Sequence record: PP763257.1
Source: Acinetobacter phage Ab5
Strand: one strand, 5' to 3'
Length of the DNA stretch: 64,000 nt
Shown: in pieces, positions 1 to 64,000 of the stretch
Layout of the letters: every line of letters starts with the position of its first letter
Position numbering within the stretch: position 1 is the stretch's first letter
Program-made: the position numbers and the translations under genes
The notes under the pieces: generated by a model
Database searches by the model: none
What the model saw: the letters and a program-made list of their open reading frames with translations, nothing else
Told to the model about the DNA's origin: nothing

Positions 1-227
1 TAAATAAAGCAGAAATAGAGAAGATTGAAAAGACCTTCTCTATGCCTTTAGCTTGGATTTCCATTCTTGATAATGCAGAAACAGATTATGTATCTACATT
101 ACAAAAGCTCAAGTATGAATTAACCGTTGATGATGTTTACGATCTTTTAGAATATCTTGAGTACAAGAAGTGGAAAAATCACGAAGAAATGTTAGCACAG
201 CAAGAACAACATAATAATAAAAGGTAG
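1..227 (+). CDS. tail assembly chaperone-like protein, C-terminal part (5' end outside the window)
   Basis: Frame 3 is open from nt 3 and ends 6 nt before the tape-measure gene. Position and small size fit the gpG/GT chaperone slot upstream of the TMP. No diagnostic motif. Confidence 0.35.
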   Translation, partial: NKAEIEKIEKTFSMPLAWISILDNAETDYVSTLQKLKYELTVDDVYDLLEYLEYKKWKNHEEMLAQQEQHNNKR

Positions 228-232
228 ATAGA

Positions 233-2287
233 ATGCAGATAGCAAGTTTATTCGCATCATTAGGGTTTAAAGTAGACACTAAGGGGTTAGATGCATTCCA
301 ATCTAAGCTTCGTGAAGTTCGTGGTGATACAGCACTATTTGCGCGTAATGCTAGAGTTTTAGCTACTAACCTACGTAGTATGTCATCTGGTTTAGACGGT
401 GTTACTACTCGACTTGATAAACTTTCACTAAAAAGAGCAAATGCTAACATTTCTGAAAGTTATACTGAAGTTGCAAAATCTGTTGCTCGTGTACACAATG
501 CTTTAAATGGAATTTCAAATAATCAAAAACGAATTACCTTAAGTTTAGGGAAGATTCATTCATCAGTTAAAGCTGGTGAACCGATTTGGGACAAATACAA
601 ACAATCTGTTCTAGAAACTAAAGCTGCATTACTTCAAGTTAATGGTCAGATGCAACAACTGAGAAAGAATTCAAACATCGGTGTAAGAACTGGTAGCTCT
701 GGATTCTCTTCTTCTCGAACATCAGCCCCAAGACAACAAAGACCTTTTGGTGGAATGAATCTTGGTGGTAGTGAAGGTTTATTAGCTGGCGGTGGCTTCT
801 TTAGGGCTATGTTACCTGCTGTAGCAACTGCTGGTGGCTTACCAACATTAGGTTATGCGGTATCTAAGATTGTTGAGCAAGGACGAGAAGTTCAGAAGAT
901 GGACATCGTTCTTAAAATGGCATCATCTAGCGCTGAAGAGTTCGGTAGAAACTTAGAGTTTGTTAGAAAGACAGCACAAGAAGTTGGTGTTGATGTAACA
1001 GAGTTTGGTCAAGCATACGCTAAGATGCTTCAAGCAACCAAAGATGTTAAAGGTCTTGGTCTTGAAGATAAAGAGAAAATGTTTAGAGACTTATCAATTT
1101 ACATGCGTACAATTGGTAGTTCTGCTGATGATCAGCAAGGTATCTTCCGTGCATTAACACAAATGTTCACTAAAGGTAAAGTTCAAGCTGAAGAACTTTT
1201 ACAGATGGCAGAACGTGGTGTACCTGCTGCTATTGAGATTAAGAAAGCTGCTATTGAAGGTCTGAAAATGACTGAGAAGCAGTTTGAATTAGCTCAGAAG
1301 AAAGGCGAACTTGATCCAGCTAAGCTTCTTCCTATTATGTCTGCTAACTTAGCTAAATTAGCTCAAGATAGTGGAGCATACGAGAAAGCATTACAAACAT
1401 CTGCAACAGCACAACAGCGTTTTAAGAATGAGTTAAAACTTCTGTCTGATGAAATATTACAAGGTGGATTAGATCAAGGTCTTAAAAACTTATTTGAAAA
1501 CTTAACTGATTTAATAAAAGTCACCAAAGAAGGTATTCAATGGTTAAAAGGGTTTAAGAAAGGTTTAGATGAAGTTAGTGGTGGTAATTCAGGACTAATT
1601 CTTAGTATTGCTACACTTTCATTAGTAATATTAAGATTCAGAAAACCCATCATGATTCTCTGGCAATCTTTTAAACTTGTTAGAGCAATGGGTGGTGGAT
1701 TATCAACATTCTTTAGTGGAACATTTGTTAAGAGTATTCTTAGACTTGGTGGTAAGTTATTCTGGTTAGTTACAGCATTTGAAGCTGTTATAGCCATTGG
1801 TAACGCTTTAAATAAAGAAGCCGAAGGAACTCCAACATGGATTAGTTGGTGGATTCTCAACTTAGAGACACTTTATGTAAACGTTGTTTATTATATTGCT
1901 AAGATGCGATATGAGTGGGCTAAGTTCACTAATGATATGAGCAATAACGCCAAGTTATCTTTCTTTGGTGGTGAATTGGAATCTGATAGGATTTTAAATA
2001 AAGCTTATCAGAAAGGCAGTCAAGGAACTGCTGATCAAAGCAATGCGCCATCATTCAAGGACAGATTAGGTGCAGCTAATGAACTATACGGAATATGGTA
2101 CAAGAAACTCTTAGACGAAATAATTAGCGGACGTTTAGGTAGAATTAGTTATGAACCTTCTCAAATGAATGGTCAAGGAAGATTAGGTTACATTGAGATC
2201 ATGCAAGACGGTAAGAGTGTTGGAAGATTGGATTTAGATTCTGCTGGTAATAACCATGCCAAGATTACATCGGGGACATACTTTTGA
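233..2287 (+). CDS. tail tape measure protein
   Basis: 684 aa, Ala/Gly/Gln-rich and alpha-helical, with a central hydrophobic segment. The stretch GIFRALTQMFTKGKVQAEELLQMAERGVPAA resembles the TP901-type TMP core. It lies directly upstream of the baseplate genes. Confidence 0.85.
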   Translation: MQIASLFASLGFKVDTKGLDAFQSKLREVRGDTALFARNARVLATNLRSMSSGLDGVTTRLDKLSLKRANANISESYTEVAKSVARVHNALNGISNNQKRITLSLGKIHSSVKAGEPIWDKYKQSVLETKAALLQVNGQMQQLRKNSNIGVRTGSSGFSSSRTSAPRQQRPFGGMNLGGSEGLLAGGGFFRAMLPAVATAGGLPTLGYAVSKIVEQGREVQKMDIVLKMASSSAEEFGRNLEFVRKTAQEVGVDVTEFGQAYAKMLQATKDVKGLGLEDKEKMFRDLSIYMRTIGSSADDQQGIFRALTQMFTKGKVQAEELLQMAERGVPAAIEIKKAAIEGLKMTEKQFELAQKKGELDPAKLLPIMSANLAKLAQDSGAYEKALQTSATAQQRFKNELKLLSDEILQGGLDQGLKNLFENLTDLIKVTKEGIQWLKGFKKGLDEVSGGNSGLILSIATLSLVILRFRKPIMILWQSFKLVRAMGGGLSTFFSGTFVKSILRLGGKLFWLVTAFEAVIAIGNALNKEAEGTPTWISWWILNLETLYVNVVYYIAKMRYEWAKFTNDMSNNAKLSFFGGELESDRILNKAYQKGSQGTADQSNAPSFKDRLGAANELYGIWYKKLLDEIISGRLGRISYEPSQMNGQGRLGYIEIMQDGKSVGRLDLDSAGNNHAKITSGTYF

Positions 2288-3138
2288 TATACACATTAAT
2301 CATTAAAAACTCAGATGGACAAACCTCTTCGGTTATTTCATTTAGCTCTGTTCGATCTTTCTCTGAATCATTAGGTGCTACAACCACCGATAATGTTGTT
2401 GAATACGGATTCCCTGTTTCTGATCACATGTTAGTTAGTAATATTACATTTGACTTGGATGTGATTGTTACAGGTTTTTCAGTGTTTGATGAAAATCTAG
2501 AATTATTTTGGAATGGTTCTGATTTTACAACAAATTCACCAGATCAATTGACTACACAAAATGCACACTTATTAATGAGAAAACAATTAAAGGATTTGAT
2601 TCTTAATCGCATTGTTTTCTCATTACTTATCACAGAAGATAATTCTTTTGTTCAAGATATTAATACCAAAGAAGCACAATTACGTAAGAGTATTGTTGAT
2701 GAGTATGTAAACTGTGTTTGTACAAGTTTAACACTTTCTGAATCTGAAGCAACAAGTGGTGCAATCTTTGCTAAACTAAACATCAAACAGATTCGATCAG
2801 CATTAGTTAAAACAAGAGAACTAGAACAAGGTGAAAGAGTAAGACAAATTGATCGTATTGCTCCAACACCAACAGTATCTTCACAGAATTCTTCTGATGC
2901 GAGTAAAGGTGTTGATTCAGATGGTAATGCTGACTTGTCTAAAGGAACTAAAGACATCTTAGATGGTCAAAATCAAGGTAAATTACCTAAGTCTGGTGAA
3001 ACAGGTTTGACACAAGCAGAGATTAACCGAAGACAAGTCGAGTCGAATACTATTGCAACAGAGCATGTAAAAAATCAACAAAGGATGGCTGAAGCAAAAG
3101 CGTTAGACGCTAAGAGAGAACGTGGAGATTTTAGATGA
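2284..3138 (+). CDS. tail protein immediately after the TMP (distal-tail / DNA-circularisation-protein slot)
   Basis: 284 aa. ATGA overlap with the TMP stop. Assignment is by position only. Confidence 0.4.
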   Translation: MIYTLIIKNSDGQTSSVISFSSVRSFSESLGATTTDNVVEYGFPVSDHMLVSNITFDLDVIVTGFSVFDENLELFWNGSDFTTNSPDQLTTQNAHLLMRKQLKDLILNRIVFSLLITEDNSFVQDINTKEAQLRKSIVDEYVNCVCTSLTLSESEATSGAIFAKLNIKQIRSALVKTRELEQGERVRQIDRIAPTPTVSSQNSSDASKGVDSDGNADLSKGTKDILDGQNQGKLPKSGETGLTQAEINRRQVESNTIATEHVKNQQRMAEAKALDAKRERGDFR

Positions 3139-3527
3139 TTACAGATACTACAGACATTTGGTACATCATTAAACTCTCCTTATTTAATAACACTAATTAC
3201 TATAATGATATCATAATTGATGGTATCTCTTGTCGATTTACTTTTGAATACAACGAAAGATTAGGGACGAGATATCTTTCTATTGTTACTGCTTCTGGAA
3301 CTGTACTTTTAAGTAAAACACCTTTATTTGAAGATAACGAAATCTATTTAGATAACAATGCTGATCTTATTGGTATTCACGATTGTTTCCTTAAATTAGT
3401 TAAACTTGATCAAACGATTGAGGATGACTTATTAAATTGGCAAGACAATTACATTATTTTTATTAAAGGTGTTTATGATGACATCTACAATGACTATATG
3501 AATTTTACTAAATCATTAGTCGTTTAA
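3135..3527 (+). CDS. hypothetical tail/baseplate protein
   Basis: 130 aa ORF translationally coupled (ATGA) to the upstream gene within the tail module. Confidence 0.4.
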   Translation: MITDTTDIWYIIKLSLFNNTNYYNDIIIDGISCRFTFEYNERLGTRYLSIVTASGTVLLSKTPLFEDNEIYLDNNADLIGIHDCFLKLVKLDQTIEDDLLNWQDNYIIFIKGVYDDIYNDYMNFTKSLVV

Positions 3528-3536
3528 GGAGGGAAT

Positions 3537-4850
3537 GTGGCAGACATTAAGGGCTTTCAAATCGGAAGATTACTTGAAGTCAATATTTATAATTATAATA
3601 GTAATGAGGTTGTCACATTCTCAGGTTTCGATATTGAGTGTGAATTCTATAAAACAGATGATGCTGTAAATGAAGCTTCGATTGGTAAAGTTGCAATTTA
3701 TAACATGACAGATGAAACATTCAATAAAATTAACATCACAGGATGTGAGTTAGAAGTTAAATTCGGTTATGAAGCTACAGAAGCTAAAGCTCAAAGATTA
3801 TTCTTAGCTTTTGTAACTGCTGTTGATAGACACATTGATGGTAGTAATGTTATCACCGTATTTCAAGTATCTCTTAATTTTAAAGAGTATAACTTCACAC
3901 CAATTACAGTTTCAAAAAAAGAAAAAACTATAGGCTCAATTATCACACAAGTTGGTGAATTCTACGATGCTGTTTTTAAGATTGATTTAGGAAATATTCC
4001 CAAAGACCAACAAAGCAAGGTTACAGAATATATTACAACTGGTTTAATTCCAAAGTTCACATTCAATGGAACACTAGACGAATTCTTAAAAAGAATTAAT
4101 AATGATTTTGGTTTAACAAATCATAATATAAGTGAAGATATTAAAGGAAGTAAAAACAAATTAGTTAAAGAATTAATTTTTACATTCAGAGATAATTACG
4201 TTCCTATTATTATCAATAAAGTTAACAAACCTTTTGCAAAGATAAAAGAACAACAAGAATTAGATATCTTGTTCCAAAGAGATACTTCGGATGTTGTTAC
4301 AATATTGAATCACGATACAGGGTTATTAGGAACACCACAAGTTGAATATAAAATTCAGCGTGTTTCTGAATATTGGAATTTTGCTGAAACTGATCAACAG
4401 ACATTTGAATCTCAGGTAAGACAACAAGACAGGAATATTCGAGAAGCACAAGCTTCATTGAAACGTGCTGAACGAGAAGCTAAAGCGAAAGAAAAAGGCA
4501 AAACATTAAAGCCTAGAAAACCTAGAAAAGCTGGAACAATTTCTGTAAGAAGAAAATACTTAAAAGCTAGGGCTTTACCAAATCCAGCAGTAAGACCTTT
4601 AAGTATCATTGAAATACAATCTAAAATTAAAGAAAATAGTGGATTGTATCGTGTACGAGGTGTTCATTTTAGTATTAACAACTTTAAGCAAGAAGTTTAT
4701 ATGGAAATGACATTAGAGAGCGTTGATACAGAAGATAAAGTTGTCTATGTTGATCCAACAACAGAAGGTGATTTCGAAATGAATGGTAGTTTAGGTTATG
4801 ACATCTCTGTTGGTAGTGAAAGTGATATCGAAACAGGAGGTATCGAATAA
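3537..4850 (+). CDS. putative baseplate hub protein
   Basis: GTG start 7 nt after a strong AAGGAGGG RBS. 437 aa with a basic coiled-coil segment. Sits in the position of Mu gp44 / P2 gpD, ahead of the spike, W and J homologues. Confidence 0.4.
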   Translation: MADIKGFQIGRLLEVNIYNYNSNEVVTFSGFDIECEFYKTDDAVNEASIGKVAIYNMTDETFNKINITGCELEVKFGYEATEAKAQRLFLAFVTAVDRHIDGSNVITVFQVSLNFKEYNFTPITVSKKEKTIGSIITQVGEFYDAVFKIDLGNIPKDQQSKVTEYITTGLIPKFTFNGTLDEFLKRINNDFGLTNHNISEDIKGSKNKLVKELIFTFRDNYVPIIINKVNKPFAKIKEQQELDILFQRDTSDVVTILNHDTGLLGTPQVEYKIQRVSEYWNFAETDQQTFESQVRQQDRNIREAQASLKRAEREAKAKEKGKTLKPRKPRKAGTISVRRKYLKARALPNPAVRPLSIIEIQSKIKENSGLYRVRGVHFSINNFKQEVYMEMTLESVDTEDKVVYVDPTTEGDFEMNGSLGYDISVGSESDIETGGIE

Positions 4851-5572
4851 TGAGAGATTTAGCTCCTATTATTAAAAACATTTCAATGAATGAAATGAAG
4901 TCTCTTAATTTTTGTATGCCTGCCGTAGTGATTGGAATTGAGAGATTAAAAGATGGGTTGATTGATGTAGCTCCTGTAATTGACAAGTTTACATCAACAC
5001 TGGGATATACTGAGTATGAACCAATACATGATGTCCCAATCATCACTCCTAATACGTCTACAACGTCCATACAGGTCCCTATCAATCAAGGTGATGGTGT
5101 ACTACTACTTTTCACTCAAAGTGACCATAGTGAGTTTATACAGGGCTTAAAAGATGCACATGAACCTAACACAAACTCATTTCTTTCTTTAGACAATGCA
5201 GTTGCTTTAGTTGGATTTAATCCATACCAAGAATCTGTTTACAACAACAACAATTATAAAAACGAATTAGACAACACAGCTTTAAATATTGTTCACAATA
5301 AAAATACAGAAAATGAAGTTATGATGTCATTCAAATCTGATGGAACAATGAGTCTCGTTTGCAATAAAGTTAATGTGTCGTGTAAGCAAGCTGATGTAAA
5401 AGCAGAGACAGTGAGTGTTGATTCAAGTCTTATTGATGCAAAAAACTCATTAATTAAAACTGATAATGATGTATCTATTAAAGGTAAATCTGTTTACACA
5501 TTTATGACAACACATACACACGGTGGTGTTATGAGTGGTGGAAGTAATACAGCACCTCCAAATCCACTATAA
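4850..5572 (+). CDS. putative baseplate spike (gpV-like)
   Basis: 240 aa, overlaps the upstream stop, immediately precedes the gp25/W-like gene. Positional call. Confidence 0.4.
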   Translation: MRDLAPIIKNISMNEMKSLNFCMPAVVIGIERLKDGLIDVAPVIDKFTSTLGYTEYEPIHDVPIITPNTSTTSIQVPINQGDGVLLLFTQSDHSEFIQGLKDAHEPNTNSFLSLDNAVALVGFNPYQESVYNNNNYKNELDNTALNIVHNKNTENEVMMSFKSDGTMSLVCNKVNVSCKQADVKAETVSVDSSLIDAKNSLIKTDNDVSIKGKSVYTFMTTHTHGGVMSGGSNTAPPNPL

Positions 5573-5584
5573 CAAGGAAATAAT

Positions 5585-6001
5585 ATGGACTTCTTCTTAG
5601 ATCAAAACACAAAAGACCTTGTTTTAGTAGATGGTGATTTTAAGATTATTACAACACAACAAGAACAACTAATGCAACGATTATTTATTAGATTAAAAAC
5701 GTTTGCGAGAGATTTATTCTGGAACCCTTCTTACGGTATTGATTACTTAAACAAGGTTTATGGCTTAAATAGAAATAAAAATACAGTTGATGCTTTACTG
5801 TTAAGTGAAATTCAAAAAGAAGAAATGGTTGAGTCGGTGACTTATTTTGAATCTGAAATACAGAATTATAAATACGGATGTAAGTTTTCAGTTAGATTAC
5901 TCTCTGTTGATATTCCAATAATTTTCTACACTTTGGTTACTGAAAACGGATTAACACTCACAGATGAGAACGGAAATATTCTCACTGCTCAATTAGCTTA
6001 G
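5585..6001 (+). CDS. baseplate wedge protein, GpW/gp25-like
   Basis: 138 aa. The segment RLFIRLKTFARDLFWNPSYGIDYL matches the GpW/gp25 signature (L.T..GE....P.FG). Confidence 0.55.
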   Translation: MDFFLDQNTKDLVLVDGDFKIITTQQEQLMQRLFIRLKTFARDLFWNPSYGIDYLNKVYGLNRNKNTVDALLLSEIQKEEMVESVTYFESEIQNYKYGCKFSVRLLSVDIPIIFYTLVTENGLTLTDENGNILTAQLA

Positions 6002-6009
6002 GAGAAATA

Positions 6010-7464
6010 ATGACTATATCGTTTAGTGAGACAGGGATTGTTGTCGACACACAAGAACAAATTAGAGACCAAATGGCAGCTAATGCTAAGGTTAACTTAG
6101 CTCCATTCTTAGGACAAACAGAATTAAAAACAGATGATTCTAGCGTTATTGGCAGGCACTTAGCAACTGTAGCAAGACCAGCAGCACAGAACGCTGAATT
6201 ACTGCAACCAATCTTAGATCAATTTGATCTTAATAAAGCACAAGGTGTGCAATTAGATAACATTCTCTGGAGAATTCACCGCATAAAACGAAAAGGATTG
6301 TCCCAAGCCGAAGGATTGCTCATGTTGTTTGGTGATGTCGGCACAGTTGTTTCAGAAGGTAGTGAGGTATCTAATAGTAAAACAGGTGATGTTTATTCTA
6401 TAAACAATGATGTCACTTTTAATGAAAACGACTGTAATGGTATTGAGATTGTTATATCTTCTGTAGGTGGAACATATACAATAAATTATTCTGTTAATGG
6501 TTTCTTATCAGAATCACCAAGTGTTGTCGTAACTACAGGTGTTAATGATACTACAATCCAACATATTGCAGATCGTATTGTAGATGCTGTTAATTCACAA
6601 ACTTCATATTTAACAGCTTCTAGAAATAATGATAACAGTGTAAAAATTATTATTACAGATCAAAACAATACTGGTGATTTTTCAGTAACAGGAAGTATCT
6701 CAATCGTAAGAGCTTACAAACCTGTTTATGCAACATCACAAACATATCAAGCTGCTGAAAGTAACGCTGGTGACGTTTCTGTTGTACGAACTACTGTATT
6801 AGGTTGGAGAGGTGTTACCAATCCTTTTGTTATTGCAGCATCACAAGGTGTTGAGGAAGACCCTGATTATCGTTACAGAGGTAATCTAATTAAAGGTAAT
6901 ACCAACACATCTTCTCGTAATTCTCTACTTGCAAGAATTGAAGCTGTTCGTGGGGTAAGTTTTTTAAGTATTCAAGCTAACAACACTCCAAATCCAACAG
7001 GGTCAGGAATTATAAATAATGGATTAGCAATCACTGTTCAAGGTGGTAATGAAGACGATATTGCAATTGCAATTGCTGATGCTATCGCAGATGGTATTGA
7101 AACATCTGGAACGATTACAAAAATCACTAAAGATAAAAACGGTGGTGATAAGATTGTTAGATTCTCAAGACCACAGACTGTTCCGTTGAAGATTTCAATG
7201 TCTATTACTATTGCTCCAAACTTCCCTACAAATGGTAAGAATTTAATTAAACAAGCTATTGTGGATTGGTTCAATGAATTGAATGTTGGTGATGATATTT
7301 ACTATTCTCGTCTATATGAACCAATTAACTCAATTTCTGGATTTAGTGTTCGTAATTTAAAGATTGGTAAATTAGACGGTAGTTATGTGACAGATGATAT
7401 TGTTCTTGGACACAATGAAGTAGCAACAATTAGTGCTGAAAATATATTCATTGGTGGTAGTTAA
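6010..7464 (+). CDS. baseplate J-like protein
   Basis: 484 aa. The N-terminal region (AQGVQLDNILWRIHRIKRKGLSQAEGLLMLFGDVGTVVSEGSEV) resembles the baseplate J family. Follows the W-like gene as in P2/Mu. Confidence 0.55.
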   Translation: MTISFSETGIVVDTQEQIRDQMAANAKVNLAPFLGQTELKTDDSSVIGRHLATVARPAAQNAELLQPILDQFDLNKAQGVQLDNILWRIHRIKRKGLSQAEGLLMLFGDVGTVVSEGSEVSNSKTGDVYSINNDVTFNENDCNGIEIVISSVGGTYTINYSVNGFLSESPSVVVTTGVNDTTIQHIADRIVDAVNSQTSYLTASRNNDNSVKIIITDQNNTGDFSVTGSISIVRAYKPVYATSQTYQAAESNAGDVSVVRTTVLGWRGVTNPFVIAASQGVEEDPDYRYRGNLIKGNTNTSSRNSLLARIEAVRGVSFLSIQANNTPNPTGSGIINNGLAITVQGGNEDDIAIAIADAIADGIETSGTITKITKDKNGGDKIVRFSRPQTVPLKISMSITIAPNFPTNGKNLIKQAIVDWFNELNVGDDIYYSRLYEPINSISGFSVRNLKIGKLDGSYVTDDIVLGHNEVATISAENIFIGGS

Positions 7465-7474
7465 GGATTAGATC

Positions 7475-8098
7475 ATGACTATATTAAACAAAGATTATGT
7501 TAGTGAAGCAAGAGAAGGTAGCTCTTCTCTTCTTAATCAGAGTCCGATATATCAAGCATTCTTATCTGCAATTATTGAATATTATGATGAACAGGAAAAG
7601 GATTTAATTTGGTTGTCTGAGAATCTTTTAAATGAAGATGTTGCAGAAAAATGGCATTTAGATTTTATTGGAATGATTGTTGGACAGCCAAGATTACTAG
7701 TTTCATTTAATACAGAACCTTACTTCGGATTCGAAGGAAGCTATCAATCAGAGACTTTCTCAACAGCATCTAATCCTGAGCTTGGTGGTTATTGGAATGG
7801 TATGGATAACTTTAACACATCATCTGCTAGAAGATTGAATGATGAAGAATATAGAAGAGTAATTAAAGCAAGAGTTATTTTCAATAATAGTTTTTGTACA
7901 AGAAATGACTTGTTAAATGTAATTAATTTATTAACAGGTAATACATCTGCATCAATTACACAACCTAGTCATGGTTTATTAAAGATCAGAGCTATAGACA
8001 CACAAGGATTGTTATCTTATTTCATGTCAAGAATAGATTTAGATGACAATATCCTACCTATTGCTCTAGGCGTTAGAGCAGAACAAGTGGAGGTATAA
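7475..8098 (+). CDS. baseplate/tail protein (gpI-like position)
   Basis: 207 aa after the J-like gene. Positional call. Confidence 0.4.
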   Translation: MTILNKDYVSEAREGSSSLLNQSPIYQAFLSAIIEYYDEQEKDLIWLSENLLNEDVAEKWHLDFIGMIVGQPRLLVSFNTEPYFGFEGSYQSETFSTASNPELGGYWNGMDNFNTSSARRLNDEEYRRVIKARVIFNNSFCTRNDLLNVINLLTGNTSASITQPSHGLLKIRAIDTQGLLSYFMSRIDLDDNILPIALGVRAEQVEV

Positions 8099-8099
8099 A

Positions 8100-9146
8100 A
8101 TGTCTGTAGTTAGCAGACCAGATTATTCAGTTGGTGTATGGGCATCAAATGGTGATATTGCAGCACCAACATCTGAAAAAATTGAGATTGGACACATTGT
8201 AGAAAAACCTCTCAAAGAGGTGATGAATTGGATTCAAAACAGACAAGATCGCGGTATTGTCTATTTAATGCAACAAGGTATCTCAGAATGGGTTTCGACA
8301 GAAACTTATCCTTTGAATGCGTATGTTAAAAGAAGTGGCGTTATCTATAAAGCCTCTACGCAAAACGAAGATCGTGACCCTTTATCAAATCCTGATATTT
8401 GGAAATTAGCATTTGATACATATGGTAGTGCAGCAGCAGTTCAGCTTGAAGTAGATAAGATTAAAAGTGAAGAAGGATATCTTGATTTATATGTAAGTAA
8501 AAACAATCCTGTTTTAAACTCAAGAGCAGAAGGCGTTTCTTATGTTGCAGCAGAAGGTCTTCCAACTCTTACAAGTGATGAATATGGATATACTTTTAAA
8601 AATCATCTATTAAGTGGGCTATTTATCGCTGGTAATGATCCTGTTATATTAAAAGATGGTGCAGAAGTTGCTAGGTTCTCTACCCCAACAGACCCTAATG
8701 AATCTTCTAAGAAAGTTGTCACTATGGACGTTTTGTTAGAATTTATCCAAACATATAAAGTTGGTGATATTTATATTACCACTCAGAATGAAAATCCATC
8801 TATCAGACTTGGTTACGGTGTTTGGGAAAGGTATGCTGAAGGAAAAGCTTTAGTTGGTTTCAGTTCATCCACTTCAAATCAAATTCCTGAATGGGTTAAA
8901 ACAGGAGGTGGTGAATATGGTGAATACTCAACAGTACTAGAACCAAATCATTTACCTAAAAAAACAAACTATACTTATCAAAGATTCACCAACCAAACTT
9001 CTGGTGACATTGTAGTTGGTGGTATAGACCCAAATGGTAATGCGAAATACAATAATATCGAACCTATTTTTGGAACAGTCGGTGATCAACCTCACAACAA
9101 TGTTCAACCATCAATTACCGTTTATGTTTGGCGAAGAATTAGTTAA
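8100..9146 (+). CDS. tail/baseplate structural protein
   Basis: 348 aa ORF starting 2 nt after the upstream stop in the tail module. Confidence 0.4.
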   Translation: MSVVSRPDYSVGVWASNGDIAAPTSEKIEIGHIVEKPLKEVMNWIQNRQDRGIVYLMQQGISEWVSTETYPLNAYVKRSGVIYKASTQNEDRDPLSNPDIWKLAFDTYGSAAAVQLEVDKIKSEEGYLDLYVSKNNPVLNSRAEGVSYVAAEGLPTLTSDEYGYTFKNHLLSGLFIAGNDPVILKDGAEVARFSTPTDPNESSKKVVTMDVLLEFIQTYKVGDIYITTQNENPSIRLGYGVWERYAEGKALVGFSSSTSNQIPEWVKTGGGEYGEYSTVLEPNHLPKKTNYTYQRFTNQTSGDIVVGGIDPNGNAKYNNIEPIFGTVGDQPHNNVQPSITVYVWRRIS

Positions 9147-9168
9147 TAGTTAATCAAGGGGAAGATAA

Positions 9169-9567
9169 GTGGAAGGCACAAGCACCACATCTATTATAGG
9201 TCTACTAAAGTTTTTATACCCTTCCTTAATTGGAAGTGCTTTAGCAGTATGGTATAAAAGAAATGATGTAAAATGGAAGGATAAAACTTTAGGTGAGAAA
9301 TTATTTTATAGCTTAGTAGGTATTGGTGCAATTGTTGTTGGTGTTTCCATTGGTCTAGCATTAGGTAATGCACTTATTATTTACTTTGGACTTGTTGAAT
9401 ATTGGTATTGTTTTGGTGTTTACATGTTCTCAAGTCTATCATCACTAAAACTATTAGATGCTGTTGTAAAAAATAGTGATGAAATATTATCAACTGTTTT
9501 TTCTGGTGTCAAGGACGTTGTAAAAACATTCTTTGATACCTTGACATCTAGGTGGAAAAATAAATGA
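9169..9567 (+). CDS. holin/antiholin-like membrane protein
   Basis: GTG start after an AAGGGGAAG RBS. 132 aa with about three predicted TM helices (LIGSALAVWY; LVGIGAIVVGVSIGLALGNALIIYFGL). Sits immediately upstream of the second holin-like gene and the lysin. Confidence 0.45.
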   Translation: MEGTSTTSIIGLLKFLYPSLIGSALAVWYKRNDVKWKDKTLGEKLFYSLVGIGAIVVGVSIGLALGNALIIYFGLVEYWYCFGVYMFSSLSSLKLLDAVVKNSDEILSTVFSGVKDVVKTFFDTLTSRWKNK

Positions 9568-9875
9568 TTATTTATATCGCTCTAATACAACTACTCCTTT
9601 TAATTAATACAATTATTATTTTCATATGTGAACATAGCCCACTTTGGGCTAACACATGGAAAAGTGTACTCATTCGATTCATTGTAGCAATTATCCTTTT
9701 AGTAATTGGTAACTATGTTCCATTACTTGCCTTGTTACCTTATTGGATTACATTTGCTGCTTTCTTCTTATCAATTGTGACCACTGCAATGCTTATCAAA
9801 TATGTAATGGTTGAATACTTTGAACGTGTAAGAAGAGTTTCAAGATTAAGGAGAAGAAAAAGAAATGAAGATTAA
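9564..9875 (+). CDS. holin-like membrane protein
   Basis: 103 aa with three hydrophobic helices and a highly charged C-terminus (RVRRVSRLRRRKRNED). Overlaps neighbours on both sides (ATGA). Confidence 0.5.
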   Translation: MIIYIALIQLLLLINTIIIFICEHSPLWANTWKSVLIRFIVAIILLVIGNYVPLLALLPYWITFAAFFLSIVTTAMLIKYVMVEYFERVRRVSRLRRRKRNED

Positions 9876-10461
9876 TTTTGACAAAATTAGAAATTCACTA
9901 TTTGGTGGAAAATTAAAACAAACACAAGTTGATGGTATTAACTCTATCCTAGAATCAATCAATAAACATGGTATTTCTAAAGAACAGGTTGCATATGTTT
10001 TTGCTACTGTTTATCACGAAACAGCTAGAACCATGCAACCAATTGAAGAGTATGGTAAAGGAAAAGGTAGACCATACGGAACTTGGTATAAGAATTCTAA
10101 AGGTGAGTTATTCTCTTGGAAGAATGGTAATAAGAACACAGCTTATTTATACAAAGATTATCCACACCTATATTATGGTAGATCATTTCCACAATTAACG
10201 TGGTTTGATAATTACGAAAAAGCGGGGAAGATTCTTAATGTTGATTTTTTAAGAAATCCTTCATTAGTTATGGACTTAAAATACGCATCTGAAATCCTAG
10301 TTGTAGGGATGATGGATGGTTGGTTTACACACAAGAAATTATCAGATTATATTAATCATTCTAAAAAAGATTATTACAACGCAAGAAAAATCATAAACGG
10401 AACAGATAAAGCAGCATTAATTGCTGAATATGCTTCTGAGTTTGAAGACGCATTATTTTAA
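9865..10461 (+). CDS. GH19 family peptidoglycan hydrolase (lysin/endolysin), no cell-wall-binding domain
   Basis: 198 aa. The motifs VYHETAR, YGRSFPQLTWFDNYE and IINGTDKAA match the glycoside hydrolase family 19 catalytic signatures (HETG, YGRGxxQLT, NGG). Confidence 0.7.
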   Translation: MKINFDKIRNSLFGGKLKQTQVDGINSILESINKHGISKEQVAYVFATVYHETARTMQPIEEYGKGKGRPYGTWYKNSKGELFSWKNGNKNTAYLYKDYPHLYYGRSFPQLTWFDNYEKAGKILNVDFLRNPSLVMDLKYASEILVVGMMDGWFTHKKLSDYINHSKKDYYNARKIINGTDKAALIAEYASEFEDALF

Positions 10462-10470
10462 GAGGGAAAA

Positions 10471-12744
10471 ATGGCTAGTACAAAAATACAAAATCTTCCA
10501 CTAAAAGCTCCCATTGGAGCAATGAAGATTCCTACTGGTGGCTTTGGTGACTACAGTATTACAGTTAGTAGTATTGGAGATTTTATTATTGATGCATTTA
10601 ATCTAGCCACTAAAGATTATGTAGACAACATTCTTATTGAGAAAGAAGATCGAATAGACACAACAGGTGGTTATCTTACCCCTACATCTCAAAATGCAAG
10701 TATCCCCGATACGACTAATGATGTCATTGATGAAGTCGCTCAAGCACTTCTTGATCGAATTGAATATGTTAAGGATAATTTCAGTTCTGCACCTTCCCAT
10801 AATGAGTTAGTAGGTAGAAGTGCTACAGGAGCGCACCCATCAACTTCTATTTCACATAAATCTGGAACTGTTTATACATACTTACAACAAAATGAATCTG
10901 ACCTAAATAATTTAAATAATGTTGTTGTTCCTGAAATTAATAATTCGTTAGCAACAAAACAAGAATTAATTGAAACAGGTGAAGCACTAACCCCTGTTTC
11001 TACTCAGTCACCAGTTCCTTCTGTATCACATACAGGTCTAAATAGTGCAATTCAAGCATTACTTAATCGTACAGAGTGGTTGAAAAATAATAACTCCGTT
11101 AAATCAGTAAATAATAAAACTGGTGATGTTGTATTAACTCCAAGCGATATTGCAACTACTGGAACAAATAAATTAAATCCGACACCATCGCTGGTTGATG
11201 TTCCAGAGCTTCTAGATAAGAATGGTGTGAGAGATACAAACGCAAACGCTCAAGCTCAGGCATTATTAAACTTATCATACTATGCTATAGATTCATTAAA
11301 AGGTGTACCTCTGACTGTTGATAATTTTGGGGCGAAGGGAGATGGTGTAACCGATGATTCGGCAGCTTTTCAGGCATACGTAGATAGTCCACTAACAGGA
11401 ATGAATGTTCATCTAGGTGCAAGAGGTCGTTATAAAATATCAAAACAAGTTGATCTAAAAGGGAAAAATCTCATTGGTTCTGGAATGGGTAGAATTAGTG
11501 AATTTTACTACAACCTTTCTTGCATCGATGTTGATGGTTCTAGTGCTGATTTACTGAATAAAACGACATTTTTAAATTGTGGCCCAATGATCCATAACTT
11601 AACAGTACGGTGTTCTAACGGTGCTGGCAAGCAAGTATCTTTTATCGAAATTGATGGATATCTTGCAAATATTCAAAATGTTTCAATGGTTAATTTTTAC
11701 AATCAAATTACAGTTAAGAATGCTCTAGTTGGTTTCTATTGCAAAAACATTTGGTCTTATTACTCTCAAAATTCAGGTATATACTGTGACGACCCAGATA
11801 ATCGAGTCAGCACAACTGGCGTATTTGATAGCATATATTTTCAGCTTGGTGACGGTTATGCGATGAAATTTAACAGAGATATACATGGTTGTCAGTTTGA
11901 TAATATTATCTATGAGTCAATGAACGGTGGAATCCGCGCAAGAACAGTAGCAACTTGTGATTTTGGTCAATTTTGGTGTGAAAACTTAAAGACAGAGACG
12001 TCAAAACCCTGGCTTGAAGTTGTTGGAACATCCAATAGTTGCTACGGAAACACATTTAAAGGTTATATTAAGTTGCTTGGTGGTTGGACTGACCCATCAT
12101 CCGCTATAGCTCCATCATCTTCATCTAATAATTATGGCGGAGTGAGTGTTAGTAGTAATGGTGTAGCTATTGGTAGCGCTAGCAATAACGCAAAAATGAC
12201 AATGGTATCTACTGGTTTTAGAACTGGAAATGGAGTAATACAAGAAACTCGATTAGATCAAACATCCACCACTCCGATATCTAAATCAAGATTGATTGGC
12301 GCGGATGGGGCGGGCGCTCCATATTTAGCTGCTGATACTTACACCAAGCTGTCTAGAAAGTGGGCGACATACAATCACGGATCAAACAATACTGGGGCAT
12401 TTTACGCACCTATGATGTTGACTTACGACCAATCATTTTCAACACCACAAATTAACAATGGTTGGCAAATCGTTAAAGAATCTACTGGCGTTTATCGGGT
12501 TGAACGTGTTTCTGGGAATACTTCGGTAATCACAAATGGGCATATTGTTGTTGGCTCACCACTAATGGGAAGTCGAAAAGGTAGTGGCGCAGCAGCAATG
12601 CACGGATTGCAAATGATAGATACGTATACAGATTCATGGGCGTTATACGCAGAAGCCGCTGGGTTCAAGGTTTTTTGGAAGGATTACGCCAATAATCCGG
12701 TAGACCCTTACAGATTTTCTGTTGCATTTACAGCAACGAGCTAA
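10471..12744 (+). CDS. receptor-binding tailspike with pectate-lyase-like beta-helix (probable depolymerase)
   Basis: 757 aa. The N-terminal module is shared with the next gene. The central FGAKGDGVTDDSAAFQAYVDS motif is typical of pectate_lyase_3/tailspike beta-helix domains. The C-terminal half is Gly/Ser/Asn-rich. Confidence 0.7.
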   Translation: MASTKIQNLPLKAPIGAMKIPTGGFGDYSITVSSIGDFIIDAFNLATKDYVDNILIEKEDRIDTTGGYLTPTSQNASIPDTTNDVIDEVAQALLDRIEYVKDNFSSAPSHNELVGRSATGAHPSTSISHKSGTVYTYLQQNESDLNNLNNVVVPEINNSLATKQELIETGEALTPVSTQSPVPSVSHTGLNSAIQALLNRTEWLKNNNSVKSVNNKTGDVVLTPSDIATTGTNKLNPTPSLVDVPELLDKNGVRDTNANAQAQALLNLSYYAIDSLKGVPLTVDNFGAKGDGVTDDSAAFQAYVDSPLTGMNVHLGARGRYKISKQVDLKGKNLIGSGMGRISEFYYNLSCIDVDGSSADLLNKTTFLNCGPMIHNLTVRCSNGAGKQVSFIEIDGYLANIQNVSMVNFYNQITVKNALVGFYCKNIWSYYSQNSGIYCDDPDNRVSTTGVFDSIYFQLGDGYAMKFNRDIHGCQFDNIIYESMNGGIRARTVATCDFGQFWCENLKTETSKPWLEVVGTSNSCYGNTFKGYIKLLGGWTDPSSAIAPSSSSNNYGGVSVSSNGVAIGSASNNAKMTMVSTGFRTGNGVIQETRLDQTSTTPISKSRLIGADGAGAPYLAADTYTKLSRKWATYNHGSNNTGAFYAPMMLTYDQSFSTPQINNGWQIVKESTGVYRVERVSGNTSVITNGHIVVGSPLMGSRKGSGAAAMHGLQMIDTYTDSWALYAEAAGFKVFWKDYANNPVDPYRFSVAFTATS

Positions 12745-12778
12745 CACAAGAGTAAACCAATTAAAAACCTTGTTATAA

Positions 12779-12806
12779 TAACCCCCATACGTGGGGGTTA
12801 TTTTTA
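12779..12806 (+). terminator. rho-independent terminator after the tailspike gene
   Basis: Hairpin AACCCCCAtacgTGGGGGTT followed by a T-run. Confidence 0.55.
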
Positions 12807-12854
12807 TGACATTAACTAGAAGGGCATAACTTGAAATAATAAAGAGGAAAATAA

Positions 12855-13730
12855 GTGGCAGATTTAAGAATTGCTGATGCTCCAGAAATAGCATTAGAAA
12901 ATATAACAGGAAACGAAAAAGTTCCTACTGGTGGCTACGGTAATTCAGCAGTCACTATTAACAACTTAGGGCAGTTTGCAAAAACTGCTTTATCTTTAGC
13001 AACAGAATCACATGTTTCAAATGCTGTTGGTCAAAAAGAAGATAAGATAACTTTAACAGGTGTTGATTTAACACCTAGCTCAACATATTCTGATATTCCT
13101 CAAACAAATAACAATGTTTTGAACACCGTTCATCAAGACTTATTAAATCGTATGGAGTGGATTAAGGATAACGTTGTAGTTGTTACTGACCACCAAGCTT
13201 TACAGAACAGGAATGCTAGTAATACACATCCAAGTACCTCAATTTCACACAACGGAGCATCCAATGTTTCTATTGAAATTGAGGAATTAAAGAATGATGT
13301 ACTGACAATTAATACAGAGACTATTCCTGAACTAAGCAATACCCTTATTGGTAAGCAAGATGTAATTGTTAATGATACTAACTTAACACCGACTTCCGTT
13401 TTAAGTCCTGTACCTTCAACCAATAACCCATCTTTAAATTCATCTCTACAAGCTCTGATGAATAGGATTGAATATTATAGAGTTGGAGTTAGGTTTACAG
13501 GAAATTATGATTTTCCATCTGTAGCAGCAGGTCAACAAGTATCAACAACAATCACCACAACAGGTTTGGTTGTTGGAGATCATGTTTCTGTCACACTTAG
13601 TGCTCCTCTACAAGGTTGTTCAATTAGGGGTGAAGTTACCAGTTCTAATACAACAACAGTTTACTTATTTAATCCAACAGGAGCTAGTGTTGACATAGGT
13701 TCAGCAACCATTTCAGTTCTTAAATTATAA
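12855..13730 (+). CDS. second tail fiber / receptor-binding protein
   Basis: GTG start after AAGAGGAAAA. 291 aa. The N-terminal ~130 aa are homologous to the N-terminus of the 10471 gene (PTGGYG, KEDKIT, HPSTSISH, SPVPS...LNSxLQALxNRxEY). The C-terminal domain is distinct. Confidence 0.6.
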   Translation: MADLRIADAPEIALENITGNEKVPTGGYGNSAVTINNLGQFAKTALSLATESHVSNAVGQKEDKITLTGVDLTPSSTYSDIPQTNNNVLNTVHQDLLNRMEWIKDNVVVVTDHQALQNRNASNTHPSTSISHNGASNVSIEIEELKNDVLTINTETIPELSNTLIGKQDVIVNDTNLTPTSVLSPVPSTNNPSLNSSLQALMNRIEYYRVGVRFTGNYDFPSVAAGQQVSTTITTTGLVVGDHVSVTLSAPLQGCSIRGEVTSSNTTTVYLFNPTGASVDIGSATISVLKL

Positions 13731-13734
13731 AATA

Positions 13735-13770
13735 AAAGACAACTATCATTTTTGATAGTTGTCTTTTTTA
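13735..13770 (+). terminator. rho-independent terminator closing the late (structural) operon
   Basis: Hairpin AAAGACAACTATCAttttTGATAGTTGTCTTT followed by TTTTT. Confidence 0.65.
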
Positions 13771-13907
13771 CGTCTATTGTTTTATCAAAATGATAAAATC
13801 GAATTTATCAAATAGATTTACTATAGTTCATTTTGAATTACTGTAGTTCACATTGATAATTTGTTTAATAAGACAAATAGGTTTTAAATATGTTCTAAAT
13901 AAGAGAT

Positions 13908-13936
13908 TTGACAAAAGAAAAAGAAGTGACTATCAT
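13908..13936 (+). promoter_or_regulatory. sigma-70/SigA-type promoter for the early/middle gene block
   Basis: TTGACA at 13908-13913, a 17-nt spacer, then TATCAT at 13931-13936. Confidence 0.5.
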
Positions 13937-13964
13937 TCGATTTGTTTTGTTGTAGGAGGTTTTT

Positions 13965-14843
13965 GTGTTTAAAGGTTTAATTTCAGAAGTAGCAAAAGAT
14001 GCTGGTCGTAGTGCAGCATTAATCATTAATCAATTATTTCAATGGTATAAAGGAAGTAATTCAAAAAAGATTTACCGTACAAATCAAGAGTTACATGATG
14101 ATTTGTGTGGAATCATGTCTACAGCAACAATTCAACGTTGTAAAAAAAGATTGATTGAGAAAGGTTATATTGAAGTTTCTTTTGATAAAGGTTTGAATCG
14201 TGTAACTCACTATTCACTTACAAAGAAAGCTTTAGAATTATTGGATAGCTCTAAAACATCTTCAGAAGCCCGTAGTGAGAAAAAAGAAGGAAAAGGTAGT
14301 GGTGTACCACACACTCCTAAAACATCACCACAACGTGCTAAAACAGGTATTAAAAAGGGTGCTATTGTACACTCATACGGAAATGTCAAATCAATGAAGG
14401 AATGTTTTGAAGAAGGAAGTGATAACAAGAATGCAGATCGTTCTTTAACTCTATCTGAACGACTAGCTCTGATGAAAGGAGAAAAGATTGATTTAAACAA
14501 GCATAATGACGCTTTAGAGCAATGTTTAGATGAAAGTGGTACAAACGTACCAGACAACATTAAAAATGTCTCTATGGAGCTTATAGACAGCTTAAATGAG
14601 GTGTGTAGTGTTAATGAAGAAGATGAACATTTAAATGCTCTATCACAACATGATTACGATGAATGTGATCTTGCTATGTTGAATTCTTTGAATAAGCAAC
14701 AAGAACATTTGACAGATGATAAGTTGACTGTTGGTCAATTATTAGGTAATATTGGTTCTGTATATAAATCAGGTGTGTCAGAAGCTAGAGAAAGAATCTA
14801 TCAGATGTCACAATTACAAAATGGTTACTTGGAGGATTATTGA
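13965..14843 (+). CDS. putative DNA-binding protein (N-terminal winged-helix-like), first gene after the promoter
   Basis: GTG start 7 nt after AGGAGG. 292 aa. The N-terminal ~90 aa resemble a wHTH domain, and the rest is acidic/low-complexity. Confidence 0.5.
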   Translation: MFKGLISEVAKDAGRSAALIINQLFQWYKGSNSKKIYRTNQELHDDLCGIMSTATIQRCKKRLIEKGYIEVSFDKGLNRVTHYSLTKKALELLDSSKTSSEARSEKKEGKGSGVPHTPKTSPQRAKTGIKKGAIVHSYGNVKSMKECFEEGSDNKNADRSLTLSERLALMKGEKIDLNKHNDALEQCLDESGTNVPDNIKNVSMELIDSLNEVCSVNEEDEHLNALSQHDYDECDLAMLNSLNKQQEHLTDDKLTVGQLLGNIGSVYKSGVSEARERIYQMSQLQNGYLEDY

Positions 14844-14962
14844 TGAAGAAGCTTTGTTATAGATGTTTGAATTATGACTACCCGTCAACAAGGAATAAAT
14901 CTGGTTATGGGCAAACGTTATTTCAGTGTTGTTCTAAATGTAAATGTTTTGTTTTCTTTAGT
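14843..14962 (+). CDS. small Cys-rich (zinc-ribbon-like) protein, 39 aa
   Basis: ATG overlaps the upstream TGA. GGAGGA RBS 7 nt upstream. Translation MKKLCYRCLNYDYPSTRNKSGYGQTLFQCCSKCKCFVFFS contains CxxC...CCxxCxC. Below the length cutoff of the supplied ORF track. Confidence 0.3.
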
Positions 14963-14974
14963 TGAGGAGTATTT

Positions 14975-15232
14975 ATGAGACATGATCATAATGAAGTATA
15001 TGCAACACTTAGAAAGATGAATGAAAATATTGAAACCTATGAAGAGAAGATTGATAAGCGTTGTAAGAGAACAAAAGATATTATTTCTGAAAATATTGAA
15101 AAGCTTTATGATGTTGGATTTGATTTAGATTATTTTCAAGATTATACTGGTGATGAAAATCTTAAAGAAGCTTCTGAATTAATTAATAAATCATTGGAAT
15201 TAATGAAGAAGTTTGTGAGTAGTGTAAAATGA
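14975..15232 (+). CDS. hypothetical protein
   Basis: 85 aa ORF with an upstream GAGGAG RBS. Tight operon spacing. Confidence 0.5.
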   Translation: MRHDHNEVYATLRKMNENIETYEEKIDKRCKRTKDIISENIEKLYDVGFDLDYFQDYTGDENLKEASELINKSLELMKKFVSSVK

Positions 15233-15504
15233 CTTACATATTTGATGTAAACAGCGAGATTCGGTGGTTGTATGATCATAGATTCGTTTGGGATTATTAT
15301 GGAGTTGATATACCAGATGGAAAACCTTATATCTTTGCAAGAACTAAAAGATGGAGTATAGGTTGCACAAGAATTAAAGGTGAGTTGTTCTTTGAGTGTT
15401 ACTACAGAGATTCTGAAACATACGATTATAGTAGTATTTATATAGAAGATGTTTTAGAATATATAAATAGTATACATGGTGATGAAGAGTTAGTTTTTTA
15501 TTGA
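15229..15504 (+). CDS. hypothetical protein
   Basis: 91 aa. ATGA overlap with the upstream gene. Confidence 0.5.
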   Translation: MTYIFDVNSEIRWLYDHRFVWDYYGVDIPDGKPYIFARTKRWSIGCTRIKGELFFECYYRDSETYDYSSIYIEDVLEYINSIHGDEELVFY

Positions 15505-15511
15505 TTAGGAG

Positions 15512-15700
15512 ATGCTGGTGAAAGAATATACAGAAGTTTCAATTGGTACAGGATTGTATTATAGAGAAATGGTTGTACCAAAAGATGAAGTTCGTAAATT
15601 TATTAAACAAGGTTGGAGGATTACACGATTTGCTAAAGTAGAACCAAACAAAATTTACGATAAATGGAAAAATGCAATTGATGCTATGGAGTCTGAATAA
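15512..15700 (+). CDS. hypothetical protein
   Basis: 62 aa. AGGAGA RBS. Confidence 0.45.
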   Translation: MLVKEYTEVSIGTGLYYREMVVPKDEVRKFIKQGWRITRFAKVEPNKIYDKWKNAIDAMESE

Positions 15701-15891
15701 TGAATAACATTCTACATGAAAACACAAGATATATTGTTACACACGAAACCTTGTGGGATGATAAAGAATGGTTTTACATTCAGATGAAGTTTGATACAAT
15801 GTCACCACTAACTGTTGATGTTAGAGAAACATTGGAAGAAGCTGTTTATTATGCTGATATTATGGAGAGGTTTTATAATGAGCAATATTAA
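15700..15891 (+). CDS. hypothetical protein
   Basis: 63 aa. Overlapping start/stop. Confidence 0.45.
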   Translation: MNNILHENTRYIVTHETLWDDKEWFYIQMKFDTMSPLTVDVRETLEEAVYYADIMERFYNEQY

Positions 15892-16465
15892 AAATATTGA
15901 TATTTGTGAAGTTAAGAAAGATGTAGCTGATAAGCTATTAGATGTTGTAGATATTGTTGATACAGCAGAGGAAAAGAGACAACGGAATTTGTATGATGAT
16001 TTAGTTGCTAATTACGATAGTATTGAAGCTGTATTATTTACACTAAATCGTTGTGTTGACACATCATCATTAGGTTTCTACTTTGGTAATAAACGCTTGA
16101 TTCGTACTAGACATTTGTTAGATGATGTTAATAAATACAATGAGTTAAAAGGTTTTGATTTACCTATGTTACATAATGAACATGTTAAGCATGAAGACTT
16201 TCTATATATAATTAATATCATTACATCTGATATCTTCGGTGAGGATTATGTTTATGAATTTCATTGGGATGATTGGGATACGTGTTTGTTATGGAAAGAT
16301 GATACGATTGGTGAGTATTTGAAGTATGAATATTATCCTAATCTAAAGTTCTTTGCTTTACCAGCTATTATGTTATTTCCTTTCACTATATTATTCTTTA
16401 TCATAATGATTATTTGTTTAATGTTTGAAAAGAAGATTAGTTTAAAGACAAGGAACTTAATATGA
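15880..16465 (+). CDS. hypothetical C-terminally membrane-anchored protein
   Basis: Start moved to the ATG at 15880 (GGAGAGG RBS 7 nt upstream), rather than the track start at 15815. The C-terminus (LPAIMLFPFTILFFIIMIICLMF) is a TM anchor. Confidence 0.5.
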
Positions 16466-16736
16466 TGTTTAATATAATATTATTATATCCAATAACATTC
16501 ATTACATTCATGTTATGTAGCAATCTAAAGATTGACATTAATGTATTATTATTTCGTTTCACTCATAATAACATATCCAACCCTTGACCCCTTGAAACAT
16601 AATATCATGTCAAGACTAGGAGTCAAGCTTTTTTACAAATAATAACAAATATATTTAATTATTGTTTGTTAATTGTAAAATATGTAGACTATAAATTATA
16701 CTTGGTTTATAGTCTTATTAAGTTTAAGGAGGTTTT

Positions 16737-17039
16737 ATGTTAGTATCGATTACTATCCTAATGGATAGCAATGTTCAGGCATGTTATGTTCGTGAAGTGC
16801 GTGATTTTGATTTCAAAGACTTAGATCAAGTTTTTGATTACTTCGAGTTATTCTTTGATATTGATGGTGTTAAGGATAAGTGTGGTGAAATTAAATATTC
16901 ACCATTTGGTCGATGGTGCATTTTTGATTATGATCCAGATGGTGTTTCTCAAGAAGTTTTGATTACATGGGAGAATATTGAGTTATGGCACAAGAAATTG
17001 AAAGACAAGCTATCAAATCTTTTACAGAAGCTCTATTAG
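16737..17039 (+). CDS. hypothetical protein
   Basis: 100 aa. AAGGAGG RBS. Confidence 0.45.
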   Translation: MLVSITILMDSNVQACYVREVRDFDFKDLDQVFDYFELFFDIDGVKDKCGEIKYSPFGRWCIFDYDPDGVSQEVLITWENIELWHKKLKDKLSNLLQKLY

Positions 17040-17236
17040 CTATTAACGGTGCTTTGTTGAAGTCAGGTAGTAGTAAAGATGAAGCTGTTATAATGCTTCC
17101 TAGAGAGGACTTTAATTGGTGGTTTACTGTCTTACAATATCCAAATTCACCAGCAAGTAAGTTTTTTAAATATGATCCAGATAACAAGACTGAGTTTACT
17201 CTAGCTGGAATTAAAGTTAGGAGTTTTGGTAAATGA
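16985..17236 (+). CDS. hypothetical protein
   Basis: 83 aa. Overlaps the upstream ORF by 55 nt, so the true start may be further downstream. Confidence 0.35.
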   Translation: MAQEIERQAIKSFTEALLAINGALLKSGSSKDEAVIMLPREDFNWWFTVLQYPNSPASKFFKYDPDNKTEFTLAGIKVRSFGK

Positions 17237-17469
17237 GTGATTGGATTATGGTTGCAGATGGTGATGGTTTATTTATTTTTGATAGCTTGTGTGATGACTG
17301 TTTTGAAATACATCATGGTGGTGTATACATAAATAAAACATGTGAAAAATTCAAAGAGGATCATGAACACAAAAATTATCATGAAATTAAAGAATGGACT
17401 GAAAAGACATTTCGTTCTTTAAGTGATAAATCAACATGGTTAATGTGTTATTTTGGAGAATGTAAATGA
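17233..17469 (+). CDS. hypothetical Cys/His-rich protein
   Basis: 78 aa. Contains CDDC...HH...C...H.H...C...C and could bind zinc. Confidence 0.45.
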   Translation: MSDWIMVADGDGLFIFDSLCDDCFEIHHGGVYINKTCEKFKEDHEHKNYHEIKEWTEKTFRSLSDKSTWLMCYFGECK

Positions 17470-17756
17470 TTAAACGAATACCAAGTGAAGAAATACAGAA
17501 GTTAAAAAGAGCTAATTTCTGGTTGTGTCGAGACCGTGCACTTGCAAAAAAGATTATGCGAGAAAAGTTAGATGCTATTGTTGAAATAAATAAACAAACG
17601 AGTTCAATGGCTTATTCAAAATTAAAGGAGTATACAAAGAAAAGAAATAAGTTACTTGATGAACATGACTTACTCATAGACCTGTACATTAGAATAAATC
17701 AAGACATTTATCAAAATGGTAAAGAGATTATGAAACTTAGAGGATGTAAACGATGA
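17466..17756 (+). CDS. hypothetical protein
   Basis: 96 aa. ATGA overlap. Confidence 0.5.
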   Translation: MIKRIPSEEIQKLKRANFWLCRDRALAKKIMREKLDAIVEINKQTSSMAYSKLKEYTKKRNKLLDEHDLLIDLYIRINQDIYQNGKEIMKLRGCKR

Positions 17757-17947
17757 ATTTAGGTTTGTATGAAATAATGGATCGTGTTTCTGTTATACAA
17801 TCTTCTCTTGAGGATAATGTTAGACATCACCAAGAAGCTGATTCAAGAGTAGTTGAATTAGTTGATGAAGCGCAAGAAGTATTAAACATGCTTTATCAAT
17901 ATGCTGCTAGTGAGTTTTATGACAGTTATGGAGATTGTGATGAGTAA
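17753..17947 (+). CDS. hypothetical protein
   Basis: 64 aa, acidic. Confidence 0.45.
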   Translation: MNLGLYEIMDRVSVIQSSLEDNVRHHQEADSRVVELVDEAQEVLNMLYQYAASEFYDSYGDCDE

Positions 17948-18347
17948 ATTATTTACACAGTTTTTTAGTAAAGCAAAAGATGGCGGTAAAGAATCTCCTG
18001 TAGATGGTTACTTCTTATTTGAAATTAAAGGTTTATGTTCTATTGCTTTGTTGAAGTTTAATAAAGGCACACGGGAAAAATTCCATACTCATGCTTTCAA
18101 TGCATTAACTTGGTTTATCTCAGGTAATCTTGTTGAAGAGAAAGTTAATGGTGATTTGTATAGATACAAACGATCAATCTTCCCTAAGATTACTTTGAAG
18201 TCAAATAATCATCGTGTAATTGCATTAAAAGACAGTTGGTGCTTGACAATTCGTGGAAGTTGGGATAATATGTGGACTGAATATGATAAGAAGACTGGAA
18301 AGACTACTTATCTAACACATGGTCGTAAGGAGGTTAAGTTTGTATAA
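17940..18347 (+). CDS. hypothetical protein
   Basis: Start chosen at ATG 17940 (ATGAGTAA overlap with the upstream stop, GGAGA upstream). About 135 aa. Confidence 0.5.
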   Translation: MSKLFTQFFSKAKDGGKESPVDGYFLFEIKGLCSIALLKFNKGTREKFHTHAFNALTWFISGNLVEEKVNGDLYRYKRSIFPKITLKSNNHRVIALKDSWCLTIRGSWDNMWTEYDKKTGKTTYLTHGRKEVKFV

Positions 18348-18669
18348 TATTGTTAAATTAACTGTAAAGAATAGATCAACAATTGAATCTGGAAGTGTTG
18401 TTGAGATTGAAGTTAACGAAGAAGTGAAAATCCAACCTTCGCAATTAACTTATGATTCTTATGGAGAACTTGATGGGATAAAAACACCTTACGGTAAGTT
18501 GTACATTCGAAAGTCTATTGCAAAGAAAGGTGTTGTTCAAATGGTACATACACCTTTTCCATCGGGATATAAAGGTGTTCCGCTTGTGGTTTTAAAGAAT
18601 GAGGATGTTTCACCGATTGAACTCTTGGCTGGAGAAGAGATTGGAGAATTGTGGATTTTTGATTTATAG
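18319..18669 (+). CDS. hypothetical protein
   Basis: 116 aa ORF. Confidence 0.45.
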   Translation: MVVRRLSLYNIVKLTVKNRSTIESGSVVEIEVNEEVKIQPSQLTYDSYGELDGIKTPYGKLYIRKSIAKKGVVQMVHTPFPSGYKGVPLVVLKNEDVSPIELLAGEEIGELWIFDL

Positions 18670-18677
18670 AGGTGATT

Positions 18678-18848
18678 ATGAATTTTACAGAATATTTAAA
18701 TTTGGTTAAAGAGATTTTAAATGATAATGGTGTTGTATTATCGACAATGGAAGAGCATCATCAGGAAGAGTTGATTAAGAAATTTAAGAAGTGTTTTAAA
18801 GATGGTGAAGATGTTGATGAGGCAATAGACAGAGTTATGGGGTGGTGA
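18678..18848 (+). CDS. hypothetical small protein (56 aa)
   Basis: GAGGTG RBS 4-5 nt upstream of the ATG. Below the ORF-track cutoff. Confidence 0.4.
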   Translation: MNFTEYLNLVKEILNDNGVVLSTMEEHHQEELIKKFKKCFKDGEDVDEAIDRVMGW

Positions 18849-18889
18849 ATGAATTCACTATTGTAGTTTAATTAAATAAATTATTATTT

Positions 18890-18919
18890 AGGAGAATACG
18901 TTTGTATTTCTCCTTTTTC
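18890..18919 (+). terminator. possible imperfect terminator/attenuator upstream of the helicase-primase gene
   Basis: AGGAGAATACgtttGTATTTCTCCT (one bulge) followed by TTTTT. Confidence 0.3.
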
Positions 18920-18984
18920 TATTGGAGTTAAAATTGGCTTATTTCAAAAAGAACATTTCTAAAACAGGAGATTATGAAAATACC

Positions 18985-20652
18985 ATGAAAGAACGTGAAA
19001 GTGTAGAGGATATTCAAAATTATCCTTTTATTGCAAACCTAGAAAGAAAAATTTCATTAGAAACATGTAAAAGATTTGGTGTTCGTGCATCCCTAAGTGA
19101 AGTAGATGGAAAGACCGTTACAGCTTACTATTTTCCATCTAAAAATAGTAATGGTGAGATTACTGGATACATGAAGCAAGATGTAACTAAAAAGAAAGAA
19201 GAGGATGGTCATTGGTCTGCTGTTGGTAAGGTTTCAATATCTAATAAATTGTTTGGACAAGATGTTGCTGAATCAATTAATCGAAAGCATAATAGTATTA
19301 CAGTTACGGAAGGGCAGTGGGATTGCTTATCTGTTTATCAATCGCAGGTTAACAGCTTGAAAGATACGAAATACGAAGGTCATGAGCCTTTTGTTGTTTC
19401 TATCCCATTAGGAACTAAGAACGCTGTTGAATCTTTACTGCACAACAAAGATTTAATTAAATCTTTCGATTCAATGCTGGTTTTCTTCGACAATGATGAG
19501 GCAACCCCAGCAGAAAAGAAAAAAGGTGTGGTTAAAGGTAAGGAAGCTACGGAGAATGTTGCATCTGCATTTTTGTCTGATTTAAAGTTGTACTCTGTTT
19601 CTTTATCGCATGGTTATAAGGATGCTAGTGATTACCTTCAGGATAAGAAAGGTGTTTTCAAGAGTCTTAATGAAGCTGAAAAAGCATTAGCAAAGTTAGT
19701 TCAGTTTGAGAGAACTCCACTTGTTGCTGAGAAGATTGCTCATGTCGACTCTATCTCACTTGACGAGTTGTGTGAACCTATTCCACTTGGTATTGAGATT
19801 AAAAGCTTCCCCAAGTTATCTGAAATGTTGTATGGTTGGAGAACAGGTGAATTGACTGTTGTTACCGCTAGGAGTGGTGCAGGTAAGACAACAGGGATGA
19901 CTAAAATCGCTGAAGATGCGATTGATGCTGGAGAAAAACTTGGTTTAATTTACTTAGAGGAAAAAAACAAGCAAACACTACAACGCTTTGTTTCTTCTCA
20001 GTTAAAGGTAAGCTATAAGAAATTCAAGAGAAACCCATTATCTGTTGCAACTAAGGAAGCTATCGAAAGTGTTTACAATAGATTGAAGGATAACAAACAG
20101 ATTGTTATGCTTGATCATTTTGGCAGTATGCCGATTAAGGAATTAATGAACAAGATTAAGCATATGTATTTTGTTGAGGGTTGCAGATACATTTTAATTG
20201 ATCACTTATCGATGGTAATTTCTGGAAGTGAGTTAACTGATGAGCGAAAAGAGATTGATATTGTTATGACAGAAATCGCTGCTTTTTGTGCAGCTAATGA
20301 TGTTGCTGTCATGTTGGTTGTTCACTTGAACAGACAAGGTAGTGCTGCAATACAACCACCTAAAGGAAAAGAGGATGAACCTTTCTGGGTTCAGGTTACA
20401 AAGGAAACAATGCGTGGTTCAGGTTCGCTTGAACAGATTGCATGGAATGTACTCGGTCTTGAACAAGAAATTTTACCCAACCGAAAACGAGGTCGTGTCC
20501 GTTGGGTTGTTTTAAAGAATCGTGAAGGTGGTGATCTTGGTGTTGCAGATACATTTAAACTAAACGAAGAAGATTGGTCTGTTATACACTATGAAGACGA
20601 GGATGAGGGAAATTGCGTTAATCCAGACGAAAATAAACCTCTCCCTTTCTAG
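18985..20652 (+). CDS. bifunctional DNA primase (TOPRIM) / DnaB-family replicative helicase
   Basis: TOPRIM motifs (VTEGQWD ... VFFDNDE) at the N-terminus. Walker A TARSGAGKTT, Walker B ILIDHLS and a RecA-like helicase core at the C-terminus. Acidic C-terminus ending LPF. The track start at 18922 is TTG with no RBS, so the in-frame ATG at 18985 is used; the true start is uncertain. Confidence 0.85.
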   Translation: MKERESVEDIQNYPFIANLERKISLETCKRFGVRASLSEVDGKTVTAYYFPSKNSNGEITGYMKQDVTKKKEEDGHWSAVGKVSISNKLFGQDVAESINRKHNSITVTEGQWDCLSVYQSQVNSLKDTKYEGHEPFVVSIPLGTKNAVESLLHNKDLIKSFDSMLVFFDNDEATPAEKKKGVVKGKEATENVASAFLSDLKLYSVSLSHGYKDASDYLQDKKGVFKSLNEAEKALAKLVQFERTPLVAEKIAHVDSISLDELCEPIPLGIEIKSFPKLSEMLYGWRTGELTVVTARSGAGKTTGMTKIAEDAIDAGEKLGLIYLEEKNKQTLQRFVSSQLKVSYKKFKRNPLSVATKEAIESVYNRLKDNKQIVMLDHFGSMPIKELMNKIKHMYFVEGCRYILIDHLSMVISGSELTDERKEIDIVMTEIAAFCAANDVAVMLVVHLNRQGSAAIQPPKGKEDEPFWVQVTKETMRGSGSLEQIAWNVLGLEQEILPNRKRGRVRWVVLKNREGGDLGVADTFKLNEEDWSVIHYEDEDEGNCVNPDENKPLPF

Positions 20653-20709
20653 TTTGAGGGCTTGCGCCCTCTTTTTGAATTTGTTATAATTTATTTTTAA
20701 GGATGGATT

Positions 20710-23085
20710 ATGCTTTTAAAAAGACGTTTAGTTGTTGATATTGAAACAAATAACATCCTATCAGAGATGTTAGATTTTTCTATTTTACCTTACAAGTTAA
20801 AAAACAATAGTAATCTTTGGTGTGTAGTATTTCGAGATATTGATACAGACGAGGTTTTTCACCAATCGTTATCTGGAATTACAAAAGATTGGGTTGAGTC
20901 TGTAGTTAAAGGTAGTACCGAAATTATTGCACACAACGGAATAAAATTTGACTTTGTTGTTTTAAAATTATTTGGTGTGTTTGACTACGAAATAGGTTAT
21001 TTAGAAAAGCCCGATCTATTATTTGGAAAAGAGGTAAAGTTTACAGATACTTTAGTTAGATCACGATTATTTAATCCTGATCGCTACGGTGGACACAGCT
21101 TGCAAGCTTGGGGTGAGAGACTAGGAGACTATAAAGATGATTTCAGACAAAAAAGTATTGAAGCTGGAATAATTAAATCAGACTCTCCTAAAGGTTCTGA
21201 GTTTCAGCAATACTCTGAAATCATGTTAGACTACTGTATTCAGGATACGAAAGTTACGGCAGAGGTTTACAAAAGTTTAGAAGAAGAGTGGAATTCGTAT
21301 TCTGGTTGGGTTAAACCAGAAAAGCTTGAAAATAAACTAGCAGACTTAGCTATTCGTAGAGAGTGTTATGGATTTTGGTTTGATAAAGATTTAGCTATTA
21401 AGTGCTTAGACGACTTAACGGAAAAGATGGATAAATTACGCAGTAACGTAAACCCTCTTCTTCCACCAAAACCTTTAACAAAGACAAGATTAAAAGAGTT
21501 TACGCCACCTACTAAACAATTCAAACAGGATGGAACATATAATGCTCACTTAATTAATTTTGCAAAGAAGCATAATGCAATTTTAAAAGACAGAGTGTTT
21601 ATCTATAAAGGGAGAGAGTACGATCTACCATTAACCGAGCCTTTAGAGATTGTGGAAGAAGCAGATATCTCTGACCTAGACCATGTTAAAATGCATTTGA
21701 TAAATCTTGGTTGGAACCCTACAGAGTTTAAGGTTAGGGATTTAACAAAGAACCATAAAAAACAGTCTATACCTTATGAGAAGAGACATAAAGCTTTATT
21801 GACGTGGCTGGAGCAAACTTTCGAGGAGGGTAAATACAAGGAACATCGGCTTAAAGAATTGGGAATGTATGATAAAGTTGAGATTTATAAAAAACTATCT
21901 CAACAGATTAAATCTGATAAGCCTGTCAGAGTTCCTACATCTCCTTGCGTTAGGGTCGGTATTGAAAAGGAGCTTTGCCCAAACTTAGTAAAATTAGGAG
22001 ATAAGGTTGCTTTCGCAAAAGACTTTACATTGTATTTAACTTATAAGCATCGTAAAAGTAGTATTGCAGGTGGTGATATTGAGGATTTGGACTTTGATGA
22101 AGAATATCCTAACACAGGTTTTTTATCAATGTATCGAGAAGAAGACCAGCGAGTATCAACTCCTTCTATAGAGATTGGTGCATCAACAAATCGTTACAGA
22201 CATATCGGCATATGTAATATTGCGCGTGCATCGTCAATTTACGGAAAAGAGATGCGTTCGCTGTTTGGTTGTGGGGAGGGAAAAAGACAACTAGGTTTTG
22301 ACTTTTCAAGCCTAGAAGCTCGAATTCAAGGGCATTACATTTTGCCTTTTAATGGTGAAGAGTTGGCTCAACAATTACTTGCTTCAAAACCTAATGACAT
22401 TCACTCTATTAATGCTAGAAAATTTGACATGCCACGAGATTTAGCAAAATCTTTAGGGTATATGTTGATGTATGGCGGTTCAGCAGCAAGAGCAAAAAGT
22501 ATGCTTGGGTGTTCTATGGTAGAAGCTAAGAGAATTGTTGATGGGTTTTGGGACGAAATGAAACCGTTGAAAGACCTTAAAGATGCTGTAACTAAAGCTT
22601 GGGAGAAGCGTGGAAAGAAATACGTTATTGGTGTTGACGGTCGAAAATTAGTTACAAGATCGGCACATTCTTTACTAAACGTTTTGTTTCAGTCTGGAGG
22701 TGTTATTTGTGCTAAATATACAACAGTATTTATGTATGAAGAGTTGGAGAGCAAGGGGTACAAGTGCAATCCGTTTGAGTCTGATGTTGACTTTATCTCA
22801 ATGATAGAATACCATGACGAATGCCAAACTGCGATTAACAAAGATGATGTTGAACTTAAAGTTTTTAAAGATGAAGAATCTATGAACGAGTTTGTGGAAT
22901 CTTGGAGTGGTGATCAACTCGGTAGCCCTGTTGAGTTGGAAAACGGAATGTATGTTGTGGCTCTTCCAAATGATGTATCAAGATCAATTCAGCATAGTAT
23001 TGATCGTGCTGTAGAAGAGGTAGGTTTGAAAGTTCCACTTGCAATGGAATGGGTTGTTGCGAATAACTGGTATTTATGCCATTAA
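20710..23085 (+). CDS. family A DNA polymerase with N-terminal 3'-5' proofreading exonuclease
   Basis: Exo I motif VVDIETNN. Pol A motif A FDFSSLEARI, motif B RDLAKSLGYMLMYGG, motif C EYHDEC. 791 aa. Confidence 0.9.
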   Translation: MLLKRRLVVDIETNNILSEMLDFSILPYKLKNNSNLWCVVFRDIDTDEVFHQSLSGITKDWVESVVKGSTEIIAHNGIKFDFVVLKLFGVFDYEIGYLEKPDLLFGKEVKFTDTLVRSRLFNPDRYGGHSLQAWGERLGDYKDDFRQKSIEAGIIKSDSPKGSEFQQYSEIMLDYCIQDTKVTAEVYKSLEEEWNSYSGWVKPEKLENKLADLAIRRECYGFWFDKDLAIKCLDDLTEKMDKLRSNVNPLLPPKPLTKTRLKEFTPPTKQFKQDGTYNAHLINFAKKHNAILKDRVFIYKGREYDLPLTEPLEIVEEADISDLDHVKMHLINLGWNPTEFKVRDLTKNHKKQSIPYEKRHKALLTWLEQTFEEGKYKEHRLKELGMYDKVEIYKKLSQQIKSDKPVRVPTSPCVRVGIEKELCPNLVKLGDKVAFAKDFTLYLTYKHRKSSIAGGDIEDLDFDEEYPNTGFLSMYREEDQRVSTPSIEIGASTNRYRHIGICNIARASSIYGKEMRSLFGCGEGKRQLGFDFSSLEARIQGHYILPFNGEELAQQLLASKPNDIHSINARKFDMPRDLAKSLGYMLMYGGSAARAKSMLGCSMVEAKRIVDGFWDEMKPLKDLKDAVTKAWEKRGKKYVIGVDGRKLVTRSAHSLLNVLFQSGGVICAKYTTVFMYEELESKGYKCNPFESDVDFISMIEYHDECQTAINKDDVELKVFKDEESMNEFVESWSGDQLGSPVELENGMYVVALPNDVSRSIQHSIDRAVEEVGLKVPLAMEWVVANNWYLCH

Positions 23086-23103
23086 TTTAATTAGGAGATG
23101 TAA

Positions 23104-24417
23104 ATGTTGAAGTTTAAAAAAGGTGATGAGGTTATTGTTACTGGTTTTATTAATTCTCGTGCTGAAGAGCTTGGTACTTTAGGTGAGGTTGGTATTGTTG
23201 AGGTTGCGGATGATTCAGAGATTCCATATTTTGTAAAACTAAAATCTGTTACAGGAGGTTCTGGTGGATTATGGTTTAAGGAGGAGAATTTAAAATCAGC
23301 TAAAGGAAGCACTTTTTACAAAGGTGTTGTATATTCTGTTGGAGATGTTATTGAGCGTTTGGATGATTGTCCTTATCCACTAGGATCAAAACATACGATT
23401 ATTGCGATTGGAAACGGAGGAGTTTATGCTAAGGATACTGAAGGTAGTGTTGGTTTTCATTGTTTGGGTTTTGTTAAGAAAGTAATTGAAGATAAAGAGG
23501 AAGATATGAATAATTTTGAAAAACACAACCCTGAACTTAAAATCGGTGATGAGGTTTTAATTCTAGAACATCCTGTATTGAAACATGACGAAGGAATTAA
23601 GTACCCTGAATCAATGCAAAAAGAAATTGGATCAAAACAAATTATTACTGAAGTTCACGAATTTGGATATCGACTGTCGAATCATTGGAGTTATGAAGCC
23701 AAATATTTGCAGAAAGTTACTAATGATATTGATAAATCACAACTTCTTAAACAAGAAATTGAAGTTGGAGATTTGGCGGTATTAATTTCTCTTGATAATA
23801 CAGTAAGAGAGTATGGTGCTAATGAGTCAATGAAAAAAGTTGGAGAAGCGTTTATTGTAAAACTTGTTTATAATGATGAAGAAGATGATTTAATTGAGAT
23901 TTTTGATGAATGTAGTTGGTCATATGATCATCGTGATTTAGTAATTTTGCAGAAAGCTTCAGATATGAAAGAGCGTAAATTAGCTCCTGTTGATTTGAAA
24001 TTACACACTCACACTTCTTTCGATGCATCTACTACTGGTGAAGCTGATGATTTTGGAGATTTTGACATTTCACCAGATGATTTAAAAGGTATGGTTGATG
24101 ACATGATTAGTCACCCTATCCAACCTATTGAGTCAAATGGTGGAAGTAGTGATTATTATTTTACTGAATTACCGAAATGGTTGATTGATCAAATTGTAGA
24201 AACTGGTGGTATTGAAGTTAAAGATATTGTTCAATTTGTATTTGATAATGATGCTCATGCAAAAGATATCATCAAGGCACAGAAACGTATTATTGAGCAG
24301 CGTAAAGGTGGTGGTAAAGCTGGATTAAAACCACTGTACGATTACAACAAGATTGTATTCTTCGCTGAAGATCAGTTGAGGGTTGCTAAGAACAATCTTG
24401 ATGAGAAATCTGAATAG
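23104..24417 (+). CDS. hypothetical protein with three internal repeats
   Basis: 437 aa. The unit (K/I)GDEV(I/L)(V/I) + ~40 aa recurs at residues ~6, ~146 and ~213. The C-terminal half is acidic. Confidence 0.5.
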   Translation: MLKFKKGDEVIVTGFINSRAEELGTLGEVGIVEVADDSEIPYFVKLKSVTGGSGGLWFKEENLKSAKGSTFYKGVVYSVGDVIERLDDCPYPLGSKHTIIAIGNGGVYAKDTEGSVGFHCLGFVKKVIEDKEEDMNNFEKHNPELKIGDEVLILEHPVLKHDEGIKYPESMQKEIGSKQIITEVHEFGYRLSNHWSYEAKYLQKVTNDIDKSQLLKQEIEVGDLAVLISLDNTVREYGANESMKKVGEAFIVKLVYNDEEDDLIEIFDECSWSYDHRDLVILQKASDMKERKLAPVDLKLHTHTSFDASTTGEADDFGDFDISPDDLKGMVDDMISHPIQPIESNGGSSDYYFTELPKWLIDQIVETGGIEVKDIVQFVFDNDAHAKDIIKAQKRIIEQRKGGGKAGLKPLYDYNKIVFFAEDQLRVAKNNLDEKSE

Positions 24418-24443
24418 CTTTACATTTAATTACAGTATTGTTG

Positions 24444-24472
24444 TTGACATTGAATTATAAGTTTGCAATAAT
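24444..24472 (+). promoter_or_regulatory. putative promoter
   Basis: TTGACA at 24444-24449, a 17-nt spacer, then AATAAT. Confidence 0.4.
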
Positions 24473-24659
24473 ACTCACCTACTCTGATGAATATTCGTAT
24501 ATTACTTCGGAGCTATAAAAGCGTTAAAAAGCTCAAAACATTTTAGATTTCTTTTAATAGAATTTCTAATTATGTTTTGAGTTGTTTGTATTTAAAAATT
24601 TAATTAAGTATGTGTCAATCGGCACATTATATAATAAGCATATACGATAGGAGATACAA

Positions 24660-25298
24660 ATGTCAATTAAGACTAATATTAATTTTGAATCAGGAATTAT
24701 TGAAAACGCAGTATTGTTTTACACTAAGTTAAAGAATCCACCATTAAAATACGGTTCTCAAACTGAACGTGAATACACTGTGGATGTTGTTGTTGATAAA
24801 TCTTCAGCAAAAGCTTGGAATAAGCAATTCGGAAAACAGAAGGCTAAGGAAATTGACAATGCAGATTTCACAGAGCAATTTAAGACTGATCCAGTGTTTC
24901 CAGATCAAGATGAACAGTTTGTGATTAAACTAAAAAAACCAGCTCAGTACACGGACAAGGCAACAGGTGAATTAGTACCTTTGAATGAAAAATATATTCC
25001 TCGTGTGTTCATTAAAAACGATGAGGGTACTTTGGAGGATATTACATTCACAACTAACATTGGTAATGGTAGTGTTGGTGTTGTTCAGTTTGATGTGAAT
25101 GAAAACTCTTTCGGTACGTTTGCTAAACTTGGTGCAATTCGTGTTGATAACCTTGTTGCTGTAGAACACAAAGGTGGTGCAAACTACGATGTTCTTGGTA
25201 CTGTTAAAACTCTAGCTGAAATTCCAACAGCAGCTAAGAAAGAACCAGAATCAACACAGCCTCAACATGTAGATGAAGACGATTCATTACCTTTCTGA
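24660..25298 (+). CDS. putative single-stranded DNA-binding protein (T7 gp2.5-like)
   Basis: 212 aa. Acidic C-terminal tail ending DEDDSLPF with a terminal Phe, as in gp2.5-type SSBs. Located between the polymerase and the FEN gene. No canonical OB-fold SSB motifs were checked. Confidence 0.45.
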   Translation: MSIKTNINFESGIIENAVLFYTKLKNPPLKYGSQTEREYTVDVVVDKSSAKAWNKQFGKQKAKEIDNADFTEQFKTDPVFPDQDEQFVIKLKKPAQYTDKATGELVPLNEKYIPRVFIKNDEGTLEDITFTTNIGNGSVGVVQFDVNENSFGTFAKLGAIRVDNLVAVEHKGGANYDVLGTVKTLAEIPTAAKKEPESTQPQHVDEDDSLPF

Positions 25299-25310
25299 TC
25301 TTTAACACTT

Positions 25311-25345
25311 GGAAGGACTTAATGTCCTTCCCTTATAATTTATAT
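25311..25345 (+). terminator. terminator hairpin after the SSB-like gene
   Basis: GGAAGGACttaatGTCCTTCC followed by a T-rich tract. Confidence 0.5.
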
Positions 25346-25359
25346 TTAGGAGAAAATAA

Positions 25360-25515
25360 ATGACAAAGAAAATTAAAATTGGTGTTCTAGAATTAGATAT
25401 GGGTAATCTTTCAGATATGATTTATGTTAATACAAAGAACCAACAACAATTAGCCACAGCGCTTCAGTTTGCAGCATACCAAGCAACATTTGAAAAGAAA
25501 CGAGGTGTTAAATGA
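25360..25515 (+). CDS. hypothetical small protein (51 aa)
   Basis: GGAGAA RBS. Below the ORF-track cutoff. Confidence 0.35.
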   Translation: MTKKIKIGVLELDMGNLSDMIYVNTKNQQQLATALQFAAYQATFEKKRGVK

Positions 25516-25688
25516 TTGATCAGCAAAAAATAGATAAATCAGGCGTTCTTGATCGATTTCATAAGAACATCGTTTCACGCTTAGTTAGTATAACTAGTAC
25601 AGGTCTGAGTGACAGTAATGAAGAGGACCTTCTAAAACTTGAGAAATTAATTCTAAAGAAATATAAAGAGATTGTTTCTGAATTATAA
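25512..25688 (+). CDS. hypothetical small protein (58 aa)
   Basis: ATGA overlap with the upstream small ORF. Confidence 0.35.
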   Translation: MIDQQKIDKSGVLDRFHKNIVSRLVSITSTGLSDSNEEDLLKLEKLILKKYKEIVSEL

Positions 25689-25702
25689 TTTGGAGAGCAT
25701 TA

Positions 25703-26107
25703 ATGAGTGTTAATTATTCAAGTGTTATTTTAATTGGTGCTGATTACGATCCATTAACTTGGAATACATTAACTGACGAAGCTAAATCAATTATTCGAGA
25801 AGAGGTTTTACAAGATTCACCTATTAGTTATGAATGGGATGATGAGAATAGTGAAATTACTAATCAAGATGAGATTGAGGAAGCTTGGGAAGAGCAATGT
25901 ATTTATGCATGGGAAGATCGTAAAGGTGAATGGATTAATGATTACTTTGGTTTTTCTGGAACAATTGGTAATTACTTCACTGGTGTAATTGATTATGTTG
26001 GTGTTGAAGTTCACAATTTAAATGCGGATCATCAAGAAGCTGTAGATGAGTGGTTAAAAGTCTTTACTGTTAAACCAGAATTACATCATGGTGTTTTAGT
26101 TTGGTGA
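25703..26107 (+). CDS. hypothetical acidic protein
   Basis: 134 aa. GGAGAG RBS. Confidence 0.5.
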   Translation: MSVNYSSVILIGADYDPLTWNTLTDEAKSIIREEVLQDSPISYEWDDENSEITNQDEIEEAWEEQCIYAWEDRKGEWINDYFGFSGTIGNYFTGVIDYVGVEVHNLNADHQEAVDEWLKVFTVKPELHHGVLVW

Positions 26108-26128
26108 TTAATTATGAGGTAGTTCATA

Positions 26129-26482
26129 GTGAGTTATGATATTGATGAAGCTCAAATTGATTACGATGAAGAAGATTATGACGATCTGAACGAACAGGAA
26201 AAATCGGCATACCAATTAGCTAAAGAACGTAAAGACTTTATTAAATATAGGAGATTTTCTCTAACGCTTCATCCTAAACAAATCTATCGATCTTTTCGTA
26301 AAACAATTAAGAAAGATTTGGATGTATTTACAGATGAAGAGTTAATGACAATTTATCGCGTTCTTTGTGATGCTATGAATATGAAGAATGAAGATTTGAA
26401 TCTGCAAATGTATAAATATATTCGAGCAAGAGTTGAGAGAGCTTATAATCGTAATAGACAAAAATTAGGAAGGAACAAATGA
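26129..26482 (+). CDS. hypothetical protein
   Basis: 117 aa. Confidence 0.5.
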   Translation: MSYDIDEAQIDYDEEDYDDLNEQEKSAYQLAKERKDFIKYRRFSLTLHPKQIYRSFRKTIKKDLDVFTDEELMTIYRVLCDAMNMKNEDLNLQMYKYIRARVERAYNRNRQKLGRNK

Positions 26483-26682
26483 CAACAAAAACAGAAGTTA
26501 AACACTACGGGATTGGTTTATTACCATTTTTAGGAATTGTATTTATCATTTTAAAACTGACAAATGTCATTGCTTGGTCATGGTGGTTAGTATTGTTACC
26601 ATTTATTATCCAAGCTGGACTTCTAATATTAGCTTTAGCTATTCTTGGAATTGCGGTTTATATTAAATATAAAAAATCATGA
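26479..26682 (+). CDS. small membrane protein (two TM helices)
   Basis: 67 aa, strongly hydrophobic. ATGA overlap. Confidence 0.5.
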   Translation: MTTKTEVKHYGIGLLPFLGIVFIILKLTNVIAWSWWLVLLPFIIQAGLLILALAILGIAVYIKYKKS

Positions 26683-26762
26683 TAATATTTGTAGTTCCAA
26701 TATTATTTCTATTTTTATATTTTGTGTACATTGATTTGTTTTGTTAATCAAGAGGGAGGATA

Positions 26763-27698
26763 ATGAATAAGATAGAGGATTATGACTTTAGTAAATTTGA
26801 CTACAATAAGAAATACCACTTACACATTGATTTCGACACTCCAATCTTCGCTAATGCTGCTGTGGTTAGTAAAGATATGTGTCAAGTTGAGCATAAAACT
26901 TCAGGAAGAAAGAAAACTTACAAGAACTTTGATGAGTTTAGTAACTGGTTGAATCTTCCTGAAAATTTTATGTATAAGTTATCTGATTTTAACGTACCTG
27001 TTATTGGTTTTGCTATATATGGTTTAAACAAACAACTTAAAGAGATGGTGTCTCATGGTTGGGTTGGTGATTACACTTTGTACGTTGGTGGTGATACAAA
27101 CTTCAGAAAAGACTTATATCCAGAATACAAAGGAAATAGGTCTAAGTCACCAGCAATGAGGAAGGTGTTATTTAATTATGTTGTTTCCAAGTATAAAGAC
27201 AAAGTGGTTGTGAGCGATGGTGAGGAAGCAGAGGATACTTGTTTGTCAAAAGTTTTAGAAGATATTGACAGTAATGTTTGCGGATATTGTGATAAAGACT
27301 TAACAACTCAGTCAGCATACTTCTTTAATTACAAGAAACAGGAGAAGGGTGTATTTTTTATTGATGAAAAAAAAGCTTTTTTCAATCTTTGTTGTCAGTT
27401 GTTGCATGGTGACTCTACCGACAACATATTTGGAATTAATTTTATTACTGACGAATTGAGACAAGCTTTTAAAATTAAAACAAAATCTATAGGTGCTGCA
27501 ACAGCAGAAAAACTCCTTGATGATGTTAAACACGATGTTTCCTTAATGAAGGAAAGAATTGTAAATATATATCAACTATCATATGGAGATTCTTGGAAGG
27601 AGAATTTACAATTTACAGGAAGTTTGGTTTTTATTAGTAAACGACAAAGAGAGTATTTTGACGTGGAAATTTTCTTAAAAGGAGTTGAGTATGAATAG
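26763..27698 (+). CDS. 5'-3' exonuclease / flap endonuclease (FEN, RNase H-like)
   Basis: The segment LYVGGDTNFRKDLYPEYKGNR matches the conserved NFR..L.P.YKANR motif of Pol I-type 5' nucleases. Confidence 0.7.
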   Translation: MNKIEDYDFSKFDYNKKYHLHIDFDTPIFANAAVVSKDMCQVEHKTSGRKKTYKNFDEFSNWLNLPENFMYKLSDFNVPVIGFAIYGLNKQLKEMVSHGWVGDYTLYVGGDTNFRKDLYPEYKGNRSKSPAMRKVLFNYVVSKYKDKVVVSDGEEAEDTCLSKVLEDIDSNVCGYCDKDLTTQSAYFFNYKKQEKGVFFIDEKKAFFNLCCQLLHGDSTDNIFGINFITDELRQAFKIKTKSIGAATAEKLLDDVKHDVSLMKERIVNIYQLSYGDSWKENLQFTGSLVFISKRQREYFDVEIFLKGVEYE

Positions 27699-27864
27699 TT
27701 ATAGTTTTGAGATTAAGTGTCGATTAACTTTTGATGATATGCAAGCTACAAGTTACAAGAAAGCTTTAAGTGCTATTGAAAAGTATTTGAACCATTGTCA
27801 ATTCGATTATGAAATTATTGATATTGATTGTCAGGAAAGATTGGAAAACGAAGATGAGTCCTGA
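27691..27864 (+). CDS. hypothetical small protein (57 aa)
   Basis: GGAG RBS. Overlaps the FEN stop. Confidence 0.35.
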   Translation: MNSYSFEIKCRLTFDDMQATSYKKALSAIEKYLNHCQFDYEIIDIDCQERLENEDES

Positions 27865-28429
27865 TGAAAAGATCAAAAAAATCCTTTCCGAAAATAAAGA
27901 TATATGGAAAACAGAATCATCTTATTTCTCTTATCTTCGCGGATGTATTCGTCTTGCTTGGAATAAGAATCCTGTTAAACTAAAACTTTTAAAGAAGATT
28001 AAAAAGCAAATTCCAAACCCTAATTACGGTAAACCTCGGAATACTAAACCTACAGTTTTTGGAGGAACTTGTGAAATTTGTAAAAATGATTTTCCAATGA
28101 AATTTTTAGAGGTTGATCATAAAGACGGTGGGGTTTATTCGTTGAAGAAGGTTGAGGATATTCAGGATTTCTTTGTTAATATTTGTATTGTTTGTGAAGA
28201 TGATCTTAGGGTTGTCTGCAAGGATTGTCATTCGTGTTTATCTTATAGTGCAAAACATAATTGTTCTTTTGAAGAAGCAAGAACTCAAAAAGAATTCATT
28301 GAGATAAAAAAACAAAAGAAAGTGGTTGACAAACTTATTAGCTTGGGTGTAAACTCAATACCTAAGTTAAAGAAAGATCAAGAATCTTTATTGTTATCGT
28401 TGATGCTAGGAGAGGTTAATGAAAATTAG
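27854..28429 (+). CDS. HNH endonuclease
   Basis: CEICKNDF ... EVDHKDG ... CKDCHSC is an HNH zinc/His-Me finger. Start placed at ATG 27854; the track start at 27809 overlaps the preceding small ORF. Confidence 0.6.
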   Translation: MSPDEKIKKILSENKDIWKTESSYFSYLRGCIRLAWNKNPVKLKLLKKIKKQIPNPNYGKPRNTKPTVFGGTCEICKNDFPMKFLEVDHKDGGVYSLKKVEDIQDFFVNICIVCEDDLRVVCKDCHSCLSYSAKHNCSFEEARTQKEFIEIKKQKKVVDKLISLGVNSIPKLKKDQESLLLSLMLGEVNEN

Positions 28430-28658
28430 CAAAGAAATTTATGATTTAATTGTTGATAGACATGAAATAATTAGTCAAATTGCAAGTGAATACCAAGATA
28501 ACCAAAGCATGAATGTGATTTACGGATGCGATTGTGGTTGTGGTGGTGATTCTTCGATGGATTATTTAGATTCATTAGAACAAAATTTAATTGATGTTGA
28601 GGATGAACTTCGTAATTTAGGTGTTGTTTTAGATTTTGAGGATGAAGTTGATGAGTGA
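28419..28658 (+). CDS. hypothetical protein
   Basis: 79 aa, acidic. CDCGCGGD motif. Confidence 0.45.
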   Translation: MKISKEIYDLIVDRHEIISQIASEYQDNQSMNVIYGCDCGCGGDSSMDYLDSLEQNLIDVEDELRNLGVVLDFEDEVDE

Positions 28659-28959
28659 ATTATTTGTAAATCTTGAAGAGTTTGAAGAAGTGTCTGAGGC
28701 AGCAAGTGTGCCACGTGAAGGTGATACTTGGAAAATGATTGAAGAAGGTGATTGGATTTCTGAAGGAAAATGGGAATATCAAGAGTGCGTTGTTCAGAAT
28801 ATTGAAACAGGTAAGTATTATGCTTATGGTTTGAGTCGTTCTGGAAGTTATTACTCTGATTGGTATTACCCACATCGTGAAGATGATAAGGGTGTAACAT
28901 TACAGGAAGTAAAACCTGTTGAGAAAATAATCACAGTAACACACTGGGAAGCAGTTTAA
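28636..28959 (+). CDS. hypothetical protein
   Basis: 107 aa. Confidence 0.45.
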   Translation: MRMKLMSELFVNLEEFEEVSEAASVPREGDTWKMIEEGDWISEGKWEYQECVVQNIETGKYYAYGLSRSGSYYSDWYYPHREDDKGVTLQEVKPVEKIITVTHWEAV

Positions 28960-28984
28960 TTAGTTAAATATTTAGGAGAGAAAA

Positions 28985-29299
28985 ATGATTGGCGTTAAAT
29001 TTTTAGAGCAAAACGCAGAAAAGACTTTTGATGAGATTATTGCTAAACCAGATAATCGTAAAGTGTTTGTTGATCAGATTGGTAAATTGGCATCACAGAA
29101 AGCCACTATCGCTCGACAGCAAGAGGTTTTAAAGGATGATGTATCAATTGTAGCAGATGCTTTTAAACTTAGTAAGACAGAAGTTAATAAGCTTGTGGAA
29201 GCTCAATTAAAGGATGATATTGAAGGAAGTGTTGAGAAGCTGGAATCGTTGATTGATAAGTATCAAATTCTGTTAGGTGAAGTTGAAAACGATGAATAA
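28985..29299 (+). CDS. hypothetical protein
   Basis: 104 aa. GGAGAG RBS. Confidence 0.5.
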   Translation: MIGVKFLEQNAEKTFDEIIAKPDNRKVFVDQIGKLASQKATIARQQEVLKDDVSIVADAFKLSKTEVNKLVEAQLKDDIEGSVEKLESLIDKYQILLGEVENDE

Positions 29300-29561
29300 T
29301 ATTTTGAATGTTACTCTTTCTGACTTCTTACCAACAACAGAAGAGCTTGATAAGTTTTATGTCGTGTATAAGAATCAGGAAGACATTCTAAGTGTTGATA
29401 TCAAGGAGGGAGACGAAAGTCTCCTTTCTGAATATGATGCTTGGTTTGAAAATAAAGATTTAGATGCAGAGTTGTTATTCAATGCTTTATTTATGTCTAA
29501 AGTTTTTTATGAAGCAATCAATAATGTAGAGATTGTTGAGCAAGGAGAGAGTGATGACTAA
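29277..29561 (+). CDS. hypothetical protein
   Basis: 94 aa. Confidence 0.45.
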   Translation: MKLKTMNNILNVTLSDFLPTTEELDKFYVVYKNQEDILSVDIKEGDESLLSEYDAWFENKDLDAELLFNALFMSKVFYEAINNVEIVEQGESDD

Positions 29562-29769
29562 GAAGATTTATAATTTTAGTGTACCTATTTGTGGTGAAGA
29601 GTATTTTAGTGTAATAGCTAGTTCTTATGAAGAAGCTGTAGAAAAGATTAATAGAGAAGAATATTATGTAGAACCAACACTTGATGACATTGATTGGGAT
29701 TTTGGTTTCAGATCAGTTGGTGAAGAGCTTCCCAAATGCTACACTGTAGAAGATTATGATGGAGAGTAA
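29554..29769 (+). CDS. small protein of the recurrent ExxEA family
   Basis: ATG at 29554 after AAGGAGAGAG. Contains KIYNFSV...VIASSYEEAVEKI. Confidence 0.4.
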   Translation: MTKKIYNFSVPICGEEYFSVIASSYEEAVEKINREEYYVEPTLDDIDWDFGFRSVGEELPKCYTVEDYDGE

Positions 29770-29772
29770 TTG

Positions 29773-29946
29773 ATGAAAGTTTATGTACATGCAAGTTACC
29801 TAGTAACTGAAACATTTCCGATTGAAGTGGATGAAGAAAGTGAGATTAGAGATAAGGCTTGGTCACTTGCTTATGACTTAACACATAAGTACGATGTTGA
29901 AGATATTTATGATGTTGATTGGGAAATCATTGAGGAGGATGAATGA
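29773..29946 (+). CDS. small protein (57 aa) of the recurrent ExxEA family
   Basis: GGAGAG RBS. MKVYVHASY...IEVDEESEIRDKAWSLA. Below the ORF-track cutoff. Confidence 0.4.
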   Translation: MKVYVHASYLVTETFPIEVDEESEIRDKAWSLAYDLTHKYDVEDIYDVDWEIIEEDE

Positions 29947-30692
29947 AGGGTGGTGATCTAATAAACACTATTCTTCCATCAAATAACTGTGGTGATTTTA
30001 TGATTTTAGAATATGAAAATTCTAGGAGAGTTAAAGTTAGATTTTTAAAAACAGGTTATGAGTGTGTCTCATCTTTACGAAATTTGAAATTAGGTCAAGT
30101 GAAAGATAGAATGTTACCTTCTGTTTTTGGGGTTGGATTTCTTGGTGATGCGCCAACTAAGATTGATTCTTTGATATTGAGGGAATATTCTATATGGGTT
30201 CAGATGCTTCGTAGATGTTATTCTTTGGTTGATAGATCAAAATACCCCTCTTATGAAAATTGTAGTGTATCTGATTATTTTTTGAATTATTCTAATTTTA
30301 GTAGCTGGTGTAATAAACAGATTGGTTTTGGTAATCAAGGTTGGCACTTAGATAAAGACTTGTTAGTAAAAGGTAATAAAGTTTATAGTGAAGAAACGTG
30401 TATTTTCTTACCCCAAGAGTTAAACTCTTTAGTGATAAGAAACAACTCTTGTCGTGGGAAGTATCCAATTGGTGTTAGTTTCAACAAAGACTCTTCAAAA
30501 TTTATGTCGCAGTTAAGTATGTCTTTTGAAACAAAATATATTGGTTATTACAACACACCTGAAGAAGCTTTCTATGCTTATAAAGAAGCTAAAGAAGCCT
30601 TTATTAAAGAACAGGCTAAGAAGTGGAAAGATAAGATTGACCCTAGAGCTTGCGAAGCTTTGATGAATTATGAGGTAGATATTAATGATTAG
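29943..30692 (+). CDS. HNH-AP2 type homing endonuclease (paralogue 1 of 3)
   Basis: C-terminal GYYNTPEEAFYAYKEAKEAF is an AP2-type DNA-binding domain. The central region is conserved with the ORFs at 44983 (+) and 51550 (-). Confidence 0.65.
   Translation: MKGGDLINTILPSNNCGDFMILEYENSRRVKVRFLKTGYECVSSLRNLKLGQVKDRMLPSVFGVGFLGDAPTKIDSLILREYSIWVQMLRRCYSLVDRSKYPSYENCSVSDYFLNYSNFSSWCNKQIGFGNQGWHLDKDLLVKGNKVYSEETCIFLPQELNSLVIRNNSCRGKYPIGVSFNKDSSKFMSQLSMSFETKYIGYYNTPEEAFYAYKEAKEAFIKEQAKKWKDKIDPRACEALMNYEVDIND
30541..30692 (+). repeat. dispersed DNA repeat copy A (3' end of HNH-AP2 gene)
   Basis: About 150 nt with high nucleotide identity to 45619-45771. Confidence 0.5.
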
Positions 30693-30706
30693 TGAGGATA
30701 AATAAC

Positions 30707-31708
30707 GTGGGAAAAATTACTAATGAAGATTGGAAACAGAAAGCTTTAGATTATCGCAAGCAGGGTTTATCCTCTCGTAAGATTTGTGATAAGTTGGGAT
30801 GGAGTCGAACTAAGAAAAGTACGATAAATTATTTCTTCGAACGTCATGATCGTGAACAACAAGCTGTAGATGCGTTGTTTAAATCAGCACAAGAAGAACC
30901 AAGTGTTAAGATTCTTTATTTGGATTTGGAATACACATTCTCTTTCTCAGGACATTTTCAGAATTGGGGTGTTAATATTTCACAGGATGCCAAGATTCGT
31001 GAAAGTCATTTACTTTCTTACGCATACGCTTGGAATAACGGAGAAGTTAAGGGTGAGGTTTTAAAGGCTGAAGCTATTCAGAACGACTTACTACGATCTA
31101 TTGTTCAGAATGATGTTAAAACAGATATTGATTTTGATATGACATTAAAGCTTTGGCATTTGTTAGATCAATGTGATATTGCTATCGCACATAATTCAAG
31201 AGGTTATGACATTAAGCAAATGAATTCATTGTTTTTAAAATACAACTTACCACTACCTTCTCCGTATAAGGTTGTTGACACTTTAGCAATTGCTAAGAAG
31301 ATGTTTAAACTTCCATTTAAGAGTTTGAAATACTTAGCTCAATATTTGAATGTTACACAGAAGATTGACAATGGTGGTAACGAGTTTTGGCGTTTGGCTT
31401 CAATTGGTTATTCTGATGAAGTTTTAAATGAAATGCTCACTTATAATAAAGGTGACATTGAAACGTTACGTGAAGTTTATTTGAAATTAAGGATGTATAA
31501 TAATGATGGGGTTAATGTTGCTGCATTTGATGGTGGTGATGAGGTACGATGTCCTACTTGCTCTTCTACTGACTTATCTAAGTTAAACAAGCAAGCTACA
31601 ACTACACGACATCAATATGATGTTTATCGTTGTAATCACTGTCAAGCTTTAAGTCGTTCAGCAAACGTTAAAGGTGAAGCTAAATATTTGGTTCATGTGA
31701 GTGGTTGA
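30707..31708 (+). CDS. DEDDy-type 3'-5' exonuclease with N-terminal HTH and C-terminal Zn ribbon
   Basis: Exo I ILYLDLEYTF, Exo II IAHNSRGYDIKQM, Exo III YNKGDIETL. The N-terminal LSSRKICDKLGWSRTK is HTH-like. C-terminal CPTCSS...CNHCQ. GTG start at 30707 after GAGGAT. Confidence 0.6.
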   Translation: MGKITNEDWKQKALDYRKQGLSSRKICDKLGWSRTKKSTINYFFERHDREQQAVDALFKSAQEEPSVKILYLDLEYTFSFSGHFQNWGVNISQDAKIRESHLLSYAYAWNNGEVKGEVLKAEAIQNDLLRSIVQNDVKTDIDFDMTLKLWHLLDQCDIAIAHNSRGYDIKQMNSLFLKYNLPLPSPYKVVDTLAIAKKMFKLPFKSLKYLAQYLNVTQKIDNGGNEFWRLASIGYSDEVLNEMLTYNKGDIETLREVYLKLRMYNNDGVNVAAFDGGDEVRCPTCSSTDLSKLNKQATTTRHQYDVYRCNHCQALSRSANVKGEAKYLVHVSG

Positions 31709-31946
31709 TATGTTAAGTTATCAAGAAGAGAGAGAGCTTTGGCAGCTTATTAAAAAGTTTTCAAAATCTAAAGAGTTTAGACATACGGTTTCTGGTAGTA
31801 TTTTATTAACAGAGTATTATCTGGATGGTGATGTCTTATCTATAGAGGAAATTGATAATCTTGTTTCGGTTTCTTTAAACGATTGTGAAATTTATGGATA
31901 TATTGATGTGAAAAGTGCTTTGGAGAATCCACCTGATGAAAATTGA
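31701..31946 (+). CDS. hypothetical protein
   Basis: 81 aa. Confidence 0.45.
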   Translation: MVDMLSYQEERELWQLIKKFSKSKEFRHTVSGSILLTEYYLDGDVLSIEEIDNLVSVSLNDCEIYGYIDVKSALENPPDEN

Positions 31947-32217
31947 TGTTAAAGAAAAGTTGGTTAAGGTTGACATTGTGACAAATAAGATTTTCCTTAA
32001 AGCTATCAAGAGGGAGGATTTGATTTCAATAACACTTCCCGATTGTTACTTAAGAGAGGATCGTTTAATTTGTAAGCGTGTTGGCGAAGTATATGAATTC
32101 ACTATTCATGATGAAGAGTTGGGATATATTGATTTTAAAATTCGACCGCAAGTAGAGAGCCAAGATTACAACACTCGTGAAATTATGTGTACTTTACTAA
32201 GTATGCACAATAACTAA
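31915..32217 (+). CDS. hypothetical protein
   Basis: 100 aa. Confidence 0.45.
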   Translation: MLWRIHLMKIDVKEKLVKVDIVTNKIFLKAIKREDLISITLPDCYLREDRLICKRVGEVYEFTIHDEELGYIDFKIRPQVESQDYNTREIMCTLLSMHNN

Positions 32218-32287
32218 CCAAACAGTTTGAAATTTGAAAATATTGATTGACATACTTTTCGAAGTGTGTCATTATTTGTTTTGTAAA

Positions 32288-32364
32288 GGGCTGTTCGTCT
32301 AATTGGATAAGACATCATAATTCTAGTGTGATTGATGCAGGTTCGAATCCTGTGCAGCCTGCCA
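32288..32364 (+). tRNA. tRNA-Arg (anticodon UCU)
   Basis: Hand-folded cloverleaf. Acceptor stem GGGCTGT/GCAGCCT (two G-U pairs). D-arm GTCT-AATTGGATA-AGAC. Anticodon arm TCATA-ATTCTAG-TGTGA with U33 and A37. 5-nt variable loop. T-arm GCAGG-TTCGAAT-CCTGT. Encoded GCCA 3' end. Confidence 0.75.
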
Positions 32365-32388
32365 AGATTTTAATATAGGAGAAAGAGG

Positions 32389-33078
32389 GTGACAGAAAAA
32401 TTTTCAGAGATGACAGAAACAAGTAACACAGAATTAACACCACAACAACAATATAAAAACATTTTAGAAAAAGCACTTCAAGCAGCAATTTTATTAAACA
32501 AAATTATTCGTGGTAAATCAGTTGAAGAATATTCAGATGAAGAGTTATCTGAAGCAATCTTTACACAATCTAATGTTGTAACCAAAGAAGAAATTATTGA
32601 ATGGATTTCTAATTATGGTTTAGATACTGTTGAGGAATTGGATGGTGCTTGTGACACAGCGTTCACAGTCGTTTATTTACACCACCTTTTAGAAGAAGCT
32701 AAGAAACGAGATTATATTGAAGTTAATTACAAGCATACCAACTTAATCACTTTACTTGGTAATCTTGTGATGTCTAATCTTCCATTAGATGATGATAAAT
32801 ACTATGATACTTTTGAAGAAGCAATGGATCGTGTTATTGAAAACAATATGTCTAAAGTGACAACTGATGTTGAATATTTTAAAAAATGGGAATCACCAAA
32901 AGGTGAAAAATTAATTCCTAAGTCAACAGTGGTTGATGGAACACGCTATTATTTGTTGGTTAATGCTGAAGGAAAGTGTCGTAAACCAGATCACTTTGTT
33001 AGTGTTGATTTGACAGATTTAGCAGAACGTTTAGAGAAACAATGGAATGGGGTTACAAATGGCAAAGAAGAAAACTAA
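32389..33078 (+). CDS. hypothetical protein
   Basis: 229 aa, GTG start with a GGAGAAAGAGG RBS directly downstream of the tRNA. Confidence 0.5.
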   Translation: MTEKFSEMTETSNTELTPQQQYKNILEKALQAAILLNKIIRGKSVEEYSDEELSEAIFTQSNVVTKEEIIEWISNYGLDTVEELDGACDTAFTVVYLHHLLEEAKKRDYIEVNYKHTNLITLLGNLVMSNLPLDDDKYYDTFEEAMDRVIENNMSKVTTDVEYFKKWESPKGEKLIPKSTVVDGTRYYLLVNAEGKCRKPDHFVSVDLTDLAERLEKQWNGVTNGKEEN

Positions 33079-33490
33079 AGGAAAGCAGAGTGATTATATT
33101 CAACATCGTGTTGGTGTTTATGCAACAGAATCAGATTTGAAAGATGACACAGTTGTTTTTCTAGCTGTTCAATGTGGGATATTAACACCAAACGATTATG
33201 ATATTGTTGATGCTGTTGTTGGCGACAAGAGACCAGAAAAGAAGATTGTTGTTAAAGAATATTCTGAAAAGGCTATTCAAGCTATTTTAAAAAACCTATT
33301 TGGATTTAGGGATGGTTGGTATGAAGTTGAAGTTGTAGAGAAACAACGTACACGATTTGGTAATAAAGTTGTATACAATGAGAAACGTTACACTGGATTA
33401 GAGAGGGAAGATAAGGATTGGACATCATCCTCAATGTGTAGTGATGAGATGAAGAGTTGTTTAGTCTTCGGATCGAGAGGTGAAGTCTAA
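33047..33490 (+). CDS. hypothetical protein
   Basis: 147 aa. Start uncertain (alternative ATG at 33059). Confidence 0.45.
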   Translation: MGLQMAKKKTKGKQSDYIQHRVGVYATESDLKDDTVVFLAVQCGILTPNDYDIVDAVVGDKRPEKKIVVKEYSEKAIQAILKNLFGFRDGWYEVEVVEKQRTRFGNKVVYNEKRYTGLEREDKDWTSSSMCSDEMKSCLVFGSRGEV

Positions 33491-33750
33491 TGCTTTATTT
33501 TGTTATTACTTATCTTCTGGTTGGAATTGTATTAACTACTCTTTTATGTAAATTGGTTGATGATAATATTGATGAGTTTAAAGAATATGTGAATGATGAA
33601 GCAAGTTATAATTTTTATGTAAATCATAAATGGATTTGCTTCTCAATCTTAGTTTTCGCAACTCCTTTGTATTATACATATCAATTTGCAGTTTGGTTTA
33701 TTAAGTATTTAGTTGGTTTAACGTTGAAATTATTTGGTGGTAAGAAGTGA
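33490..33750 (+). CDS. small membrane protein
   Basis: 86 aa with two hydrophobic helices. Confidence 0.45.
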   Translation: MLYFVITYLLVGIVLTTLLCKLVDDNIDEFKEYVNDEASYNFYVNHKWICFSILVFATPLYYTYQFAVWFIKYLVGLTLKLFGGKK

Positions 33751-34772
33751 TTAAGAGTGATTTATTAATCGAGTCTTCAAGTTATGTGGACAAATATCCA
33801 CAGTTTGTTGAAGCAATCCGAAAACAAAAAGAAGATTTATTTTGGACAGAAAAAGAAATTGATCTGAATAAGGATAAACAGGATTTACGGCATCGTTTGT
33901 CTAAAGCCCAACGACATGCGATCTCTTTTAATCAAAAACTGTTTACAAAATATGAGAGTGTTATTGGACAGGATTATTGGATTGGGGTTGTGTCAAAACG
34001 ATACAAACGTCATGAAATTCAGCGAATGGCTGCTTGCTTTGCAGATGTTGAGATGAATATTCATTTTCCTTTTTATCGAAGAGTGAATGAAGTTCTTGGC
34101 GTACACAATGATGAATTCTACCAGCAATTTGAAACAGACCCTCTCTTGATTGAGCGTGTTAAATTCATGAATGACTTGGTGTCTAGTAAGGATACGTTAG
34201 TATCAATTGGCGGGTTTGCTTTTATGGAGGGGGCTGTGCTGTTCACAGCATTTGCGATGATTAAGTCGTTGAGTGTTCATGGTCAAAACTTCATGTCAAA
34301 TTTGGTGGCTGGGATTGAGATGTCTGTTTTAGACGAGAGTCATCATTTCGACATGGCAGCAGAAATATTCAAACTGCAAAAGAAACAAGAAAAACGATCT
34401 AAGGAAGAATTGAAAGAGCTAGAGTTAAAGATTAAAGATCATGCACGTAATGTGTATGAGCATGAGTGTCTTTTGATTAAAGCAATGCTTGCCGAAGGAG
34501 ACATCCCATTCGCAGGATATAAGGATTTAACTGGATTTGCTGCACACCGTTGTAATATGGTATTAAATGCATTAGGATACTCTTCTATATTTGATGAGTC
34601 TGATGACACGATTAGTTCTTGGTTCTACTCTTCAATGAACTCTTTTAAGTTTAACGACAACTTTTATACTCGTGGTCGAAACTATAAGAAAGAGTTTACT
34701 GAGAAGGATTTCGATATATTTAGTACAGGTGAGTTTAAAGAGGTTTTAAATAAGGTGGAAGGTGTTTATTAA
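33747..34772 (+). CDS. ribonucleotide reductase small (beta/R2) subunit
   Basis: 341 aa ferritin-like protein with paired E...H metal-ligand motifs (VEMNIH, EGAVLF, DESHHF). Immediately upstream of the large subunit. Confidence 0.7.
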   Translation: MIKSDLLIESSSYVDKYPQFVEAIRKQKEDLFWTEKEIDLNKDKQDLRHRLSKAQRHAISFNQKLFTKYESVIGQDYWIGVVSKRYKRHEIQRMAACFADVEMNIHFPFYRRVNEVLGVHNDEFYQQFETDPLLIERVKFMNDLVSSKDTLVSIGGFAFMEGAVLFTAFAMIKSLSVHGQNFMSNLVAGIEMSVLDESHHFDMAAEIFKLQKKQEKRSKEELKELELKIKDHARNVYEHECLLIKAMLAEGDIPFAGYKDLTGFAAHRCNMVLNALGYSSIFDESDDTISSWFYSSMNSFKFNDNFYTRGRNYKKEFTEKDFDIFSTGEFKEVLNKVEGVY

Positions 34773-36514
34773 TGACTAAGGTTCGTAATTTTAGTAAAGA
34801 GCGAAAACAGCTGCAAAAAGAGGGTTTATGTCCTAGTTGGATGACAACACAAGGTTATCAATTACTAGCAACTAAATATCTTAACGGTGAATCTAAATCA
34901 CCAAAAGACCAATATGAACGTATTGCAAAAACTCTAGCTAAACATGCACCAAAAGAATTTCCTGATTTTTGGAATGAGATTGATTATTGGAAAGATAAAA
35001 GTTGGGAGCAAGCTTTCTTTTCTATCTTATGGGATGGTTTATTAAGTCCATCAACACCAGTCCTAACAAACACAGGGACGGATTTCGGTTTGACTGTTTC
35101 TTGTAGTGGAGCTTATGTTGGTGACAGTGTTTATGACTTTTATGAGAGTCGAATGACCAATGCTTTGTTAAGTAAGGAAGGTTTTGGTACTTCGGCTTAT
35201 CTAGGTGATATTCGCCCACGAGGAAGTAAAATGAAAGGGGGTGAAGCTTCAGGAGCGCAACCTGTAGCAGAAATGTTTGTAGATGATTCTAAGAAGATTT
35301 CACAAGGGTCATCTAGACGGGGCGCTACTGCTTGGTATTATCCAATTGAAGGTGACGATTTTAACGAATTGGTACATTATTTAGAAACAGATACAGATGG
35401 TAATAATGCTGGTTGGTGTTTAACGGACAGCTTCTTTGAAAAGCTTAAATCTGGTGATAAAGAAGCTATTAAACGTTGGGGTAAAATGCTATCATGTAAG
35501 GGTAATGTTGGTAGTGGTTATCAGTTTTTTGTTGACAAGGTTAATCGACAAAGACCAGAAGCTTACGTGAAAAACAATCTTTTTGTAAAAGCGTCTCAAC
35601 TCTGTTCGGAGATAACTTTGTTCTCTGATGAAGATCATGTTTATACTTGTATTCTTAGTAGCGAGAACTTAAGAATGTGGTACAATCGTCCTAAAATGCT
35701 TGCTTTTGTTGCAACGGTGTTCTTAGATTGTGTTACAGAAGAGTTTATTCAAAAGGGTAAAAATATCGCTGGGATTGAAAAAGCGATTAGATATACGGAA
35801 AAAGCTCGTAGTCTTGGATTAGGTGCTATGGCATTTCATACCCTGTTGTTAGATAACAATATTGTTTATGGAAGTCTGGAAAGTCAGATATTAAATCATG
35901 AGATTTTCTCCACTATTCAAGGTGAAGCGAAACAAGCTTCGCAATGGTTGGCTACTATATTTGGTGAACCAGAATGGTGTGTTGGAACTGGTATGAGAAA
36001 TACACACTTAACAGCAATTGCTCCAACTAAAAGTACAGCCCTGATTCTAGGAGGTGTGTCTGAAGGAATTAACCCTCAAGTTGGTTTTGTTTTCACTCAG
36101 TCAACCCCTGCTGGGGAAGTTTTTCGTATTGATCCATCATTCTTAAACTTATTGAAGACGAAGGGTCTATACGTGTCTGAGGATGACAGAGATACCTTGA
36201 AGCTTTTGGGTGATATCAACAATCACAAAGGAAGTATTCAACACCGACCAGAGTTTTCTCAAGAGGAAAAAGCTGTATTCAGAACAGCTTTTGAGATTAA
36301 TCCTTATGATCACATTGATTTGGTTGATTACAGACAACAGTTTGTTTGTCAGTCACAAAGTTGTAATCTTTTTGTGACAAACATGTCTGGTAAGGAGGTT
36401 AGTAAATTGTATTTCTATGCTTATGCTAAACCTAATATTGCTTCTTTGTATTACCACACAGGAATGCGAGACTCTAATATTAAAACGAACTTTGAATGTT
36501 CTAGTTGTGAATAA
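34772..36514 (+). CDS. ribonucleotide reductase large (alpha/R1) subunit, no ATP-cone
   Basis: LCSEITL matches the NxCxE active-site loop. C-terminal CxxC pair (ECSSCE). 580 aa, with no N-terminal ATP-cone sequence apparent. Confidence 0.8.
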   Translation: MTKVRNFSKERKQLQKEGLCPSWMTTQGYQLLATKYLNGESKSPKDQYERIAKTLAKHAPKEFPDFWNEIDYWKDKSWEQAFFSILWDGLLSPSTPVLTNTGTDFGLTVSCSGAYVGDSVYDFYESRMTNALLSKEGFGTSAYLGDIRPRGSKMKGGEASGAQPVAEMFVDDSKKISQGSSRRGATAWYYPIEGDDFNELVHYLETDTDGNNAGWCLTDSFFEKLKSGDKEAIKRWGKMLSCKGNVGSGYQFFVDKVNRQRPEAYVKNNLFVKASQLCSEITLFSDEDHVYTCILSSENLRMWYNRPKMLAFVATVFLDCVTEEFIQKGKNIAGIEKAIRYTEKARSLGLGAMAFHTLLLDNNIVYGSLESQILNHEIFSTIQGEAKQASQWLATIFGEPEWCVGTGMRNTHLTAIAPTKSTALILGGVSEGINPQVGFVFTQSTPAGEVFRIDPSFLNLLKTKGLYVSEDDRDTLKLLGDINNHKGSIQHRPEFSQEEKAVFRTAFEINPYDHIDLVDYRQQFVCQSQSCNLFVTNMSGKEVSKLYFYAYAKPNIASLYYHTGMRDSNIKTNFECSSCE

Positions 36515-36578
36515 CAGTGTAGAGTTGTAATGTCTAACGAGGGTGTTGTCCAACACCTTCTCTGATTGGAGTTTAAAA

Positions 36579-36809
36579 ATGTTTAAGATATATGGTCGTA
36601 ATGGTTGTAGCTCGTGTGTTCAAGCTAAAGCTCTATTAGAATCTAAAGGGATTCCCTTAGAGTACCTCTCAATAGGTAAGGACTATGACTTGCAAAAGTT
36701 CATGTCGTTCAATCCAAGTCACAAAACATTTCCGCTAATTACACGGGTTGTTGAAGGTGTTGAGAAATATGTTGGTGGTCTTACTGAATTAAAAGAAATT
36801 CTAAAATAA
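36579..36809 (+). CDS. NrdH/glutaredoxin-like redoxin
   Basis: MFKIYGRNGCSSCVQAKALL contains a CxxC thioredoxin-fold motif. Start at ATG 36579 (GGAG 8 nt upstream), not the track start at 36543. Confidence 0.65.
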   Translation: MFKIYGRNGCSSCVQAKALLESKGIPLEYLSIGKDYDLQKFMSFNPSHKTFPLITRVVEGVEKYVGGLTELKEILK

Positions 36810-36813
36810 TTTT

Positions 36814-36863
36814 AACGGAATGTTGACTTAACTGTTGACATTCCGTTTTTTATTGTCTAAAAT
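36814..36863 (+). promoter_or_regulatory. conserved terminator/promoter cassette (copy A)
   Basis: Inverted repeat AACGGAATG ... CATTCCGTT encloses ATGTTGACTTAACTGTTGACAT, is followed by a T-run, and TAAAAT lies 17 nt after the second TTGACA. Near-identical core to 44385-44431. Confidence 0.5.
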
Positions 36864-37070
36864 TCAATTATCAAAACCATGCGTATTAAGGAATGTTTTA
36901 GATGTTATCATTTTATATTGTTATATCAACTTTGCTATTAGGATTTACTGGAGCTTCATGGAGTCAGGTTGGTTATTTAAATGTGTTAATTAAATTAACT
37001 TTATTGTTGACATGTTTTATTGGAATGTGTATTATGCTTCATAACTTTAATTTATCTTGGAAAGTTTAAG

Positions 37071-37289
37071 ATGAAGATTGGTGAGTTTGAGATAAAAGAA
37101 AATACATTTAGTATTGGAAACAATTATGTAATTGTATATGATGATGGTAAGATTGGTGTAGTTGCTAAAGGTGTTCATTGTTTTGTTCACGATTTTGCAA
37201 AACTAGAAGGTATTTTAGGTCTTGTTCGTAGTTACCACGAAAAAGAAATTCAGGAAAATTTTAGGAATTGGATTCATGAAGTTAAATAA
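37071..37289 (+). CDS. hypothetical protein
   Basis: Start chosen at MKIGEF (ATG 37071). The track start at 37020 lies inside the promoter region. Confidence 0.4.
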   Translation: MKIGEFEIKENTFSIGNNYVIVYDDGKIGVVAKGVHCFVHDFAKLEGILGLVRSYHEKEIQENFRNWIHEVK

Positions 37290-37449
37290 TATTGTTTTAA
37301 AACCTAATAAAGAAACTTTCTATGATGAAGAAGTTTCGAAAAAGAAGTTTAAAAAGTTGTCTAAAGAGTTTCGAAAGAATCGTAAAAACAAGCACGATGT
37401 ATTTCGATTAAACAGTGAACACACACTAGAGGATTTTTATTATGAGTAA
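37276..37449 (+). CDS. hypothetical basic small protein (57 aa)
   Basis: AGGAAT RBS 7 nt before the ATG at 37276. The upstream part of the track ORF overlaps the previous gene. Confidence 0.35.
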   Translation: MKLNNIVLKPNKETFYDEEVSKKKFKKLSKEFRKNRKNKHDVFRLNSEHTLEDFYYE

Positions 37450-37690
37450 TGTTGAAGTAAAATCTGCACAATTAAGTGATTTAAAGTTAACATTATCTAC
37501 TAATGTAGATGAAGATGCTTTGAATCAATACATTGATGATATTGTCCAGAGTTGTGAAGATAAATGGAATGATGTTAGTATTGATTACAATTCATTTGAA
37601 GATTATGTTTTAGATGAATTTGATGTTGATTATTTACTTAAATCTGGTATTATTAAAGTTGAAACTGAATTTTTCCATGTAGCATGGTGA
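37442..37690 (+). CDS. hypothetical acidic protein
   Basis: 82 aa. Confidence 0.45.
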   Translation: MSNVEVKSAQLSDLKLTLSTNVDEDALNQYIDDIVQSCEDKWNDVSIDYNSFEDYVLDEFDVDYLLKSGIIKVETEFFHVAW

Positions 37691-37694
37691 GTTT

Positions 37695-37868
37695 ATGAAG
37701 ATGGAAAATAATATCACTGAACAACGTTGGAATGAGATTATTGAAAATCTTGAGCTTGATTTAGTGGTTGCAAATAAACAATATTGGAATAATCCTAATC
37801 GTTATACAATCACTAAAGAAGATATTGAGAAGATCATCTCTGTTCTTAAAAATAATATTCCATTTTAA
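37695..37868 (+). CDS. hypothetical small protein (57 aa)
   Basis: Fills the gap between annotated ORFs. Weak RBS. Confidence 0.3.
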   Translation: MKMENNITEQRWNEIIENLELDLVVANKQYWNNPNRYTITKEDIEKIISVLKNNIPF

Positions 37869-37882
37869 TGAAGGAGTAATAT

Positions 37883-38116
37883 ATGCTACCAACAGATATT
37901 AACATTATTGAGGATAATGATTTCTTAGATAAAGATGTATCAGCTTTAGTGACAGGTGACTTCTATCTATTTCACATTGATGAAGATGATGATCTATATT
38001 TCTATAGAGATGGTGTTATTTGGAGTGGAAAACATAATGAAGATAAATTTGAATTATCTGATTGTGTAGAGTATAATTCTGGTACATTGAATATGTACAT
38101 TGATAGTTTGAAGTAA
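37883..38116 (+). CDS. hypothetical protein
   Basis: 77 aa. AAGGAG RBS. Confidence 0.5.
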   Translation: MLPTDINIIEDNDFLDKDVSALVTGDFYLFHIDEDDDLYFYRDGVIWSGKHNEDKFELSDCVEYNSGTLNMYIDSLK

Positions 38117-38133
38117 ATGTCTTAGGAGAGAAA

Positions 38134-38508
38134 ATGAACGCATTAAGTAAAATGAGTCCAGATGATAAAGTTGAAATTGTTCTTAATGGTGAGAAATTAC
38201 AAGTTACAGTTGGATCAATTGTTAAGACATATGTGTTGTTGGGTAATTCTAATGGTGGTTGTGACGACTTATATTATCGATTAGGTGAAGCTTATGGTTT
38301 TGGTTCTGAGGAAGATGATCAAATAGATATAGTTAATATTGAATATTATAAACATCGTGATGAAGTTCTTAAAGTTTTTCTGAGTGATTACTATAGAAAC
38401 GAAGTTAGAAAGAAACAAATTAGATATGAAATTGAAGAAAAGAGTATGGAGATATTGGAACTAAAATCTGAATACTTTGAATTAACTGGTGAAGAATATG
38501 GAAACTAA
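38134..38508 (+). CDS. hypothetical protein
   Basis: 124 aa. GGAGAG RBS. Confidence 0.5.
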   Translation: MNALSKMSPDDKVEIVLNGEKLQVTVGSIVKTYVLLGNSNGGCDDLYYRLGEAYGFGSEEDDQIDIVNIEYYKHRDEVLKVFLSDYYRNEVRKKQIRYEIEEKSMEILELKSEYFELTGEEYGN

Positions 38509-38956
38509 AGATGAAAATACTTCTGATGAAGTGCTGCATGTAAAATCTTTTACTTATGTTCCTTACTTGGATTATAAGATTATTAAGAAGGTTGATCATG
38601 TAACTTATCATAATTGGGATGGTAAAACGTTCTTCAGTAAAGAACAAGCTGAAGAATATGTTGATAAGGCACTTAAAGATCGCAAACGTCTTCAACAGTT
38701 GTCAAAGATAGGTGAATTAAGTAATGCTGAATTGGTTAAGCTATATCCTAATTTAACACACTTATTGAAAGAGCCAAAAGAGATTAAAGTAATTTCTGAA
38801 AAACCAGTTTATGTTTATGAGCTTTGGAATAATGAAGACGATGATGAAATGTACATTGGTGTCTTTGCAGACTTAGATGCTATTGAATATTTTATTATCG
38901 ATAGACATGACGTGCGATGGAACTTGGAAATGGTTATTGAGAAGGGGGAGTATTAA
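38498..38956 (+). CDS. hypothetical protein
   Basis: Start placed at ATG 38498. The track start at 38489 is GTG. Confidence 0.45.
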   Translation: METKDENTSDEVLHVKSFTYVPYLDYKIIKKVDHVTYHNWDGKTFFSKEQAEEYVDKALKDRKRLQQLSKIGELSNAELVKLYPNLTHLLKEPKEIKVISEKPVYVYELWNNEDDDEMYIGVFADLDAIEYFIIDRHDVRWNLEMVIEKGEY

Positions 38957-39276
38957 TGATAATCCTTAAAGAACCTGTAAAGTTGGATGAAGAGAACGTT
39001 GATCATGGTTATGCCTTGACAACGGACGAATATAACATTGTCCTATACAAACTTGGTATTTATCTTAAAGGTAAGAATCAAGGTGAAGTATCTAAAACAC
39101 CTATAGGTTATTTCTCAACGCTAGAACACGCTTTACAGCACATTAAAGACTTAGAAGTACGTTTACGTGGTCTAGAAGATTTAGAGGGTCTGGTGGAGCG
39201 TATACGCGCTGTAATGGATGAGATTTCAGTTAATTTAAAGAGTGTTAAGATCACTAAAGGAGACATGTTGAAATGA
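38956..39276 (+). CDS. hypothetical protein with a coiled-coil region
   Basis: 106 aa. Confidence 0.45.
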   Translation: MIILKEPVKLDEENVDHGYALTTDEYNIVLYKLGIYLKGKNQGEVSKTPIGYFSTLEHALQHIKDLEVRLRGLEDLEGLVERIRAVMDEISVNLKSVKITKGDMLK

Positions 39277-39431
39277 AACAGTATAAAGTAGTAGTTGAAG
39301 TAACAACAACAGAGGAAATTGTTATTGAAGCTGAAAATTATGAAGATGCTCACATTAAAGCAAAAGAGCGTTGTAAATTAGAGTTTCATAACGATTATTA
39401 TATTATTGATATTTACGCAGATGATGAGTAA
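39273..39431 (+). CDS. small protein (52 aa) of the recurrent ExxEA family
   Basis: AAAGGAGA RBS. MKQYKVVVEV...IEAENYEDAHIKAKE. Below the ORF-track cutoff. Confidence 0.45.
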   Translation: MKQYKVVVEVTTTEEIVIEAENYEDAHIKAKERCKLEFHNDYYIIDIYADDE

Positions 39432-39436
39432 TTAAT

Positions 39437-39613
39437 ATGCAAAAATTATACCTTGTTGAACGTTTAGTCGTTGAGTATCAATATATTGCTGCTGATTCAG
39501 AAGAAGAAGCTATTGAAATTGCAAAAGACACAGGTGAATGGGATAGAGAAACAATTGGTCAAGGTGATGAATTGTTCTATGGTGTTCGTGCAGAATACAA
39601 AGGTGAAGCCTAA
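39437..39613 (+). CDS. small protein (58 aa) of the recurrent ExxEA family
   Basis: MQKLYLVERLVV...IAADSEEEAIEIAKD. Tandem to 39273. Confidence 0.4.
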   Translation: MQKLYLVERLVVEYQYIAADSEEEAIEIAKDTGEWDRETIGQGDELFYGVRAEYKGEA

Positions 39614-39798
39614 TGAGAGATAAAATTTATATAGATGTTGATGAATACGAGAAAATCTATTCAGAAGCACAACATTTATTCTGTGATTACTTAAATGATA
39701 AATTGGGTGTTAATGTTAAACCTAATGATTTTGGTGATTATTGGTACAAAATGGATAATGTTATTTCTTATGATTTAACTTTTGAGAAGGAATATTAA
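39613..39798 (+). CDS. hypothetical protein
   Basis: 61 aa. Confidence 0.4.
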   Translation: MRDKIYIDVDEYEKIYSEAQHLFCDYLNDKLGVNVKPNDFGDYWYKMDNVISYDLTFEKEY

Positions 39799-39801
39799 TA
39801 A

Positions 39802-40626
39802 ATGTCTTACGCAGATAAAGTTTATCGTGACTTGGTTTATGAAATTCATAATAACGGCGATTGGGATTTTGGAGAAGATGTACGAGCTAAATACAAAGAT
39901 GGTGATTTAGCTTATGCTAAAAGTATTTTTGGTTATCAGGTAAAGTTTCCTAAAGGTGTTGTTCCTTTAATCAGCACAAAGAAGATATTTACACAAACAG
40001 CAATCAAAGAAATGATTTTGTTTTGGGTTAAACAAACTGTTAAGAAGGATGATTTCGATAAATGGAACGTCAAGATTTGGAATAGTTGGTTTAAAGCAGA
40101 TGGTACGTTGGGTTTATCTTATGCTGCTCAGTTTCAAAAAGGTGGTCGTAACCAAGTTGTTGAGTTAATCAATGGAATTAAAAATACACCTAAATCAAGA
40201 CGATTGATGACCTCTTTTTGGGACTTTGAGAATGCGCCTAATAAAGCATTACAAGAGTGTGCTTGGGCTACACAATGGGATGTTCGTAATGGTGATTTAA
40301 GTCTTATATTAATTCAACGTAGTGTAGATACAGCATGTGGTTTACCTTTCAATTGGTTTCAGTATTATGTATTGCAGTGTTTAATTGCCCATGTGTGTAA
40401 TTTAGAAGTTGGTACGTTTACACATCAAATGGGCAACGCGCATTACTACGACCGACACGAGGGATTACTGTTAGAACAAGTGAATCAAGATGTGTATGAG
40501 AATAAAGATGTTAAAGTGTTAATTAAAGAAACTTTAACTGACTTCTTTAAGGCTGACTTATCAGATATTGATTTAGTTGGTTATAAGTGTTCTAATAAGA
40601 ACTTCAAATACGAGATAGCTATTTAG
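39802..40626 (+). CDS. thyA: thymidylate synthase family protein (ThyA; a dNMP hydroxymethylase cannot be excluded)
   Basis: 274 aa. LIAHVCNLEVGTFTHQMGNAHYY matches the ThyA C-terminal signature (LIAHMLA...GDF.H..GD.H.Y). LQECAW is at the catalytic Cys position. Confidence 0.75.
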   Translation: MSYADKVYRDLVYEIHNNGDWDFGEDVRAKYKDGDLAYAKSIFGYQVKFPKGVVPLISTKKIFTQTAIKEMILFWVKQTVKKDDFDKWNVKIWNSWFKADGTLGLSYAAQFQKGGRNQVVELINGIKNTPKSRRLMTSFWDFENAPNKALQECAWATQWDVRNGDLSLILIQRSVDTACGLPFNWFQYYVLQCLIAHVCNLEVGTFTHQMGNAHYYDRHEGLLLEQVNQDVYENKDVKVLIKETLTDFFKADLSDIDLVGYKCSNKNFKYEIAI

Positions 40627-40634
40627 GGGTTTAT

Positions 40635-41150
40635 ATGTATAAAGACAAGAAAATTATTCAAATTGTTGCTAGAGGTTTGAAAGGTGAAATCGGTAAAGAC
40701 AACAAACTCCTGTGGAGTATTCCTGAAGAATTGAAATACTTCCGTGATCAAACATTGGGGCATGTTGTGATGATGGGTCGTAAAACATATGAGAGTTTAC
40801 CTAAACCTTTAGGTCGCAGGGTTGTGTATAGTGTATCAAGACCTAAAGATGTGGATGATTATGACTTGCTAGACTACTTCCACGATGCTTATAAAACCAC
40901 TACTACGATGCTTAATACAGATTGTATTTTTGTTGCGGGAGGTAGTCAACTGTATGAAGCTACATCAGATATTGTAGATGAACTTCTTATTACGGAAGTT
41001 GACAAGGAGTATCATGATGCTGATGTATATTTTAAGCAACCCGATGGTTTTGAGATGACTGATAGATCAGAATGGACTGAAGGTATTGACCGTTTAAGTG
41101 GTGATATTATACGTTATCGCTTCACAACATGGCATCGTTTACCATTTTAA
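40635..41150 (+). CDS. folA: dihydrofolate reductase
   Basis: IQIVARGLKGEIGKDNKLLWSIPEELKYFRDQTLGHVVMMGRKTYESLP matches the DHFR N-terminal signature. Confidence 0.8.
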   Translation: MYKDKKIIQIVARGLKGEIGKDNKLLWSIPEELKYFRDQTLGHVVMMGRKTYESLPKPLGRRVVYSVSRPKDVDDYDLLDYFHDAYKTTTTMLNTDCIFVAGGSQLYEATSDIVDELLITEVDKEYHDADVYFKQPDGFEMTDRSEWTEGIDRLSGDIIRYRFTTWHRLPF

Positions 41151-41238
41151 ATGTTATTAACAGAAGGTATCTTTAACAGTTGCTTTTTTGTTTTATTTTA
41201 TATATAACTAATAGTATTTGTTATCAAGGAGAAATTAA

Positions 41239-41520
41239 ATGAATATTTACTTAGTAAGTCAAAATAAAGCTTGTGGTTATGATACATACGATAGTTTTGT
41301 GTGTTATGCAGAATCAGAAGATGAAGCTCGTGTAATGTCTCCTAGCGAACATTATATCTGGAAACATGATACTTGGAACTTTGTGTATTTCGATGGTTCT
41401 TACAAACCCTCACGATTTGATTCATGGTGTTATCCCAAGTATGTTGAAGTAACATTGGTTGGAAGTACAAATGAAGAAGTTGATTCAGGTGTAATTTTAG
41501 CTTCTTTCAATGCTGGGTGA
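41239..41520 (+). CDS. hypothetical protein (ExxEA-family N-terminus)
   Basis: 93 aa. MNIYLVSQ...FVCYAESEDEARVMS. Confidence 0.45.
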   Translation: MNIYLVSQNKACGYDTYDSFVCYAESEDEARVMSPSEHYIWKHDTWNFVYFDGSYKPSRFDSWCYPKYVEVTLVGSTNEEVDSGVILASFNAG

Positions 41521-41537
41521 TGATGTAAAATCATCTG

Positions 41538-41566
41538 TTGACAACTAGATTTAAATCAATTACTAT
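41538..41566 (+). promoter_or_regulatory. putative promoter overlapping a terminator
   Basis: TTGACA at 41538-41543, 17 nt, then TACTAT. Confidence 0.4.
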
Positions 41567-41567
41567 A

Positions 41568-41598
41568 AAGACACACCAGAAATGGTGTGTCTTTTTTA
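41568..41598 (+). terminator. rho-independent terminator
   Basis: AAGACACACCagaaaTGGTGTGTCTT followed by TTTTT. Confidence 0.65.
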
Positions 41599-41611
41599 TT
41601 GAAGATTTAAA

Positions 41612-41887
41612 ATGAGTACGATGCTTATTTTGGAAGGTGATAGCTATTTGTGGGTAGCTGAAAACATTGAGGAAGACTTCGGTGAAGAACAAGGTTTCTA
41701 TGTTATTAATGGTCATTGGTGGGGAACTTACTACAAAGGTTTAATTGATATTCATCTCCCATTTCCAGATAAAGACGGTGATACGTTTGGTTATGCTAAT
41801 GTTAAAGAAGTTGTAGTTGACTTCGATAGACAAGGTGACTACAATGAAGTTATTACGAAATTACAAATAAAGCGTGGAGAACTGTGA
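41612..41887 (+). CDS. hypothetical protein
   Basis: 91 aa. Confidence 0.5.
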   Translation: MSTMLILEGDSYLWVAENIEEDFGEEQGFYVINGHWWGTYYKGLIDIHLPFPDKDGDTFGYANVKEVVVDFDRQGDYNEVITKLQIKRGEL

Positions 41888-42090
41888 TGAAGTTATTTGT
41901 TGTAGTAAAGTGTACTGATGTTAAAGTAATTGATGCGGAACATTACGCTGAAGTTTGGTTAACAAAAACAGATATTATCTCTATTCATCGTAATTTTTAC
42001 GATGCTACTTTTAAAGTAAAGAAACTTGAATCAGAAAATTATGATGTAAATGTTATGTATGATATGATTATTGAGGAGTTGGAAGTATGA
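41884..42090 (+). CDS. hypothetical protein
   Basis: 68 aa. ATGA overlap. Confidence 0.45.
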   Translation: MMKLFVVVKCTDVKVIDAEHYAEVWLTKTDIISIHRNFYDATFKVKKLESENYDVNVMYDMIIEELEV

Positions 42091-42383
42091 GAATTTATGT
42101 AGATTGGATTGGTGATCATTACATCAATAAATGTGTCGAAGTAGAAGATTTCACAGTTGCTTCGATATCTGGATTTGAAGCGATGGAAATTCTATTTGAT
42201 CAATGCGTAGATAAGAATATGATGAACTATTCTTATGTAGTTTTGTTCTATCGAAAAGATTTAGACGACATGCTTCCACAAACTGCACATCCTTCTTTTG
42301 CTGTGGATTGTTTTGCATCAAGTAATTTTGTGTGGTCTAAAATTGATCGTGAATATTTAGAAAAGTTAATTGGAGAAATTTGA
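42087..42383 (+). CDS. hypothetical protein
   Basis: 98 aa. ATGA overlap. Confidence 0.5.
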   Translation: MRIYVDWIGDHYINKCVEVEDFTVASISGFEAMEILFDQCVDKNMMNYSYVVLFYRKDLDDMLPQTAHPSFAVDCFASSNFVWSKIDREYLEKLIGEI

Positions 42384-42637
42384 TGAGTAAATTAACAACA
42401 TTAGAGAAGTTGAATAAACTGACTTCTAAAGATGCTAAACATTTTATTTTAACTGAATATAACTTCTGGTCATATCAACTACAAACATATGTTGATGGTG
42501 ATCATATTGAATTATACTTAGGCGAAGAAGCAACGAGTCGTGGTTGTGATATGGAAGAACACGTTTCTACAGTATTTGGTAAAACATTTGATGAGTGTGT
42601 TGATAAAATGTATACGCAACTATTTGGAGATGAATAA
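42380..42637 (+). CDS. hypothetical protein
   Basis: 85 aa. Confidence 0.5.
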   Translation: MMSKLTTLEKLNKLTSKDAKHFILTEYNFWSYQLQTYVDGDHIELYLGEEATSRGCDMEEHVSTVFGKTFDECVDKMYTQLFGDE

Positions 42638-42834
42638 TGCATGAACTATTTGAAAATAATAAGCTAGAAGGAACAACAGCTTTTGTTAATCAAGTATTAG
42701 TAACTGTTAACTATGGACACTACATGTTAGAAACAGGGTTAATTAAAGAGCTATATGAAGCTCATGGAGAACGTTGGTATTATGTTGTTCCAATTAACAT
42801 GTGGTTTCGTGAGGATACTTTGGATGAATGTTAA
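42637..42834 (+). CDS. hypothetical protein
   Basis: 65 aa. Confidence 0.45.
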   Translation: MHELFENNKLEGTTAFVNQVLVTVNYGHYMLETGLIKELYEAHGERWYYVVPINMWFREDTLDEC

Positions 42835-42903
42835 ATTAATTGTTGACATTAGTTTTAGTATAGATTGATATTTATGTATCAACCAACATGTAAGGTGAAT
42901 ATC

Positions 42904-43185
42904 ATGAAAACAAATGAATTAAAATCTGCAATATTATCAACACATGCTAGATTGTTTAAGGTTGTATTTAGAAAATCAGATGGTACAATTCGTACTTTGT
43001 ATGGTAAGATTGGTGTTGAACGTTTTAAATCTAAGAAGCCAAACAAACGTAAAGTTAATGAGCATGGCGATAACTTAATTCGTGTGTTTGATGTTGAGAA
43101 GAAAGAGTATCGAGCATTCAACTTATCAAGTGTTATTGAATTCTCATGTGGTAATAAACAATTTAAATTAGAGAGTGTAGAATAA
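42904..43185 (+). CDS. hypothetical basic protein
   Basis: Start at ATG 42904 (AAGGTG RBS). The track start at 42865 overlaps a promoter-like TTGACA region. Confidence 0.45.
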   Translation: MKTNELKSAILSTHARLFKVVFRKSDGTIRTLYGKIGVERFKSKKPNKRKVNEHGDNLIRVFDVEKKEYRAFNLSSVIEFSCGNKQFKLESVE

Positions 43186-43607
43186 TGGAATTAGCATTAT
43201 TAATTTGGTTTGCAAGTGTGTCAACTGGTATTGCTAAGTTATTTGGAGCATTGTCTTTTGTGACGTTTGTTACGGTAGCATTTGTTCTTGGGGTTAGTTT
43301 GATGCATTCATTTATTGAAGAGGAAAAATTAAAAATATTTGAATACAAGAAATCAATTATTGGTGTATTTATATTCTCAATTCTATCTGCTTTGATTTCT
43401 GTGGTAATTCCAGATGAGCGAACAGTTTATTTAATGGCTTCTGGATATGCTGGACAGAAAATTGTAGAGTCAGATAAGTTTCAGAAGAGTACGAACGATG
43501 TTTATGAAATTGTTAACATGAAACTTGAACAAATTAAACGTGACATGCACAAAGAACTTGAGCAATCTCAAGATAATGATCAGAAAGCAGAAGGAGAAAC
43601 AAAATGA
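43185..43607 (+). CDS. membrane protein (about three TM helices) with C-terminal coiled coil
   Basis: 140 aa. The N-terminal half is hydrophobic. Confidence 0.5.
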   Translation: MELALLIWFASVSTGIAKLFGALSFVTFVTVAFVLGVSLMHSFIEEEKLKIFEYKKSIIGVFIFSILSALISVVIPDERTVYLMASGYAGQKIVESDKFQKSTNDVYEIVNMKLEQIKRDMHKELEQSQDNDQKAEGETK

Positions 43608-44005
43608 GTGAACAAGGTGCATACGTATACGAACAACTAATTGGTAAAACATTTGATAAGGTTTACCAAAGTGGTGATGTAATTTGTTTTGAAAAAGATG
43701 GAGAAGTTTTATATAAACTAGCTCATAGTCAAGATTGTTGTGAACATGTTTATATTGAAAGTATTGTTGGCGATCTTAATGACTTAACAGGACAACCTTT
43801 ATACATTGCTGAAGTAGTTTATCAAGAAATAAATGACAAAAATGATGAAGGGTATGTGGAATTTGAATCTGCTACATGGTCATTCTTTAAGTTTGCAACA
43901 ATTAAAGGTTATGTAGATATTCGTTTTCATGGTTCTAGTAACGGATATTATTCAGAGAGTGCTGAACTATTTGATAAAGATTATTGGGGTTTTAATCATG
44001 TTTAA
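43604..44005 (+). CDS. hypothetical protein
   Basis: 133 aa. Confidence 0.5.
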   Translation: MSEQGAYVYEQLIGKTFDKVYQSGDVICFEKDGEVLYKLAHSQDCCEHVYIESIVGDLNDLTGQPLYIAEVVYQEINDKNDEGYVEFESATWSFFKFATIKGYVDIRFHGSSNGYYSESAELFDKDYWGFNHV

Positions 44006-44366
44006 ATCTTTTGTTGTTGCAGCACTTGTTTTATTGTGTTCTGCTTGTTCATTGAAACCAAGTGTAGTCTTAACTAAACGCATTGAGCTTTCTAATGGTA
44101 TGTATTATTCATATACATGTAAAGAAAATGGTCAATATTCGTGTAATGCGGATGATTTTGTAGCTGAACGATCTATTGGCGAAGACACTCAATACTTCTG
44201 TGATCTTGGTGGAGATTTCTATATTATTAAATCTCGATATAAAGGAGGTAGTTCTGCAATTCTTCAGGAGGGTCTTAGTTGTGAATTTACTGTAGAAAGA
44301 ACTAAGAAGATTGTAATGGCAGATGGAAAAGAAAAGATTGAAACAGAAACTCTTTCTTACCAATAA
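43998..44366 (+). CDS. putative secreted lipoprotein
   Basis: From ATG 43998: MFKSFVVAALVLLCSACSLKPS is a signal peptide with a lipobox-like LLCSAC. The mature part is Cys-containing and hydrophilic. Confidence 0.45.
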   Translation: MFKSFVVAALVLLCSACSLKPSVVLTKRIELSNGMYYSYTCKENGQYSCNADDFVAERSIGEDTQYFCDLGGDFYIIKSRYKGGSSAILQEGLSCEFTVERTKKIVMADGKEKIETETLSYQ

Positions 44367-44384
44367 AATATAAATTGATTTTAA

Positions 44385-44431
44385 AGAGATGTTGACTTAA
44401 TGGTTGACATCTCTTTTTATTTGTCTATAAT
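44385..44431 (+). promoter_or_regulatory. conserved terminator/promoter cassette (copy B)
   Basis: AGAGATG ... CATCTCT inverted repeat encloses ATGTTGACTTAATGGTTGACAT, followed by a T-run. TATAAT lies 16 nt after the second TTGACA. Confidence 0.5.
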
Positions 44432-44462
44432 AAAAGCATAGGCAAATATCTTGGAGATTAAT

Positions 44463-44759
44463 ATGGAACATATCAAATTAAACAAACTTGGTAGTAACTC
44501 AGAAGAGATTGAGTTTGATTGTAACTTTAATGGTGTCTATTACTTAATTATTGTCGATGTTGAATACTGGACAATTAAACAAGATAGCTATGGTGTACAA
44601 GATAGCTCTTGGATTGAAGTAGATGCTGACAGTTTTGAAATTTCTATATCAATATACGATGAGGAAGAAAACAAGATACCTTCTACCTACTTAGCTAAAT
44701 CTGAGGTTGAATTTATTGAACAAGAATGTATTAACTACTTAAATGATGAGTATGTGTAA
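44463..44759 (+). CDS. hypothetical acidic protein
   Basis: ATG at 44463, 7 nt after GGAG. The track start at 44451 is TTG. Confidence 0.5.
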   Translation: MEHIKLNKLGSNSEEIEFDCNFNGVYYLIIVDVEYWTIKQDSYGVQDSSWIEVDADSFEISISIYDEEENKIPSTYLAKSEVEFIEQECINYLNDEYV

Positions 44760-44986
44760 TGATTAATAAAAAACAATTAATACATGATTGGTCATTACTG
44801 AGGGTAGGTGATGTGTTTAAATCCTACCATTCAGGAAGTACATATATTGTCACTGATGTCACTGAACATTATGTACAATTTAAGTATGTGAGTAATCCGA
44901 TTAAATATTTATTTGTTATATCATTGGAAATTGAGGTGTTTGATGGTTTTAAATTTGAAAAATTAAATAAGGAGGATTTTAATTGA
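44759..44986 (+). CDS. hypothetical protein
   Basis: 75 aa. Confidence 0.45.
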   Translation: MINKKQLIHDWSLLRVGDVFKSYHSGSTYIVTDVTEHYVQFKYVSNPIKYLFVISLEIEVFDGFKFEKLNKEDFN

Positions 44987-45771
44987 AATATGTTAATAAC
45001 ATAGACCATAAAGATTGTGTTGGAAAATTATGTAAATCTAAAAATTCTGGTGATTTTATTATTACTAAGTATCATGACCATAAACATGTTGAGGTTGAAT
45101 TTTTATTGAGTGGTTATGAAACTGTGAAACAATTAACTCACATTAAAAATGGTGAAGTAAGAGACCCTTATTGTCCTTCTGTTTATGGGGTGGGTATAAC
45201 AGGAGACAAATTTCCAATACATGAAAAGATTAACGCTAAGGAAAGGGTATTTACTCTACAATACAATACATGGCATTCTATGCTAGCTAGATGTTATAGC
45301 GACAAGTTTTTACTAAATAATCCAACATATACAGGTTGCTCTGTATCTGAAAACTTCAAACACTACGAATACTTTTATGAATGGTGTAACGAACAAGTAG
45401 GTTTTAAAAATGAAGGTTGGAATTTAGATAAAGACCTTTTAATTAAAGGTAATAAAATATACTCTGAAGATACTTGTGTTTTCTTACCAAGAGAATTAAA
45501 TCTGTTGTTAATAAACAATGGTGTATCAAGGGGAGACCTCCCAATAGGTGTTAGTTATCATGTTAGAAATAAAAAGTTTCAAGCAAACATTAACTTAAAC
45601 ACAGGTCGCACAAAAAGCTTAGGTTACTACAACACACCTGAAGAAGCTTTCTATACTTACAAAGAAGCTAAAGAAGATTTTATTAAAGAACAAGCTAATA
45701 AATGGAAAGATCAAATTGATCCTAGAGCTTTTGAAGCTTTGATGAATTATGAGGTAGATATTAATGATTGA
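44983..45771 (+). CDS. HNH-AP2 type homing endonuclease (paralogue 2 of 3)
   Basis: Collinear similarity with the 29943 ORF throughout. C-terminal GYYNTPEEAFYTYKEAKEDFIKEQ AP2-like domain. Confidence 0.65.
   Translation: MKYVNNIDHKDCVGKLCKSKNSGDFIITKYHDHKHVEVEFLLSGYETVKQLTHIKNGEVRDPYCPSVYGVGITGDKFPIHEKINAKERVFTLQYNTWHSMLARCYSDKFLLNNPTYTGCSVSENFKHYEYFYEWCNEQVGFKNEGWNLDKDLLIKGNKIYSEDTCVFLPRELNLLLINNGVSRGDLPIGVSYHVRNKKFQANINLNTGRTKSLGYYNTPEEAFYTYKEAKEDFIKEQANKWKDQIDPRAFEALMNYEVDIND
45619..45771 (+). repeat. dispersed DNA repeat copy B (3' end of HNH-AP2 gene)
   Basis: About 150 nt with high nucleotide identity to 30541-30692. Confidence 0.5.
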
Positions 45772-46051
45772 CAAAATATACATGGTGTATGGCATTGAGG
45801 ATTCATTATCGAGTCCAGATAAGAAAGATTTAATTGTCTGTTCACACAATAAAGAGAAGATTGATTTAATCTATAATTATCTACTGAACTTACTCTTTAT
45901 CGAAGATATAGCTTTCTTTGGTTCATATAATTCAATTGATAGTTATTTATTAGTTAGAGATTATTTAATTGAGATTTATAATATGACAGGATTGAGGAAC
46001 ATTTCAGGATATAGTAGTTTTAGACTTGAAGAGTATCATCTTTATAAATGA
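45764..46051 (+). CDS. hypothetical protein
   Basis: 95 aa. Last + strand gene before the strand switch. Confidence 0.45.
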   Translation: MIDKIYMVYGIEDSLSSPDKKDLIVCSHNKEKIDLIYNYLLNLLFIEDIAFFGSYNSIDSYLLVRDYLIEIYNMTGLRNISGYSSFRLEEYHLYK

Positions 46052-46054
46052 ATA

Positions 46055-46080
46055 AAAACCCGCTTAGCGCGGGTTTCTTT
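46055..46080. terminator. bidirectional rho-independent terminator at the convergent strand switch
   Basis: AAACCCGCttagcGCGGGTTT with A-run upstream and T-run downstream. Lies between the last + strand gene and the first - strand gene. Confidence 0.7.
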
Positions 46081-46089
46081 ATGTTTAAA

Positions 46090-46830
46090 TTAAAGTAATT
46101 CAATAAACTTACTTAACACTCTTTTTAATTCTGTATTGCTTAATTCACGAGTTTTCTCTCGTCCTTCTAATAGTTCATTTTTTAAACCATTAATATAACT
46201 AGAACAAGCAACGGTATTATCTGAAGTATAACCTTTAGTGTCATCAATACGATCGATAGAGTGGCTATGTTTACCTTCCATAGTCAATGTGATACCAGAA
46301 TAGTAACACTTCTTACGAGACAATAAGCGTTTCATATCAGCAAATGTTAAAGAAAATTCAATTCCTCTTTGGGCACACTGAATACTCTTATGTAATAATT
46401 TAAGACTAACATAAGTGTCAAATTTAACTTGGTTAAGCTCATTATCAATTCCTGTGAAAGCATCGTTAACGTTTCTAAGATCAATGTTGTAATCAATGTT
46501 ATAACCTTTGCGGTTGAATATACATAATGTTTTAGTTTCACATAACATATCGTATGGAGATTTTATTTCTGTAATTATCTTAATTCCATTTTCTGTTGTT
46601 ATATCTGATAATGAAATTATATCATTTAAACACAGAGCCATTAAGATACTATTATACTCTTCTACAAACATCGATTTTAAGGTGTGTATCGAGCGCTTAC
46701 AGGCATAATCAGATACGAAGTGATTAAACGTATAGGTTAAACATTTGGATGCCTTAGTGGTGAGCTTAGGCATGTCTGTGAAAGCACATAATTCAGAGAC
46801 AGTAGATTGTTTATTAAAATCGAACGACAT
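46090..46830 (-). CDS. HNH homing endonuclease (HNH_3-like)
   Basis: The C-terminal HSIDRIDDTKGYTSDNTVACSSYINGLKN matches the HNH_3 core (H.IDRI...GY..DN). 246 aa. Confidence 0.6.
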   Translation of the reverse strand: MSFDFNKQSTVSELCAFTDMPKLTTKASKCLTYTFNHFVSDYACKRSIHTLKSMFVEEYNSILMALCLNDIISLSDITTENGIKIITEIKSPYDMLCETKTLCIFNRKGYNIDYNIDLRNVNDAFTGIDNELNQVKFDTYVSLKLLHKSIQCAQRGIEFSLTFADMKRLLSRKKCYYSGITLTMEGKHSHSIDRIDDTKGYTSDNTVACSSYINGLKNELLEGREKTRELSNTELKRVLSKFIELL

Positions 46831-46889
46831 ATCAAATTCCTTGTGTAATAAAAAAGAGAGCTATAACTTTCGTTATGCTCTCTAGTATA

Positions 46890-47096
46890 TTAAGGAATTA
46901 AGTTTTTGATGTCAATCTCATTCAATTCATTTAATTGAAATTCTTCAGACCAATAAGTCACAATACAATTTTTATGCATCTCAGAGAATTCTCTCATAGC
47001 CTGTTGTTGTTCCATAACATCACTAAATATTCCAACTATAACGTTATAGTCAAAACACAGGTACGAAACTTTTGCTGAAAGTAAAACTAAATCCAT
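46890..47096 (-). CDS. hypothetical protein
   Basis: 68 aa. Confidence 0.45.
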   Translation of the reverse strand: MDLVLLSAKVSYLCFDYNVIVGIFSDVMEQQQAMREFSEMHKNCIVTYWSEEFQLNELNEIDIKNLIP

Positions 47097-47104
47097 ATTC
47101 TCTC

Positions 47105-47452
47105 CTAAAGTGAAAACTTGTCAATAAAATTACGATGGGTTCTGTGACTGCCAAGATAAACTAAATTATCAATACCGTTTAAGTTAAGCATTACCCCCTC
47201 TCCAAGATATAGTCGTTCTGCTAAAAATTGGGTGTCATTAGCATCTAAACTTCCATGTCTATTAATCATGGCATCAAGACGATTTTTTATCTTTAGAATA
47301 AATAGACCAACACTACATTCGTAATTTATAAAATCTAACCCTATCCCTTCCCACCTTAGTTGAACAGTATTTGGATTATCCCAACTAGCGGGTCCGTTGT
47401 TTTTGTAATATCCTTTATTTAAAACAACAAATTCGTCTAAATTAATTTCCAT
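47105..47452 (-). CDS. hypothetical protein
   Basis: 115 aa. Confidence 0.5.
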   Translation of the reverse strand: MEINLDEFVVLNKGYYKNNGPASWDNPNTVQLRWEGIGLDFINYECSVGLFILKIKNRLDAMINRHGSLDANDTQFLAERLYLGEGVMLNLNGIDNLVYLGSHRTHRNFIDKFSL

Positions 47453-47460
47453 AATCTCTC

Positions 47461-47679
47461 CTAAGACATAAAAAATTTAAAAACCCAAAAGTCAAAAGTG
47501 TACGCAATAAAGAACATCATAAACAACAACTGCATCACAATAGAACCAATGATCTTTTTTAATGTTGATGATTGTTCAACATCTTCTTTAGTTAAGTTAT
47601 TGCGTACAACACCTAATGCAACTATCGAAGGGAATGCTGATACAATAAATAAACCAATCACAAAAATAATTATTTCCAT
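47461..47679 (-). CDS. small membrane protein
   Basis: 72 aa with two hydrophobic helices. Confidence 0.45.
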   Translation of the reverse strand: MEIIIFVIGLFIVSAFPSIVALGVVRNNLTKEDVEQSSTLKKIIGSIVMQLLFMMFFIAYTFDFWVFKFFMS

Positions 47680-47843
47680 TAGTCCTCCAATAGTCTTAAC
47701 AACTCAACAAGTGCTGTTTCGTAGTAAGAGTATTTTTCCCATTGTAAGTTATTACCTACTTCGATTTGATAATAACCAGTATTACCAACAGCTAATATCT
47801 TATACCATTGACCTTTGTGACTTCCACAATATTTAATAATCAT
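47679..47843 (-). CDS. hypothetical small protein (54 aa)
   Basis: Minus-strand ORF MIIKYCGSHKGQWYKILAVGNTGYYQIEVGNNLQWEKYSYYETALVELLRLLED with a GAGGAGA RBS 5 nt upstream. Its TAA overlaps the next ATG. Not in the ORF track. Confidence 0.45.
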   Translation of the reverse strand: MIIKYCGSHKGQWYKILAVGNTGYYQIEVGNNLQWEKYSYYETALVELLRLLED

Positions 47844-47855
47844 TTGTTTATCTCC

Positions 47856-48047
47856 TCACTCAGAACAAATTAATAAAATTTTGTTGTATGCAACTACACT
47901 GTTGGTTTCGTAGTAGACATACTGACACATCTCTTCAGATAGATGGTGTTGTAGAACAGAATTTGATAAAACATATTGACCAAATCGTTGTGTTCTATCT
48001 CCAGCATTCCATTGTAAGTATAACTTATTAAGCTCTTTGATTGTCAT
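47856..48047 (-). CDS. hypothetical protein
   Basis: 63 aa. Confidence 0.45.
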   Translation of the reverse strand: MTIKELNKLYLQWNAGDRTQRFGQYVLSNSVLQHHLSEEMCQYVYYETNSVVAYNKILLICSE

Positions 48048-48147
48048 GGTAATGACTCCTGTGTTTGTATGATTAAATAGTATCAGGTTTTAAAATCATA
48101 GTCAACAAAAAAAGAGAACAACTTTCGTCATTCTCTTCCTTATTTAA

Positions 48148-48816
48148 TTAACCTTTATTTAATTCTTGTTTAAGCGCTTCTAACTTAGCTTCAACAGAAG
48201 GTTTAGGTTGGTCTGAATATTTCTTAACTAAATCTTCACCAAGCTTCTCAGAGACAATCTCTTTAGCTTCTACAGATGCTTTAGCCTTCTTCACACGATT
48301 ACGTAAGTCATCAATATTGTAACCGAAGTCACCTTCAGATCCACCAAGCATTTGTGCGCGAAGTTTGTAAGACTTTTCTTCCATATCCATACGTTGAATC
48401 TCAACTTCTAAACTGCGTTTCTCTGCTTGTAAAGTTTGGATGTAATTTAGTTGTTGTTCAATAACAGGCTCTAAGATATCATTAGATGCTTGTAAACTTT
48501 CAATCGTAGCTTCAAACAATTCAACACGTCCCAATGCTTGTGCTGCTTCTACATCTTCACCACGAGATACAGCATTACGTGCCACTTGATTCATTGCTAC
48601 AACTTGTTTGTTTAAAGATTTAATTTCATCTTTATTAAATTGAACTTGTTGTTGAGCTTCTTCTACACTCTTGCGTAGTTTAGATGCCTTGTTGTCAATT
48701 TGACGGATAATAGCTCCACCTTCACGTTTAATATCAACAATACTGTCTAATGCTTTCTCAGCTTTTTCATTAACAACGTTAGCTGATACAGAAAATAATT
48801 TAGATAACCATGACAT
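48148..48816 (-). CDS. PspA/IM30 (phage-shock protein A / Vipp1 / LiaH) family protein
   Basis: 222 aa all-helical coiled coil. The N-terminus MSWLSKLFSVSANVVNEKAEKALD parallels PspA [24 protein letters not shown]. The internal SRGEDVEAAQAL parallels LxKGxEDLAREAL. The C-terminus is KLEALKQEL. Confidence 0.7.
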   Translation of the reverse strand: MSWLSKLFSVSANVVNEKAEKALDSIVDIKREGGAIIRQIDNKASKLRKSVEEAQQQVQFNKDEIKSLNKQVVAMNQVARNAVSRGEDVEAAQALGRVELFEATIESLQASNDILEPVIEQQLNYIQTLQAEKRSLEVEIQRMDMEEKSYKLRAQMLGGSEGDFGYNIDDLRNRVKKAKASVEAKEIVSEKLGEDLVKKYSDQPKPSVEAKLEALKQELNKG

Positions 48817-48843
48817 AATGTCTCTCCTTTGTTTAAAATAAAT

Positions 48844-49371
48844 TTAGTATTCAAAAACGTTTGTTGTCTTCTTGGAATTAATATTATCAACAGTATTTGA
48901 ATCTGTCAACAAAAAATTATAATTAATTCCATATTTTTTATACAACTTGATATCTTCTGGATTCATACGCCTACGTAATGCTTCAACTTTAGAATGGAAC
49001 TCAGAAATAAATGGTTCTACATTTGTACAGTCATAAAGATAACCATTCGCAACTTTAGTTTGGAAATTTGGAAGTTCCTTAAATCCAAACATACTATGAT
49101 GGTCTGATAAGCGATAAGGAAAATAGTAATTCCATCTATCACCATTGGAATTTAACTCTTCTTTATAATAATCCAATAAGTTTTGATAGTTCAGTGTTAA
49201 ATTACTTACACACCATTTGTAATCCTCAATAAACATATTTCGCATAGAAGATTTCCGATTAAAACAAGCTGTCGCATGACAAGCTTCAGGTGTATCTTTA
49301 ACTAATCTTGGTAAAACAATAATAAAGAACACTGCAATTAAAACTAATATTAGAAGTAAAAGTAAAAACAT
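48844..49371 (-). CDS. membrane-anchored protein, paralogue B
   Basis: N-terminal TM (MFLLLLLILVLIAVFFIIVL). Ectodomain with conserved Cys. C-terminal PEDIKLYKKYGINYNF shared with the 49382 ORF. Confidence 0.55.
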   Translation of the reverse strand: MFLLLLLILVLIAVFFIIVLPRLVKDTPEACHATACFNRKSSMRNMFIEDYKWCVSNLTLNYQNLLDYYKEELNSNGDRWNYYFPYRLSDHHSMFGFKELPNFQTKVANGYLYDCTNVEPFISEFHSKVEALRRRMNPEDIKLYKKYGINYNFLLTDSNTVDNINSKKTTNVFEY

Positions 49372-49381
49372 AATACTCTCC

Positions 49382-49876
49382 TTAATCTTTCAAAATAGCT
49401 TTATAAGAAACCCCATATTTCTTATACAAAGCTAAATCTTCTGGTGTAATCCTATTCTTCATATCATCACAAATCTGATTAAACTCAATCATGAAATCTT
49501 TTGTCCATGATGGAATGTCGTGATTTTGCTTACACTCCGTACTTCCTGTTTTACATTTTGGAAAAGGAATGTGGTACGGATAATAATAACCATTAGTTTG
49601 AGCATATTCGCTTCTGTATTTAACAACAAGAGAAACAGCTTCCCATACCCAATATCTATAATCAATAGGGTTATTGATATTACTGTTAAAATTATAAGAA
49701 CCAAATGTTTCACAAGCCCATACATAATTAGCTTGGTATTCACGTTTAATCTGATCTAAAGATTTAACTTTTACAATGGAACCTTTATTGTTAATGATAA
49801 ATTTTCCATGAATGCAATTAAAATAAATATAAATACCTATTAGAAAACCTACACCAATAAATATCCAATCCATCAA
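49382..49876 (-). CDS. membrane-anchored protein, paralogue A
   Basis: N-terminal TM (MMDWIFIGVGFLIGIYIYF). YYYPYH and PEDLALYKKYGVSYKAIL motifs shared with the 48844 ORF. Confidence 0.55.
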   Translation of the reverse strand: MMDWIFIGVGFLIGIYIYFNCIHGKFIINNKGSIVKVKSLDQIKREYQANYVWACETFGSYNFNSNINNPIDYRYWVWEAVSLVVKYRSEYAQTNGYYYPYHIPFPKCKTGSTECKQNHDIPSWTKDFMIEFNQICDDMKNRITPEDLALYKKYGVSYKAILKD

Positions 49877-50085
49877 TCTTTCTCCATCTGTTCTTTAACA
49901 AAATCTTGAAACTCACTAGGGTGCATTCGTTTATCTGACAATTTAGAATATGACAGTATGTCATGATGAGGGTAATATTTAAATATCATTTCTCGTGCTT
50001 CATTAATATCTTTAGCTAAAATGTAAACTTTACCTGTTGAAATAACAAGTAGCTTCGGATAGAACTCAAATACATAAGGGTACAT
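49873..50085 (-). CDS. small protein of the ExxEA family
   Basis: 70 aa. MYPYVFEFYP...VYILAKDINEAREMIFKY. Confidence 0.45.
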   Translation of the reverse strand: MYPYVFEFYPKLLVISTGKVYILAKDINEAREMIFKYYPHHDILSYSKLSDKRMHPSEFQDFVKEQMEKD

Positions 50086-50101
50086 AAAAATCTCCTGAAG
50101 A

Positions 50102-50596
50102 TCACTTTAATCGATCCACAAATGATAACCTCAACATAATTCTTTTGCAAGCTTTTTCTACAATAGGTGACTGATGATATTCTCTGTTATATTTGTAAAT
50201 AGAATTAGGTTCTGTCTCTCCAATCAATTTGTATTCACCGTCAACTAAATCAAAGAACTTGGTGCCACCACTACTTGTATATAATAAATGAGTTTCTTGT
50301 TTATTAGGATGATTAAAGTCTTTAGTCCAATCTAAATGCACCTGATTCAAATGATCACCACTATCACCTTCTTTGAGGTTGCGTACTTTAACATCAAGAT
50401 AACATAATTCGTATTGATTGAATAAAGTTCTAGAGTTGTCTAACATAACTAAAATAATACTTTGAATTTGCTCATCGAAAAAGTCTGATATAAATCTTAA
50501 TAGATGCAAACCATTATTAATTCTTTTGTACTTAATTTCATGTAAAGGTGTATTGGTGAAATCAAAACTACCTTCAAATGTTTTAATCTTTTGCAT
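50102..50596 (-). CDS. hypothetical protein
   Basis: 164 aa. Confidence 0.5.
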   Translation of the reverse strand: MQKIKTFEGSFDFTNTPLHEIKYKRINNGLHLLRFISDFFDEQIQSIILVMLDNSRTLFNQYELCYLDVKVRNLKEGDSGDHLNQVHLDWTKDFNHPNKQETHLLYTSSGGTKFFDLVDGEYKLIGETEPNSIYKYNREYHQSPIVEKACKRIMLRLSFVDRLK

Positions 50597-50665
50597 ACAT
50601 AATTCCTAGATATAAAAGAAGGACACTCAATTATGAATGTCCTTTGTGTTTAATTAATCGTTAGA

Positions 50666-51157
50666 TTAATACCCACAATCATAGTAGTCATAATCAAAAG
50701 TTACTTCCTCACCTTTAACTTTAATTTTAACTTCATAGTTTGTAGTGTAAATCTCATCAATCAATTCTGATAATGAATGCATATCACTAGAGAATGTAGG
50801 ATTATCAGCATGTTGTGAATTAATTGATGTCATGTTTTCTTCATCGATTTCCAATAACTCTGCATAATCGTCATGTTCATCTACATATAGTTCATCATTA
50901 TGAAAATACTTGTAGCCATTACTACTCTCATATGTACCATTGCAAATAGAATAATCATAATGATGTGAAACCTCATCTCCATCATTCCATGTTGGTGTAT
51001 AACCACGCACAACAATTGCAAAGTCACCATACTTTAACTTTAATTCTTGAATAACCTGTTTAATAAAGTCATCATTCAAAGCTTTCATATAAGCAACATA
51101 TTCTTCACGAATTGTTTTGAATTTCTCAAAAGTGTTTTGGTTGATAATGTTTGTCAT
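50666..51157 (-). CDS. hypothetical strongly acidic protein
   Basis: 163 aa, very rich in D/E/Y. Confidence 0.5.
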   Translation of the reverse strand: MTNIINQNTFEKFKTIREEYVAYMKALNDDFIKQVIQELKLKYGDFAIVVRGYTPTWNDGDEVSHHYDYSICNGTYESSNGYKYFHNDELYVDEHDDYAELLEIDEENMTSINSQHADNPTFSSDMHSLSELIDEIYTTNYEVKIKVKGEEVTFDYDYYDCGY

Positions 51158-51167
51158 TTCTTTCTCC

Positions 51168-51539
51168 TTAATTGCTCAAACGTTTCATTTCTTTTTTACA
51201 GAAATCATAAATCTCTAAAGCTAATTCCTCAATTGGAACATAACCGTAAACTGTATCACATGGTTCCATAGGATCATCAGCATATTTATTAATGAAAGCT
51301 TCACTAAATTCAAATGATGGAAAACCAATTTCAACATGTGTATATTCTTTCACGTTCTCACGTGGTAAGCAATAATGATATTCACTTGCTTGAATAGATA
51401 AGTGATGTTGATTAATTTTATAACCATCTTTTACAAAAGCAAATTTAAATGAAGGAACTCTTGTATCAGTAATTGAATTGAATACTCGACCATTCACAGT
51501 TGCTTTAATTCGTTCTAAGAACTCTTCATAAGTAGCCAT
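51168..51539 (-). CDS. hypothetical protein
   Basis: 123 aa. Confidence 0.5.
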   Translation of the reverse strand: MATYEEFLERIKATVNGRVFNSITDTRVPSFKFAFVKDGYKINQHHLSIQASEYHYCLPRENVKEYTHVEIGFPSFEFSEAFINKYADDPMEPCDTVYGYVPIEELALEIYDFCKKEMKRLSN

Positions 51540-51549
51540 TAAAACCTCC

Positions 51550-52332
51550 TTATTGTGTTACACTTGTTTTTAGATCAATATCTGGAACAATTACTTCAGG
51601 TTTAAATTTATTAACAATGGAATTATAAACTCTTTCATCTAACTGATCTTTATATCCTTCTACAATTTTAGAAACTATATCATACTTCTTTGCTTTGTAA
51701 ATATCAATAGCTTCTTTTTCGTTTTTAAACGATCCGAAATATAAATTAGTATTATTGCAACCAACGTACACCTCATAGGAGCCATATTTATTCACCATTA
51801 TACCTTGAGGATGACTACTTAATTTAGGTTGTTTTCTAAATAAATTGTTCACATGTTGTGGTACAAAACAACATGTGTCTTCACTATAAAGTAAATTGCC
51901 ATCAGAAAGTATATCTTTGTCTAATGCCCAACCCTTCAAACCGAAACCTTTTTGATTAAGACACCATTTTTGAAAGTAATCTAATCGCTTAAAGTTTTCA
52001 GAAACCTGACAACCTTGATATGTGGGCTGCTTTTCCTGTGTTACTTCATTATAACACCTAGATAGCATACCTCTCCAAATATTATACGAATTTGTTAACT
52101 TCCCGTTTTCTTTAACAATACCGTCTCCAACTATACCAACGTTATAAACACTTGGTTGTTCTTTGTCTCTAATATTCCCCTTCTTTAATTGTGTAAGTTG
52201 AACATTTACTCTAGTTCCTGTGTTTTTAAATTCAACAAGAACATCTTTATTGTTTGTGTACTCTAAAACAACAACTTCACCAAAATTTGTTGTTTGAAAA
52301 GTTAAACCAACATAGTTAGAATTTAATTTCAC
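51550..52332 (-). CDS. HNH-AP2 type homing endonuclease (paralogue 3 of 3)
   Basis: The central region GWALDKDILSDGNLLYSEDTCCFVPQHVNNLF parallels [31 protein letters not shown] of the 29943 ORF. The C-terminus is more diverged. Confidence 0.6.
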   Translation of the reverse strand: MKLNSNYVGLTFQTTNFGEVVVLEYTNNKDVLVEFKNTGTRVNVQLTQLKKGNIRDKEQPSVYNVGIVGDGIVKENGKLTNSYNIWRGMLSRCYNEVTQEKQPTYQGCQVSENFKRLDYFQKWCLNQKGFGLKGWALDKDILSDGNLLYSEDTCCFVPQHVNNLFRKQPKLSSHPQGIMVNKYGSYEVYVGCNNTNLYFGSFKNEKEAIDIYKAKKYDIVSKIVEGYKDQLDERVYNSIVNKFKPEVIVPDIDLKTSVTQ

Positions 52333-52676
52333 TTATATTTTCCTTTTAAATTATGTTCACGTAACCATTGTAAGCAATGTGTTGCCAAGTGTAGACGTTT
52401 TGGATTATCTGTGATTAATTGTCTATTATGAAACTCATACATCCCACCAACAGGATATACTACATCATAAGTATACAAAGACCACTCTTGAAACATCTTC
52501 CATCTTTGTTGTTTATCTATAAAAACAAATCTACATACAGCACATAATCCATCTTTGTGTAGATAATTTCTAGAATACTCAGGAAAAACTTTATAGAAAT
52601 CTTCCTTTGTTTTAATATCATACCAATTGTGAATCAAACGTTCTAACAATTCAATCTGTAAATCATATTTAGCCAT
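52329..52676 (-). CDS. hypothetical protein
   Basis: 115 aa. ATGA overlap. Confidence 0.5.
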   Translation of the reverse strand: MAKYDLQIELLERLIHNWYDIKTKEDFYKVFPEYSRNYLHKDGLCAVCRFVFIDKQQRWKMFQEWSLYTYDVVYPVGGMYEFHNRQLITDNPKRLHLATHCLQWLREHNLKGKYK

Positions 52677-52686
52677 TTATTAATCC

Positions 52687-52920
52687 TTAGTTGTATGGAT
52701 ACGGTGTATAGTTTTGATATCGAGATGTGTCAATTGTAGCAACAATTTGTTCAATTCGATCTTTATTTAAATAACCTTCATTCTCAATTTTACCATTAAC
52801 AACCAACGCACAACCAAATCTCATAGTTTTATTATATTCAATATGAGGTTCTAAATCTTCAGGTCTGACATTGTTTATAACATAACTACCATTGTTATAA
52901 ATACGAATACTAATTGTCAT
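52687..52920 (-). CDS. hypothetical protein
   Basis: 77 aa. Confidence 0.45.
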   Translation of the reverse strand: MTISIRIYNNGSYVINNVRPEDLEPHIEYNKTMRFGCALVVNGKIENEGYLNKDRIEQIVATIDTSRYQNYTPYPYN

Positions 52921-53120
52921 TAATTATCTCCAACAACCCAAGTGTAAAAGTCTAATTCACTTGTGTGTAGTAAAGCATGTACAGGTAATATTGTCAACTT
53001 CTCCTTAGGTGAAATACTTTTAATCTTCTGTACATGAGTTAAATAATCACCATGTTTAGTTACACGAAAGAAAGTTTTCGTTTTCTCATGATAACACATT
53101 TGATTAATCCGCTTTTCCAT
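52920..53120 (-). CDS. hypothetical protein (alternative longer form to 53222)
   Basis: Internal ATG at 53120 preceded by a GAGGA RBS. The track start at 53222 would overlap the next gene by about 90 nt. Confidence 0.35.
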   Translation of the reverse strand: MEKRINQMCYHEKTKTFFRVTKHGDYLTHVQKIKSISPKEKLTILPVHALLHTSELDFYTWVVGDN

Positions 53121-53130
53121 TTTAGAGTCC

Positions 53131-53307
53131 TCACTTTTGAACACAGAATGCGTTGTAAACTTTAGGTTGTTTCTTAGTAAACTCAGCAGCCTTAATACAT
53201 CTGTCACGAGAGGTAAACTCAACAGAAATCATTTCAACAGGTGTTGCACTAGAAGCTCTATATTCGTGTTGACCATACCACGAACTCATTACAATCATAA
53301 TCCACAT
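53131..53307 (-). CDS. hypothetical small protein (alternative start 53376)
   Basis: ATG at 53307 preceded by TGGAGAA. The protein is hydrophobic then basic. Confidence 0.3.
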   Translation of the reverse strand: MWIMIVMSSWYGQHEYRASSATPVEMISVEFTSRDRCIKAAEFTKKQPKVYNAFCVQK

Positions 53308-53472
53308 AATTTTCTCCAATAAAAAGATGACTATCTCGTTATGGATAATCATCTCAAAATTAAAACTAGATGTCAACTAATTTCTTTAACTTTTCAAAAA
53401 CTAATTGGTACATATCATTCACTTGATACTGTTTAGGTTCATTATATGAACTATGCTTAATTGGATGACATG

Positions 53473-53751
53473 TCATATTAAGTCCTTAATAGAATAACCT
53501 TCTTGTGCTACTGTCGCTGGAAATGCACCTATTGTTTCTTTTGTGCATTGAGTGTACCAAGCAATGTAACCATCTCTAGGTGTTGCTTTGAAATAAGTAT
53601 GGTAGGCATCTTCAAAGAAATTACCCCACTCTTCATATTCTTTGTTGACTTCTTTTTTGAATTCATCAAGGTCGTGATGACCTCGACTTATAACTAGATA
53701 TTCATCTTCGCCCCAATTTTCTAATATTAAAGGGTAGTTTTTAGCTTTCAT
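53473..53751 (-). CDS. hypothetical protein
   Basis: 92 aa. Confidence 0.5.
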   Translation of the reverse strand: MKAKNYPLILENWGEDEYLVISRGHHDLDEFKKEVNKEYEEWGNFFEDAYHTYFKATPRDGYIAWYTQCTKETIGAFPATVAQEGYSIKDLI

Positions 53752-53954
53752 AACAGTCCCTCTCGATTAAACACTGTCTTAAATTTGTCATCAGTTACTA
53801 TTGTAACATTTCCAATAGAATAAGGGTTATTTTTACATTTGTCAAAGAATTTTAAAGCTTCTTCTTTGAATAATGTTCGACCCGAATATTTAGGATGACC
53901 GTATCCATCAATAGATTCACCACTAAATAATAAATACCAATCTTCTTTAATCAT
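53748..53954 (-). CDS. hypothetical protein
   Basis: 68 aa. ATGA overlap. Confidence 0.45.
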   Translation of the reverse strand: MIKEDWYLLFSGESIDGYGHPKYSGRTLFKEEALKFFDKCKNNPYSIGNVTIVTDDKFKTVFNREGLL

Positions 53955-53999
53955 TAATTACTTTCCTCATTTAACGTAAACTCGTATTTTGTTATTAAA

Positions 54000-54326
54000 T
54001 CAAGGTTCTGTAAAGAACACTACTCGTTCTTTACGTTGATCAAACTGAGTAAGGACAATTGTGTTTATAGTACTTCCAAAATCATCTGTTTGAATAACAT
54101 ATATTTCATCTGGAACTTCAATTTGTTGATTTAAACATGTAAAAACATTTCTAGCATATTCATTATCAACAAACACTCCTTTGTAGAAGTTTTCTAAACT
54201 TTCATACTTTCCAGATTTAAATTCACAACCTTTTACCAAGATGTAAGCTTTAACTTTAAAATTTGGTACATTGAAGTCTAAAACATTAACTCCAACCTTT
54301 TCACTAATTTCCATACTCAATCCCAC
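54000..54326 (-). CDS. hypothetical protein
   Basis: 108 aa. Overlaps the upstream gene. Confidence 0.5.
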   Translation of the reverse strand: MGLSMEISEKVGVNVLDFNVPNFKVKAYILVKGCEFKSGKYESLENFYKGVFVDNEYARNVFTCLNQQIEVPDEIYVIQTDDFGSTINTIVLTQFDQRKERVVFFTEP

Positions 54327-54832
54327 AAGTTATCAAAATACTTAATAAACAACTCTCGACCTTCATCAACCTTACGTCTAACCTCAGCATCATATTCTCG
54401 ACTACGCTCCCACCAAGAATCTACATCTTCTTGTGTTACACCTTCTTTAAGAATCTGTCTCCACTGAGTAACCTTACCAAAAACAGGATGATCCTCCCAA
54501 ACAACAGGAGGAAACTTCTCAGGATGTGTTAAATCATCGTAGTAGAAATCATAAGGCTCAATATCAAAATACGTGGGATGCTCTGTAAATGCAAAGATCA
54601 TCTTATCTAACAACTCGTTCCATTGTTCTTCACAATATTCACTGGAGTAGTCGAAACAAGTTTCTCGTCCTGTCTCTGGATTAATATCTTTAGTAACTAA
54701 ATGTGGTGGAACCTTGTTCTTACGAAGTTCTTTAAATTGTTCCAACCCCTGAACAATAACTTTTGCAAGGTGTTTGTCTAAATTCCAAACTTCACGTTTG
54801 TTAAAGCGAAGCTTCCCTTTCTGAATGTGCAT
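54317..54832 (-). CDS. hypothetical protein
   Basis: 171 aa, Trp/acidic-rich. Confidence 0.5.
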   Translation of the reverse strand: MHIQKGKLRFNKREVWNLDKHLAKVIVQGLEQFKELRKNKVPPHLVTKDINPETGRETCFDYSSEYCEEQWNELLDKMIFAFTEHPTYFDIEPYDFYYDDLTHPEKFPPVVWEDHPVFGKVTQWRQILKEGVTQEDVDSWWERSREYDAEVRRKVDEGRELFIKYFDNLWD

Positions 54833-55248
54833 TATTTATCACCTCGCTTCTTAGCATTAGGGTAATACTTATCAGAGACACTCATAACAATACCCCATAC
54901 TTCTTTACTCACCCAATGAGGATTAACATCATTACCAACATTAATCATTTCACCTTTATCAATACGCTCTTGTAACTTTATTTGTTCAGCTAATTTCTGC
55001 TGCTCTAGTTGTTTGTAATGCTCACCACGAGTCATTTCAGCATATTCGCATAGATTCTCAACTAAGTCTAAATCAACTGCTCCAACACGATTGTATACCA
55101 ATCCACCATCAGTGAACGTCTGATTATCACAATTACAATTTACAAAGTGATGTTGATGTTTACTCTCAAGGATTGTACCGCACACTAAGCATTTTACAGC
55201 GTTGCGTGTTAAAACTTTAATTATTTCATTTTCGTCTAATTCAATCAT
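54832..55248 (-). CDS. zinc-finger protein
   Basis: 138 aa. CLVCGTILESKHQHHFVNCNC is a Cys/His cluster, followed by a coiled-coil/basic C-terminal tail. Confidence 0.5.
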   Translation of the reverse strand: MIELDENEIIKVLTRNAVKCLVCGTILESKHQHHFVNCNCDNQTFTDGGLVYNRVGAVDLDLVENLCEYAEMTRGEHYKQLEQQKLAEQIKLQERIDKGEMINVGNDVNPHWVSKEVWGIVMSVSDKYYPNAKKRGDK

Positions 55249-55264
55249 CTATTTCTCCCAAGAT

Positions 55265-55480
55265 TCATCTCAACGTTATGATTTGGAGCATTAAAACTCC
55301 GTATTGTGCCTGATACACTCCATTAGCAAGATTCTTATCTACACCGATGTAAACATCAATAAAGTTCTCAGCAACACCATGCAACCTTACATGATATTTA
55401 CCACACCACTCAAACAACTCCAGTTTGATACTGTTAATTTCTAAACTTTTTAAGCTTTTGTATTTGTGACTAATCTCCAC
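55265..55480 (-). CDS. hypothetical protein
   Basis: 71 aa. Confidence 0.4.
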   Translation of the reverse strand: MEISHKYKSLKSLEINSIKLELFEWCGKYHVRLHGVAENFIDVYIGVDKNLANGVYQAQYGVLMLQIITLR

Positions 55481-55584
55481 TTTTTTCTCTCTCCAAAATT
55501 AAATCCATACTTTCATCACGCACCTTCCTTAAAATATGTATTAAGAATAAACTTAACACGAGATTCAAACTGCATCTTACGAAA

Positions 55585-55707
55585 CTAGAGCATATCTAAA
55601 CATTCTTGTTGATATTCTTCAGTTGCAGCAGAATAGTCAAAACCATTACTCTTAATTCCACCAAGAAACCAAAGATTGATCTTATCTAAGATAGAATATT
55701 GTTTCAT
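55585..55707 (-). CDS. hypothetical small protein (40 aa)
   Basis: MKQYSILDKINLWFLGGIKSNGFDYSAATEEYQQECLDML with a GAGGTG RBS 5 nt upstream. Not in the ORF track. Confidence 0.35.
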   Translation of the reverse strand: MKQYSILDKINLWFLGGIKSNGFDYSAATEEYQQECLDML

Positions 55708-55754
55708 TTTTTCACCTCAACTATTTTATAGATACAATAAATTATAGATATAAT

Positions 55755-55788
55755 AAAACAGACCTAACATTTCTGTCAAGTCTGTTTT
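55755..55788 (-). terminator. hairpin terminator with a TTGACA-containing loop (cassette-like)
   Basis: On the - strand: AAACAGACttgacagaaatgttagGTCTGTTTT followed by TATTAT. Resembles the + strand cassettes at 36814 and 44385. Confidence 0.45.
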
Positions 55789-55806
55789 GATGATTATTTT
55801 AGAAGA

Positions 55807-55998
55807 TTAACATTCTCCTAATTTCTTTGATAAATCACACCAATAGTCATGACCTTGTGGTGTACTCTCCCAATCGAAGCATTCAATCACTTCAGAACAA
55901 TCTTCATCAATCTTAGAACAATTATCTTCTAAGAACTTAGCAGCATACCAATCAATTTCTCTTACACGTTCAATAAGTAATTGTAAATTAGTTTTCAT
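55807..55998 (-). CDS. hypothetical Cys-rich acidic protein
   Basis: 63 aa. Confidence 0.45.
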   Translation of the reverse strand: MKTNLQLLIERVREIDWYAAKFLEDNCSKIDEDCSEVIECFDWESTPQGHDYWCDLSKKLGEC

Positions 55999-56008
55999 TT
56001 ATTTCTCC

Positions 56009-56260
56009 TTAACCAAAAATCCATTGAGAACCATCTTCTTGTAAAAGCTCTAGGTTATACTCAGGAACATTTAACTCTCTCGTAGAGAAATACATCTCAA
56101 TTTCAGAGTTTAACTTCAAGTTTGAGTTAGTTTTTAAATCATACTTCTCAATTAAGTTTGCTAAAACAACAAAGAAAAACTCGTGATTAATGTCTTCACA
56201 GTAAAATCCTTTATCTTCATTCCAACTAATAATTAAATCTTTCATTTCACATCTCCTCAA
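56009..56260 (-). CDS. hypothetical protein
   Basis: 83 aa. Start may be at the internal MKDLII. Confidence 0.45.
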   Translation of the reverse strand: MRRCEMKDLIISWNEDKGFYCEDINHEFFFVVLANLIEKYDLKTNSNLKLNSEIEMYFSTRELNVPEYNLELLQEDGSQWIFG

Positions 56261-56496
56261 ATATAATTAACAACATTAATAATCAAATTAACACCACAAT
56301 GATGTTCATCATAAACATCATCAACTGATTTATACTCACATAACTCTTGATACTCAGTATCAGATAATGAATAATTCTCACGACAATAATCTAGTAAATC
56401 ACCTAAACTTTCTGAGATTCCAATGTTATCATGTTTACGATTAAAAGTGTGATAACAAGGGTCGTATTGTTCACGTTCTTCAATTAGAATATACAT
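56257..56496 (-). CDS. hypothetical protein
   Basis: 79 aa. Confidence 0.45.
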   Translation of the reverse strand: MYILIEEREQYDPCYHTFNRKHDNIGISESLGDLLDYCRENYSLSDTEYQELCEYKSVDDVYDEHHCGVNLIINVVNYI

Positions 56497-56507
56497 CTCA
56501 AATTTCC

Positions 56508-57089
56508 TTAATATTCCTTAATAATCTTTTCAATCTTTCGTTGTAAATTTCTAACTTTCTTGTCCACTTCTGTAAAATTATTATCATAAATATCATAACT
56601 ATTTTCATAGAAACTGCTATCTACAACACCACCAGAAGCACTCGACCATTTAGATTTTAAATTACACCAAATACTAAAATCCTGATCTGTTTGTAGAGCA
56701 TATCTAACTTTACTGATTAAAGCTTTACGTGTCGATAACTTGTAATTAACTTCACCAACTTTAATCTGGTATTCTAAGTGTGACTTACTAAAACAATTGT
56801 AGGGTTTACGAACTTGGTTCTTGTAATATTTAAACCTCTCTTTCTTGCTCTCAGGAGTATCAATATTAGAAGGAAACTTATATAAAGCCATGTGTTGGTA
56901 ACTTCCAACAACTTCATCAATCCCATCTAGCCAGTGTGGTTTTAACCAAACATAAAGACCTGTTTCTTTACCTTCAATAACTTTAACGAGAAAACGTTTA
57001 TCTCGATCATAAGCTAAAACAACACCAAGACAACCTTTAATGTTGTATTGATCATAATCATCATTGATTGTAACAATAACTTGATTCAT
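56508..57089 (-). CDS. hypothetical protein
   Basis: 193 aa. Confidence 0.5.
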   Translation of the reverse strand: MNQVIVTINDDYDQYNIKGCLGVVLAYDRDKRFLVKVIEGKETGLYVWLKPHWLDGIDEVVGSYQHMALYKFPSNIDTPESKKERFKYYKNQVRKPYNCFSKSHLEYQIKVGEVNYKLSTRKALISKVRYALQTDQDFSIWCNLKSKWSSASGGVVDSSFYENSYDIYDNNFTEVDKKVRNLQRKIEKIIKEY

Positions 57090-57111
57090 TTTAAATCTCC
57101 TAAAAAAGAAG

Positions 57112-57324
57112 TTAACTTAAATTTGAAGCAGAAATTAATTCTTGAACAAAATTATTAGCATCTTCTAGGTTTTCAAAAGATGCTAATGCTTGGAAGCTGC
57201 CTAGTGTGACATAACCACTATCACAGAAATGTGTAGGTTCTTCAACACCAACAACGTATTCAATTTTCTTCTTCAACCAAAGAAAACCAACTTTCTTAGT
57301 GACTATTTTAATCTTAAAATTCAT
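57112..57324 (-). CDS. hypothetical protein
   Basis: 70 aa. Confidence 0.45.
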   Translation of the reverse strand: MNFKIKIVTKKVGFLWLKKKIEYVVGVEEPTHFCDSGYVTLGSFQALASFENLEDANNFVQELISASNLS

Positions 57325-57417
57325 AATAGATTACCTTTAATACTGATGTGTTAATAATTGTTTACAAAGCAACTTTAACATACGTGGAGCAGCAATGCAA
57401 GTGTTATTTCCTCGTTA

Positions 57418-58164
57418 TTAACTCACATCATATAAGTCCTCAAGTAATAAATAACCTTGTTTACGTTTTCCATCAACTTCACTAACCACTTGTGTCTTTC
57501 TAACAACAAAATAATTTCTTATATCGTTACCTACAGCTTTTCTGTTTATATTGAGACTATCGTAAGTTTTTTGTAAAACACTTGTGATATGTGATGATGT
57601 ATACTTTTTACCGGCACGTAAACAACCTAATTTACTTTTTATCTCTAAGTGGTGGTCTTGGAATTTCAAAGCTAAATTGTATGCGTTAAACAGCTTGGTT
57701 TTATTAAAACCAATAGATTTGATCTTATCAACACCTAATACATCAACAAGGAGTTTATGTTCTTCTGAGTAGTTAGATATGTTTTCCACAGTTATAGTAT
57801 CCCCTACTTCAATAGCTTTTATGTATTTTTTCAAAAGTTTACAAAAATCCACCTTGAACCCACATTTCAAATGTTCGAGTGTATTGACTTTGTTGAGTAG
57901 TCTGTTAAACGGTGGAGAAAGTCTAGTGATACATAACTCTTCGTACTTCAATGATTCTTCTTTCGAGCTGAAATATTCTACAATTTCAACCGTAATACAA
58001 CCATCCTCTCCATTCTGAAAGAAATAGCGATTTAAAGCTTTGTTAGAGCTAGTGCCATGTAGACAATGTTTATATCTTTCACCAGAACCTTGTCCAATGT
58101 AAAGAATTTCACCCTCTAACCCTCGTGCAAAGTAAACATAAAACTTTTTCAAACTTTTACTCAA
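57418..58164 (-). CDS. GIY-YIG homing endonuclease
   Basis: The N-terminus FYVYFARGLEGEILYIGQGSGERYKHC carries the GIY-(10-11)-YIG motif with the conserved Arg and Glu. The C-terminal half is a presumptive DNA-binding region. Confidence 0.7.
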   Translation of the reverse strand: MSKSLKKFYVYFARGLEGEILYIGQGSGERYKHCLHGTSSNKALNRYFFQNGEDGCITVEIVEYFSSKEESLKYEELCITRLSPPFNRLLNKVNTLEHLKCGFKVDFCKLLKKYIKAIEVGDTITVENISNYSEEHKLLVDVLGVDKIKSIGFNKTKLFNAYNLALKFQDHHLEIKSKLGCLRAGKKYTSSHITSVLQKTYDSLNINRKAVGNDIRNYFVVRKTQVVSEVDGKRKQGYLLLEDLYDVS

Positions 58165-58188
58165 TTAATAATCTCCAATAATTTTACA

Positions 58189-59487
58189 TTAAATGTTTTC
58201 TTCTTGTAGCCAACCTAAGAACAAGTCCTTCATTCTTTTAGACAAGATAGCAAGATTGATCGGTTTTCCATCTCGTATTGCAGACCTCCAAATAAATTGA
58301 AGCATTTCAGATAAAGCAAACACATCAGCATTTATTGGATATCCATAGTCTTGTAAATAACTAGCAACACTTTGATTCGGATATCGGTCATAAGCATGAA
58401 TAACACAAGTTTTATGTCTATAAGCATTCGTTGCTCTTGTGTTTGATGCCAACCAACAAACATTCTCAGGACACTTTTGTATCTTTAACTCTGTATCTAC
58501 TAAACCGCTAGGTTTAATCTTAGCTGCTTTCGACTTAACATCCAGATTACTTCTATTCTTTGGGAATGTATAAAGCAAATCATAACTAGAAGCTCTCCAC
58601 GAACGAGCAATTGACAGAATGTACCCTTCAATATGTTTAATATCTTGTGTAGACATTTTTGAATATGCAGACACAGATAACTTTAAGTCTTTCTTCCACT
58701 TTTGATTAGTTGGTGAATAAAGATTGATTAATTTAGCTATCTCTTTCTTGCTTGGTACAATTGGTGTAATCTCATCAAATGTTTTATACGGAATCCCCTT
58801 CAACTTTAGAAAACTACTAAGAATATTACCTTCAAACATGTATGTTAAGATAATAGCTCTCTTTGATGATGTAATCAATTTAACAGGAAGCTGTGTAACA
58901 AACATATCATCTTTACGCTTACTAACGTACAACATCTTGTTTTGAACATGTCTTTTAAACTTACTATATTTATGTCTAAAGTCGTCAAATGCTTTATCTA
59001 AGTTACTATCAATATCCTTACCACACCACGTCAACATTCCGTCATTTTCTTGTACACTAATCACACCCAATTCAATTAATGATGTAACATCTGGTGCTGA
59101 GTATGCATGATAATCATCAATCATTGCAATCTCTTCATCTACAACTAACACATAATTGTGTTTCTCCATTTCACTAAAATGCTCATCTGTCATGTTTAGG
59201 TATAGATTATGTGTACATGTAATATTAGCACCAATTCTCAATAATTCTAACAGGTGACTACCTTTTGTGTCATGATGGTTATCCTCATCATCTCTCTTGG
59301 TTTCTGGAGCTACAAATCTAGTTAGTGGACAAGCTTGCTGAATACGACCACCATCTTTAACTTCTTCTAGGAGTGGTGATATATAAAAGAATTTATATAT
59401 GTGATTATTCTCTTCCATCCATTTACAAATCTTAGACGTCTTATGTGACCCCATCATAGCATCTACAATCTCTACAAAATTACTCAT
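58189..59487 (-). CDS. atypical P-loop NTPase; first gene transcribed leftward from the iteron region
   Basis: 432 aa. Walker A-like MMGSHKTSK near the N-terminus and Walker B-like VLVVDEE. The GS(H/Y)KTS form is reminiscent of Zot/pI-type NTPases, but this is from memory and not verified. Confidence 0.5.
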   Translation of the reverse strand: MSNFVEIVDAMMGSHKTSKICKWMEENNHIYKFFYISPLLEEVKDGGRIQQACPLTRFVAPETKRDDEDNHHDTKGSHLLELLRIGANITCTHNLYLNMTDEHFSEMEKHNYVLVVDEEIAMIDDYHAYSAPDVTSLIELGVISVQENDGMLTWCGKDIDSNLDKAFDDFRHKYSKFKRHVQNKMLYVSKRKDDMFVTQLPVKLITSSKRAIILTYMFEGNILSSFLKLKGIPYKTFDEITPIVPSKKEIAKLINLYSPTNQKWKKDLKLSVSAYSKMSTQDIKHIEGYILSIARSWRASSYDLLYTFPKNRSNLDVKSKAAKIKPSGLVDTELKIQKCPENVCWLASNTRATNAYRHKTCVIHAYDRYPNQSVASYLQDYGYPINADVFALSEMLQFIWRSAIRDGKPINLAILSKRMKDLFLGWLQEENI

Positions 59488-59799
59488 CTATATTATTTAC
59501 CTCATATTATTAAAATGACAAACAATATAACACAATAGTATTTATAAAACAACCAATACAATATCAATTGATTAATAAATACACAATTTGTAACATTGGC
59601 GCAATATTCCTAAGGGGATAGGAGATTTCCAGTGTATTTTGTGGTCTTAGTTTTTGGGAAGGTTTACTATAAGGAAAAGGTGTGTAATCTATTGATTAAT
59701 AAGGAATAAAAAATGAGTTTGTAAGGTAATGCCTTACTGGGAATGTAAAACATACTAATTGTATACTTTATGTAACTTTAATATTAACACTAATAAAGA

Positions 59800-60400
59800 C
59801 GTAGTATTGACCTAGTATATGAACGTAGTGATATGACACTTTAAATCAAACACTTATATAAGGATAGTGTTATCTTAATAGCTAATAGTGAACATGTGTA
59901 CACTTAAAAGATAATAGTAAGTTATCAGTAGTGTATTAATAATACCACCAGTAAGGTGTATCAGTAGTGTACATCAGTAGTGCTCTATTAGTGTATCTAT
60001 AAGGGATAACACTAGTGTTATAGTATTATTGAGAACAACTTTAGATTATCTTTAGTGTTGTTGTAGTGTTGGTAAAATACTATCGTAGTGTTAGTAGAAG
60101 ATTACTGTAGTGTTATTGTAGTGTTAATCACCTTAGAAAAATAAATACAACTACTTTAGTGTAAAATAATTTAATAAAATTAAAATTAATTTAAATTATT
60201 TTTAATTAGTTACAATTACATAAAAATAAACTTAATTATTGACACCTTATTATTGACTTTACCCTACTTTAGTGTATATTAGTGTTGGTATTAGTGTTAG
60301 TACTAGTTGTAACACTAGTGTTATTGTAGTGATAGGCATGATCTAAGAGCTACAATTAAGCACAAACTATGTTGTTCTTCTTTGTTATTTAGTGTATTGT
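59800..60400. repeat. iteron array (about twenty copies of the TAGTGTT/TAGTGTA core, including two palindromes AACACTAGTGTT); putative replication origin / regulatory binding-site cluster
   Basis: Direct reading. GTAGTGTT, TTAGTGTT and CAGTAGTGT recur at irregular 9-40 nt spacing. Perfect 12-nt palindromes lie at 60008-60019 and 60311-60322 on either side of a >85% A+T block at 60161-60250. No ORF is present. Confidence 0.6.
60161..60250. promoter_or_regulatory. extremely AT-rich block (candidate DNA-unwinding element) flanked by iterons; tandem TTGACA/TTGACT at its right edge
   Basis: aataatttaataaaattaaaattaatttaaattatttttaattagttacaattacataaaaataaacttaattattgacaccttattattgact. Confidence 0.4.
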
Positions 60401-60595
60401 GTTATAATGAACGAAGTGATATGATGTTTGGTGTTGATGTGTTGTTGTTTGCTCCTGATCAAAGATCAGCTTGATACGAGCATTAGATCATTCTTTGTTG
60501 TGTTGTAGGATATTCCTAATGTTGAAAACAAAATGCCGTTGCTTTTGACCCATAGGGGTATCCTTAGTTAAATTGTTGCTTTACTGGAGTATTAT

Positions 60596-60805
60596 ATGTT
60601 GTTATTTAAGTTATTTATTATAGGATCATTAGTTTGTGTATTCTTAACCTTTTTCTTTATGGTGATTGGTGTTTGTTATGATTTTAACCAACCTAAGTGG
60701 ATTGAAAAGATTATAGATTATTTATCAATCTTTACATTATTTTTGTGTTTAGTGTGGTTGTTAATCATATTTGTTGGTTTAAGTATTTCAGTATTGACAG
60801 CTTAG
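60596..60805 (+). CDS. small hydrophobic membrane protein (69 aa)
   Basis: Two TM helices. GGAG 9 nt upstream. It is the only ORF in the 1.8 kb control region, and whether it codes is uncertain. Confidence 0.3.
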   Translation: MLLFKLFIIGSLVCVFLTFFFMVIGVCYDFNQPKWIEKIIDYLSIFTLFLCLVWLLIIFVGLSISVLTA

Positions 60806-61254
60806 TAGACTATAATTATTAAAATCTCTAAGGCTTACTCTCGCGTGAGCCTGTGAGAGAAATTTTTGGGGAATTTTGCAAAAATAATTTAGAAATATAC
60901 ACAATGAATTATTTTACCACTCTGAAATTAAAAATAATAATTTATCTTTTAGTATAATCACTTTACAAAAATAGTAATTATTTTCTGTTACATTCTTGAC
61001 TTCTTTTTCTTGTTGTGTTATTTACACGCGTTTTTCATTTATAAATAAAGAAAAGACCTGCACGGCGCTCTAATACGTCTTTAAGCGTGTGTTTTGATAT
61101 GTTTCACTACGTTCAACCGTATGTGTATGTTAGCTTTAGGGGTGTTTTGAGATAAGGATCATCTTTATTAGAATAAATATTGTAATGTTTTAATGATTAA
61201 CTCATTGTTTTATAAGAATTAGATAAAAAATATAAAAATAATTTAAAATAGTTG

Positions 61255-61310
61255 TTGACACATTAGAGAGAAATTGTTTTAATAGCTTCATACCGAACGA
61301 GATGTCGTTC
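61255..61310 (+). promoter_or_regulatory. putative promoter plus inverted repeat upstream of the right-hand gene block
   Basis: TTGACA at 61255-61260, 17-18 nt, then TTTAAT/TTAATA. The inverted repeat GAACGAgatgTCGTTC lies at 61295-61310. Confidence 0.35.
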
Positions 61311-61349
61311 AACCAAGCAATAACGCTTAAACATAGAAGGTAGAACATC

Positions 61350-61667
61350 ATGGAATACAAAATCTCTCAATCAGTTAAACAACATGTTAATGCTGCTAAA
61401 TTGATTCAAAAGGCTGCTAAATTAGGAATGAATTTAGATGGTTATGGTTTCTTAGATTATAACTCAACTTATGGTAACACATACTTGTGGTTAGAAGACT
61501 ATATGTTCACACTATATATTAGTGATTTTGATAACACAATTAAAGCATTATACACTTGTAGTTATGATGGTGAAGAGTGGGAGCGTAATGCTGGAACATC
61601 ATTAGATAAGCTTGAAGCTTGGGCATTACGTTGTTACAAGAAATCTGAAAAGAAAGAAGGTAAATAA
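61350..61667 (+). CDS. hypothetical protein
   Basis: 105 aa. GAAGGTAG RBS. Confidence 0.5.
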   Translation: MEYKISQSVKQHVNAAKLIQKAAKLGMNLDGYGFLDYNSTYGNTYLWLEDYMFTLYISDFDNTIKALYTCSYDGEEWERNAGTSLDKLEAWALRCYKKSEKKEGK

Positions 61668-61918
61668 TGAGTATTAAGTATACTGTGTGTAAAAACAAAA
61701 TGAATGATCATCAATATATTGTTTTTAAATACAAGGGTATTTATTACAAAGCGTTGCAGTTTAGCGATTTGGATTTGTGGTTGTGGGTGGATAAATCAGC
61801 TTTTTCTGGTGAATGTTATAACCTACAACTATTAAAAACCTTTAAAAATGATCAAGTGTGCACATTTGATGAAATATATAAAACTGTTTTAGAGTGGTTA
61901 ACTAATGAAACAACGTAA
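61667..61918 (+). CDS. hypothetical protein
   Basis: 83 aa. ATGA overlap. Confidence 0.5.
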   Translation: MSIKYTVCKNKMNDHQYIVFKYKGIYYKALQFSDLDLWLWVDKSAFSGECYNLQLLKTFKNDQVCTFDEIYKTVLEWLTNETT

Positions 61919-62093
61919 ATATACATACCTTAGAGTATTACAACAAAATATCGGTTACGGGTTTGAGGATGTTGATTGTTTTGATCTTCATAACTCAACT
62001 GTACAAGAACGTAAACAACGGTTGAAAGAGTATAGAGAGAATCAACCACAAGCCAATTATCGTTGGGTAGATAGACGGGAGTTAAACAAATGA
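61905..62093 (+). CDS. hypothetical basic protein
   Basis: 62 aa. Confidence 0.45.
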   Translation: MKQRKYTYLRVLQQNIGYGFEDVDCFDLHNSTVQERKQRLKEYRENQPQANYRWVDRRELNK

Positions 62094-62404
62094 ATATCAA
62101 TCAAAAGCAATTAGCAATCTCACAAGGTTATCAAGTATTGAGTTTTGATGAGATGAAAAAGAAACTTAATGAATTAGGTTATGATATTACTAAACAATAC
62201 GTAAAATCGTGGCGATGTGCTAATGTGTGGAATGGTTTAATGTATTATATAACTGGTTGTTTTTTCTTAGGTACAAGTATTTGTTTTGCTAATGTTGCAG
62301 GCAATGAAATTAGAAACTCAATCTCTAAAGAAAAGCAAGATGCCTTTAGAGAATTGAGAATTAATACGTATTTCACAATTGGTAACGATTTATATTGTAT
62401 TTAA
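62090..62404 (+). CDS. hypothetical protein with one TM segment
   Basis: 104 aa. ATGA overlap. Confidence 0.5.
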   Translation: MNINQKQLAISQGYQVLSFDEMKKKLNELGYDITKQYVKSWRCANVWNGLMYYITGCFFLGTSICFANVAGNEIRNSISKEKQDAFRELRINTYFTIGNDLYCI

Positions 62405-62419
62405 GGAGCTTAAAAAAAA

Positions 62420-62632
62420 ATGACTATCCGTGTACATTGTTATGAAAATATACAGAATGACAGTAAGATGATGAAAATACACATTTACAAAAATGGCAAC
62501 TTTGTTTCATCATCAAATAAGATGCCTTATTGTGAACGTACAATTAAGTTATATGCTAGAGGGCATAAGGTTGTAGAGTTGATTAATGTTGCTAAGAGCA
62601 GAGATTTAAATGTTAAGGAAATTATGATATGA
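62420..62632 (+). CDS. hypothetical protein
   Basis: 70 aa. AAGGAG RBS. Confidence 0.45.
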   Translation: MTIRVHCYENIQNDSKMMKIHIYKNGNFVSSSNKMPYCERTIKLYARGHKVVELINVAKSRDLNVKEIMI

Positions 62633-62934
62633 AGATAACAAAAGATCATGCTTTATTCTATGCAAGTAAGAAAAGTAAAGTCTTTTCTTGTGATGTATCA
62701 ATTCATAGTTTGATTAATTCGCAAATAGAGTTATCTAAAAACTTTATTGATAAACATAATGACTTAACAATCATTAGATCATTATATCAACGTTGTATTC
62801 GTAATGATCTTAACTTATATGCAGAATTCAGAAGGTTACTTGAGTCGAGCACTACAATACGACCAAATAGGGCTAGAATGTGTAAAAACATTCTAAAGGG
62901 GTTAAGAAAGAATAAATATTTAAAAAGAATGTGA
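62629..62934 (+). CDS. hypothetical basic protein
   Basis: 101 aa. Confidence 0.5.
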   Translation: MKITKDHALFYASKKSKVFSCDVSIHSLINSQIELSKNFIDKHNDLTIIRSLYQRCIRNDLNLYAEFRRLLESSTTIRPNRARMCKNILKGLRKNKYLKRM

Positions 62935-62983
62935 GTGTAAAGCTTGCATTCTTTTTTGTTGTCTGTATAATGAAAAATATAAA

Positions 62984-63199
62984 ATGATAGATAGGAATAA
63001 TATCATGCATTTCCGTGAAGTTAACAACAAGCTTAAACAACTAAAGTCAGAAGTTATGTGGTGCAGTAAAGCTTTATCTTTCGCTAATGTGTCTAATGAA
63101 GTTTATCAAGCTAAAGTTCGAGCATTCTTTCAAGCTCAAAAAGAGTTAGAGCTATTTCGTAATACAACATTAAAGGAGCTATCATCATGTACAGTTTAG
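62984..63199 (+). CDS. hypothetical protein
   Basis: 71 aa. Confidence 0.45.
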   Translation: MIDRNNIMHFREVNNKLKQLKSEVMWCSKALSFANVSNEVYQAKVRAFFQAQKELELFRNTTLKELSSCTV

Positions 63200-63357
63200 T
63201 TATTATGTTCTTTTTAAATAATGGTATGAAATATGACACTACAATCGTTAAGTCTAACATGTCTAAAAAATCTTGTTTGCTGCTATCATCACAGTTAATG
63301 GAAAACTTACAAGGATCTAATTATGAGCTTAAATGTGTACCTACAAAGGATGAGTAA
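63187..63357 (+). CDS. hypothetical small protein (56 aa)
   Basis: AAGGAG RBS 8 nt upstream of the ATG. Not in the ORF track. Confidence 0.4.
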   Translation: MYSLVIMFFLNNGMKYDTTIVKSNMSKKSCLLLSSQLMENLQGSNYELKCVPTKDE

Positions 63358-63358
63358 T

Positions 63359-63535
63359 ATGTTATATTCTTTAATTCTTGTTTTAACCTTATCTGGAAAT
63401 TCTAATGAAGTAGTTTTGAAGGAACAATTAACACAAGATGAATGCGTTGCTATAATGCAAGAATCAAGCTACAAATACAAAACAGATAAAACTGAAATAA
63501 TTTGCCGTAACGATGAATTTACATTAGTTATTTAA
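63359..63535 (+). CDS. hypothetical small protein with a hydrophobic N-terminus (possible signal peptide)
   Basis: ATG at 63359 is 8 nt after AAAGGA. MLYSLILVLTLSGNSNEV. The track start at 63323 overlaps the preceding small ORF. Confidence 0.4.
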   Translation: MLYSLILVLTLSGNSNEVVLKEQLTQDECVAIMQESSYKYKTDKTEIICRNDEFTLVI

Positions 63536-63551
63536 AATTTCAACAACACAT

Positions 63552-63576
63552 AGCCCCTTGATTGGGGCTTTTTTAC
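63552..63576 (+). terminator. rho-independent terminator
   Basis: AGCCCCttgattGGGGCT followed by TTTTTT. Confidence 0.65.
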
Positions 63577-64000
63577 ATCTATATAAAACATATCTTAGAA
63601 TACTTCTAATATCATTCATTATAACGCCGTATAGCAGCTTTATAGCAACGTTATAGAGTTTTAAGCTAGGGTAGTACCTTAACGTATTAAAGTGTCTGTA
63701 ATAAGCTTAGAATGAGTAATAAAGACATGTTTAAAATTCTCTTTATAGAATTTAATTTGTATTGTTTCTTTAATCTTATCTCAAAATTAAATATCAAATC
63801 TTTTTAGCTTAAGGGTATCTGTTAAGGAGCTTGTTTGTATGTTTGTAAATAAAGATATAAGAAATAATTTAAATCAAGTGTGGTGAATCTTTAAAGCTTT
63901 GTGGGGATATACCAGTGATCATAAAAAGAAAAGTATTAATCTTTGAAGTGATATTACTCGATATTTTATAGGAAAAACCGATCGAAAAGACCTAGCCCTC

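Follow-up and report, generated by a model that had tools for sequence, protein, structure and literature searches.

Tail docking is central to holding and exchanging polymerases in the T7 replisome, the textbook minimal replisome. [quoted passage not shown] It proposed that this shared ending serves the same docking logic as in T7. The question that arises is therefore whether the matching LPF tips are themselves the signal, or whether the significant features of the tails lie elsewhere.

The replication module

The genome that carries the module is that of an Acinetobacter myovirus of about 92 kb. Along the plus strand the order is helicase, polymerase, a protein of 437 residues and SSB (Table 1). 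The helicase resembles T7 gp4, the polymerase resembles T7 gp5 and the model of the SSB resembles T7 gp2.5, so that the first part of the claim stands. The replication module is of T7 type and is made up of a primase-helicase that resembles gp4B and lacks a zinc finger, a family A polymerase like gp5 and an SSB with a gp2.5 fold. These are the same three protein families and folds that are found in the T7 replisome (gp4, gp5 with thioredoxin, and gp2.5), although T7 is a podovirus of 40 kb and its gene order is different.

The relative MD-2021a is 93.6% identical to the window across the entire module and has the same tails. The SSB and its flanking genes are also common to B9, TaPaz, Ab3-TPeters and phiAB441, with a nucleotide identity of 89–92% for the SSB. 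For TaPaz, Ab3-TPeters and phiAB441, the match with the module is limited to the SSB-side portion that is shared by B9. The C-terminal part of the 437-residue protein is a mosaic among the relatives, MD-2021a having a DUF3310 C-terminus at this place.

Table 1 Features of the replication module and its surroundings, with positions in the window
Feature	Position	Strand	Evidence
Primase-helicase, T7 gp4-like, equivalent of the short form gp4B	18934..20652	+	phrog_239, PF03796 and T7 gp4 matches
Cassette of helicase and polymerase exchanged as a unit in vB_AbaM_B9	18938..23086	+	blastn: homology ends at 18937, resumes at 23087
RNA-polymerase/TOPRIM primase part, no zinc-binding domain ahead	18985..19675	+	T7 gp4 alignment
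SF4 (DnaB/gp4-type) helicase domain	19789..20574	+	PF03796, T7 gp4 alignment
C-terminal end of helicase	20590..20649	+	read directly
Segment replaced in L161 (last 5 helicase codons, intergenic region, most of polymerase gene)	20636..22976	+	blastn
Terminator-like hairpin and T-run, directly past helicase stop	20656..20671	+	GAGGGCTTGCGCCCTC then TTTTTGAATT
Family A DNA polymerase, T7 gp5 type, 791 aa, with 3'-5' exonuclease domain	20710..23085	+	PF00476 E 5e-12; phrog_17 E 4.5e-101
Thumb insertion, residues ~245-322, with Lys-rich loop PPKPLTKTRLKEFTPPTKQFK	21442..21675	+	MAFFT alignment with T7 gp5
Basic cluster W631-E-K-R-G-K-K637	22600..22620	+	phmmer and MAFFT alignments with T7 gp5
437-aa protein between polymerase and SSB	23104..24417	+	phrog_4521 sole match, at C-terminus, E 9e-22
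Promoter-like site ahead of SSB gene	24444..24472	+	TTGACA-17-AATAAT with TG, 11/12 matches
OB-fold core, gp2.5-type single-stranded DNA-binding protein, residues 1-170	24660..25169	+	phrog_112 E 3e-5, AF2, Foldseek
Predicted disordered C-terminal tail of SSB, ends ...QHVDEDDSLPF	25170..25295	+	AF2 pLDDT
Terminator-like hairpin past SSB gene	25311..25331	+	

The primase-helicase

The primase-helicase matches phrog_239 (E 6e-126) over positions 105–607 of the 801 positions of the profile. A DnaB_C domain (PF03796) is identified at residues 274–516 (E 6e-24), and T7 gp4 (PDB 6n7i) is matched with an E value of 3.5e-29, the gp4 helicase domain being aligned with residues 269–548. In this alignment the Walker A sequence SGAGKT corresponds to SGMGKS of T7.

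The gene had been taken to start at the ATG at 18985. This codon is in frame, but it is probably internal, and the sequence makes the TTG at 18934 the more likely start. There is a GGAG 6 nt upstream of this TTG, and translation from it gives M-A-Y-F-K-K, as in the M[SGA]YFKK N-termini of the homologues. The stop codon is at 20650–20652.

The zinc-binding module is absent with either start. This agrees with the original observation that an N-terminal zinc-binding CxxC module is lacking: the profile match begins only at position 105, and on alignment with T7 gp4 the N-terminus falls at approximately T7 residue 54–64, the start of gp4B being Met64. Within the first 80 residues, CxxC is absent from all 120 helicase homologues, and no upstream ORF was found that could supply the domain. 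A separate zinc-ribbon protein was considered as a substitute and rejected. Motifs of the Cys4 type are present only in an HNH endonuclease (27809–28429) and an exonuclease-like protein (30692–31708), and the latter is also found in B9, a phage with a zinc finger on the primase itself, so that it is not a compensation. The idea that the PF tip of the SSB makes up for the missing domain was likewise discarded, because a zinc motif and a PF-ended SSB occur together in 14 of the 23 distinct pairs of the other primase-helicase type.

The primase part nevertheless retains its catalytic residues. The Pfam Toprim_2 match is below threshold (18.4 bits, against a cut-off of 22.1), but alignment with T7 gp4 places the TOPRIM acids, numbered from the ATG at 18985, at E109 (19309–19311), D169 and D171 (19489–19497) and D213 (19621–19623), equivalent to E157, D207/D209 and D237 of gp4. 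All four are invariant across 19 family members. Primase-helicases of the gp4 type without a functional zinc-binding domain are also represented by the 56-kDa gp4B of T7 and by metazoan Twinkle (PMC9860392, PMC3610141). The helicase family described here differs from metazoan Twinkle in its invariant TOPRIM acids. It also differs from T7, which makes both gp4A (long) and gp4B (short), in that no member of the subfamily has a zinc-binding domain and the window phage encodes no long form that carries one.

The SSB

The SSB, the product of the ORF at 24660–25298, has 212 residues and is found in public annotations as 'hypothetical' or 'uncharacterised'. A sequence search of the PDB returned only noise, and comparison of folds was needed. 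The AF2 model has an overall pLDDT of 86.9, with values of 92–98 at residues 1–160 and 46–59 from residue 171 onwards. The top Foldseek match is T7 gp2.5 (1je5, E 6e-7, probability 1.00), followed by the Enc34 SSB (5odj, E 1e-5) and a DUF2815 protein (4klk); the TM-scores are modest, at 0.42–0.53. Bacterial SSB structures match the model with an E value of 0.17 (1ue6), against 6e-7 for gp2.5, and there is no Pfam SSB match that would mark a bacterial-type core in this ORF. The OB fold that had been expected for the protein is thus predicted, as one of gp2.5 type followed by a disordered tail. The promoter-like site ahead of the gene is weak evidence, since sites of this kind are, in total, just as numerous in the region as shuffled sequence would lead one to expect.

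The C-terminal tails

Both tails are as previously described. The primase-helicase ends ...YEDEDEGNCVNPDENKPLPF, with 7 of the last 20 residues acidic (tail peptide EDEDEGNCVNPDENKPLPF), and the SSB ends ...KKEPESTQPQHVDEDDSLPF, with 6 of the last 20 acidic. On the basis of composition, LPF is estimated to occur by chance at about 1e-4 per C-terminus. Among 110 non-overlapping ORFs of the window, five end in F and three in LPF. The third LPF belongs to DHFR (...WHRLPF), which is not acidic at this end and where the ending is probably a coincidence.

Comparison of homologues shows which features of the tails are retained. The last residue of the helicase is F in 118 of 120 homologues, while PF is found in 29 and LPF in 6. 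For the SSB, 105 of 120 close homologues have F or W as last residue, 68 end in PF and 19 in LPF; in a more diverse set of representatives (50%-identity clusters), PF ends 95 of 137, several of them being exactly DFDDDIPF. When the two proteins are considered together, as 31 distinct helicase/SSB pairs, a terminal F is present on the helicase in 30, on the SSB in 26 and on both in 25. PF on both proteins is found only in the window and in the near-identical MD-2021a. PF on the helicase and PF on the SSB appear to exclude each other (raw counts 1/3/24/4; Fisher p=0.025, uncorrected).

The significance of the tails therefore lies in the terminal Phe, which is near-invariant in both families, and not in the agreement of the two proteins in their last three residues, which is not conserved. 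The prediction of conserved tips thus holds for the Phe and fails for the shared LPF. The identical LPF is not a recognition code; two classes of tail happen to coincide in this one lineage, and what is conserved as a determinant is acidity together with a Phe at the end. The terminal Phe is a docking feature that is already known, and what sets this phage lineage apart is that its two tails match exactly.

The tails of T7 gp2.5 and gp4 are similarly acidic and end in Phe (...DEDGDF and ...SNDTDF respectively, read from NC_001604), with tips of the form D-x-D-F in T7 and x-L-P-F in the window. By its sequence, the SSB tip resembles the C-terminal motif of bacterial SSB (DDDIPF) rather than the T7 tip: in both there is an acidic run and then [IL]-P-F on a disordered SSB tail. 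The window SSB differs from bacterial SSB in its core, a gp2.5-type OB fold, and the motif is also present on the replicative helicase. The pattern D-D-D-[IL]-P-F describes the SSB tip (DEDDSLPF) well but the helicase tip (ENKPLPF) only in part. The last six residues of the helicase, NKPLPF, contain a Lys and are less acidic than the tips of its relatives, some of which end ...DDDEIPF or ...DDGDDDIPF.

Exchange of tails and cassettes

Related phages show recombination at the helicase and polymerase genes. L161 is 98% identical to the window up to 20635, and homology is found again from 22977. In place of the intervening segment it has a helicase tail ending ...NPDENIAPKNSITIPHEGYPEF, a different PolA of 668 residues and a T5orf172 endonuclease. 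Because the breakpoint is inside the helicase tail, the tip of the tail has been exchanged together with the polymerase gene, and the rest of the helicase has been kept. The position of the breakpoint may merely reflect the end of sequence homology. In B9 the exchange extends to the entire cassette. The primase-helicase there is zinc-bearing and ends ...ESSFDW, the polymerase belongs to family B, and a T5orf172 protein is also present.

Three relatives have the same SSB tail, …DEDENLPF, although their polymerases are different (the 791-residue PolA, the 668-residue PolA and PolB), and in metagenomic loci an SSB ending in PF is seen alongside all pairings of helicase type and polymerase type. 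It follows that the SSB tip is not adapted to this particular polymerase. A relation between helicase tail type and polymerase type was also looked for, and no one-to-one correspondence was found.

The polymerase and its basic surfaces

The polymerase is matched to T7 gp5 by sequence with an E value of 8e-30. Its AF2 model (pLDDT 81) has T7 gp5 as all of its top 27 Foldseek matches, and the fold is closer to T7 gp5 (6p7e, E 2e-27) than to Klenow (1e-17). The exonuclease motif VVDIET is aligned with VSDIEA of T7, and the HDE motif is present. The protein is 87 residues longer than gp5, with extra insertions past the thumb and near the C-terminus.

Two features are relevant to the tails. The thumb insertion is aligned to T7 residues 262–338, the thioredoxin-binding domain, and is of similar length; among 36 homologues there is no variation at K254 and K258 and almost none at K262 and K272. 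The second is the cluster WEKRGKK, which is aligned to KWKRRWIK of T7 gp5, the front basic patch (K587/K589/R590/R591). In the 36 homologues R634 is invariant and 2–4 basic residues are retained, the other positions being K, S or Q. The ligands of this patch in T7 include the gp4 tail peptide DTDF (PDB 6P7E; PMC12339929) and the gp2.5 tail (PMC12339929). From the alignments, we regard KRGKK as the putative counterpart of this tail-binding patch.

Possible functions of the tails

On the basis of these observations, we hypothesise that the tails dock as established for T7, which we consider the most likely mechanism here (with a probability of roughly 0.6); the contacts are those that we infer from the comparison with T7. 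The acidic tail and terminal Phe of both helicase and SSB would bind transiently to two basic regions on the polymerase: the thumb insertion with its many Lys residues, and KRGKK in the place of the front basic patch. Such binding would hold the polymerase at the fork and help it to displace the SSB, whose tail would probably also fold back into its own DNA-binding cleft. The docking logic proposed in the preliminary description is thus favoured by the acidic tails, the conserved Phe and the basic cluster of the polymerase, but without the shared LPF as its signal. The joint exchanges in L161 and B9 also favour it; the constancy of the SSB tail beside three polymerases, the lack of a one-to-one relation between helicase tails and polymerases, and the Lys-bearing, less acidic helicase tip count against it.

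A second explanation, which we regard as possible but clearly less probable, is that the -[ILV]PF tips copy the DDDIPF of bacterial SSB. They would then function mainly to engage host SSB-interacting proteins (the chi subunit of Pol III, DnaG primase, PriA, RecQ, ExoI and RNase HI), or to compete with host SSB for them, and not mainly through the phage polymerase. The SSB tail of Acinetobacter ends in DDDIPF; nothing usable on this tail was found in the literature. The frequency of PF in the gp2.5-fold family, both in the diverse set and among the closer homologues, is consistent with such a function, as are its exact DFDDDIPF endings, the retention of the SSB tip whichever polymerase or helicase adjoins it, and the subset of helicases with strongly acidic IPF ends. 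In bacteria, DDDIPF is the motif by which SSB docks chi and DnaG (PMC5872125, PMC3632105, PMC3045619), and there is a precedent in a non-canonical phage SSB-like protein with FDDDIPF that has been linked to host ExoI (bioRxiv 10.64898/2026.04.29.721553). Against this, the window helicase tip, ENKPLPF, has no acidic residues beside PF, and the E. coli SSB tail can stand in for that of T7 gp2.5, so that a PF tip is compatible with polymerase docking too. The two functions can coexist.

A more general form of the same idea, which we put forward only as a speculation, is that the -[IL]PF tip imitates the C-terminus of host SSB and can be moved from protein to protein, being carried in this large group of phages of about 80–100 kb by either a gp2.5-fold SSB or a zinc-less helicase, and rarely by both. 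If so, the phage replisome would plug into the host SSB network (chi/Pol III, ExoI, PriA, DnaG primase), and the window lineage would be exceptional in that both of its proteins have the tip.

It is improbable that, beyond the coincidence of the LPF match, the tails are generic acidic disordered ends that have no specific shared partner, the SSB tail being only an autoinhibitory mimic of ssDNA: given that xPF is tolerated in both families, LPF on both proteins is no rarity (6 of 120 and 19 of 120), the last three residues are shared only in the window and MD-2021a among the 31 pairs, DHFR has the same ending, and the tail does occupy the protein's own DNA-binding groove in Enc34 SSB and T7 gp2.5 (PMC5686142), but so nearly invariant a last residue in both families would be unexpected for a partner-less electrostatic tail, and the tail–polymerase interaction of T7 requires the terminal Phe.

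Implications

This group of phages provides natural swap experiments, in which one SSB tail is found beside three polymerases, and in which, as in L161, a new polymerase gene has arrived with a new tip for the helicase tail. Primase-helicases with an intact catalytic centre and no zinc finger number in the hundreds in this group, and one may ask how such enzymes select their priming sites. If the -PF tips do engage the partners of host SSB, they would represent a widespread route by which phages tap or block host factors for DNA repair and replication. Such engagement would have a bearing on Acinetobacter phage therapy, and on defence systems that sense phage SSBs.

Layout of the replication module

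The window phage is a member of a group of Acinetobacter myoviruses of about 92 kb. Over 18900-25400 it is 93.6% identical to Acinetobacter phage MD-2021a, and the right-hand third of this region is 87–92% identical to vB_AbaM_B9 (hereafter B9), TaPaz, Ab3-TPeters and phiAB441. [quoted passage not shown]

Features of the window and of the exchanged cassette in B9
Feature	Coordinates	Strand	Remarks
292-aa protein	13965-14843		
Primase-helicase	stop at 20652	+	
Family A DNA polymerase	20710-23085	+	791 aa
437-aa protein	23104-24417	+	between polymerase and SSB genes
SSB	24660-25298	+	212 aa
5'-3' exonuclease	26763-27698	+	downstream of SSB gene
HNH endonuclease	27809-28429	+	downstream of SSB gene; phrog_1985
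HNH endonuclease	29943-30692		phrog_953, E about 1e-71 to 1e-73
HNH endonuclease, paralogue of preceding	44983-45771		phrog_953, E about 1e-71 to 1e-73
338-aa exonuclease-like protein	30692-31708		phrog_403, E 1e-74
tRNA-Arg (anticodon TCT), single	32288-32364		between exonuclease-like and MazG-like pyrophosphatase genes
Dihydrofolate reductase	40635-41150		PF00186, E 1e-34; ends ...WHRLPF
Minus-strand gene block	46090-59487	-	
B9 cassette, gene 1			zinc-bearing primase-helicase, tip ...ESSFDW
B9 cassette, gene 2			T5orf172 endonuclease-like protein
B9 cassette, gene 3			family B polymerase; matches archaeal PolB and E. coli Pol II weakly but consistently

The C-terminus of the 437-aa protein is mosaic: MD-2021a lacks window 24005-24419 and has a DUF3310 end there instead. 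The B9 homologue has the same C-terminus as the window, without one internal segment, and is labelled 'DNA polymerase', a label that looks wrong. Among PHROG families, the 292-aa protein weakly matches those for replication initiation and for DnaD-like helicase loaders (E 6e-10 to 4e-7); it has no match in Pfam. It is a candidate for the module's origin-binding or helicase-loading protein. A separate DnaQ/RNase H-like 'polymerase exonuclease subunit' of 338 residues, with a C-terminal zinc ribbon (CPTC...CNHC), is encoded despite the exonuclease domain of the polymerase itself; its B9 homologue is labelled 'DNA polymerase II'. The GC skew of the window reverses at about 46 kb and again at about 60 kb, coinciding with the block of minus-strand genes.

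Identity of the SSB

The sequence evidence for the SSB is weak (phrog_112 'gp2.5-like', E 3e-5), and a sequence search against the PDB returned no match. An AlphaFold2 model built from 65 homologues (mean pLDDT 86.9) has a well-defined β-rich core at residues 1-165 and a tail that is disordered from residue 171. Foldseek against the PDB places T7 gp2.5 (1je5) first (E 6e-7, probability 1.00), followed by the Enc34 SSB and DUF2815 proteins, with bacterial SSBs reaching an E of only about 0.2. At 0.42-0.53 the TM-scores are modest, which is in line with expectation for so divergent a family. The predicted structure thus has the OB fold, and on this model the protein is a gp2.5-type SSB, as had been proposed.

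A primase-helicase without a zinc module

The ATG at 18985, previously taken as the helicase start, is probably an internal codon. GGAG stands just ahead of a TTG at 18934, whose product begins MAYFKK..., in agreement with the N-termini of homologues (M[SGA]YFKK). With either start, the claim that the primase lacks an N-terminal zinc module is borne out: CxxC is absent from the first 80 residues of the helicase and of all 120 closest homologues, the match to the PHROG primase/helicase profile begins only at profile position 105, and the alignment with T7 gp4 (NC_001604) begins at about T7 residue 54-64, the start of the short T7 form gp4B. The catalytic TOPRIM acids E109, D169/D171 and D213 align with T7 E157, D207/D209 and D237. 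All are present, without variation across 19 family members, so that the primase appears to have a working active centre despite lacking the template-recognition domain.

Many homologues of the helicase (about 900 aa; P0172, P0191-P0229) and of the polymerase (about 1090-1240 aa; P0250, P0283, P0290, P0332) carry intein or homing-endonuclease insertions (PF05203/PF05204/PF14528 and PF07591/PF14890). Both window genes are intein-free.

Conservation of the tail tips

It is textbook knowledge that T7-type helicases and SSBs have acidic tails ending in Phe. The preliminary description read the shared LPF ending as a sign of T7-like docking; in homologues the terminal Phe and the acidity are kept, but LPF as such is not. 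A terminal Phe is found in 118 of 120 helicase homologues, the tips falling into three classes: ...DDDPELGF (GF end in 42), ...[DE]x[IL]PF (PF end in 29, six of them LPF) and ...[DE]x[DE]F. Among 120 close SSB homologues, F is the last residue in 78 (PF in 68) and W in 27. When 1.8 billion cluster representatives were searched with a profile, 478 SSB members emerged; the best 150 included 137 full-length sequences, of which 95 end in PF. Several have precisely DFDDDIPF as their tip, which is the E. coli SSB C-terminal motif (PMC5872125).

In some SSB relatives (P0007-P0040, P0101-P0109; loci L045, L063, L096, L097) DDDIPF is internal, and what follows is either a further tail (...GDTQSDDAW) or a hydrophobic extension (...MRISDRLLMII), so that PF lies away from the free C-terminus.

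Helicase and SSB were paired when on the same contig in 160 related loci from viral contigs, giving 31 distinct pairs with a zinc-less helicase. F is the last helicase residue in 30 pairs, the SSB has a PF end in 26, and both proteins have a terminal F in 25, a typical pair being ...QEVPEDF (helicase) with ...DDSDSLPF (SSB). Only the window and its near-identical relative MD-2021a have PF on both. Three loci (L105, L164, L167) have the reverse arrangement, a helicase ending in ...EIPF with an SSB ending in ...DDSEW, ...NEDDQW or ...DDDDDF. More broadly, in these and in L165 and L166 a helicase with ...[DE][IL]PF goes with an SSB, or an acidic-tailed neighbour, that ends ...W, ...DDDDDF or ...DDDWD. 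By raw counts, PF tends to occur on one protein or the other (1/3/24/4, Fisher p=0.025). It looks as if a PF tip on one excludes a PF tip on the other, but this is a lead only, because the counts are uncorrected for ancestry and the lineages few. Most simply, the identical LPF tips are a lineage-specific coincidence between two families that each allow xPF.

The dihydrofolate reductase supplies a third LPF terminus in the window, a non-acidic one that is probably coincidental.

Putative docking surfaces

T7 gp5 was the only match of the polymerase among PDB sequences (E 8e-30), and its structures also come first for the polymerase model (pLDDT 81; E 2e-27), with Klenow ten orders of magnitude behind. 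The 'front basic patch' of T7 gp5, K587-W-K-R-R591, binds the gp4 tail peptide DTDF (PDB 6P7E) and the gp2.5 tail (PMC12339929). It aligns with W631-E-K-R-G-K-K637 of the window polymerase, where R634 is invariant and two to four basic residues are retained (n=36 homologues). The window polymerase also has a putative counterpart of the thioredoxin-binding insertion of T7 (262-338), an aligned insertion of similar length that contains a conserved Lys-rich loop, PPKPLTKTRLKEFTPPTKQFK.

Acidic tails have been reported for all T7-type SSBs, and in gp2.5 and the Enc34 SSB the tail lies in the protein's own DNA-binding cleft (PMC5686142). We consider the T7 mechanism best supported, with a probability of about 0.6: the acidic tails, each with a terminal Phe, would dock onto basic patches of the polymerase, and the tail of the SSB would also sit in that protein's own cleft. 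The main alternative, which is possible though rather unlikely and is compatible with T7-type docking, is that the PF tip is a bacterial SSB-Ct motif that engages host SSB-interacting proteins; a non-canonical phage SSB-like protein bearing FDDDIPF and linked to host ExoI provides a recent precedent (bioRxiv 10.64898/2026.04.29.721553). In a limited literature search, we found no description of a systematic DFDDDIPF tip of bacterial type in a gp2.5-fold SSB family, of such a tip on a replicative helicase, of a large zinc-less gp4 subfamily with catalytic residues intact by sequence, or of a recombination junction joining tail and polymerase.

Natural exchanges of helicase tail and polymerase

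Homology between B9 and the window ends at 18937 and restarts at 23087. Helicase and polymerase have been exchanged as a single cassette (window 18938-23086; 1795-7000 in the B9 locus, L002), the rest being collinear. The family B polymerase of B9 is annotated only as 'hypothetical protein'. The metagenomic relative L161 is 98% identical to the window up to 20635, five codons ahead of the helicase stop, and divergent beyond. Its helicase tail is ...NPDENIAPKNSITIPHEGYPEF, followed by a different PolA of 668 aa and an endonuclease. Homology restarts at 22977, and 108 nt of a window-type polymerase gene, from its 3' end, survive downstream of the endonuclease gene (L161 6540-6650, window 22977-23085), which suggests that the window-type arrangement is the older.

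The three HNH genes of the window are scattered through the replication and nucleotide-metabolism region. They likely encode homing endonucleases, in keeping with the observed mosaicism.

The window, B9 and L161 share one and the same SSB (tip ...DED(D/E)(S/N)LPF), and in metagenomic loci SSBs ending in PF are found next to zinc-less and zinc-bearing primase-helicases alike, with polymerases of family A and of family B in all combinations: the SSB tip is generic. The helicase tip changed along with the polymerase in both recombinants, in B9 with the rest of the helicase gene, and this joint change is consistent with a matching of helicase to polymerase.

Follow-up and report, generated by a model that had tools for sequence, protein, structure and literature searches.

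Cassettes of Acinetobacter phage Ab5 that join a predicted one-directional terminator to a predicted sigma70-type promoter

Two intergenic sites in the genome of Acinetobacter phage Ab5 carry a cassette in which a putative intrinsic terminator, working in one direction, is fused to a putative sigma70-type promoter. With a probability of roughly 0.8, these cassettes serve as stop-and-restart signals of transcription. The reading is based on the anatomy of the sites, their predicted fold, the covariation of the paired positions and the conservation among related phages, from which we infer that transcription actually terminates and initiates there.

The window, which is the whole stretch of DNA that was analysed, covers 64,000 nt of phage Ab5 (PP763257.1) and has a G+C content of 29-37%. 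Over the aligned stretches it is 86-98% identical to the Acinetobacter baumannii myoviruses Ab3-TPeters, MD-2021a, phiAB441, vB_AbaM_B9 (here B9) and TaPaz, whose genomes of 88-96 kb belong to the unclassified Caudoviricetes and encode a primase/helicase together with a Pol I-type polymerase. The genes of the window are located on the plus strand until about 46.06 kb, where the order leads from the tail through replication and nucleotide metabolism to numerous small genes without known function. From about 46.06 to about 59.5 kb the genes are found on the minus strand, and from about 60.6 kb on the plus strand again. Site 1 follows the glutaredoxin gene (Pfam PF00462), the last of the ribonucleotide reductase (nrd) cluster, and site 2 follows a gene without a family match, in a block of small genes. 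The genes downstream of both sites are small and gave no family match, and no candidate regulator gene was identified adjoining either site. Promoters and terminators are not discussed in the literature on TaPaz and B9; the sole prior annotation is in the B9 GenBank record, where the site 1 orthologue is listed as a rho-independent terminator.

Anatomy and predicted fold of sites 1 and 2

The two sites share a 22-nt core, ATGTTGACTTAAYKGTTGACAT, for which the search of the window returned exact matches at 36820-36841 and 44389-44410 and a copy with two mismatches at 42828-42849. The level expected by chance, obtained from shuffles, is 0.01 matches, and three or more matches occurred in 0 of 100 shuffles. 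The shared core, already reported in a preliminary description of this DNA, is thus exact at both positions. Both exact copies are intergenic, their hairpins lying 5 nt (site 1) and 17 nt (site 2) past a stop codon, and each core is followed by a T-run and then by TTGTCTA(A/T)AAT. The parts of the two sites, with the hairpins taken from a terminator scan, are the following:

36807-36809, plus strand: stop codon of the glutaredoxin gene, upstream of site 1
36814-36847, plus strand: candidate terminator hairpin of site 1, 14 pairs and a 6-nt loop (5′ arm 36814-36827, AACGGAATGTTGAC; loop 36828-36833, TTAACT; 3′ arm 36834-36847, GTTGACATTCCGTT)
36835-36863, plus strand: predicted sigma70-type promoter of site 1, 11/12 consensus match (-35 TTGACA at 36835-36840, in the 3′ arm; 17-nt spacer; -10 TAAAAT at 36858-36863)
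36846-36851, plus strand: T-tract of site 1, within the promoter spacer
36888-36893, plus strand: Shine-Dalgarno sequence AAGGAA, with the ATG at 36902 and the predicted transcription start near 36870
44364-44366, plus strand: stop codon upstream of site 2
44383-44416, plus strand: candidate terminator hairpin of site 2, 15 pairs and a 4-nt loop (AAAGAGATGTTGAC(T) / loop TTAATG or TAAT / (G)GTTGACATCTCTTT)
44404-44431, plus strand: predicted sigma70-type promoter of site 2, 12/12 consensus match, the top of the window (-35 TTGACA at 44404-44409; 16-nt spacer; -10 TATAAT at 44426-44431)
44414-44418, plus strand: T-tract of site 2, within the promoter spacer
44453-44456, plus strand: Shine-Dalgarno sequence GGAG, with the ATG at 44463 and the predicted transcription start near 44437

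The formation of the hairpin depends on wobble pairs. In RNA, the first GUUGAC of the core pairs with the second GUUGAC through G-C, U-A, U.G, G.U, A-U and C-G pairs, and once the G.U pairs are counted the stem is continuous across the core and reaches 14-15 bp, with 4-5 G-C pairs. The RNA folds predicted by ViennaRNA have a free energy of -19.7 kcal/mol (z = -7.0) at site 1 and -18.1 kcal/mol (z = -6.1) at site 2, and 0 of 200 shuffles fold as well. The U-tracts TTTTTTATT and TTTTTATTT adjoin the 3′ ends of the stems, as read in the sense direction of the upstream gene. The hairpin with its T-run looks like an intrinsic terminator, and the stem and T-run support the proposal of the preliminary description that it acts as one in RNA. 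On the antisense strand the wobbles are replaced by C.A mismatches, the folds amount to -14.4 kcal/mol (site 1) and -12.6 kcal/mol (site 2), and a U-tract is absent at both sites. Because the antisense fold is weaker and is not followed by a U-tract, the predicted terminator should be one-directional. The corresponding DNA hairpins are half as stable (-9.8 at site 1 and -8.7 at site 2).

These wobble pairs also change the picture given by the preliminary description. It had seen an inverted repeat, a T-run and a -10 box, all of which are present, but the stems of 9 and 7 bp around a loop of 16-20 nt which it described are in fact stems of 14-15 bp with loops of 4-6 nt. From the conservation of that supposed loop and the variation of the stems it had concluded that the loop itself is under selection, for example as the binding site of a regulator. 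This reading finds no support, since the G.U pairs had been missed: what was taken for a loop forms the inner part of the stem, half of its length, closed through tandem U.G/G.U pairs, and no segment varies more among the orthologues of six related phages than the true loop of 4-6 nt. It may be taken as a cautionary example, in which a "conserved loop" vanishes once G.U pairs are allowed.

The second TTGACA had been placed correctly at 16-17 nt from a -10 hexamer, as the two predicted promoters confirm with their 11/12 and 12/12 matches, and at both of them a Shine-Dalgarno sequence and an ATG follow 30-40 nt downstream. A second promoter starting from the 5′ TTGACT was considered and rejected, since TTTTTT, and nothing resembling a -10 box, stands at 16-18 nt downstream. 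The 5′ TTGACT seems to serve as the partner with which the -35 box pairs, and not as a second -35 box.

The order of events that would follow from this anatomy can be described as follows. The upstream transcript, which comes from the nrd/glutaredoxin operon at site 1 and from the small-gene block at site 2, would fold into the hairpin of 14-15 bp, and on the U-tract behind it the host RNA polymerase would terminate, at about 36848-36853 and 44417-44422. On the level of DNA, the 3′ arm would supply the -35 TTGACA and the T-tract most of the 16-17 nt spacer, with the -10 box next. The host sigma70 holoenzyme would then restart about 20 nt downstream of the prior transcript end, near 36870 and 44437, and transcribe the next small-gene cluster with a leader of about 25-30 nt. 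In the proposed mechanism the 5′ TTGAC has the role of pairing with the -35 box. As UUGA is self-complementary in RNA via tandem U.G/G.U pairs, a direct repeat of the box would make a hairpin that is strong in the sense transcript only.

Further modules and conservation among the relatives

Additional copies were sought with a covariance model, built from the site 1 and site 2 orthologues alone, and with a stem scan (at least 8 bp and a T-run) combined with promoter consensus scans. From the latter, four layouts were drawn. In layout A the -35 box lies in the 3′ arm of the hairpin, as at sites 1 and 2; in layout B it lies in the 5′ arm and the hairpin is inside the spacer; in layout C the hairpin comes after or over the -10 box; and in layout D the hairpin is followed by the -35 box. 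The candidate modules and their neighbours are these:

62922-62971, plus strand: third layout-A copy, from the stem scan and the covariance model (hairpin 62922-62956, AAAAAGAATGTGAG / TGTAA / CTTGCATTCTTTTT; predicted promoter with -35-like TTGCAT at 62944-62949 within the 3′ arm, a T-rich spacer of 16 nt whose last bases are TTGTCTG, -10 TATAAT at 62966-62971; ATG at 63005)
55750-55788, minus strand: layout-B module (TTGACA at 55779-55774 in the 5′ arm; 15-bp hairpin 55788-55755, which fills the 18-nt spacer; -10 TATTAT at 55755-55750; ATG at 55707)
32247-32275, plus strand: layout-B module (TTGACA in the 5′ arm of a 10-bp hairpin, 32248-32271; 17-nt spacer; CATTAT)
32288-32364: tRNA-Arg gene downstream of the preceding module
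41538-41594, plus strand: layout-C module (TTGACA at 41538-41543; 17-nt spacer; TACTAT at 41561-41566; 12-bp hairpin 41567-41594 with T-run)
53324-53376, minus strand: layout-C module (TTGACA at 53376-53371; 17-nt spacer; GATGAT; 12-bp hairpin 53355-53324, which overlaps the -10 box, then T-run)
around 46915-46850, minus strand: layout-C module, identified visually
48077-48141, minus strand: layout-D module (hairpin 48141-48108, T-run, then TTGACT, 17-nt spacer, TACTAT)
42843-42872, plus strand: promoter-only relative of the core (TTGACA at 42843-42848; 17/18-nt spacer; TGATAT/GATATT; ATG at 42904)

The covariance model retrieves 62917-62984 with 37.2 bits (E about 0.001). This third copy has GAATGT...CATTC, the T-run and TTGTCT in common with sites 1 and 2, its RNA fold is -15.9 kcal/mol (z = -4.9), and it is conserved in MD-2021a and in Ab3-TPeters, where it lies in the terminal repeat; its -35 box, TTGCAT, matches only 3/6 of the consensus. 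Sites 1, 2 and 62922 can be read as paralogues of one element of about 60 nt. The preliminary description had overlooked this better third copy and had named a looser one at 55755-55788 on the minus strand. That hairpin exists, with a fold of -18.9 kcal/mol, but its layout is different, with the -35 box in the 5′ arm, and the model scores the region 55728-55797 weakly (25.7 bits, E about 0.3). Its stem is replaced in the Ab3-TPeters counterpart (AGAAGAGAGTTGACAATATGTTAGCTCTCTTTT) with the layout unchanged, and the TaPaz counterpart has TTGATA with the pairing retained. Another layout-B copy, elsewhere in Ab3-TPeters, is found by the model with 32.6 bits (E 0.012).

Among the other modules, 41538-41594 folds with -20.5 kcal/mol and has its own predicted start inside the 5′ arm of the hairpin, and the hairpin 48141-48108 (-17.3 kcal/mol) also contains tandem U.G/G.U pairs. 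The core copy with two mismatches at 42828 has a fold of only -9.5 kcal/mol (z = -1.95), no T-run and no convincing hairpin; its 5′ "box" is degenerate in the window and in the relatives, and the promoter at 42843 overlaps with the preceding gene at its stop codon. At least six further putative fusions of terminator and promoter, in other layouts than that of sites 1 and 2, punctuate the early and middle regions, and about nine modules of mixed layout are present per genome. The cassettes thus appear as part of a wider habit of the clade, in which terminators are fused to promoters in several layouts.

Consensus promoter scans are weak evidence in AT-rich DNA, and the total of promoter-like sites in the window is not above the shuffle expectation. 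Sites with at least 11/12 matches number only 8 on both strands of the 64 kb (128 kb of strand), and three of them are fused to hairpins. A promoter of at least 10/12 is carried by 6 of the 14 correctly oriented strong hairpins, where about 3.5% would be expected for each (rough binomial probability 5e-6). The pattern of hairpins and promoters is the same across the whole Ab3-TPeters genome. The TGTTGACAT context is also found at the hairpin-free promoters 24444, 37007, 42843 and 48909.

The occurrence of the motif in relatives, a check proposed along with the first description, came out positive, both sites being present in related phages. In the alignment of the hairpins 99% of the cells are paired, as against 32-58% in slid controls, for a small covariation sample of 7 distinct sequences. 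Three outer stem pairs differ between site 1 and site 2 by compensatory double changes (C-G/A-U, G-C/A-U and A-U/G-C). The loop variants are TTAACT, TTAATG and TTAGGT at site 1 and TTAATG, TTAGT and TTAAT at site 2, and a 1-nt indel in the loop brings the two GTTGAC copies from a spacing of 12 nt to one of 11 nt. In site 2 of B9, the 5′ TTGAC has become TTAAC, a change by which a G.U pair turns into A-U and the box is destroyed. An even larger change occurred in site 2 of Ab3-TPeters, where the whole hairpin is replaced by AAAGACTGTTGAGGAAAACCCTTGACAGTCTTT (-18.4 kcal/mol) in front of the same downstream gene. There TTGAGG stands in the 5′ arm and is paired to CCTTGA; the 3′ arm still holds TTGACA, and a T-rich spacer of 17 nt leads from it to TATATT. 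The hexamers and spacing of site 1 are invariant in 5 relatives, and the promoter of site 2 is kept in B9, TaPaz, MD-2021a and phiAB441 (with the -10 box TACAAT in phiAB441). Evolution has kept the base pairing, the TTGACA of the 3′ arm and the interval between it and a -10 box, and has let the 5′ "box", the loop and the spacing of the repeat vary.

Alternative readings, recombination and distribution

The tandem GTTGAC-N6-GTTGAC could also be a paired operator of a DNA-binding regulator from phage or host, with the hairpin being secondary, as the preliminary description had considered for TTGACT/TTGACA. The identity of the 22-nt core at two sites and the retention of both GTTGAC copies in most orthologues would fit such an operator, and so would the 5′ arm, which always has TG, keeping the TTGA(C) box, and never the better-pairing CA. 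The distance between the copies is, however, 12 or 11 nt depending on the orthologue, the 5′ copy is altered in B9 with the pairing improved and in Ab3-TPeters with the pairing preserved, and all of the variation is compatible with base pairing. In addition, the promoter at 42828 retains the 3′ copy alone, and no candidate regulator adjoins the sites. This persistence of the pairing, with variation in the 5′ box, in the loop and in the distance between the repeats, disfavours both the paired operator, which is improbable, and the tandem -35 boxes. The terminator-promoter model gives no reason for a 5′ arm built with wobble instead of Watson-Crick pairs: in all modules of layouts A and B, the -35 box has its TG paired with TG in tandem U.G/G.U pairs. 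An explanation by selection against an antisense promoter was rejected, since with a Watson-Crick arm no more than 6 nt would separate the antisense TTGACA from the closest -10-like hexamer (checked by hand).

It is quite improbable that the hairpins are terminators only, with the likeness to a promoter being a by-product of an AT-rich T-tract and an AT-rich leader. Promoter-like matches are indeed as frequent across the window as in shuffles, and the depositors of B9 annotated just a terminator. Yet TTGACA at 16-17 nt from TAAAAT or TATAAT is rare, given the 8 sites of this quality in 128 kb of strand, and the hexamer and its distance to the -10 box outlast the replacement of the hairpin in Ab3-TPeters at sites 2 and 3. 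The TGTTGACAT context marks hairpin-free promoters as well, and a strong terminator alone would leave the downstream clusters without a source of transcription. A role mainly in RNA processing or stability, in which the hairpin would be an RNase III site or would protect the 3′ end in place of terminating, has very little probability. Stems of 14-15 bp are in the size range of RNase III substrates, and the nearly perfect stems of the cassettes fall in it. However, the adjoining U-tract, the strand-specific G.U design and the position after the stop codon are hallmarks of an intrinsic terminator, and since stabilising the 3′ end is also an effect of terminator hairpins, such a role would be an added function and no replacement.

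Besides the control of transcription, the cassettes might be portable recombination junctions similar to the PeSLs (promoter-early stem-loops) of T4-like phages, and exchange between the copies would then shuffle the small genes beside them and homogenise the cassettes; this is possible, though doubtful. The region of the cassettes is strongly mosaic among six relatives and rich in small genes of unknown function, and it holds three paralogous copies of about 60 nt. Across the phages, the site 2 cassette is adjoined by three different upstream genes, and in MD-2021a and Ab3-TPeters a different gene stands upstream of site 3, right at the module edge. Shortly upstream of the hairpins, at 36766 and 44362, there are breakpoints of similarity. 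Two variants of the loop, TTAATG and TTAG(G)T, are each found at both sites in different phages, which hints at gene conversion. On the other hand, most breakpoints are at ordinary gene junctions, an indel flanked by two cassettes was not found, the identical stretches are merely 8-14 nt long, and 3 copies per genome stand against dozens of PeSLs. Of the 141 breakpoints, 24 (17%) are no more than 60 nt away from one of the 12 modules considered, which is about the share of junctions with a module as estimated without a count. An enrichment of breakpoints at modules (nominal p 5e-5 against random positions) was discarded, the breakpoints being non-independent and the 17% close to that estimated share.

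A wider proposal, in which the cassette of about 60 nt is a portable module of both regulation and recombination in a non-T4 lineage, built by duplication of the -35 box, whose UUGA core is self-pairing in RNA only, and with copies that exchange sequence, is rather unlikely. Under this proposal the terminator would be strand-specific, and any DNA cruciform would carry two mismatches. An exchange between copies would explain the loop variants shared by both sites, and the release of the polymerase inside the spacer of the next promoter might favour immediate re-initiation, which would couple the units.

The distribution of the terminator-promoter cassette was followed in larger collections. A scan of IMG/VR with TGTTGACNNNNNNGTTGACAT gave at least 120 matches, nearly all of which are coding (VD..VDM-type) or due to chance, and none has a stem, a T-run and a -10 box. 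This pattern was discarded as too loose, the number of matches being the chance expectation for 15 specified bases. With ATGTTGACTTANNNGTTGACAT, the same collection gave 4 matches and no cassette among them, and the clade is apparently absent from IMG/VR. The pattern GTTGACATN{3,4}TTTTTNNTTGTCTA gave 7 matches in 185,579 reference genomes and 19 in JGI metagenomes, scattered over unrelated taxa and with no Acinetobacter; on these grounds neither a host origin nor additional relatives are indicated. A match in Psittacicella was rejected as a cassette, as it is an ordinary promoter sharing TTTTTATTTGTCTATAAT, and it was judged to be convergence. The Rfam scan found only the tRNA and nothing at the cassettes. 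Because the core is absent from IMG/VR, the reference genomes and the JGI metagenomes, apart from chance or coding matches, the cassette seems to be private to a small phage clade.

For the therapeutic-candidate A. baumannii phages B9, TaPaz, Ab3-TPeters and phiAB441, the cassettes give the first hints towards a map of transcription units. They suggest that stop-and-restart cassettes of the PeSL type also occur outside the T4-like phages, and if both functions are confirmed, they would provide compact terminator-promoter parts (about 50 nt) for the engineering of Acinetobacter.

Comparison with known systems

The closest counterparts are the PeSLs of T4-like phages, which are repeated composites that combine a sigma70 promoter close to the consensus with the stem-loop of a terminator, the latter usually located between the -35 and -10 boxes or over the -10 box (PMC2839356, PMC4122927). 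PeSLs were shown to terminate transcription, to promote it and to recombine into mini-circles (PMC2839356, PMC4122927). The feature by which PeSLs are defined (PMC2839356) is found in the cassettes by the fold and the consensus scans. As in PeSLs (Arbiol et al. 2010; Comeau et al. 2014), a small intergenic near-consensus sigma70 promoter is combined with the stem-loop of a putative terminator, the unit is present in a few copies in the genome, and a Shine-Dalgarno sequence and a start codon stand at its end. The stems are likewise flanked by an A-run and a T-run (A3-4G3-loop-C3T3-4 in a PeSL example), and the units lie in variable regions full of unknown small genes. The modules of layouts B and C (55788, 32247, 41538 and 53376) match the commonest PeSL layouts.

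The differences concern the phage, the copy number and the geometry. Ab5 is an unclassified Acinetobacter myovirus of about 92-96 kb and not a T4-like phage, and its genome has about 3 layout-A copies and about 9 modules, compared with dozens of PeSLs and well below the number in RB49/phi1. Unlike in the commonest PeSLs, the layout-A -35 box is inside the 3′ arm, the T-tract forms the spacer and the stem ends before it, and the arms pair via a wobble-based direct repeat of the -35 core. Recombination into mini-circles is established for PeSLs; for the cassettes, such an exchange is a possibility. In function the cassettes would resemble PeSLs or the terminator-promoter overlaps of bacteria, but strictly speaking they stand outside the PeSL family, given a phage that is not T4-like, a low copy number and the different geometry of layout A.

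Overlaps of terminators and promoters between operons are documented in bacteria, e.g., at tufB-secE (2019, PMC6735719), where read-through can occlude the promoter (PMC6735719). In these overlaps, as in the cassettes, the upstream terminator and the next promoter have nucleotides in common and the units are concatenated (PMC6735719). The bacterial cases are single, ancient chromosomal junctions that were tested experimentally, and those of Ab5 are a repeated family of cassettes. Compared with a canonical intrinsic terminator and a canonical sigma70 promoter, every sequence hallmark of both is present. The cassettes differ from such a pair by the nucleotides that are shared, with the -35 box in the stem and the U-tract as spacer, and from a canonical terminator by the tandem G.U pairs at the centre of the stem, which make it strand-specific. 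The cassettes can thus be seen as a new twist on a known kind of element, namely a wobble-paired direct repeat of the -35 core.

Gene replacements within the clade

Differences in gene content between the window and its clade relatives, the Acinetobacter baumannii phages Ab3-TPeters, MD-2021a, phiAB441, vB_AbaM_B9 (B9) and TaPaz, involve the following features:

33747-36809, ribonucleotide reductase module, with two gene arrangements across the clade
39802-41150, thymidylate synthase (~274 aa) and dihydrofolate reductase genes, also present in Ab3-TPeters
32288-32364, plus strand, tRNA-Arg with the anticodon TCT, directly 3′ of the terminator/promoter module at 32247-32275

The ribonucleotide reductase genes follow the order beta (341 aa) to alpha (580 aa) in the window, Ab3-TPeters and MD-2021a, and the order of a longer alpha to beta in B9, TaPaz and phiAB441. 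The module is swapped among the members of the clade. When the window is compared with B9, TaPaz and phiAB441, the nucleotide similarity returns within the 3′-terminal 45 nt of the glutaredoxin gene, at position 36766, 48 nt upstream of cassette 1, the predicted terminator fused to a sigma70-type promoter. At the locus corresponding to the thymidylate synthase gene, TaPaz, phiAB441 and MD-2021a carry a flavin-dependent, ThyX-type enzyme. The replacement is a non-orthologous one.

The module at 32247-32275, in which the -35 element lies within the 5′ arm of the hairpin and the hairpin is located in the spacer to the -10 element, is kept in phiAB441, MD-2021a and B9. From the 3′ edge of the module onward, these three phages have unrelated DNA instead of the tRNA-Arg and its adjoining sequence.

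Surroundings and loop variants of the cassettes

Two genes lie near cassette 2, which is nearly identical to cassette 1:

44006-44361, gene without a family match (~118-145 aa), also present in phiAB441
44983-45771, gene for an HNH homing endonuclease containing an AP2-like domain, just 3′ of cassette 2

The first gene is missing from TaPaz, MD-2021a and Ab3-TPeters, and B9 lacks ~1.17 kb corresponding to window positions 43194-44361. The indels of all four phages have a common right-hand edge, located ~20 nt 5′ of cassette 2. Paralogues of the HNH gene, visible as off-diagonal BLAST matches, occur at ~30236-30700 of the window and in the relatives; the copies are probably mobile.

Across the window and four related sequences, the hairpin loops TTAATG and TTAG(G)T are each found in both cassettes, but not in one and the same phage; for example, the cassette 1 loop of TaPaz is that of cassette 2 in the window. 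Because the same variants occupy both sites in different phages, an exchange between the cassettes, or else recurrent mutation, is suggested.

Other non-coding elements and a likeness outside the phages

Three further features were recorded:

46054-46078, GC-rich hairpin, T-runs present on both strands, at the exact convergence point of the plus and minus gene blocks
59480-60600, non-coding stretch of ~1.1 kb, at the junction where the minus and plus gene blocks diverge
Psittacicella melopsittaci NZ_NRJH01000053.1, 2340-2365, unrelated promoter-like site GTTGACATAGACTTTTTATTTGTCTATAAT in a bacterium

The hairpin, which is kept in the relatives, looks like a bidirectional terminator. The non-coding stretch contains iteron-like repeats, namely the palindrome TAACACTAGTGTTAT at 60006 and 60310 and TAGTGTTRTTGTAGTGTT, present 3-4 times. 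At 60155-60230 it also has palindromes that are long and AT-rich. The stretch is a candidate for an origin of replication or for an early control region.

The Psittacicella melopsittaci site matches cassette 2 from the T-tract to the -10 element inclusive, but lacks the upstream complementary arm. The likeness is judged to reflect convergence on a strong promoter.

Follow-up and report, generated by a model that had tools for sequence, protein, structure and literature searches.

A divergent PspA/IM30 homologue of Acinetobacter phages and its linkage to a family of predicted membrane anchors

The window, i.e. the whole stretch of 64,000 nucleotides of Acinetobacter phage Ab5 (PP763257.1) that was analysed, carries a gene for a divergent homologue of the PspA/IM30 (ESCRT-III-like) family and, immediately upstream, two paralogous genes for small proteins with an N-terminal transmembrane (TM) segment, hereafter called anchors. 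Judging from comparisons of related phage genomes, what appears to be new is the conserved partnership of a phage PspA with this upstream family. We postulate that the trio constitutes a minimal, phage-borne Psp-like module for membrane maintenance in which the anchors would recruit PspA to the inner membrane, a reading towards which, on balance, we lean.

Layout of the locus and its transcription signals

The three open reading frames (ORFs) reported in the preliminary description all exist. They are co-oriented on the minus strand and tightly spaced, with intergenic gaps of 10 nt and 27 nt, each with a GGAG-type ribosome-binding site. The features of the locus are the following:

48070..48104, minus strand: candidate sigma-70-like promoter (TTGACT-17 nt-TACTAT), recognised by its match to the consensus, that would serve the downstream gene 47856-48047
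48100..48141, minus strand: intrinsic terminator 3' of the PspA-like gene, composed of a GAAA-looped hairpin and a subsequent U-tract
48148..48816, minus strand: PspA-like gene, 222 aa, divergent PspA/IM30 homologue and final gene of its transcription unit
48844..49371, minus strand: anchor paralogue A, 175 aa, with TM residues 1-21, predicted cytoplasmic domain and C-terminal motif NPEDIKLYKKYGINY
49382..49876, minus strand: anchor paralogue B, with N-terminal TM segment, predicted cytoplasmic domain and C-terminal motif TPEDLALYKKYGVSY
49873..50596, minus strand: two upstream co-oriented genes encoding products of 164 aa (phrog_21561) and 70 aa

Paralogue B has 164 aa if translation begins at TTG 49876 and 163 aa if it begins at ATG 49873. 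The ATG is probably the true start, given its TGATG overlap with the stop codon of the upstream ORF and its agreement with the starts annotated for TaPaz_153 and Ab3_171 and with the 163-aa database cluster P0052.

No terminator was found between the three cassette genes. The one that follows the PspA-like gene has a folding energy of -17.2 kcal/mol (z -4.23), with none of 200 shuffled sequences folding equally well, and terminators are annotated at the equivalent site in Phab24 and Acibel004. The candidate promoter, by virtue of its consensus match, may likewise indicate where the transcription unit of the cassette ends; promoter-like elements at the cassette are of the sigma-70 type, and the AT-rich region contains 97 promoter-like sites against 92 expected from shuffled sequence, i.e. 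no enrichment. The ORF list contains no regulator gene within the cassette, and no PspF-type regulator or sigma-54 context was detected there. At the other end, the two upstream co-oriented genes show a 16-nt gap and a stop/start overlap, lie downstream of a hairpin at 50644-50619 and probably share the transcription unit of the cassette; the 164-aa product matches phrog_21561 with E = 4e-14. We place both genes outside the module proper because they are kept in the sibling phages B9 and phiAB441, in which all three cassette genes are missing together. The cassette is accessory, in that some sibling phages carry it and others do not.

The cassette is located among small minus-strand genes whose array resembles an early or host-takeover region, early expression being suggested by position. 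In TaPaz the endolysin gene lies about 40 kb away, on the opposite strand and inside the structural block, and we conclude that the cassette genes are neither lysis nor virion genes. This layout bears on the proposal that the module controls the timing of lysis, acting like an antiholin that would stabilise the proton-motive force, avert premature triggering of the holin and allow a larger burst. PspA preserves the proton-motive force, the collapse of which triggers holins; this agrees with such a role, as does the membrane association predicted for the module from its sequence. However, a direct role in the lysis cassette is weakened by the separation from the endolysin gene, sibling phages manage without the cassette, and searches of Pfam and PHROG gave no holin, antiholin or spanin signature, so that we regard control of lysis timing as very unlikely.

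A divergent member of the PspA/IM30 family

Concordant evidence from profile searches, profile-profile alignment, solved structures and fold prediction identifies the 222-aa product as a true but divergent PspA/IM30 homologue, as had been proposed at the outset. When the single sequence was used as query it reached 14.6 bits on PF04012 (E = 0.025), below the Pfam gathering cutoff of 33.9, and 14.8 bits on the NCBIfam PspA equivalog, whose cutoff is 243; other single-sequence matches were coiled-coil noise, e.g. SMC and JetC, and the PADLOC and NCBIfam searches of the cassette likewise returned only noise of this type. Taken by itself the lack of a significant Pfam hit speaks against the assignment, but it is overridden by the deeper profile evidence. 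The sub-threshold PF04012 alignment is colinear (residues 6-193 to 5-188 of 220), and all twelve close family members examined match PF04012, with a best E of 1e-5. An exhaustive hmmsearch against 1.84 billion representatives gave 41 matches at E <= 1e-3, all of about 220-250 aa and colinear, and the distant proteins retrieved by the family profile themselves score 68-108 bits on PF04012 (library-wide E 6.5e-8 to 1e-3). Consistent with this, the hhalign alignment extends over 226 columns with a probability of 99.8% and E = 7e-30. Among PDB sequences the best 12 matches of the clade profile A2 are all Vipp1 or PspA, Vipp1 6zvr being aligned at E = 3.8e-9 (residues 8-220 to 4-217). This broader profile was required, given that the single sequence and the close-family profile A1 retrieved designed proteins and coiled coils and no PspA or Vipp1. 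In addition, the hairpin-tip motif A..AV..G.D.DA..AL aligns with its Vipp1 and PspA equivalents. Among PHROG families only phrog_26980 was matched (E = 2e-54).

The AF2 model (pLDDT 79.8, pTM 0.66) is all-helical, with helices at residues 3-84, 88-156, 168-183, 190-201 and 208-221, and contains the helical hairpin anticipated for this family, formed by the first two helices and followed by three C-terminal ones. It points to an ESCRT-III-like fold, in which a long alpha1 / alpha2+3 hairpin would be followed by alpha4 and alpha5. Vipp1 occupied the first three ranks of the Foldseek search of the PDB, with modest E values from 3.6e-3 and TM scores of about 0.5-0.57, and PspA structures 7abk and 9hzm are also among the matches listed. 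For the N-terminal amphipathic helix alpha0, through which family members bind membranes, residues 1-22 are the candidate: they are modelled as helical at low pLDDT, align to Vipp1 from its residue 4 on and have a moderate hydrophobic moment of 0.31-0.37, slightly above the mean of 0.29 for the whole protein.

These results leave little room for the view that the 222-aa protein is a generic coiled coil or a regulator whose resemblance to PspA is compositional and whose upstream genes are unrelated to it. Such a view could draw on the product name 'transcription regulation protein' in BS46, on the sub-threshold Pfam and NCBIfam scores amid SMC/JetC noise and on a Foldseek E of only about 4e-3. 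It is largely refuted, and in our opinion hardly credible, in the face of full-length colinear matches that lead transitively to proteins of up to 108 bits on PF04012, of the hhalign result, of PDB matches exclusively to Vipp1/PspA among the best 12, and of a synteny with the anchors that is kept down to about 35% PspA identity. Nonetheless, scores below both cutoffs make the single sequence a far outlier of the family, and the protein may have drifted in function.

The novelty of a phage PspA, implied in the preliminary description, did not survive inspection of the records. Those of TaPaz, Phab24, BS46, Acibel004, phiAbaA1 and the Aci05 group already name the orthologue PspA or shock protein (same-clade products TaPaz_151, Phab24_id093, BS46 gp115, Acibel004_66, phiAbaA1 and Aci05_134), and a published discussion considers the PspA of Kuttervirus SeF3a (Gp_125; phrog_1203) a possible factor against abortive infection (PMC9409062). 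We found in the literature no functional study of these phage PspA homologues and no statement on the presence of a Psp system in Acinetobacter; the eLife paper on pspA* deals with capsule loss in Klebsiella and is tangential. Members of the clade of the PspA-like protein were detected only in phages or phage-like contigs (none among 185,579 species genomes), and the clade is restricted to Acinetobacter phages with common hosts.

The anchor family and its linkage to the PspA-like gene

The two upstream products are paralogous, with 29% identity over about 129 aa (BLASTP E = 3e-11), and each combines a single TM segment with a soluble domain of about 140 aa. The N-terminal hydrophobic segments have KD19 values of 3.75 (A) and 1.98 (B), and both the paralogy and the N-terminal anchors described earlier are thus borne out; N-terminal anchors are rare in this phage, being present in two of the 61 ORFs on the coding strand with 100 aa or more. 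The motifs YYYPYH/YYFPYR and PEDxxLYKKYG(V/I)xY, previously noted as shared by the pair together with conserved cysteines, do occur in A and B and are mutually aligned, but Cys and YYxPY are not conserved across the family. In the wider family W53, F128, F132 and the C-terminal motif are near-invariant, and its signature consists of Y-x-W, F...F, a C-terminal [ED]D-h-x-L-Y-K-K-Y-G-[IV] and an N-terminal TM segment without preceding K/R. Disulfide-forming or zinc-binding cysteines were also considered as a conserved feature and rejected, because the alignments do not keep Cys across the family.

A charge count over 36 family members gave no K/R before the TM segment and 85 in the following 15 residues. 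By the positive-inside rule this predicts an N-out/C-in topology, placing the C-terminal domain in the cytoplasm and not, as the term 'ectodomain' used at first would have it, outside; the predicted periplasmic N-tails have 0-6 residues.

The anchors matched nothing in Pfam, PHROG, NCBIfam or PADLOC, and neither paralogue matched PspB or PspC. In a set of 5.8 billion proteins the family accounts for no more than 26 clusters, none of which carries a name, and we regard it as a previously undescribed family of membrane-anchored proteins. The AF2 model of paralogue B is weak (pLDDT 60.5; best-defined helices 122-142 and 145-154) and gave no Foldseek fold match (best E = 4.4). Scans of bacterial genomes found neither the anchors nor the PspA-like clade, and a scan of IMG/VR with narrow search patterns found no anchors.

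In all 12 informative loci the PspA-like gene is preceded by an anchor homologue that has statistical support (HMM E values from 1e-14 to 1e-63). There are two copies each in the window, Ab3, TaPaz, Phab24 and BS46, and one copy each in Acibel004, Aci05, D22, L007, L008, L009 and L018. Orthologues of paralogue A are present in TaPaz, Phab24, BS46, Ab3, Acibel004 and L008, and those of paralogue B in TaPaz, Phab24, BS46, Ab3, L007, L009, L018, Aci05 and D22. This gene order in every informative relative strengthens the earlier suggestion that the paralogues may be partners of PspA, and in the records and literature that we found such conserved anchor partners are nowhere mentioned. In the group of Aci05, D22 and phiAbaA1 an extra protein of about 260-350 aa is encoded between anchor and PspA, so direct pairing of the two may not be universal.

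Five more loci encode an N-terminally anchored protein at the equivalent place, a similarity of architecture whose homology is unproven. The upstream TM proteins of L010, L012, L013 and L019 were tried as members of the anchor family and rejected (HMM E 0.01 to 0.9, with the TM region in or out); their motif resemblance to the anchors was seen by eye and counts as architecture only.

Comparison of the window with TaPaz gave identities of 58% and 73% for the two anchors and 95% for PspA. The dN/dS ratio is 0.33-0.58 for the anchors, 0.04-0.11 for PspA and 0.04-0.14 for PspA and the flanking genes taken together. The anchors evolve much faster than PspA, which in sequence terms looks like a signature of conflict, although their dN/dS stays below 1 and positive selection is therefore not established.

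Such a pattern could be expected if the cassette were an anti-defence (anti-abortive-infection) module, in which the anchors would intercept or sense membrane-disrupting effectors of host defence and the phage PspA would seal the lesions, preventing premature depolarisation or death. The raised dN/dS of the anchors and their local divergence beside a conserved PspA fit this proposal, as do the accessory nature of the cassette among sibling phages, its position among small genes of host-takeover type and the same idea expressed for the Kuttervirus PspA (PMC9409062), whereas the anchors have no match in PADLOC or any other family and a dN/dS below 1; in this specific form we consider it unlikely. 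Anti-defence is a narrower version of the membrane-maintenance module that we favour and does not contradict it.

Fast divergence and duplication are also what would be expected of proteins that face competitor phages, and the module could serve superinfection exclusion or resistance to lysis from without, the anchors blocking secondary DNA entry and the PspA-like protein reinforcing the entry sites. The model for this would be the early membrane proteins of the T4 Imm/Sp type. The anchors are indeed small single-pass membrane proteins in an early-type array, and the clade is confined to Acinetobacter phages with common hosts. Nevertheless, with the predicted topology hardly any of the anchor would be exposed to the periplasm, an odd design against DNA or lysozyme coming from outside, and neither Pfam nor PHROG revealed similarity to Imm, Sp or known exclusion proteins, making exclusion, in our judgement, quite unlikely.

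A possible membrane-maintenance module and its relation to known Psp systems

In the membrane-maintenance module that we favour, the anchors would be single-pass inner-membrane proteins of predicted N-out/C-in orientation, whose conserved cytoplasmic C-terminal helices might physically recruit or nucleate the soluble PspA-like protein at the cytoplasmic face of the inner membrane. During infection the module would maintain the seal of this membrane and preserve the proton-motive force, in the face of threats that could come from entry of the phage's own genome, from superinfecting phages or from membrane-depolarising host defence effectors; the cycle would then be productive and lysis would occur at the right time. 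A bolder version, which is conceivable but somewhat unlikely, is a viral membrane-repair and counter-defence system in which diversifying anchors detect or neutralise membrane-breaching effectors of the host or of rival phages and then seed a phage-specific polymer of the ESCRT-III type, by which the inner membrane is resealed and the cell stays energised until lysis. If true, this counter-defence reading would make the cassette the first case of a virus putting a bacterial ESCRT-III homologue to functional use, with adaptors of a new class.

PspA, Vipp1 and ESCRT-III belong to a conserved cellular machinery of membrane repair, and there is still debate over how the bacterial proteins are directed to sites of membrane damage. 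A phage module of two or three genes, with a stripped-down PspA and dedicated anchors, would be a compact, regulator-free system for studies of recruitment, and it raises the possibility that lytic phages protect the host membrane that they later destroy. The TaPaz/BS46/Phab24 group and Saclayvirus are therapy candidates against A. baumannii, so an accessory cassette that alters membrane physiology in infected cells could influence burst size, the range of defence-carrying hosts, superinfection behaviour and the interplay of phage with antibiotics such as colistin. In addition, the anchors illustrate neatly a family of uncharacterised phage genes for which conserved synteny is the sole guide to a role.

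With PspA, Vipp1 (IM30) and LiaH (PF04012) the phage protein shares its size (about 220 aa), its order of helices, with a long hairpin and then three short ones at the C terminus, and the tip motif; it differs in being encoded by lytic phages and in failing the Pfam and NCBIfam cutoffs as a single sequence. The PspA proteins of Kuttervirus (phrog_1203) and of ME3 are separate lineages, the latter being 18% identical to the protein described here. Unlike the canonical PspF-PspABC system, the phage cassette is without PspB, PspC, PspF or a sigma-54-dependent regulator, and unlike a holin/antiholin/spanin lysis cassette its anchors are neither adjacent to the endolysin gene nor matched to any lysis family. 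Membrane partners of PspA include E. coli PspB/PspC, B. subtilis LiaI (which anchors LiaH), YdjG/YdjH/YdjI and mycobacterial PspM. The Band_7/SPFH gene found beside the module in L008 resembles YdjI. Membrane partners adjoining PspA are a known theme (PMC11237479). The phage anchors, for which no similarity to PspB, PspC, LiaI or any other described family was detected in sequence or fold, resemble PspB/C, LiaI, YdjG/H/I and PspM in being small membrane proteins encoded beside PspA; the known partners recruit PspA to the membrane, and the phage anchors, which would do so by analogy, differ from them in being duplicated in this phage group and in evolving much faster than their PspA.

Layout and genomic setting of the cassette

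The window is part of the ~93-kb genome of a lytic Acinetobacter baumannii myophage, whose nearest relatives in the cassette region are Ab3-TPeters (95.7% identity) and TaPaz (~90%), with BS46 and Phab24 farther away. The cassette consists of three co-oriented ORFs, spaced by 10 nt and then 27 nt, with a GGAG-type ribosome-binding site in each gap.

Open reading frames of the cassette (window coordinates)
49876/49873-49382, minus strand: anchor B, 164 or 163 aa
49371-48844, minus strand: anchor A, 175 aa
48816-48148, minus strand: PspA-like protein, 222 aa

Anchor B most likely starts at the ATG at 49873, since this codon overlaps the stop of a preceding 70-aa ORF (TGATG) and agrees with the annotated orthologues and with the 163-aa protein cluster P0052. 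Directly 3' of the PspA-like gene lies a terminator-type hairpin, capped by a GAAA loop and trailed by a U-tract (dG -17.2 kcal/mol, z -4.2; none of 200 shuffled sequences reached this stability). After it comes a promoter-like element (TTGACT-17-TACTAT) serving the next downstream gene. Given these elements and the terminators annotated at the equivalent site in Phab24 and Acibel004, the PspA-like gene is the last of its transcription unit, which probably also holds the 70-aa gene and, upstream, a gene for a 164-aa protein (phrog_21561), both preceded by a hairpin at 50644-50619. A candidate promoter with an extended TG (TTGACA-17-TAATAT, 48881-48909, minus strand) lies within the 3' end of anchor A, ~65 nt before the PspA-like start codon, and could allow PspA expression without dependence on the anchors; promoter-like sites in this region are not enriched relative to shuffled sequence. 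In Acibel004 an annotated promoter precedes the PspA gene.

The composition profile of the window reveals a strand switch at ~46 kb, where a bidirectional terminator hairpin (46054-46078) marks the meeting point of plus- and minus-strand transcription. GC skew flips at ~46 kb and again at ~60 kb (about 60500), delimiting a ~14-kb minus-strand block of small, mostly unknown genes. In TaPaz, genes for the tail, baseplate, endolysin, tailspike, replication and nucleotide metabolism lie in the plus-strand block; the cassette belongs to an array of small unknown genes on the opposing strand, close to the end of the genome and ~40 kb from the endolysin. This position argues against a virion or lysis-cassette role and suits a putative early or host-takeover function. 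It also counts against a direct antiholin role of the cassette, which we regard as less likely.

In the siblings B9 and phiAB441 all three cassette genes are missing together, and their exact slot is occupied by a gene encoding a 262-aa AP2-domain, homing-endonuclease-like protein, 59% identical to window ORF 44983-45771. Given this joint absence and the constant neighbourhood, the trio behaves as one accessory cassette, and the endonuclease-like genes found nearby and in the slot suggest that mobile endonuclease genes drive the mosaicism of the region.

Endonuclease-like and variable genes around the cassette
Window 44983-45771, plus strand: homing-endonuclease-like ORF, 262 aa, AP2 domain sub-threshold (E = 4e-5)
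Window 51550-52332, minus strand: related homing-endonuclease-like ORF, 260 aa, named HNH endonuclease in Ab3-TPeters
Window 46090-46830, minus strand: HNH protein, 246 aa, phrog_3118
L005 4222-5010 and L006 3755-4543 (B9 and phiAB441 loci): 262-aa gene copies in the cassette slot
L001 3800-4682 (TaPaz_149, TaPaz_150) and L005 3301-4183: added gene pair of TaPaz and B9

This added pair (171 aa, acidic; 124 aa) lies just downstream of the cassette position and is missing in the window and Ab3-TPeters, and the 115-aa gene of the window (47105-47452) is missing in TaPaz. Such differences are further evidence for a local hotspot of gene exchange.

A divergent PspA/IM30 homologue in Acinetobacter phages

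As a single sequence, the 222-aa protein scores 14.6 bits on PF04012, below the cutoff of 33.9 (colinear alignment, 6-193 to 5-188 of 220), and fails the NCBIfam PspA equivalog (14.8 bits versus 243 required); in sequence searches of the PDB, neither the protein alone nor a profile built from 11 close relatives matched PspA. Nevertheless, deeper tests settle that it is a divergent PspA/IM30 homologue. Exhaustive hmmsearch of 1.84 billion representative proteins with the family profile gave 41 matches at E <= 1e-3, all full-length and of ~220-250 aa, the nearer ones forming a divergent clade from phage-like contigs and the farther ones (clusters P0031, P0032, P0034, P0036, P0037, P0039, P0041, P0046 and P0051) scoring 68-108 bits on PF04012. 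Profile-profile comparison (hhalign) of the 22-member clade with 11 true PF04012 members, which were picked from the phage-profile matches but whose Pfam membership is independent of that picking, gave a probability of 99.8% (E = 7e-30, 226 columns) and aligned the hairpin-tip motif A..AV..G.D.DA..AL. Against the PDB, the top 12 matches of the clade profile were all solved Vipp1/PspA chains (best 6zvr, E = 3.8e-9, residues 8-220 to 4-217).

The AF2 model (pLDDT 79.8, pTM 0.66) contains the ESCRT-III-like hairpin, formed by helices 3-84 and 88-156 and followed by three short helices. Among 350,542 chains, Foldseek ranked Vipp1 structures 7o3w, 8qbs and 8qbw at the top and also listed PspA 7abk and 9hzm, with E-values that are modest (3.6e-3 upwards), as commonly seen with long helical hairpins. 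Taken together, the profile and fold matches bear out the family assignment first made by eye.

The PspA label is correct, but already public: in many records of the clade the product is called 'putative PspA/IM30 family protein', 'putative shock protein A', 'putative phage-shock protein' or similar. By tblastn, the clade was found in 26 of 50,697 phage records, every one an Acinetobacter phage, distributed among the TaPaz/BS46/Phab24 group, Acibel004 and the Saclayvirus group (~102-105 kb). So far it is known from phages only and, among sequenced isolates, from Acinetobacter phages only. A separate 'PspA/IM30 family protein' occurs in Acinetobacter phage ME3 (BFVD), and a Kuttervirus PspA homologue (phrog_1203) has been proposed as a possible anti-abortive-infection factor in a Salmonella phage paper (PMC9409062). 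Our literature search turned up no phage PspA that had been studied experimentally, nor did we find a remark on these genes in the TaPaz paper.

The anchor family and its linkage to phage PspA

Anchors A and B are paralogous (E = 3e-11, 29% identity) and both carry a hydrophobic segment at the N-terminus, as proposed in the preliminary description. In a set of 5.8 billion proteins their family forms 26 clusters, and no cluster has an informative name or a Pfam domain; the anchors had no match in Pfam, PHROG, NCBIfam or PADLOC, and narrow search patterns run over 185,579 species genomes found nothing. Conserved across the family are a Y-x-W around residue 50, a pair of phenylalanines within a helix around residue 130 and a C-terminal [ED]D-x-x-LYKKYG[IV], so that this last motif of the preliminary description holds family-wide, whereas its cysteines and YYxPY stretch are variable. 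The AF2 model of anchor B is of low quality (pLDDT 60.5), with a C-terminal helix pair (122-142, 145-154) as its best-defined part, and had no fold match.

In 36 anchor members there are 0 K/R residues ahead of the hydrophobic segment and 85 in the 15 residues behind it, a pattern that speaks against both a Sec signal peptide and an N-in signal anchor. The positive-inside rule predicts an N-out/C-in topology, with the ~140-residue domain probably cytoplasmic, on the PspA side of the membrane; the term 'ectodomain' used earlier is therefore probably wrong. A periplasm-facing exclusion role fits poorly with this predicted topology.

Neighbourhoods of PspA-clade genes were inspected in all relatives with available sequence, and a supported anchor homologue was found upstream of the PspA-like gene in 12 out of 12 informative loci (BLASTP or HMM E 1e-10 to 1e-63). 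Two copies are present in the window, Ab3-TPeters, TaPaz, Phab24 and BS46, and one in Acibel004, Aci05, D22 and the metagenomic or IMG/VR contigs L007, L008, L009 and L018, with PspA identity down to ~35% among the one-copy loci. Of the 61 coding-strand ORFs in this phage that encode 100 aa or more, just 2 pass the threshold for an N-terminal anchor; with such anchors this scarce, the association is far beyond chance. Five other loci (L010, L012, L013, L015 and L019) encode, at the same position, a protein of 116-234 aa with an N-terminal anchor; its homology to the family is unproven (E 0.01 to 0.9), and the nearest true PF04012 relatives (L016, L023, L024) have different neighbours.

In Aci05, D22 and phiAbaA1 the anchor and PspA genes are separated by a gene for a variable soluble protein of ~260-350 aa (L021 1415-2434, L022 1379-2434 and L019 2649-3440; 263-351 aa, no Pfam match), which may be a third module component in the Saclayvirus group. 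On L007, a truncated gene after the PspA-like gene (2057-2776) has a weak anchor-HMM match (E = 0.0012, ~400-500 ORFs) and may be a second, diverged anchor. The module on L009 (1-4349) has a T4-like setting (dCMP deaminase, a Cpn10/gp31-like gene, Phage_30_3 family), so the pair is not limited to a single phage lineage. On L008, two genes upstream of the pair, there is a gene (2580-3383) of the flotillin-like Band_7/SPFH family (PF01145, 52.9 bits), recalling the Bacillus PspA-YdjI (flotillin-like) association and the PspA-Band_7 links from comparative genomics.

The anchors diverge faster than their surroundings.

Protein identity in two comparisons
Window vs TaPaz: PspA-like 95%, flanking genes 91-96%, anchor A 58%, anchor B 73%
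Phab24 vs BS46: PspA-like 98%, flanking genes 93-100%, anchor A 92%, anchor B 71%

Nei-Gojobori dN/dS was 0.33-0.58 for the anchors, 0.04-0.11 for PspA and 0.00-0.20 for flanking genes, indicating that the anchors are under relaxed or diversifying constraint, short of proof for positive selection. Anchor dS was also raised in one comparison, which suggests some allele exchange.

A putative phage-borne Psp-like module

The main new result is a conserved, co-inherited and fast-evolving anchor family that partners the phage PspA clade, and the best-supported reading of the cassette is a phage-borne minimal Psp-like module. In such a module the anchors would span the inner membrane and expose their conserved C-terminal helices to the cytoplasm, where these helices could recruit or nucleate a PspA-like polymer that would hold the membrane sealed and energised through infection. 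The insult countered might arise as the phage's own genome enters the cell, or come from superinfecting phages or host abortive-infection effectors; given the fast evolution of the anchors and the accessory distribution, we lean towards a conflict-related role.

The pairing of PspA with a membrane adaptor is already known, and its phage version is of moderate interest and readily testable. PspB/C, LiaI, PspM and YdjG/H recruit or nucleate their cognate PspA proteins, and it is by analogy to these that an adaptor role is lent to the phage anchors.
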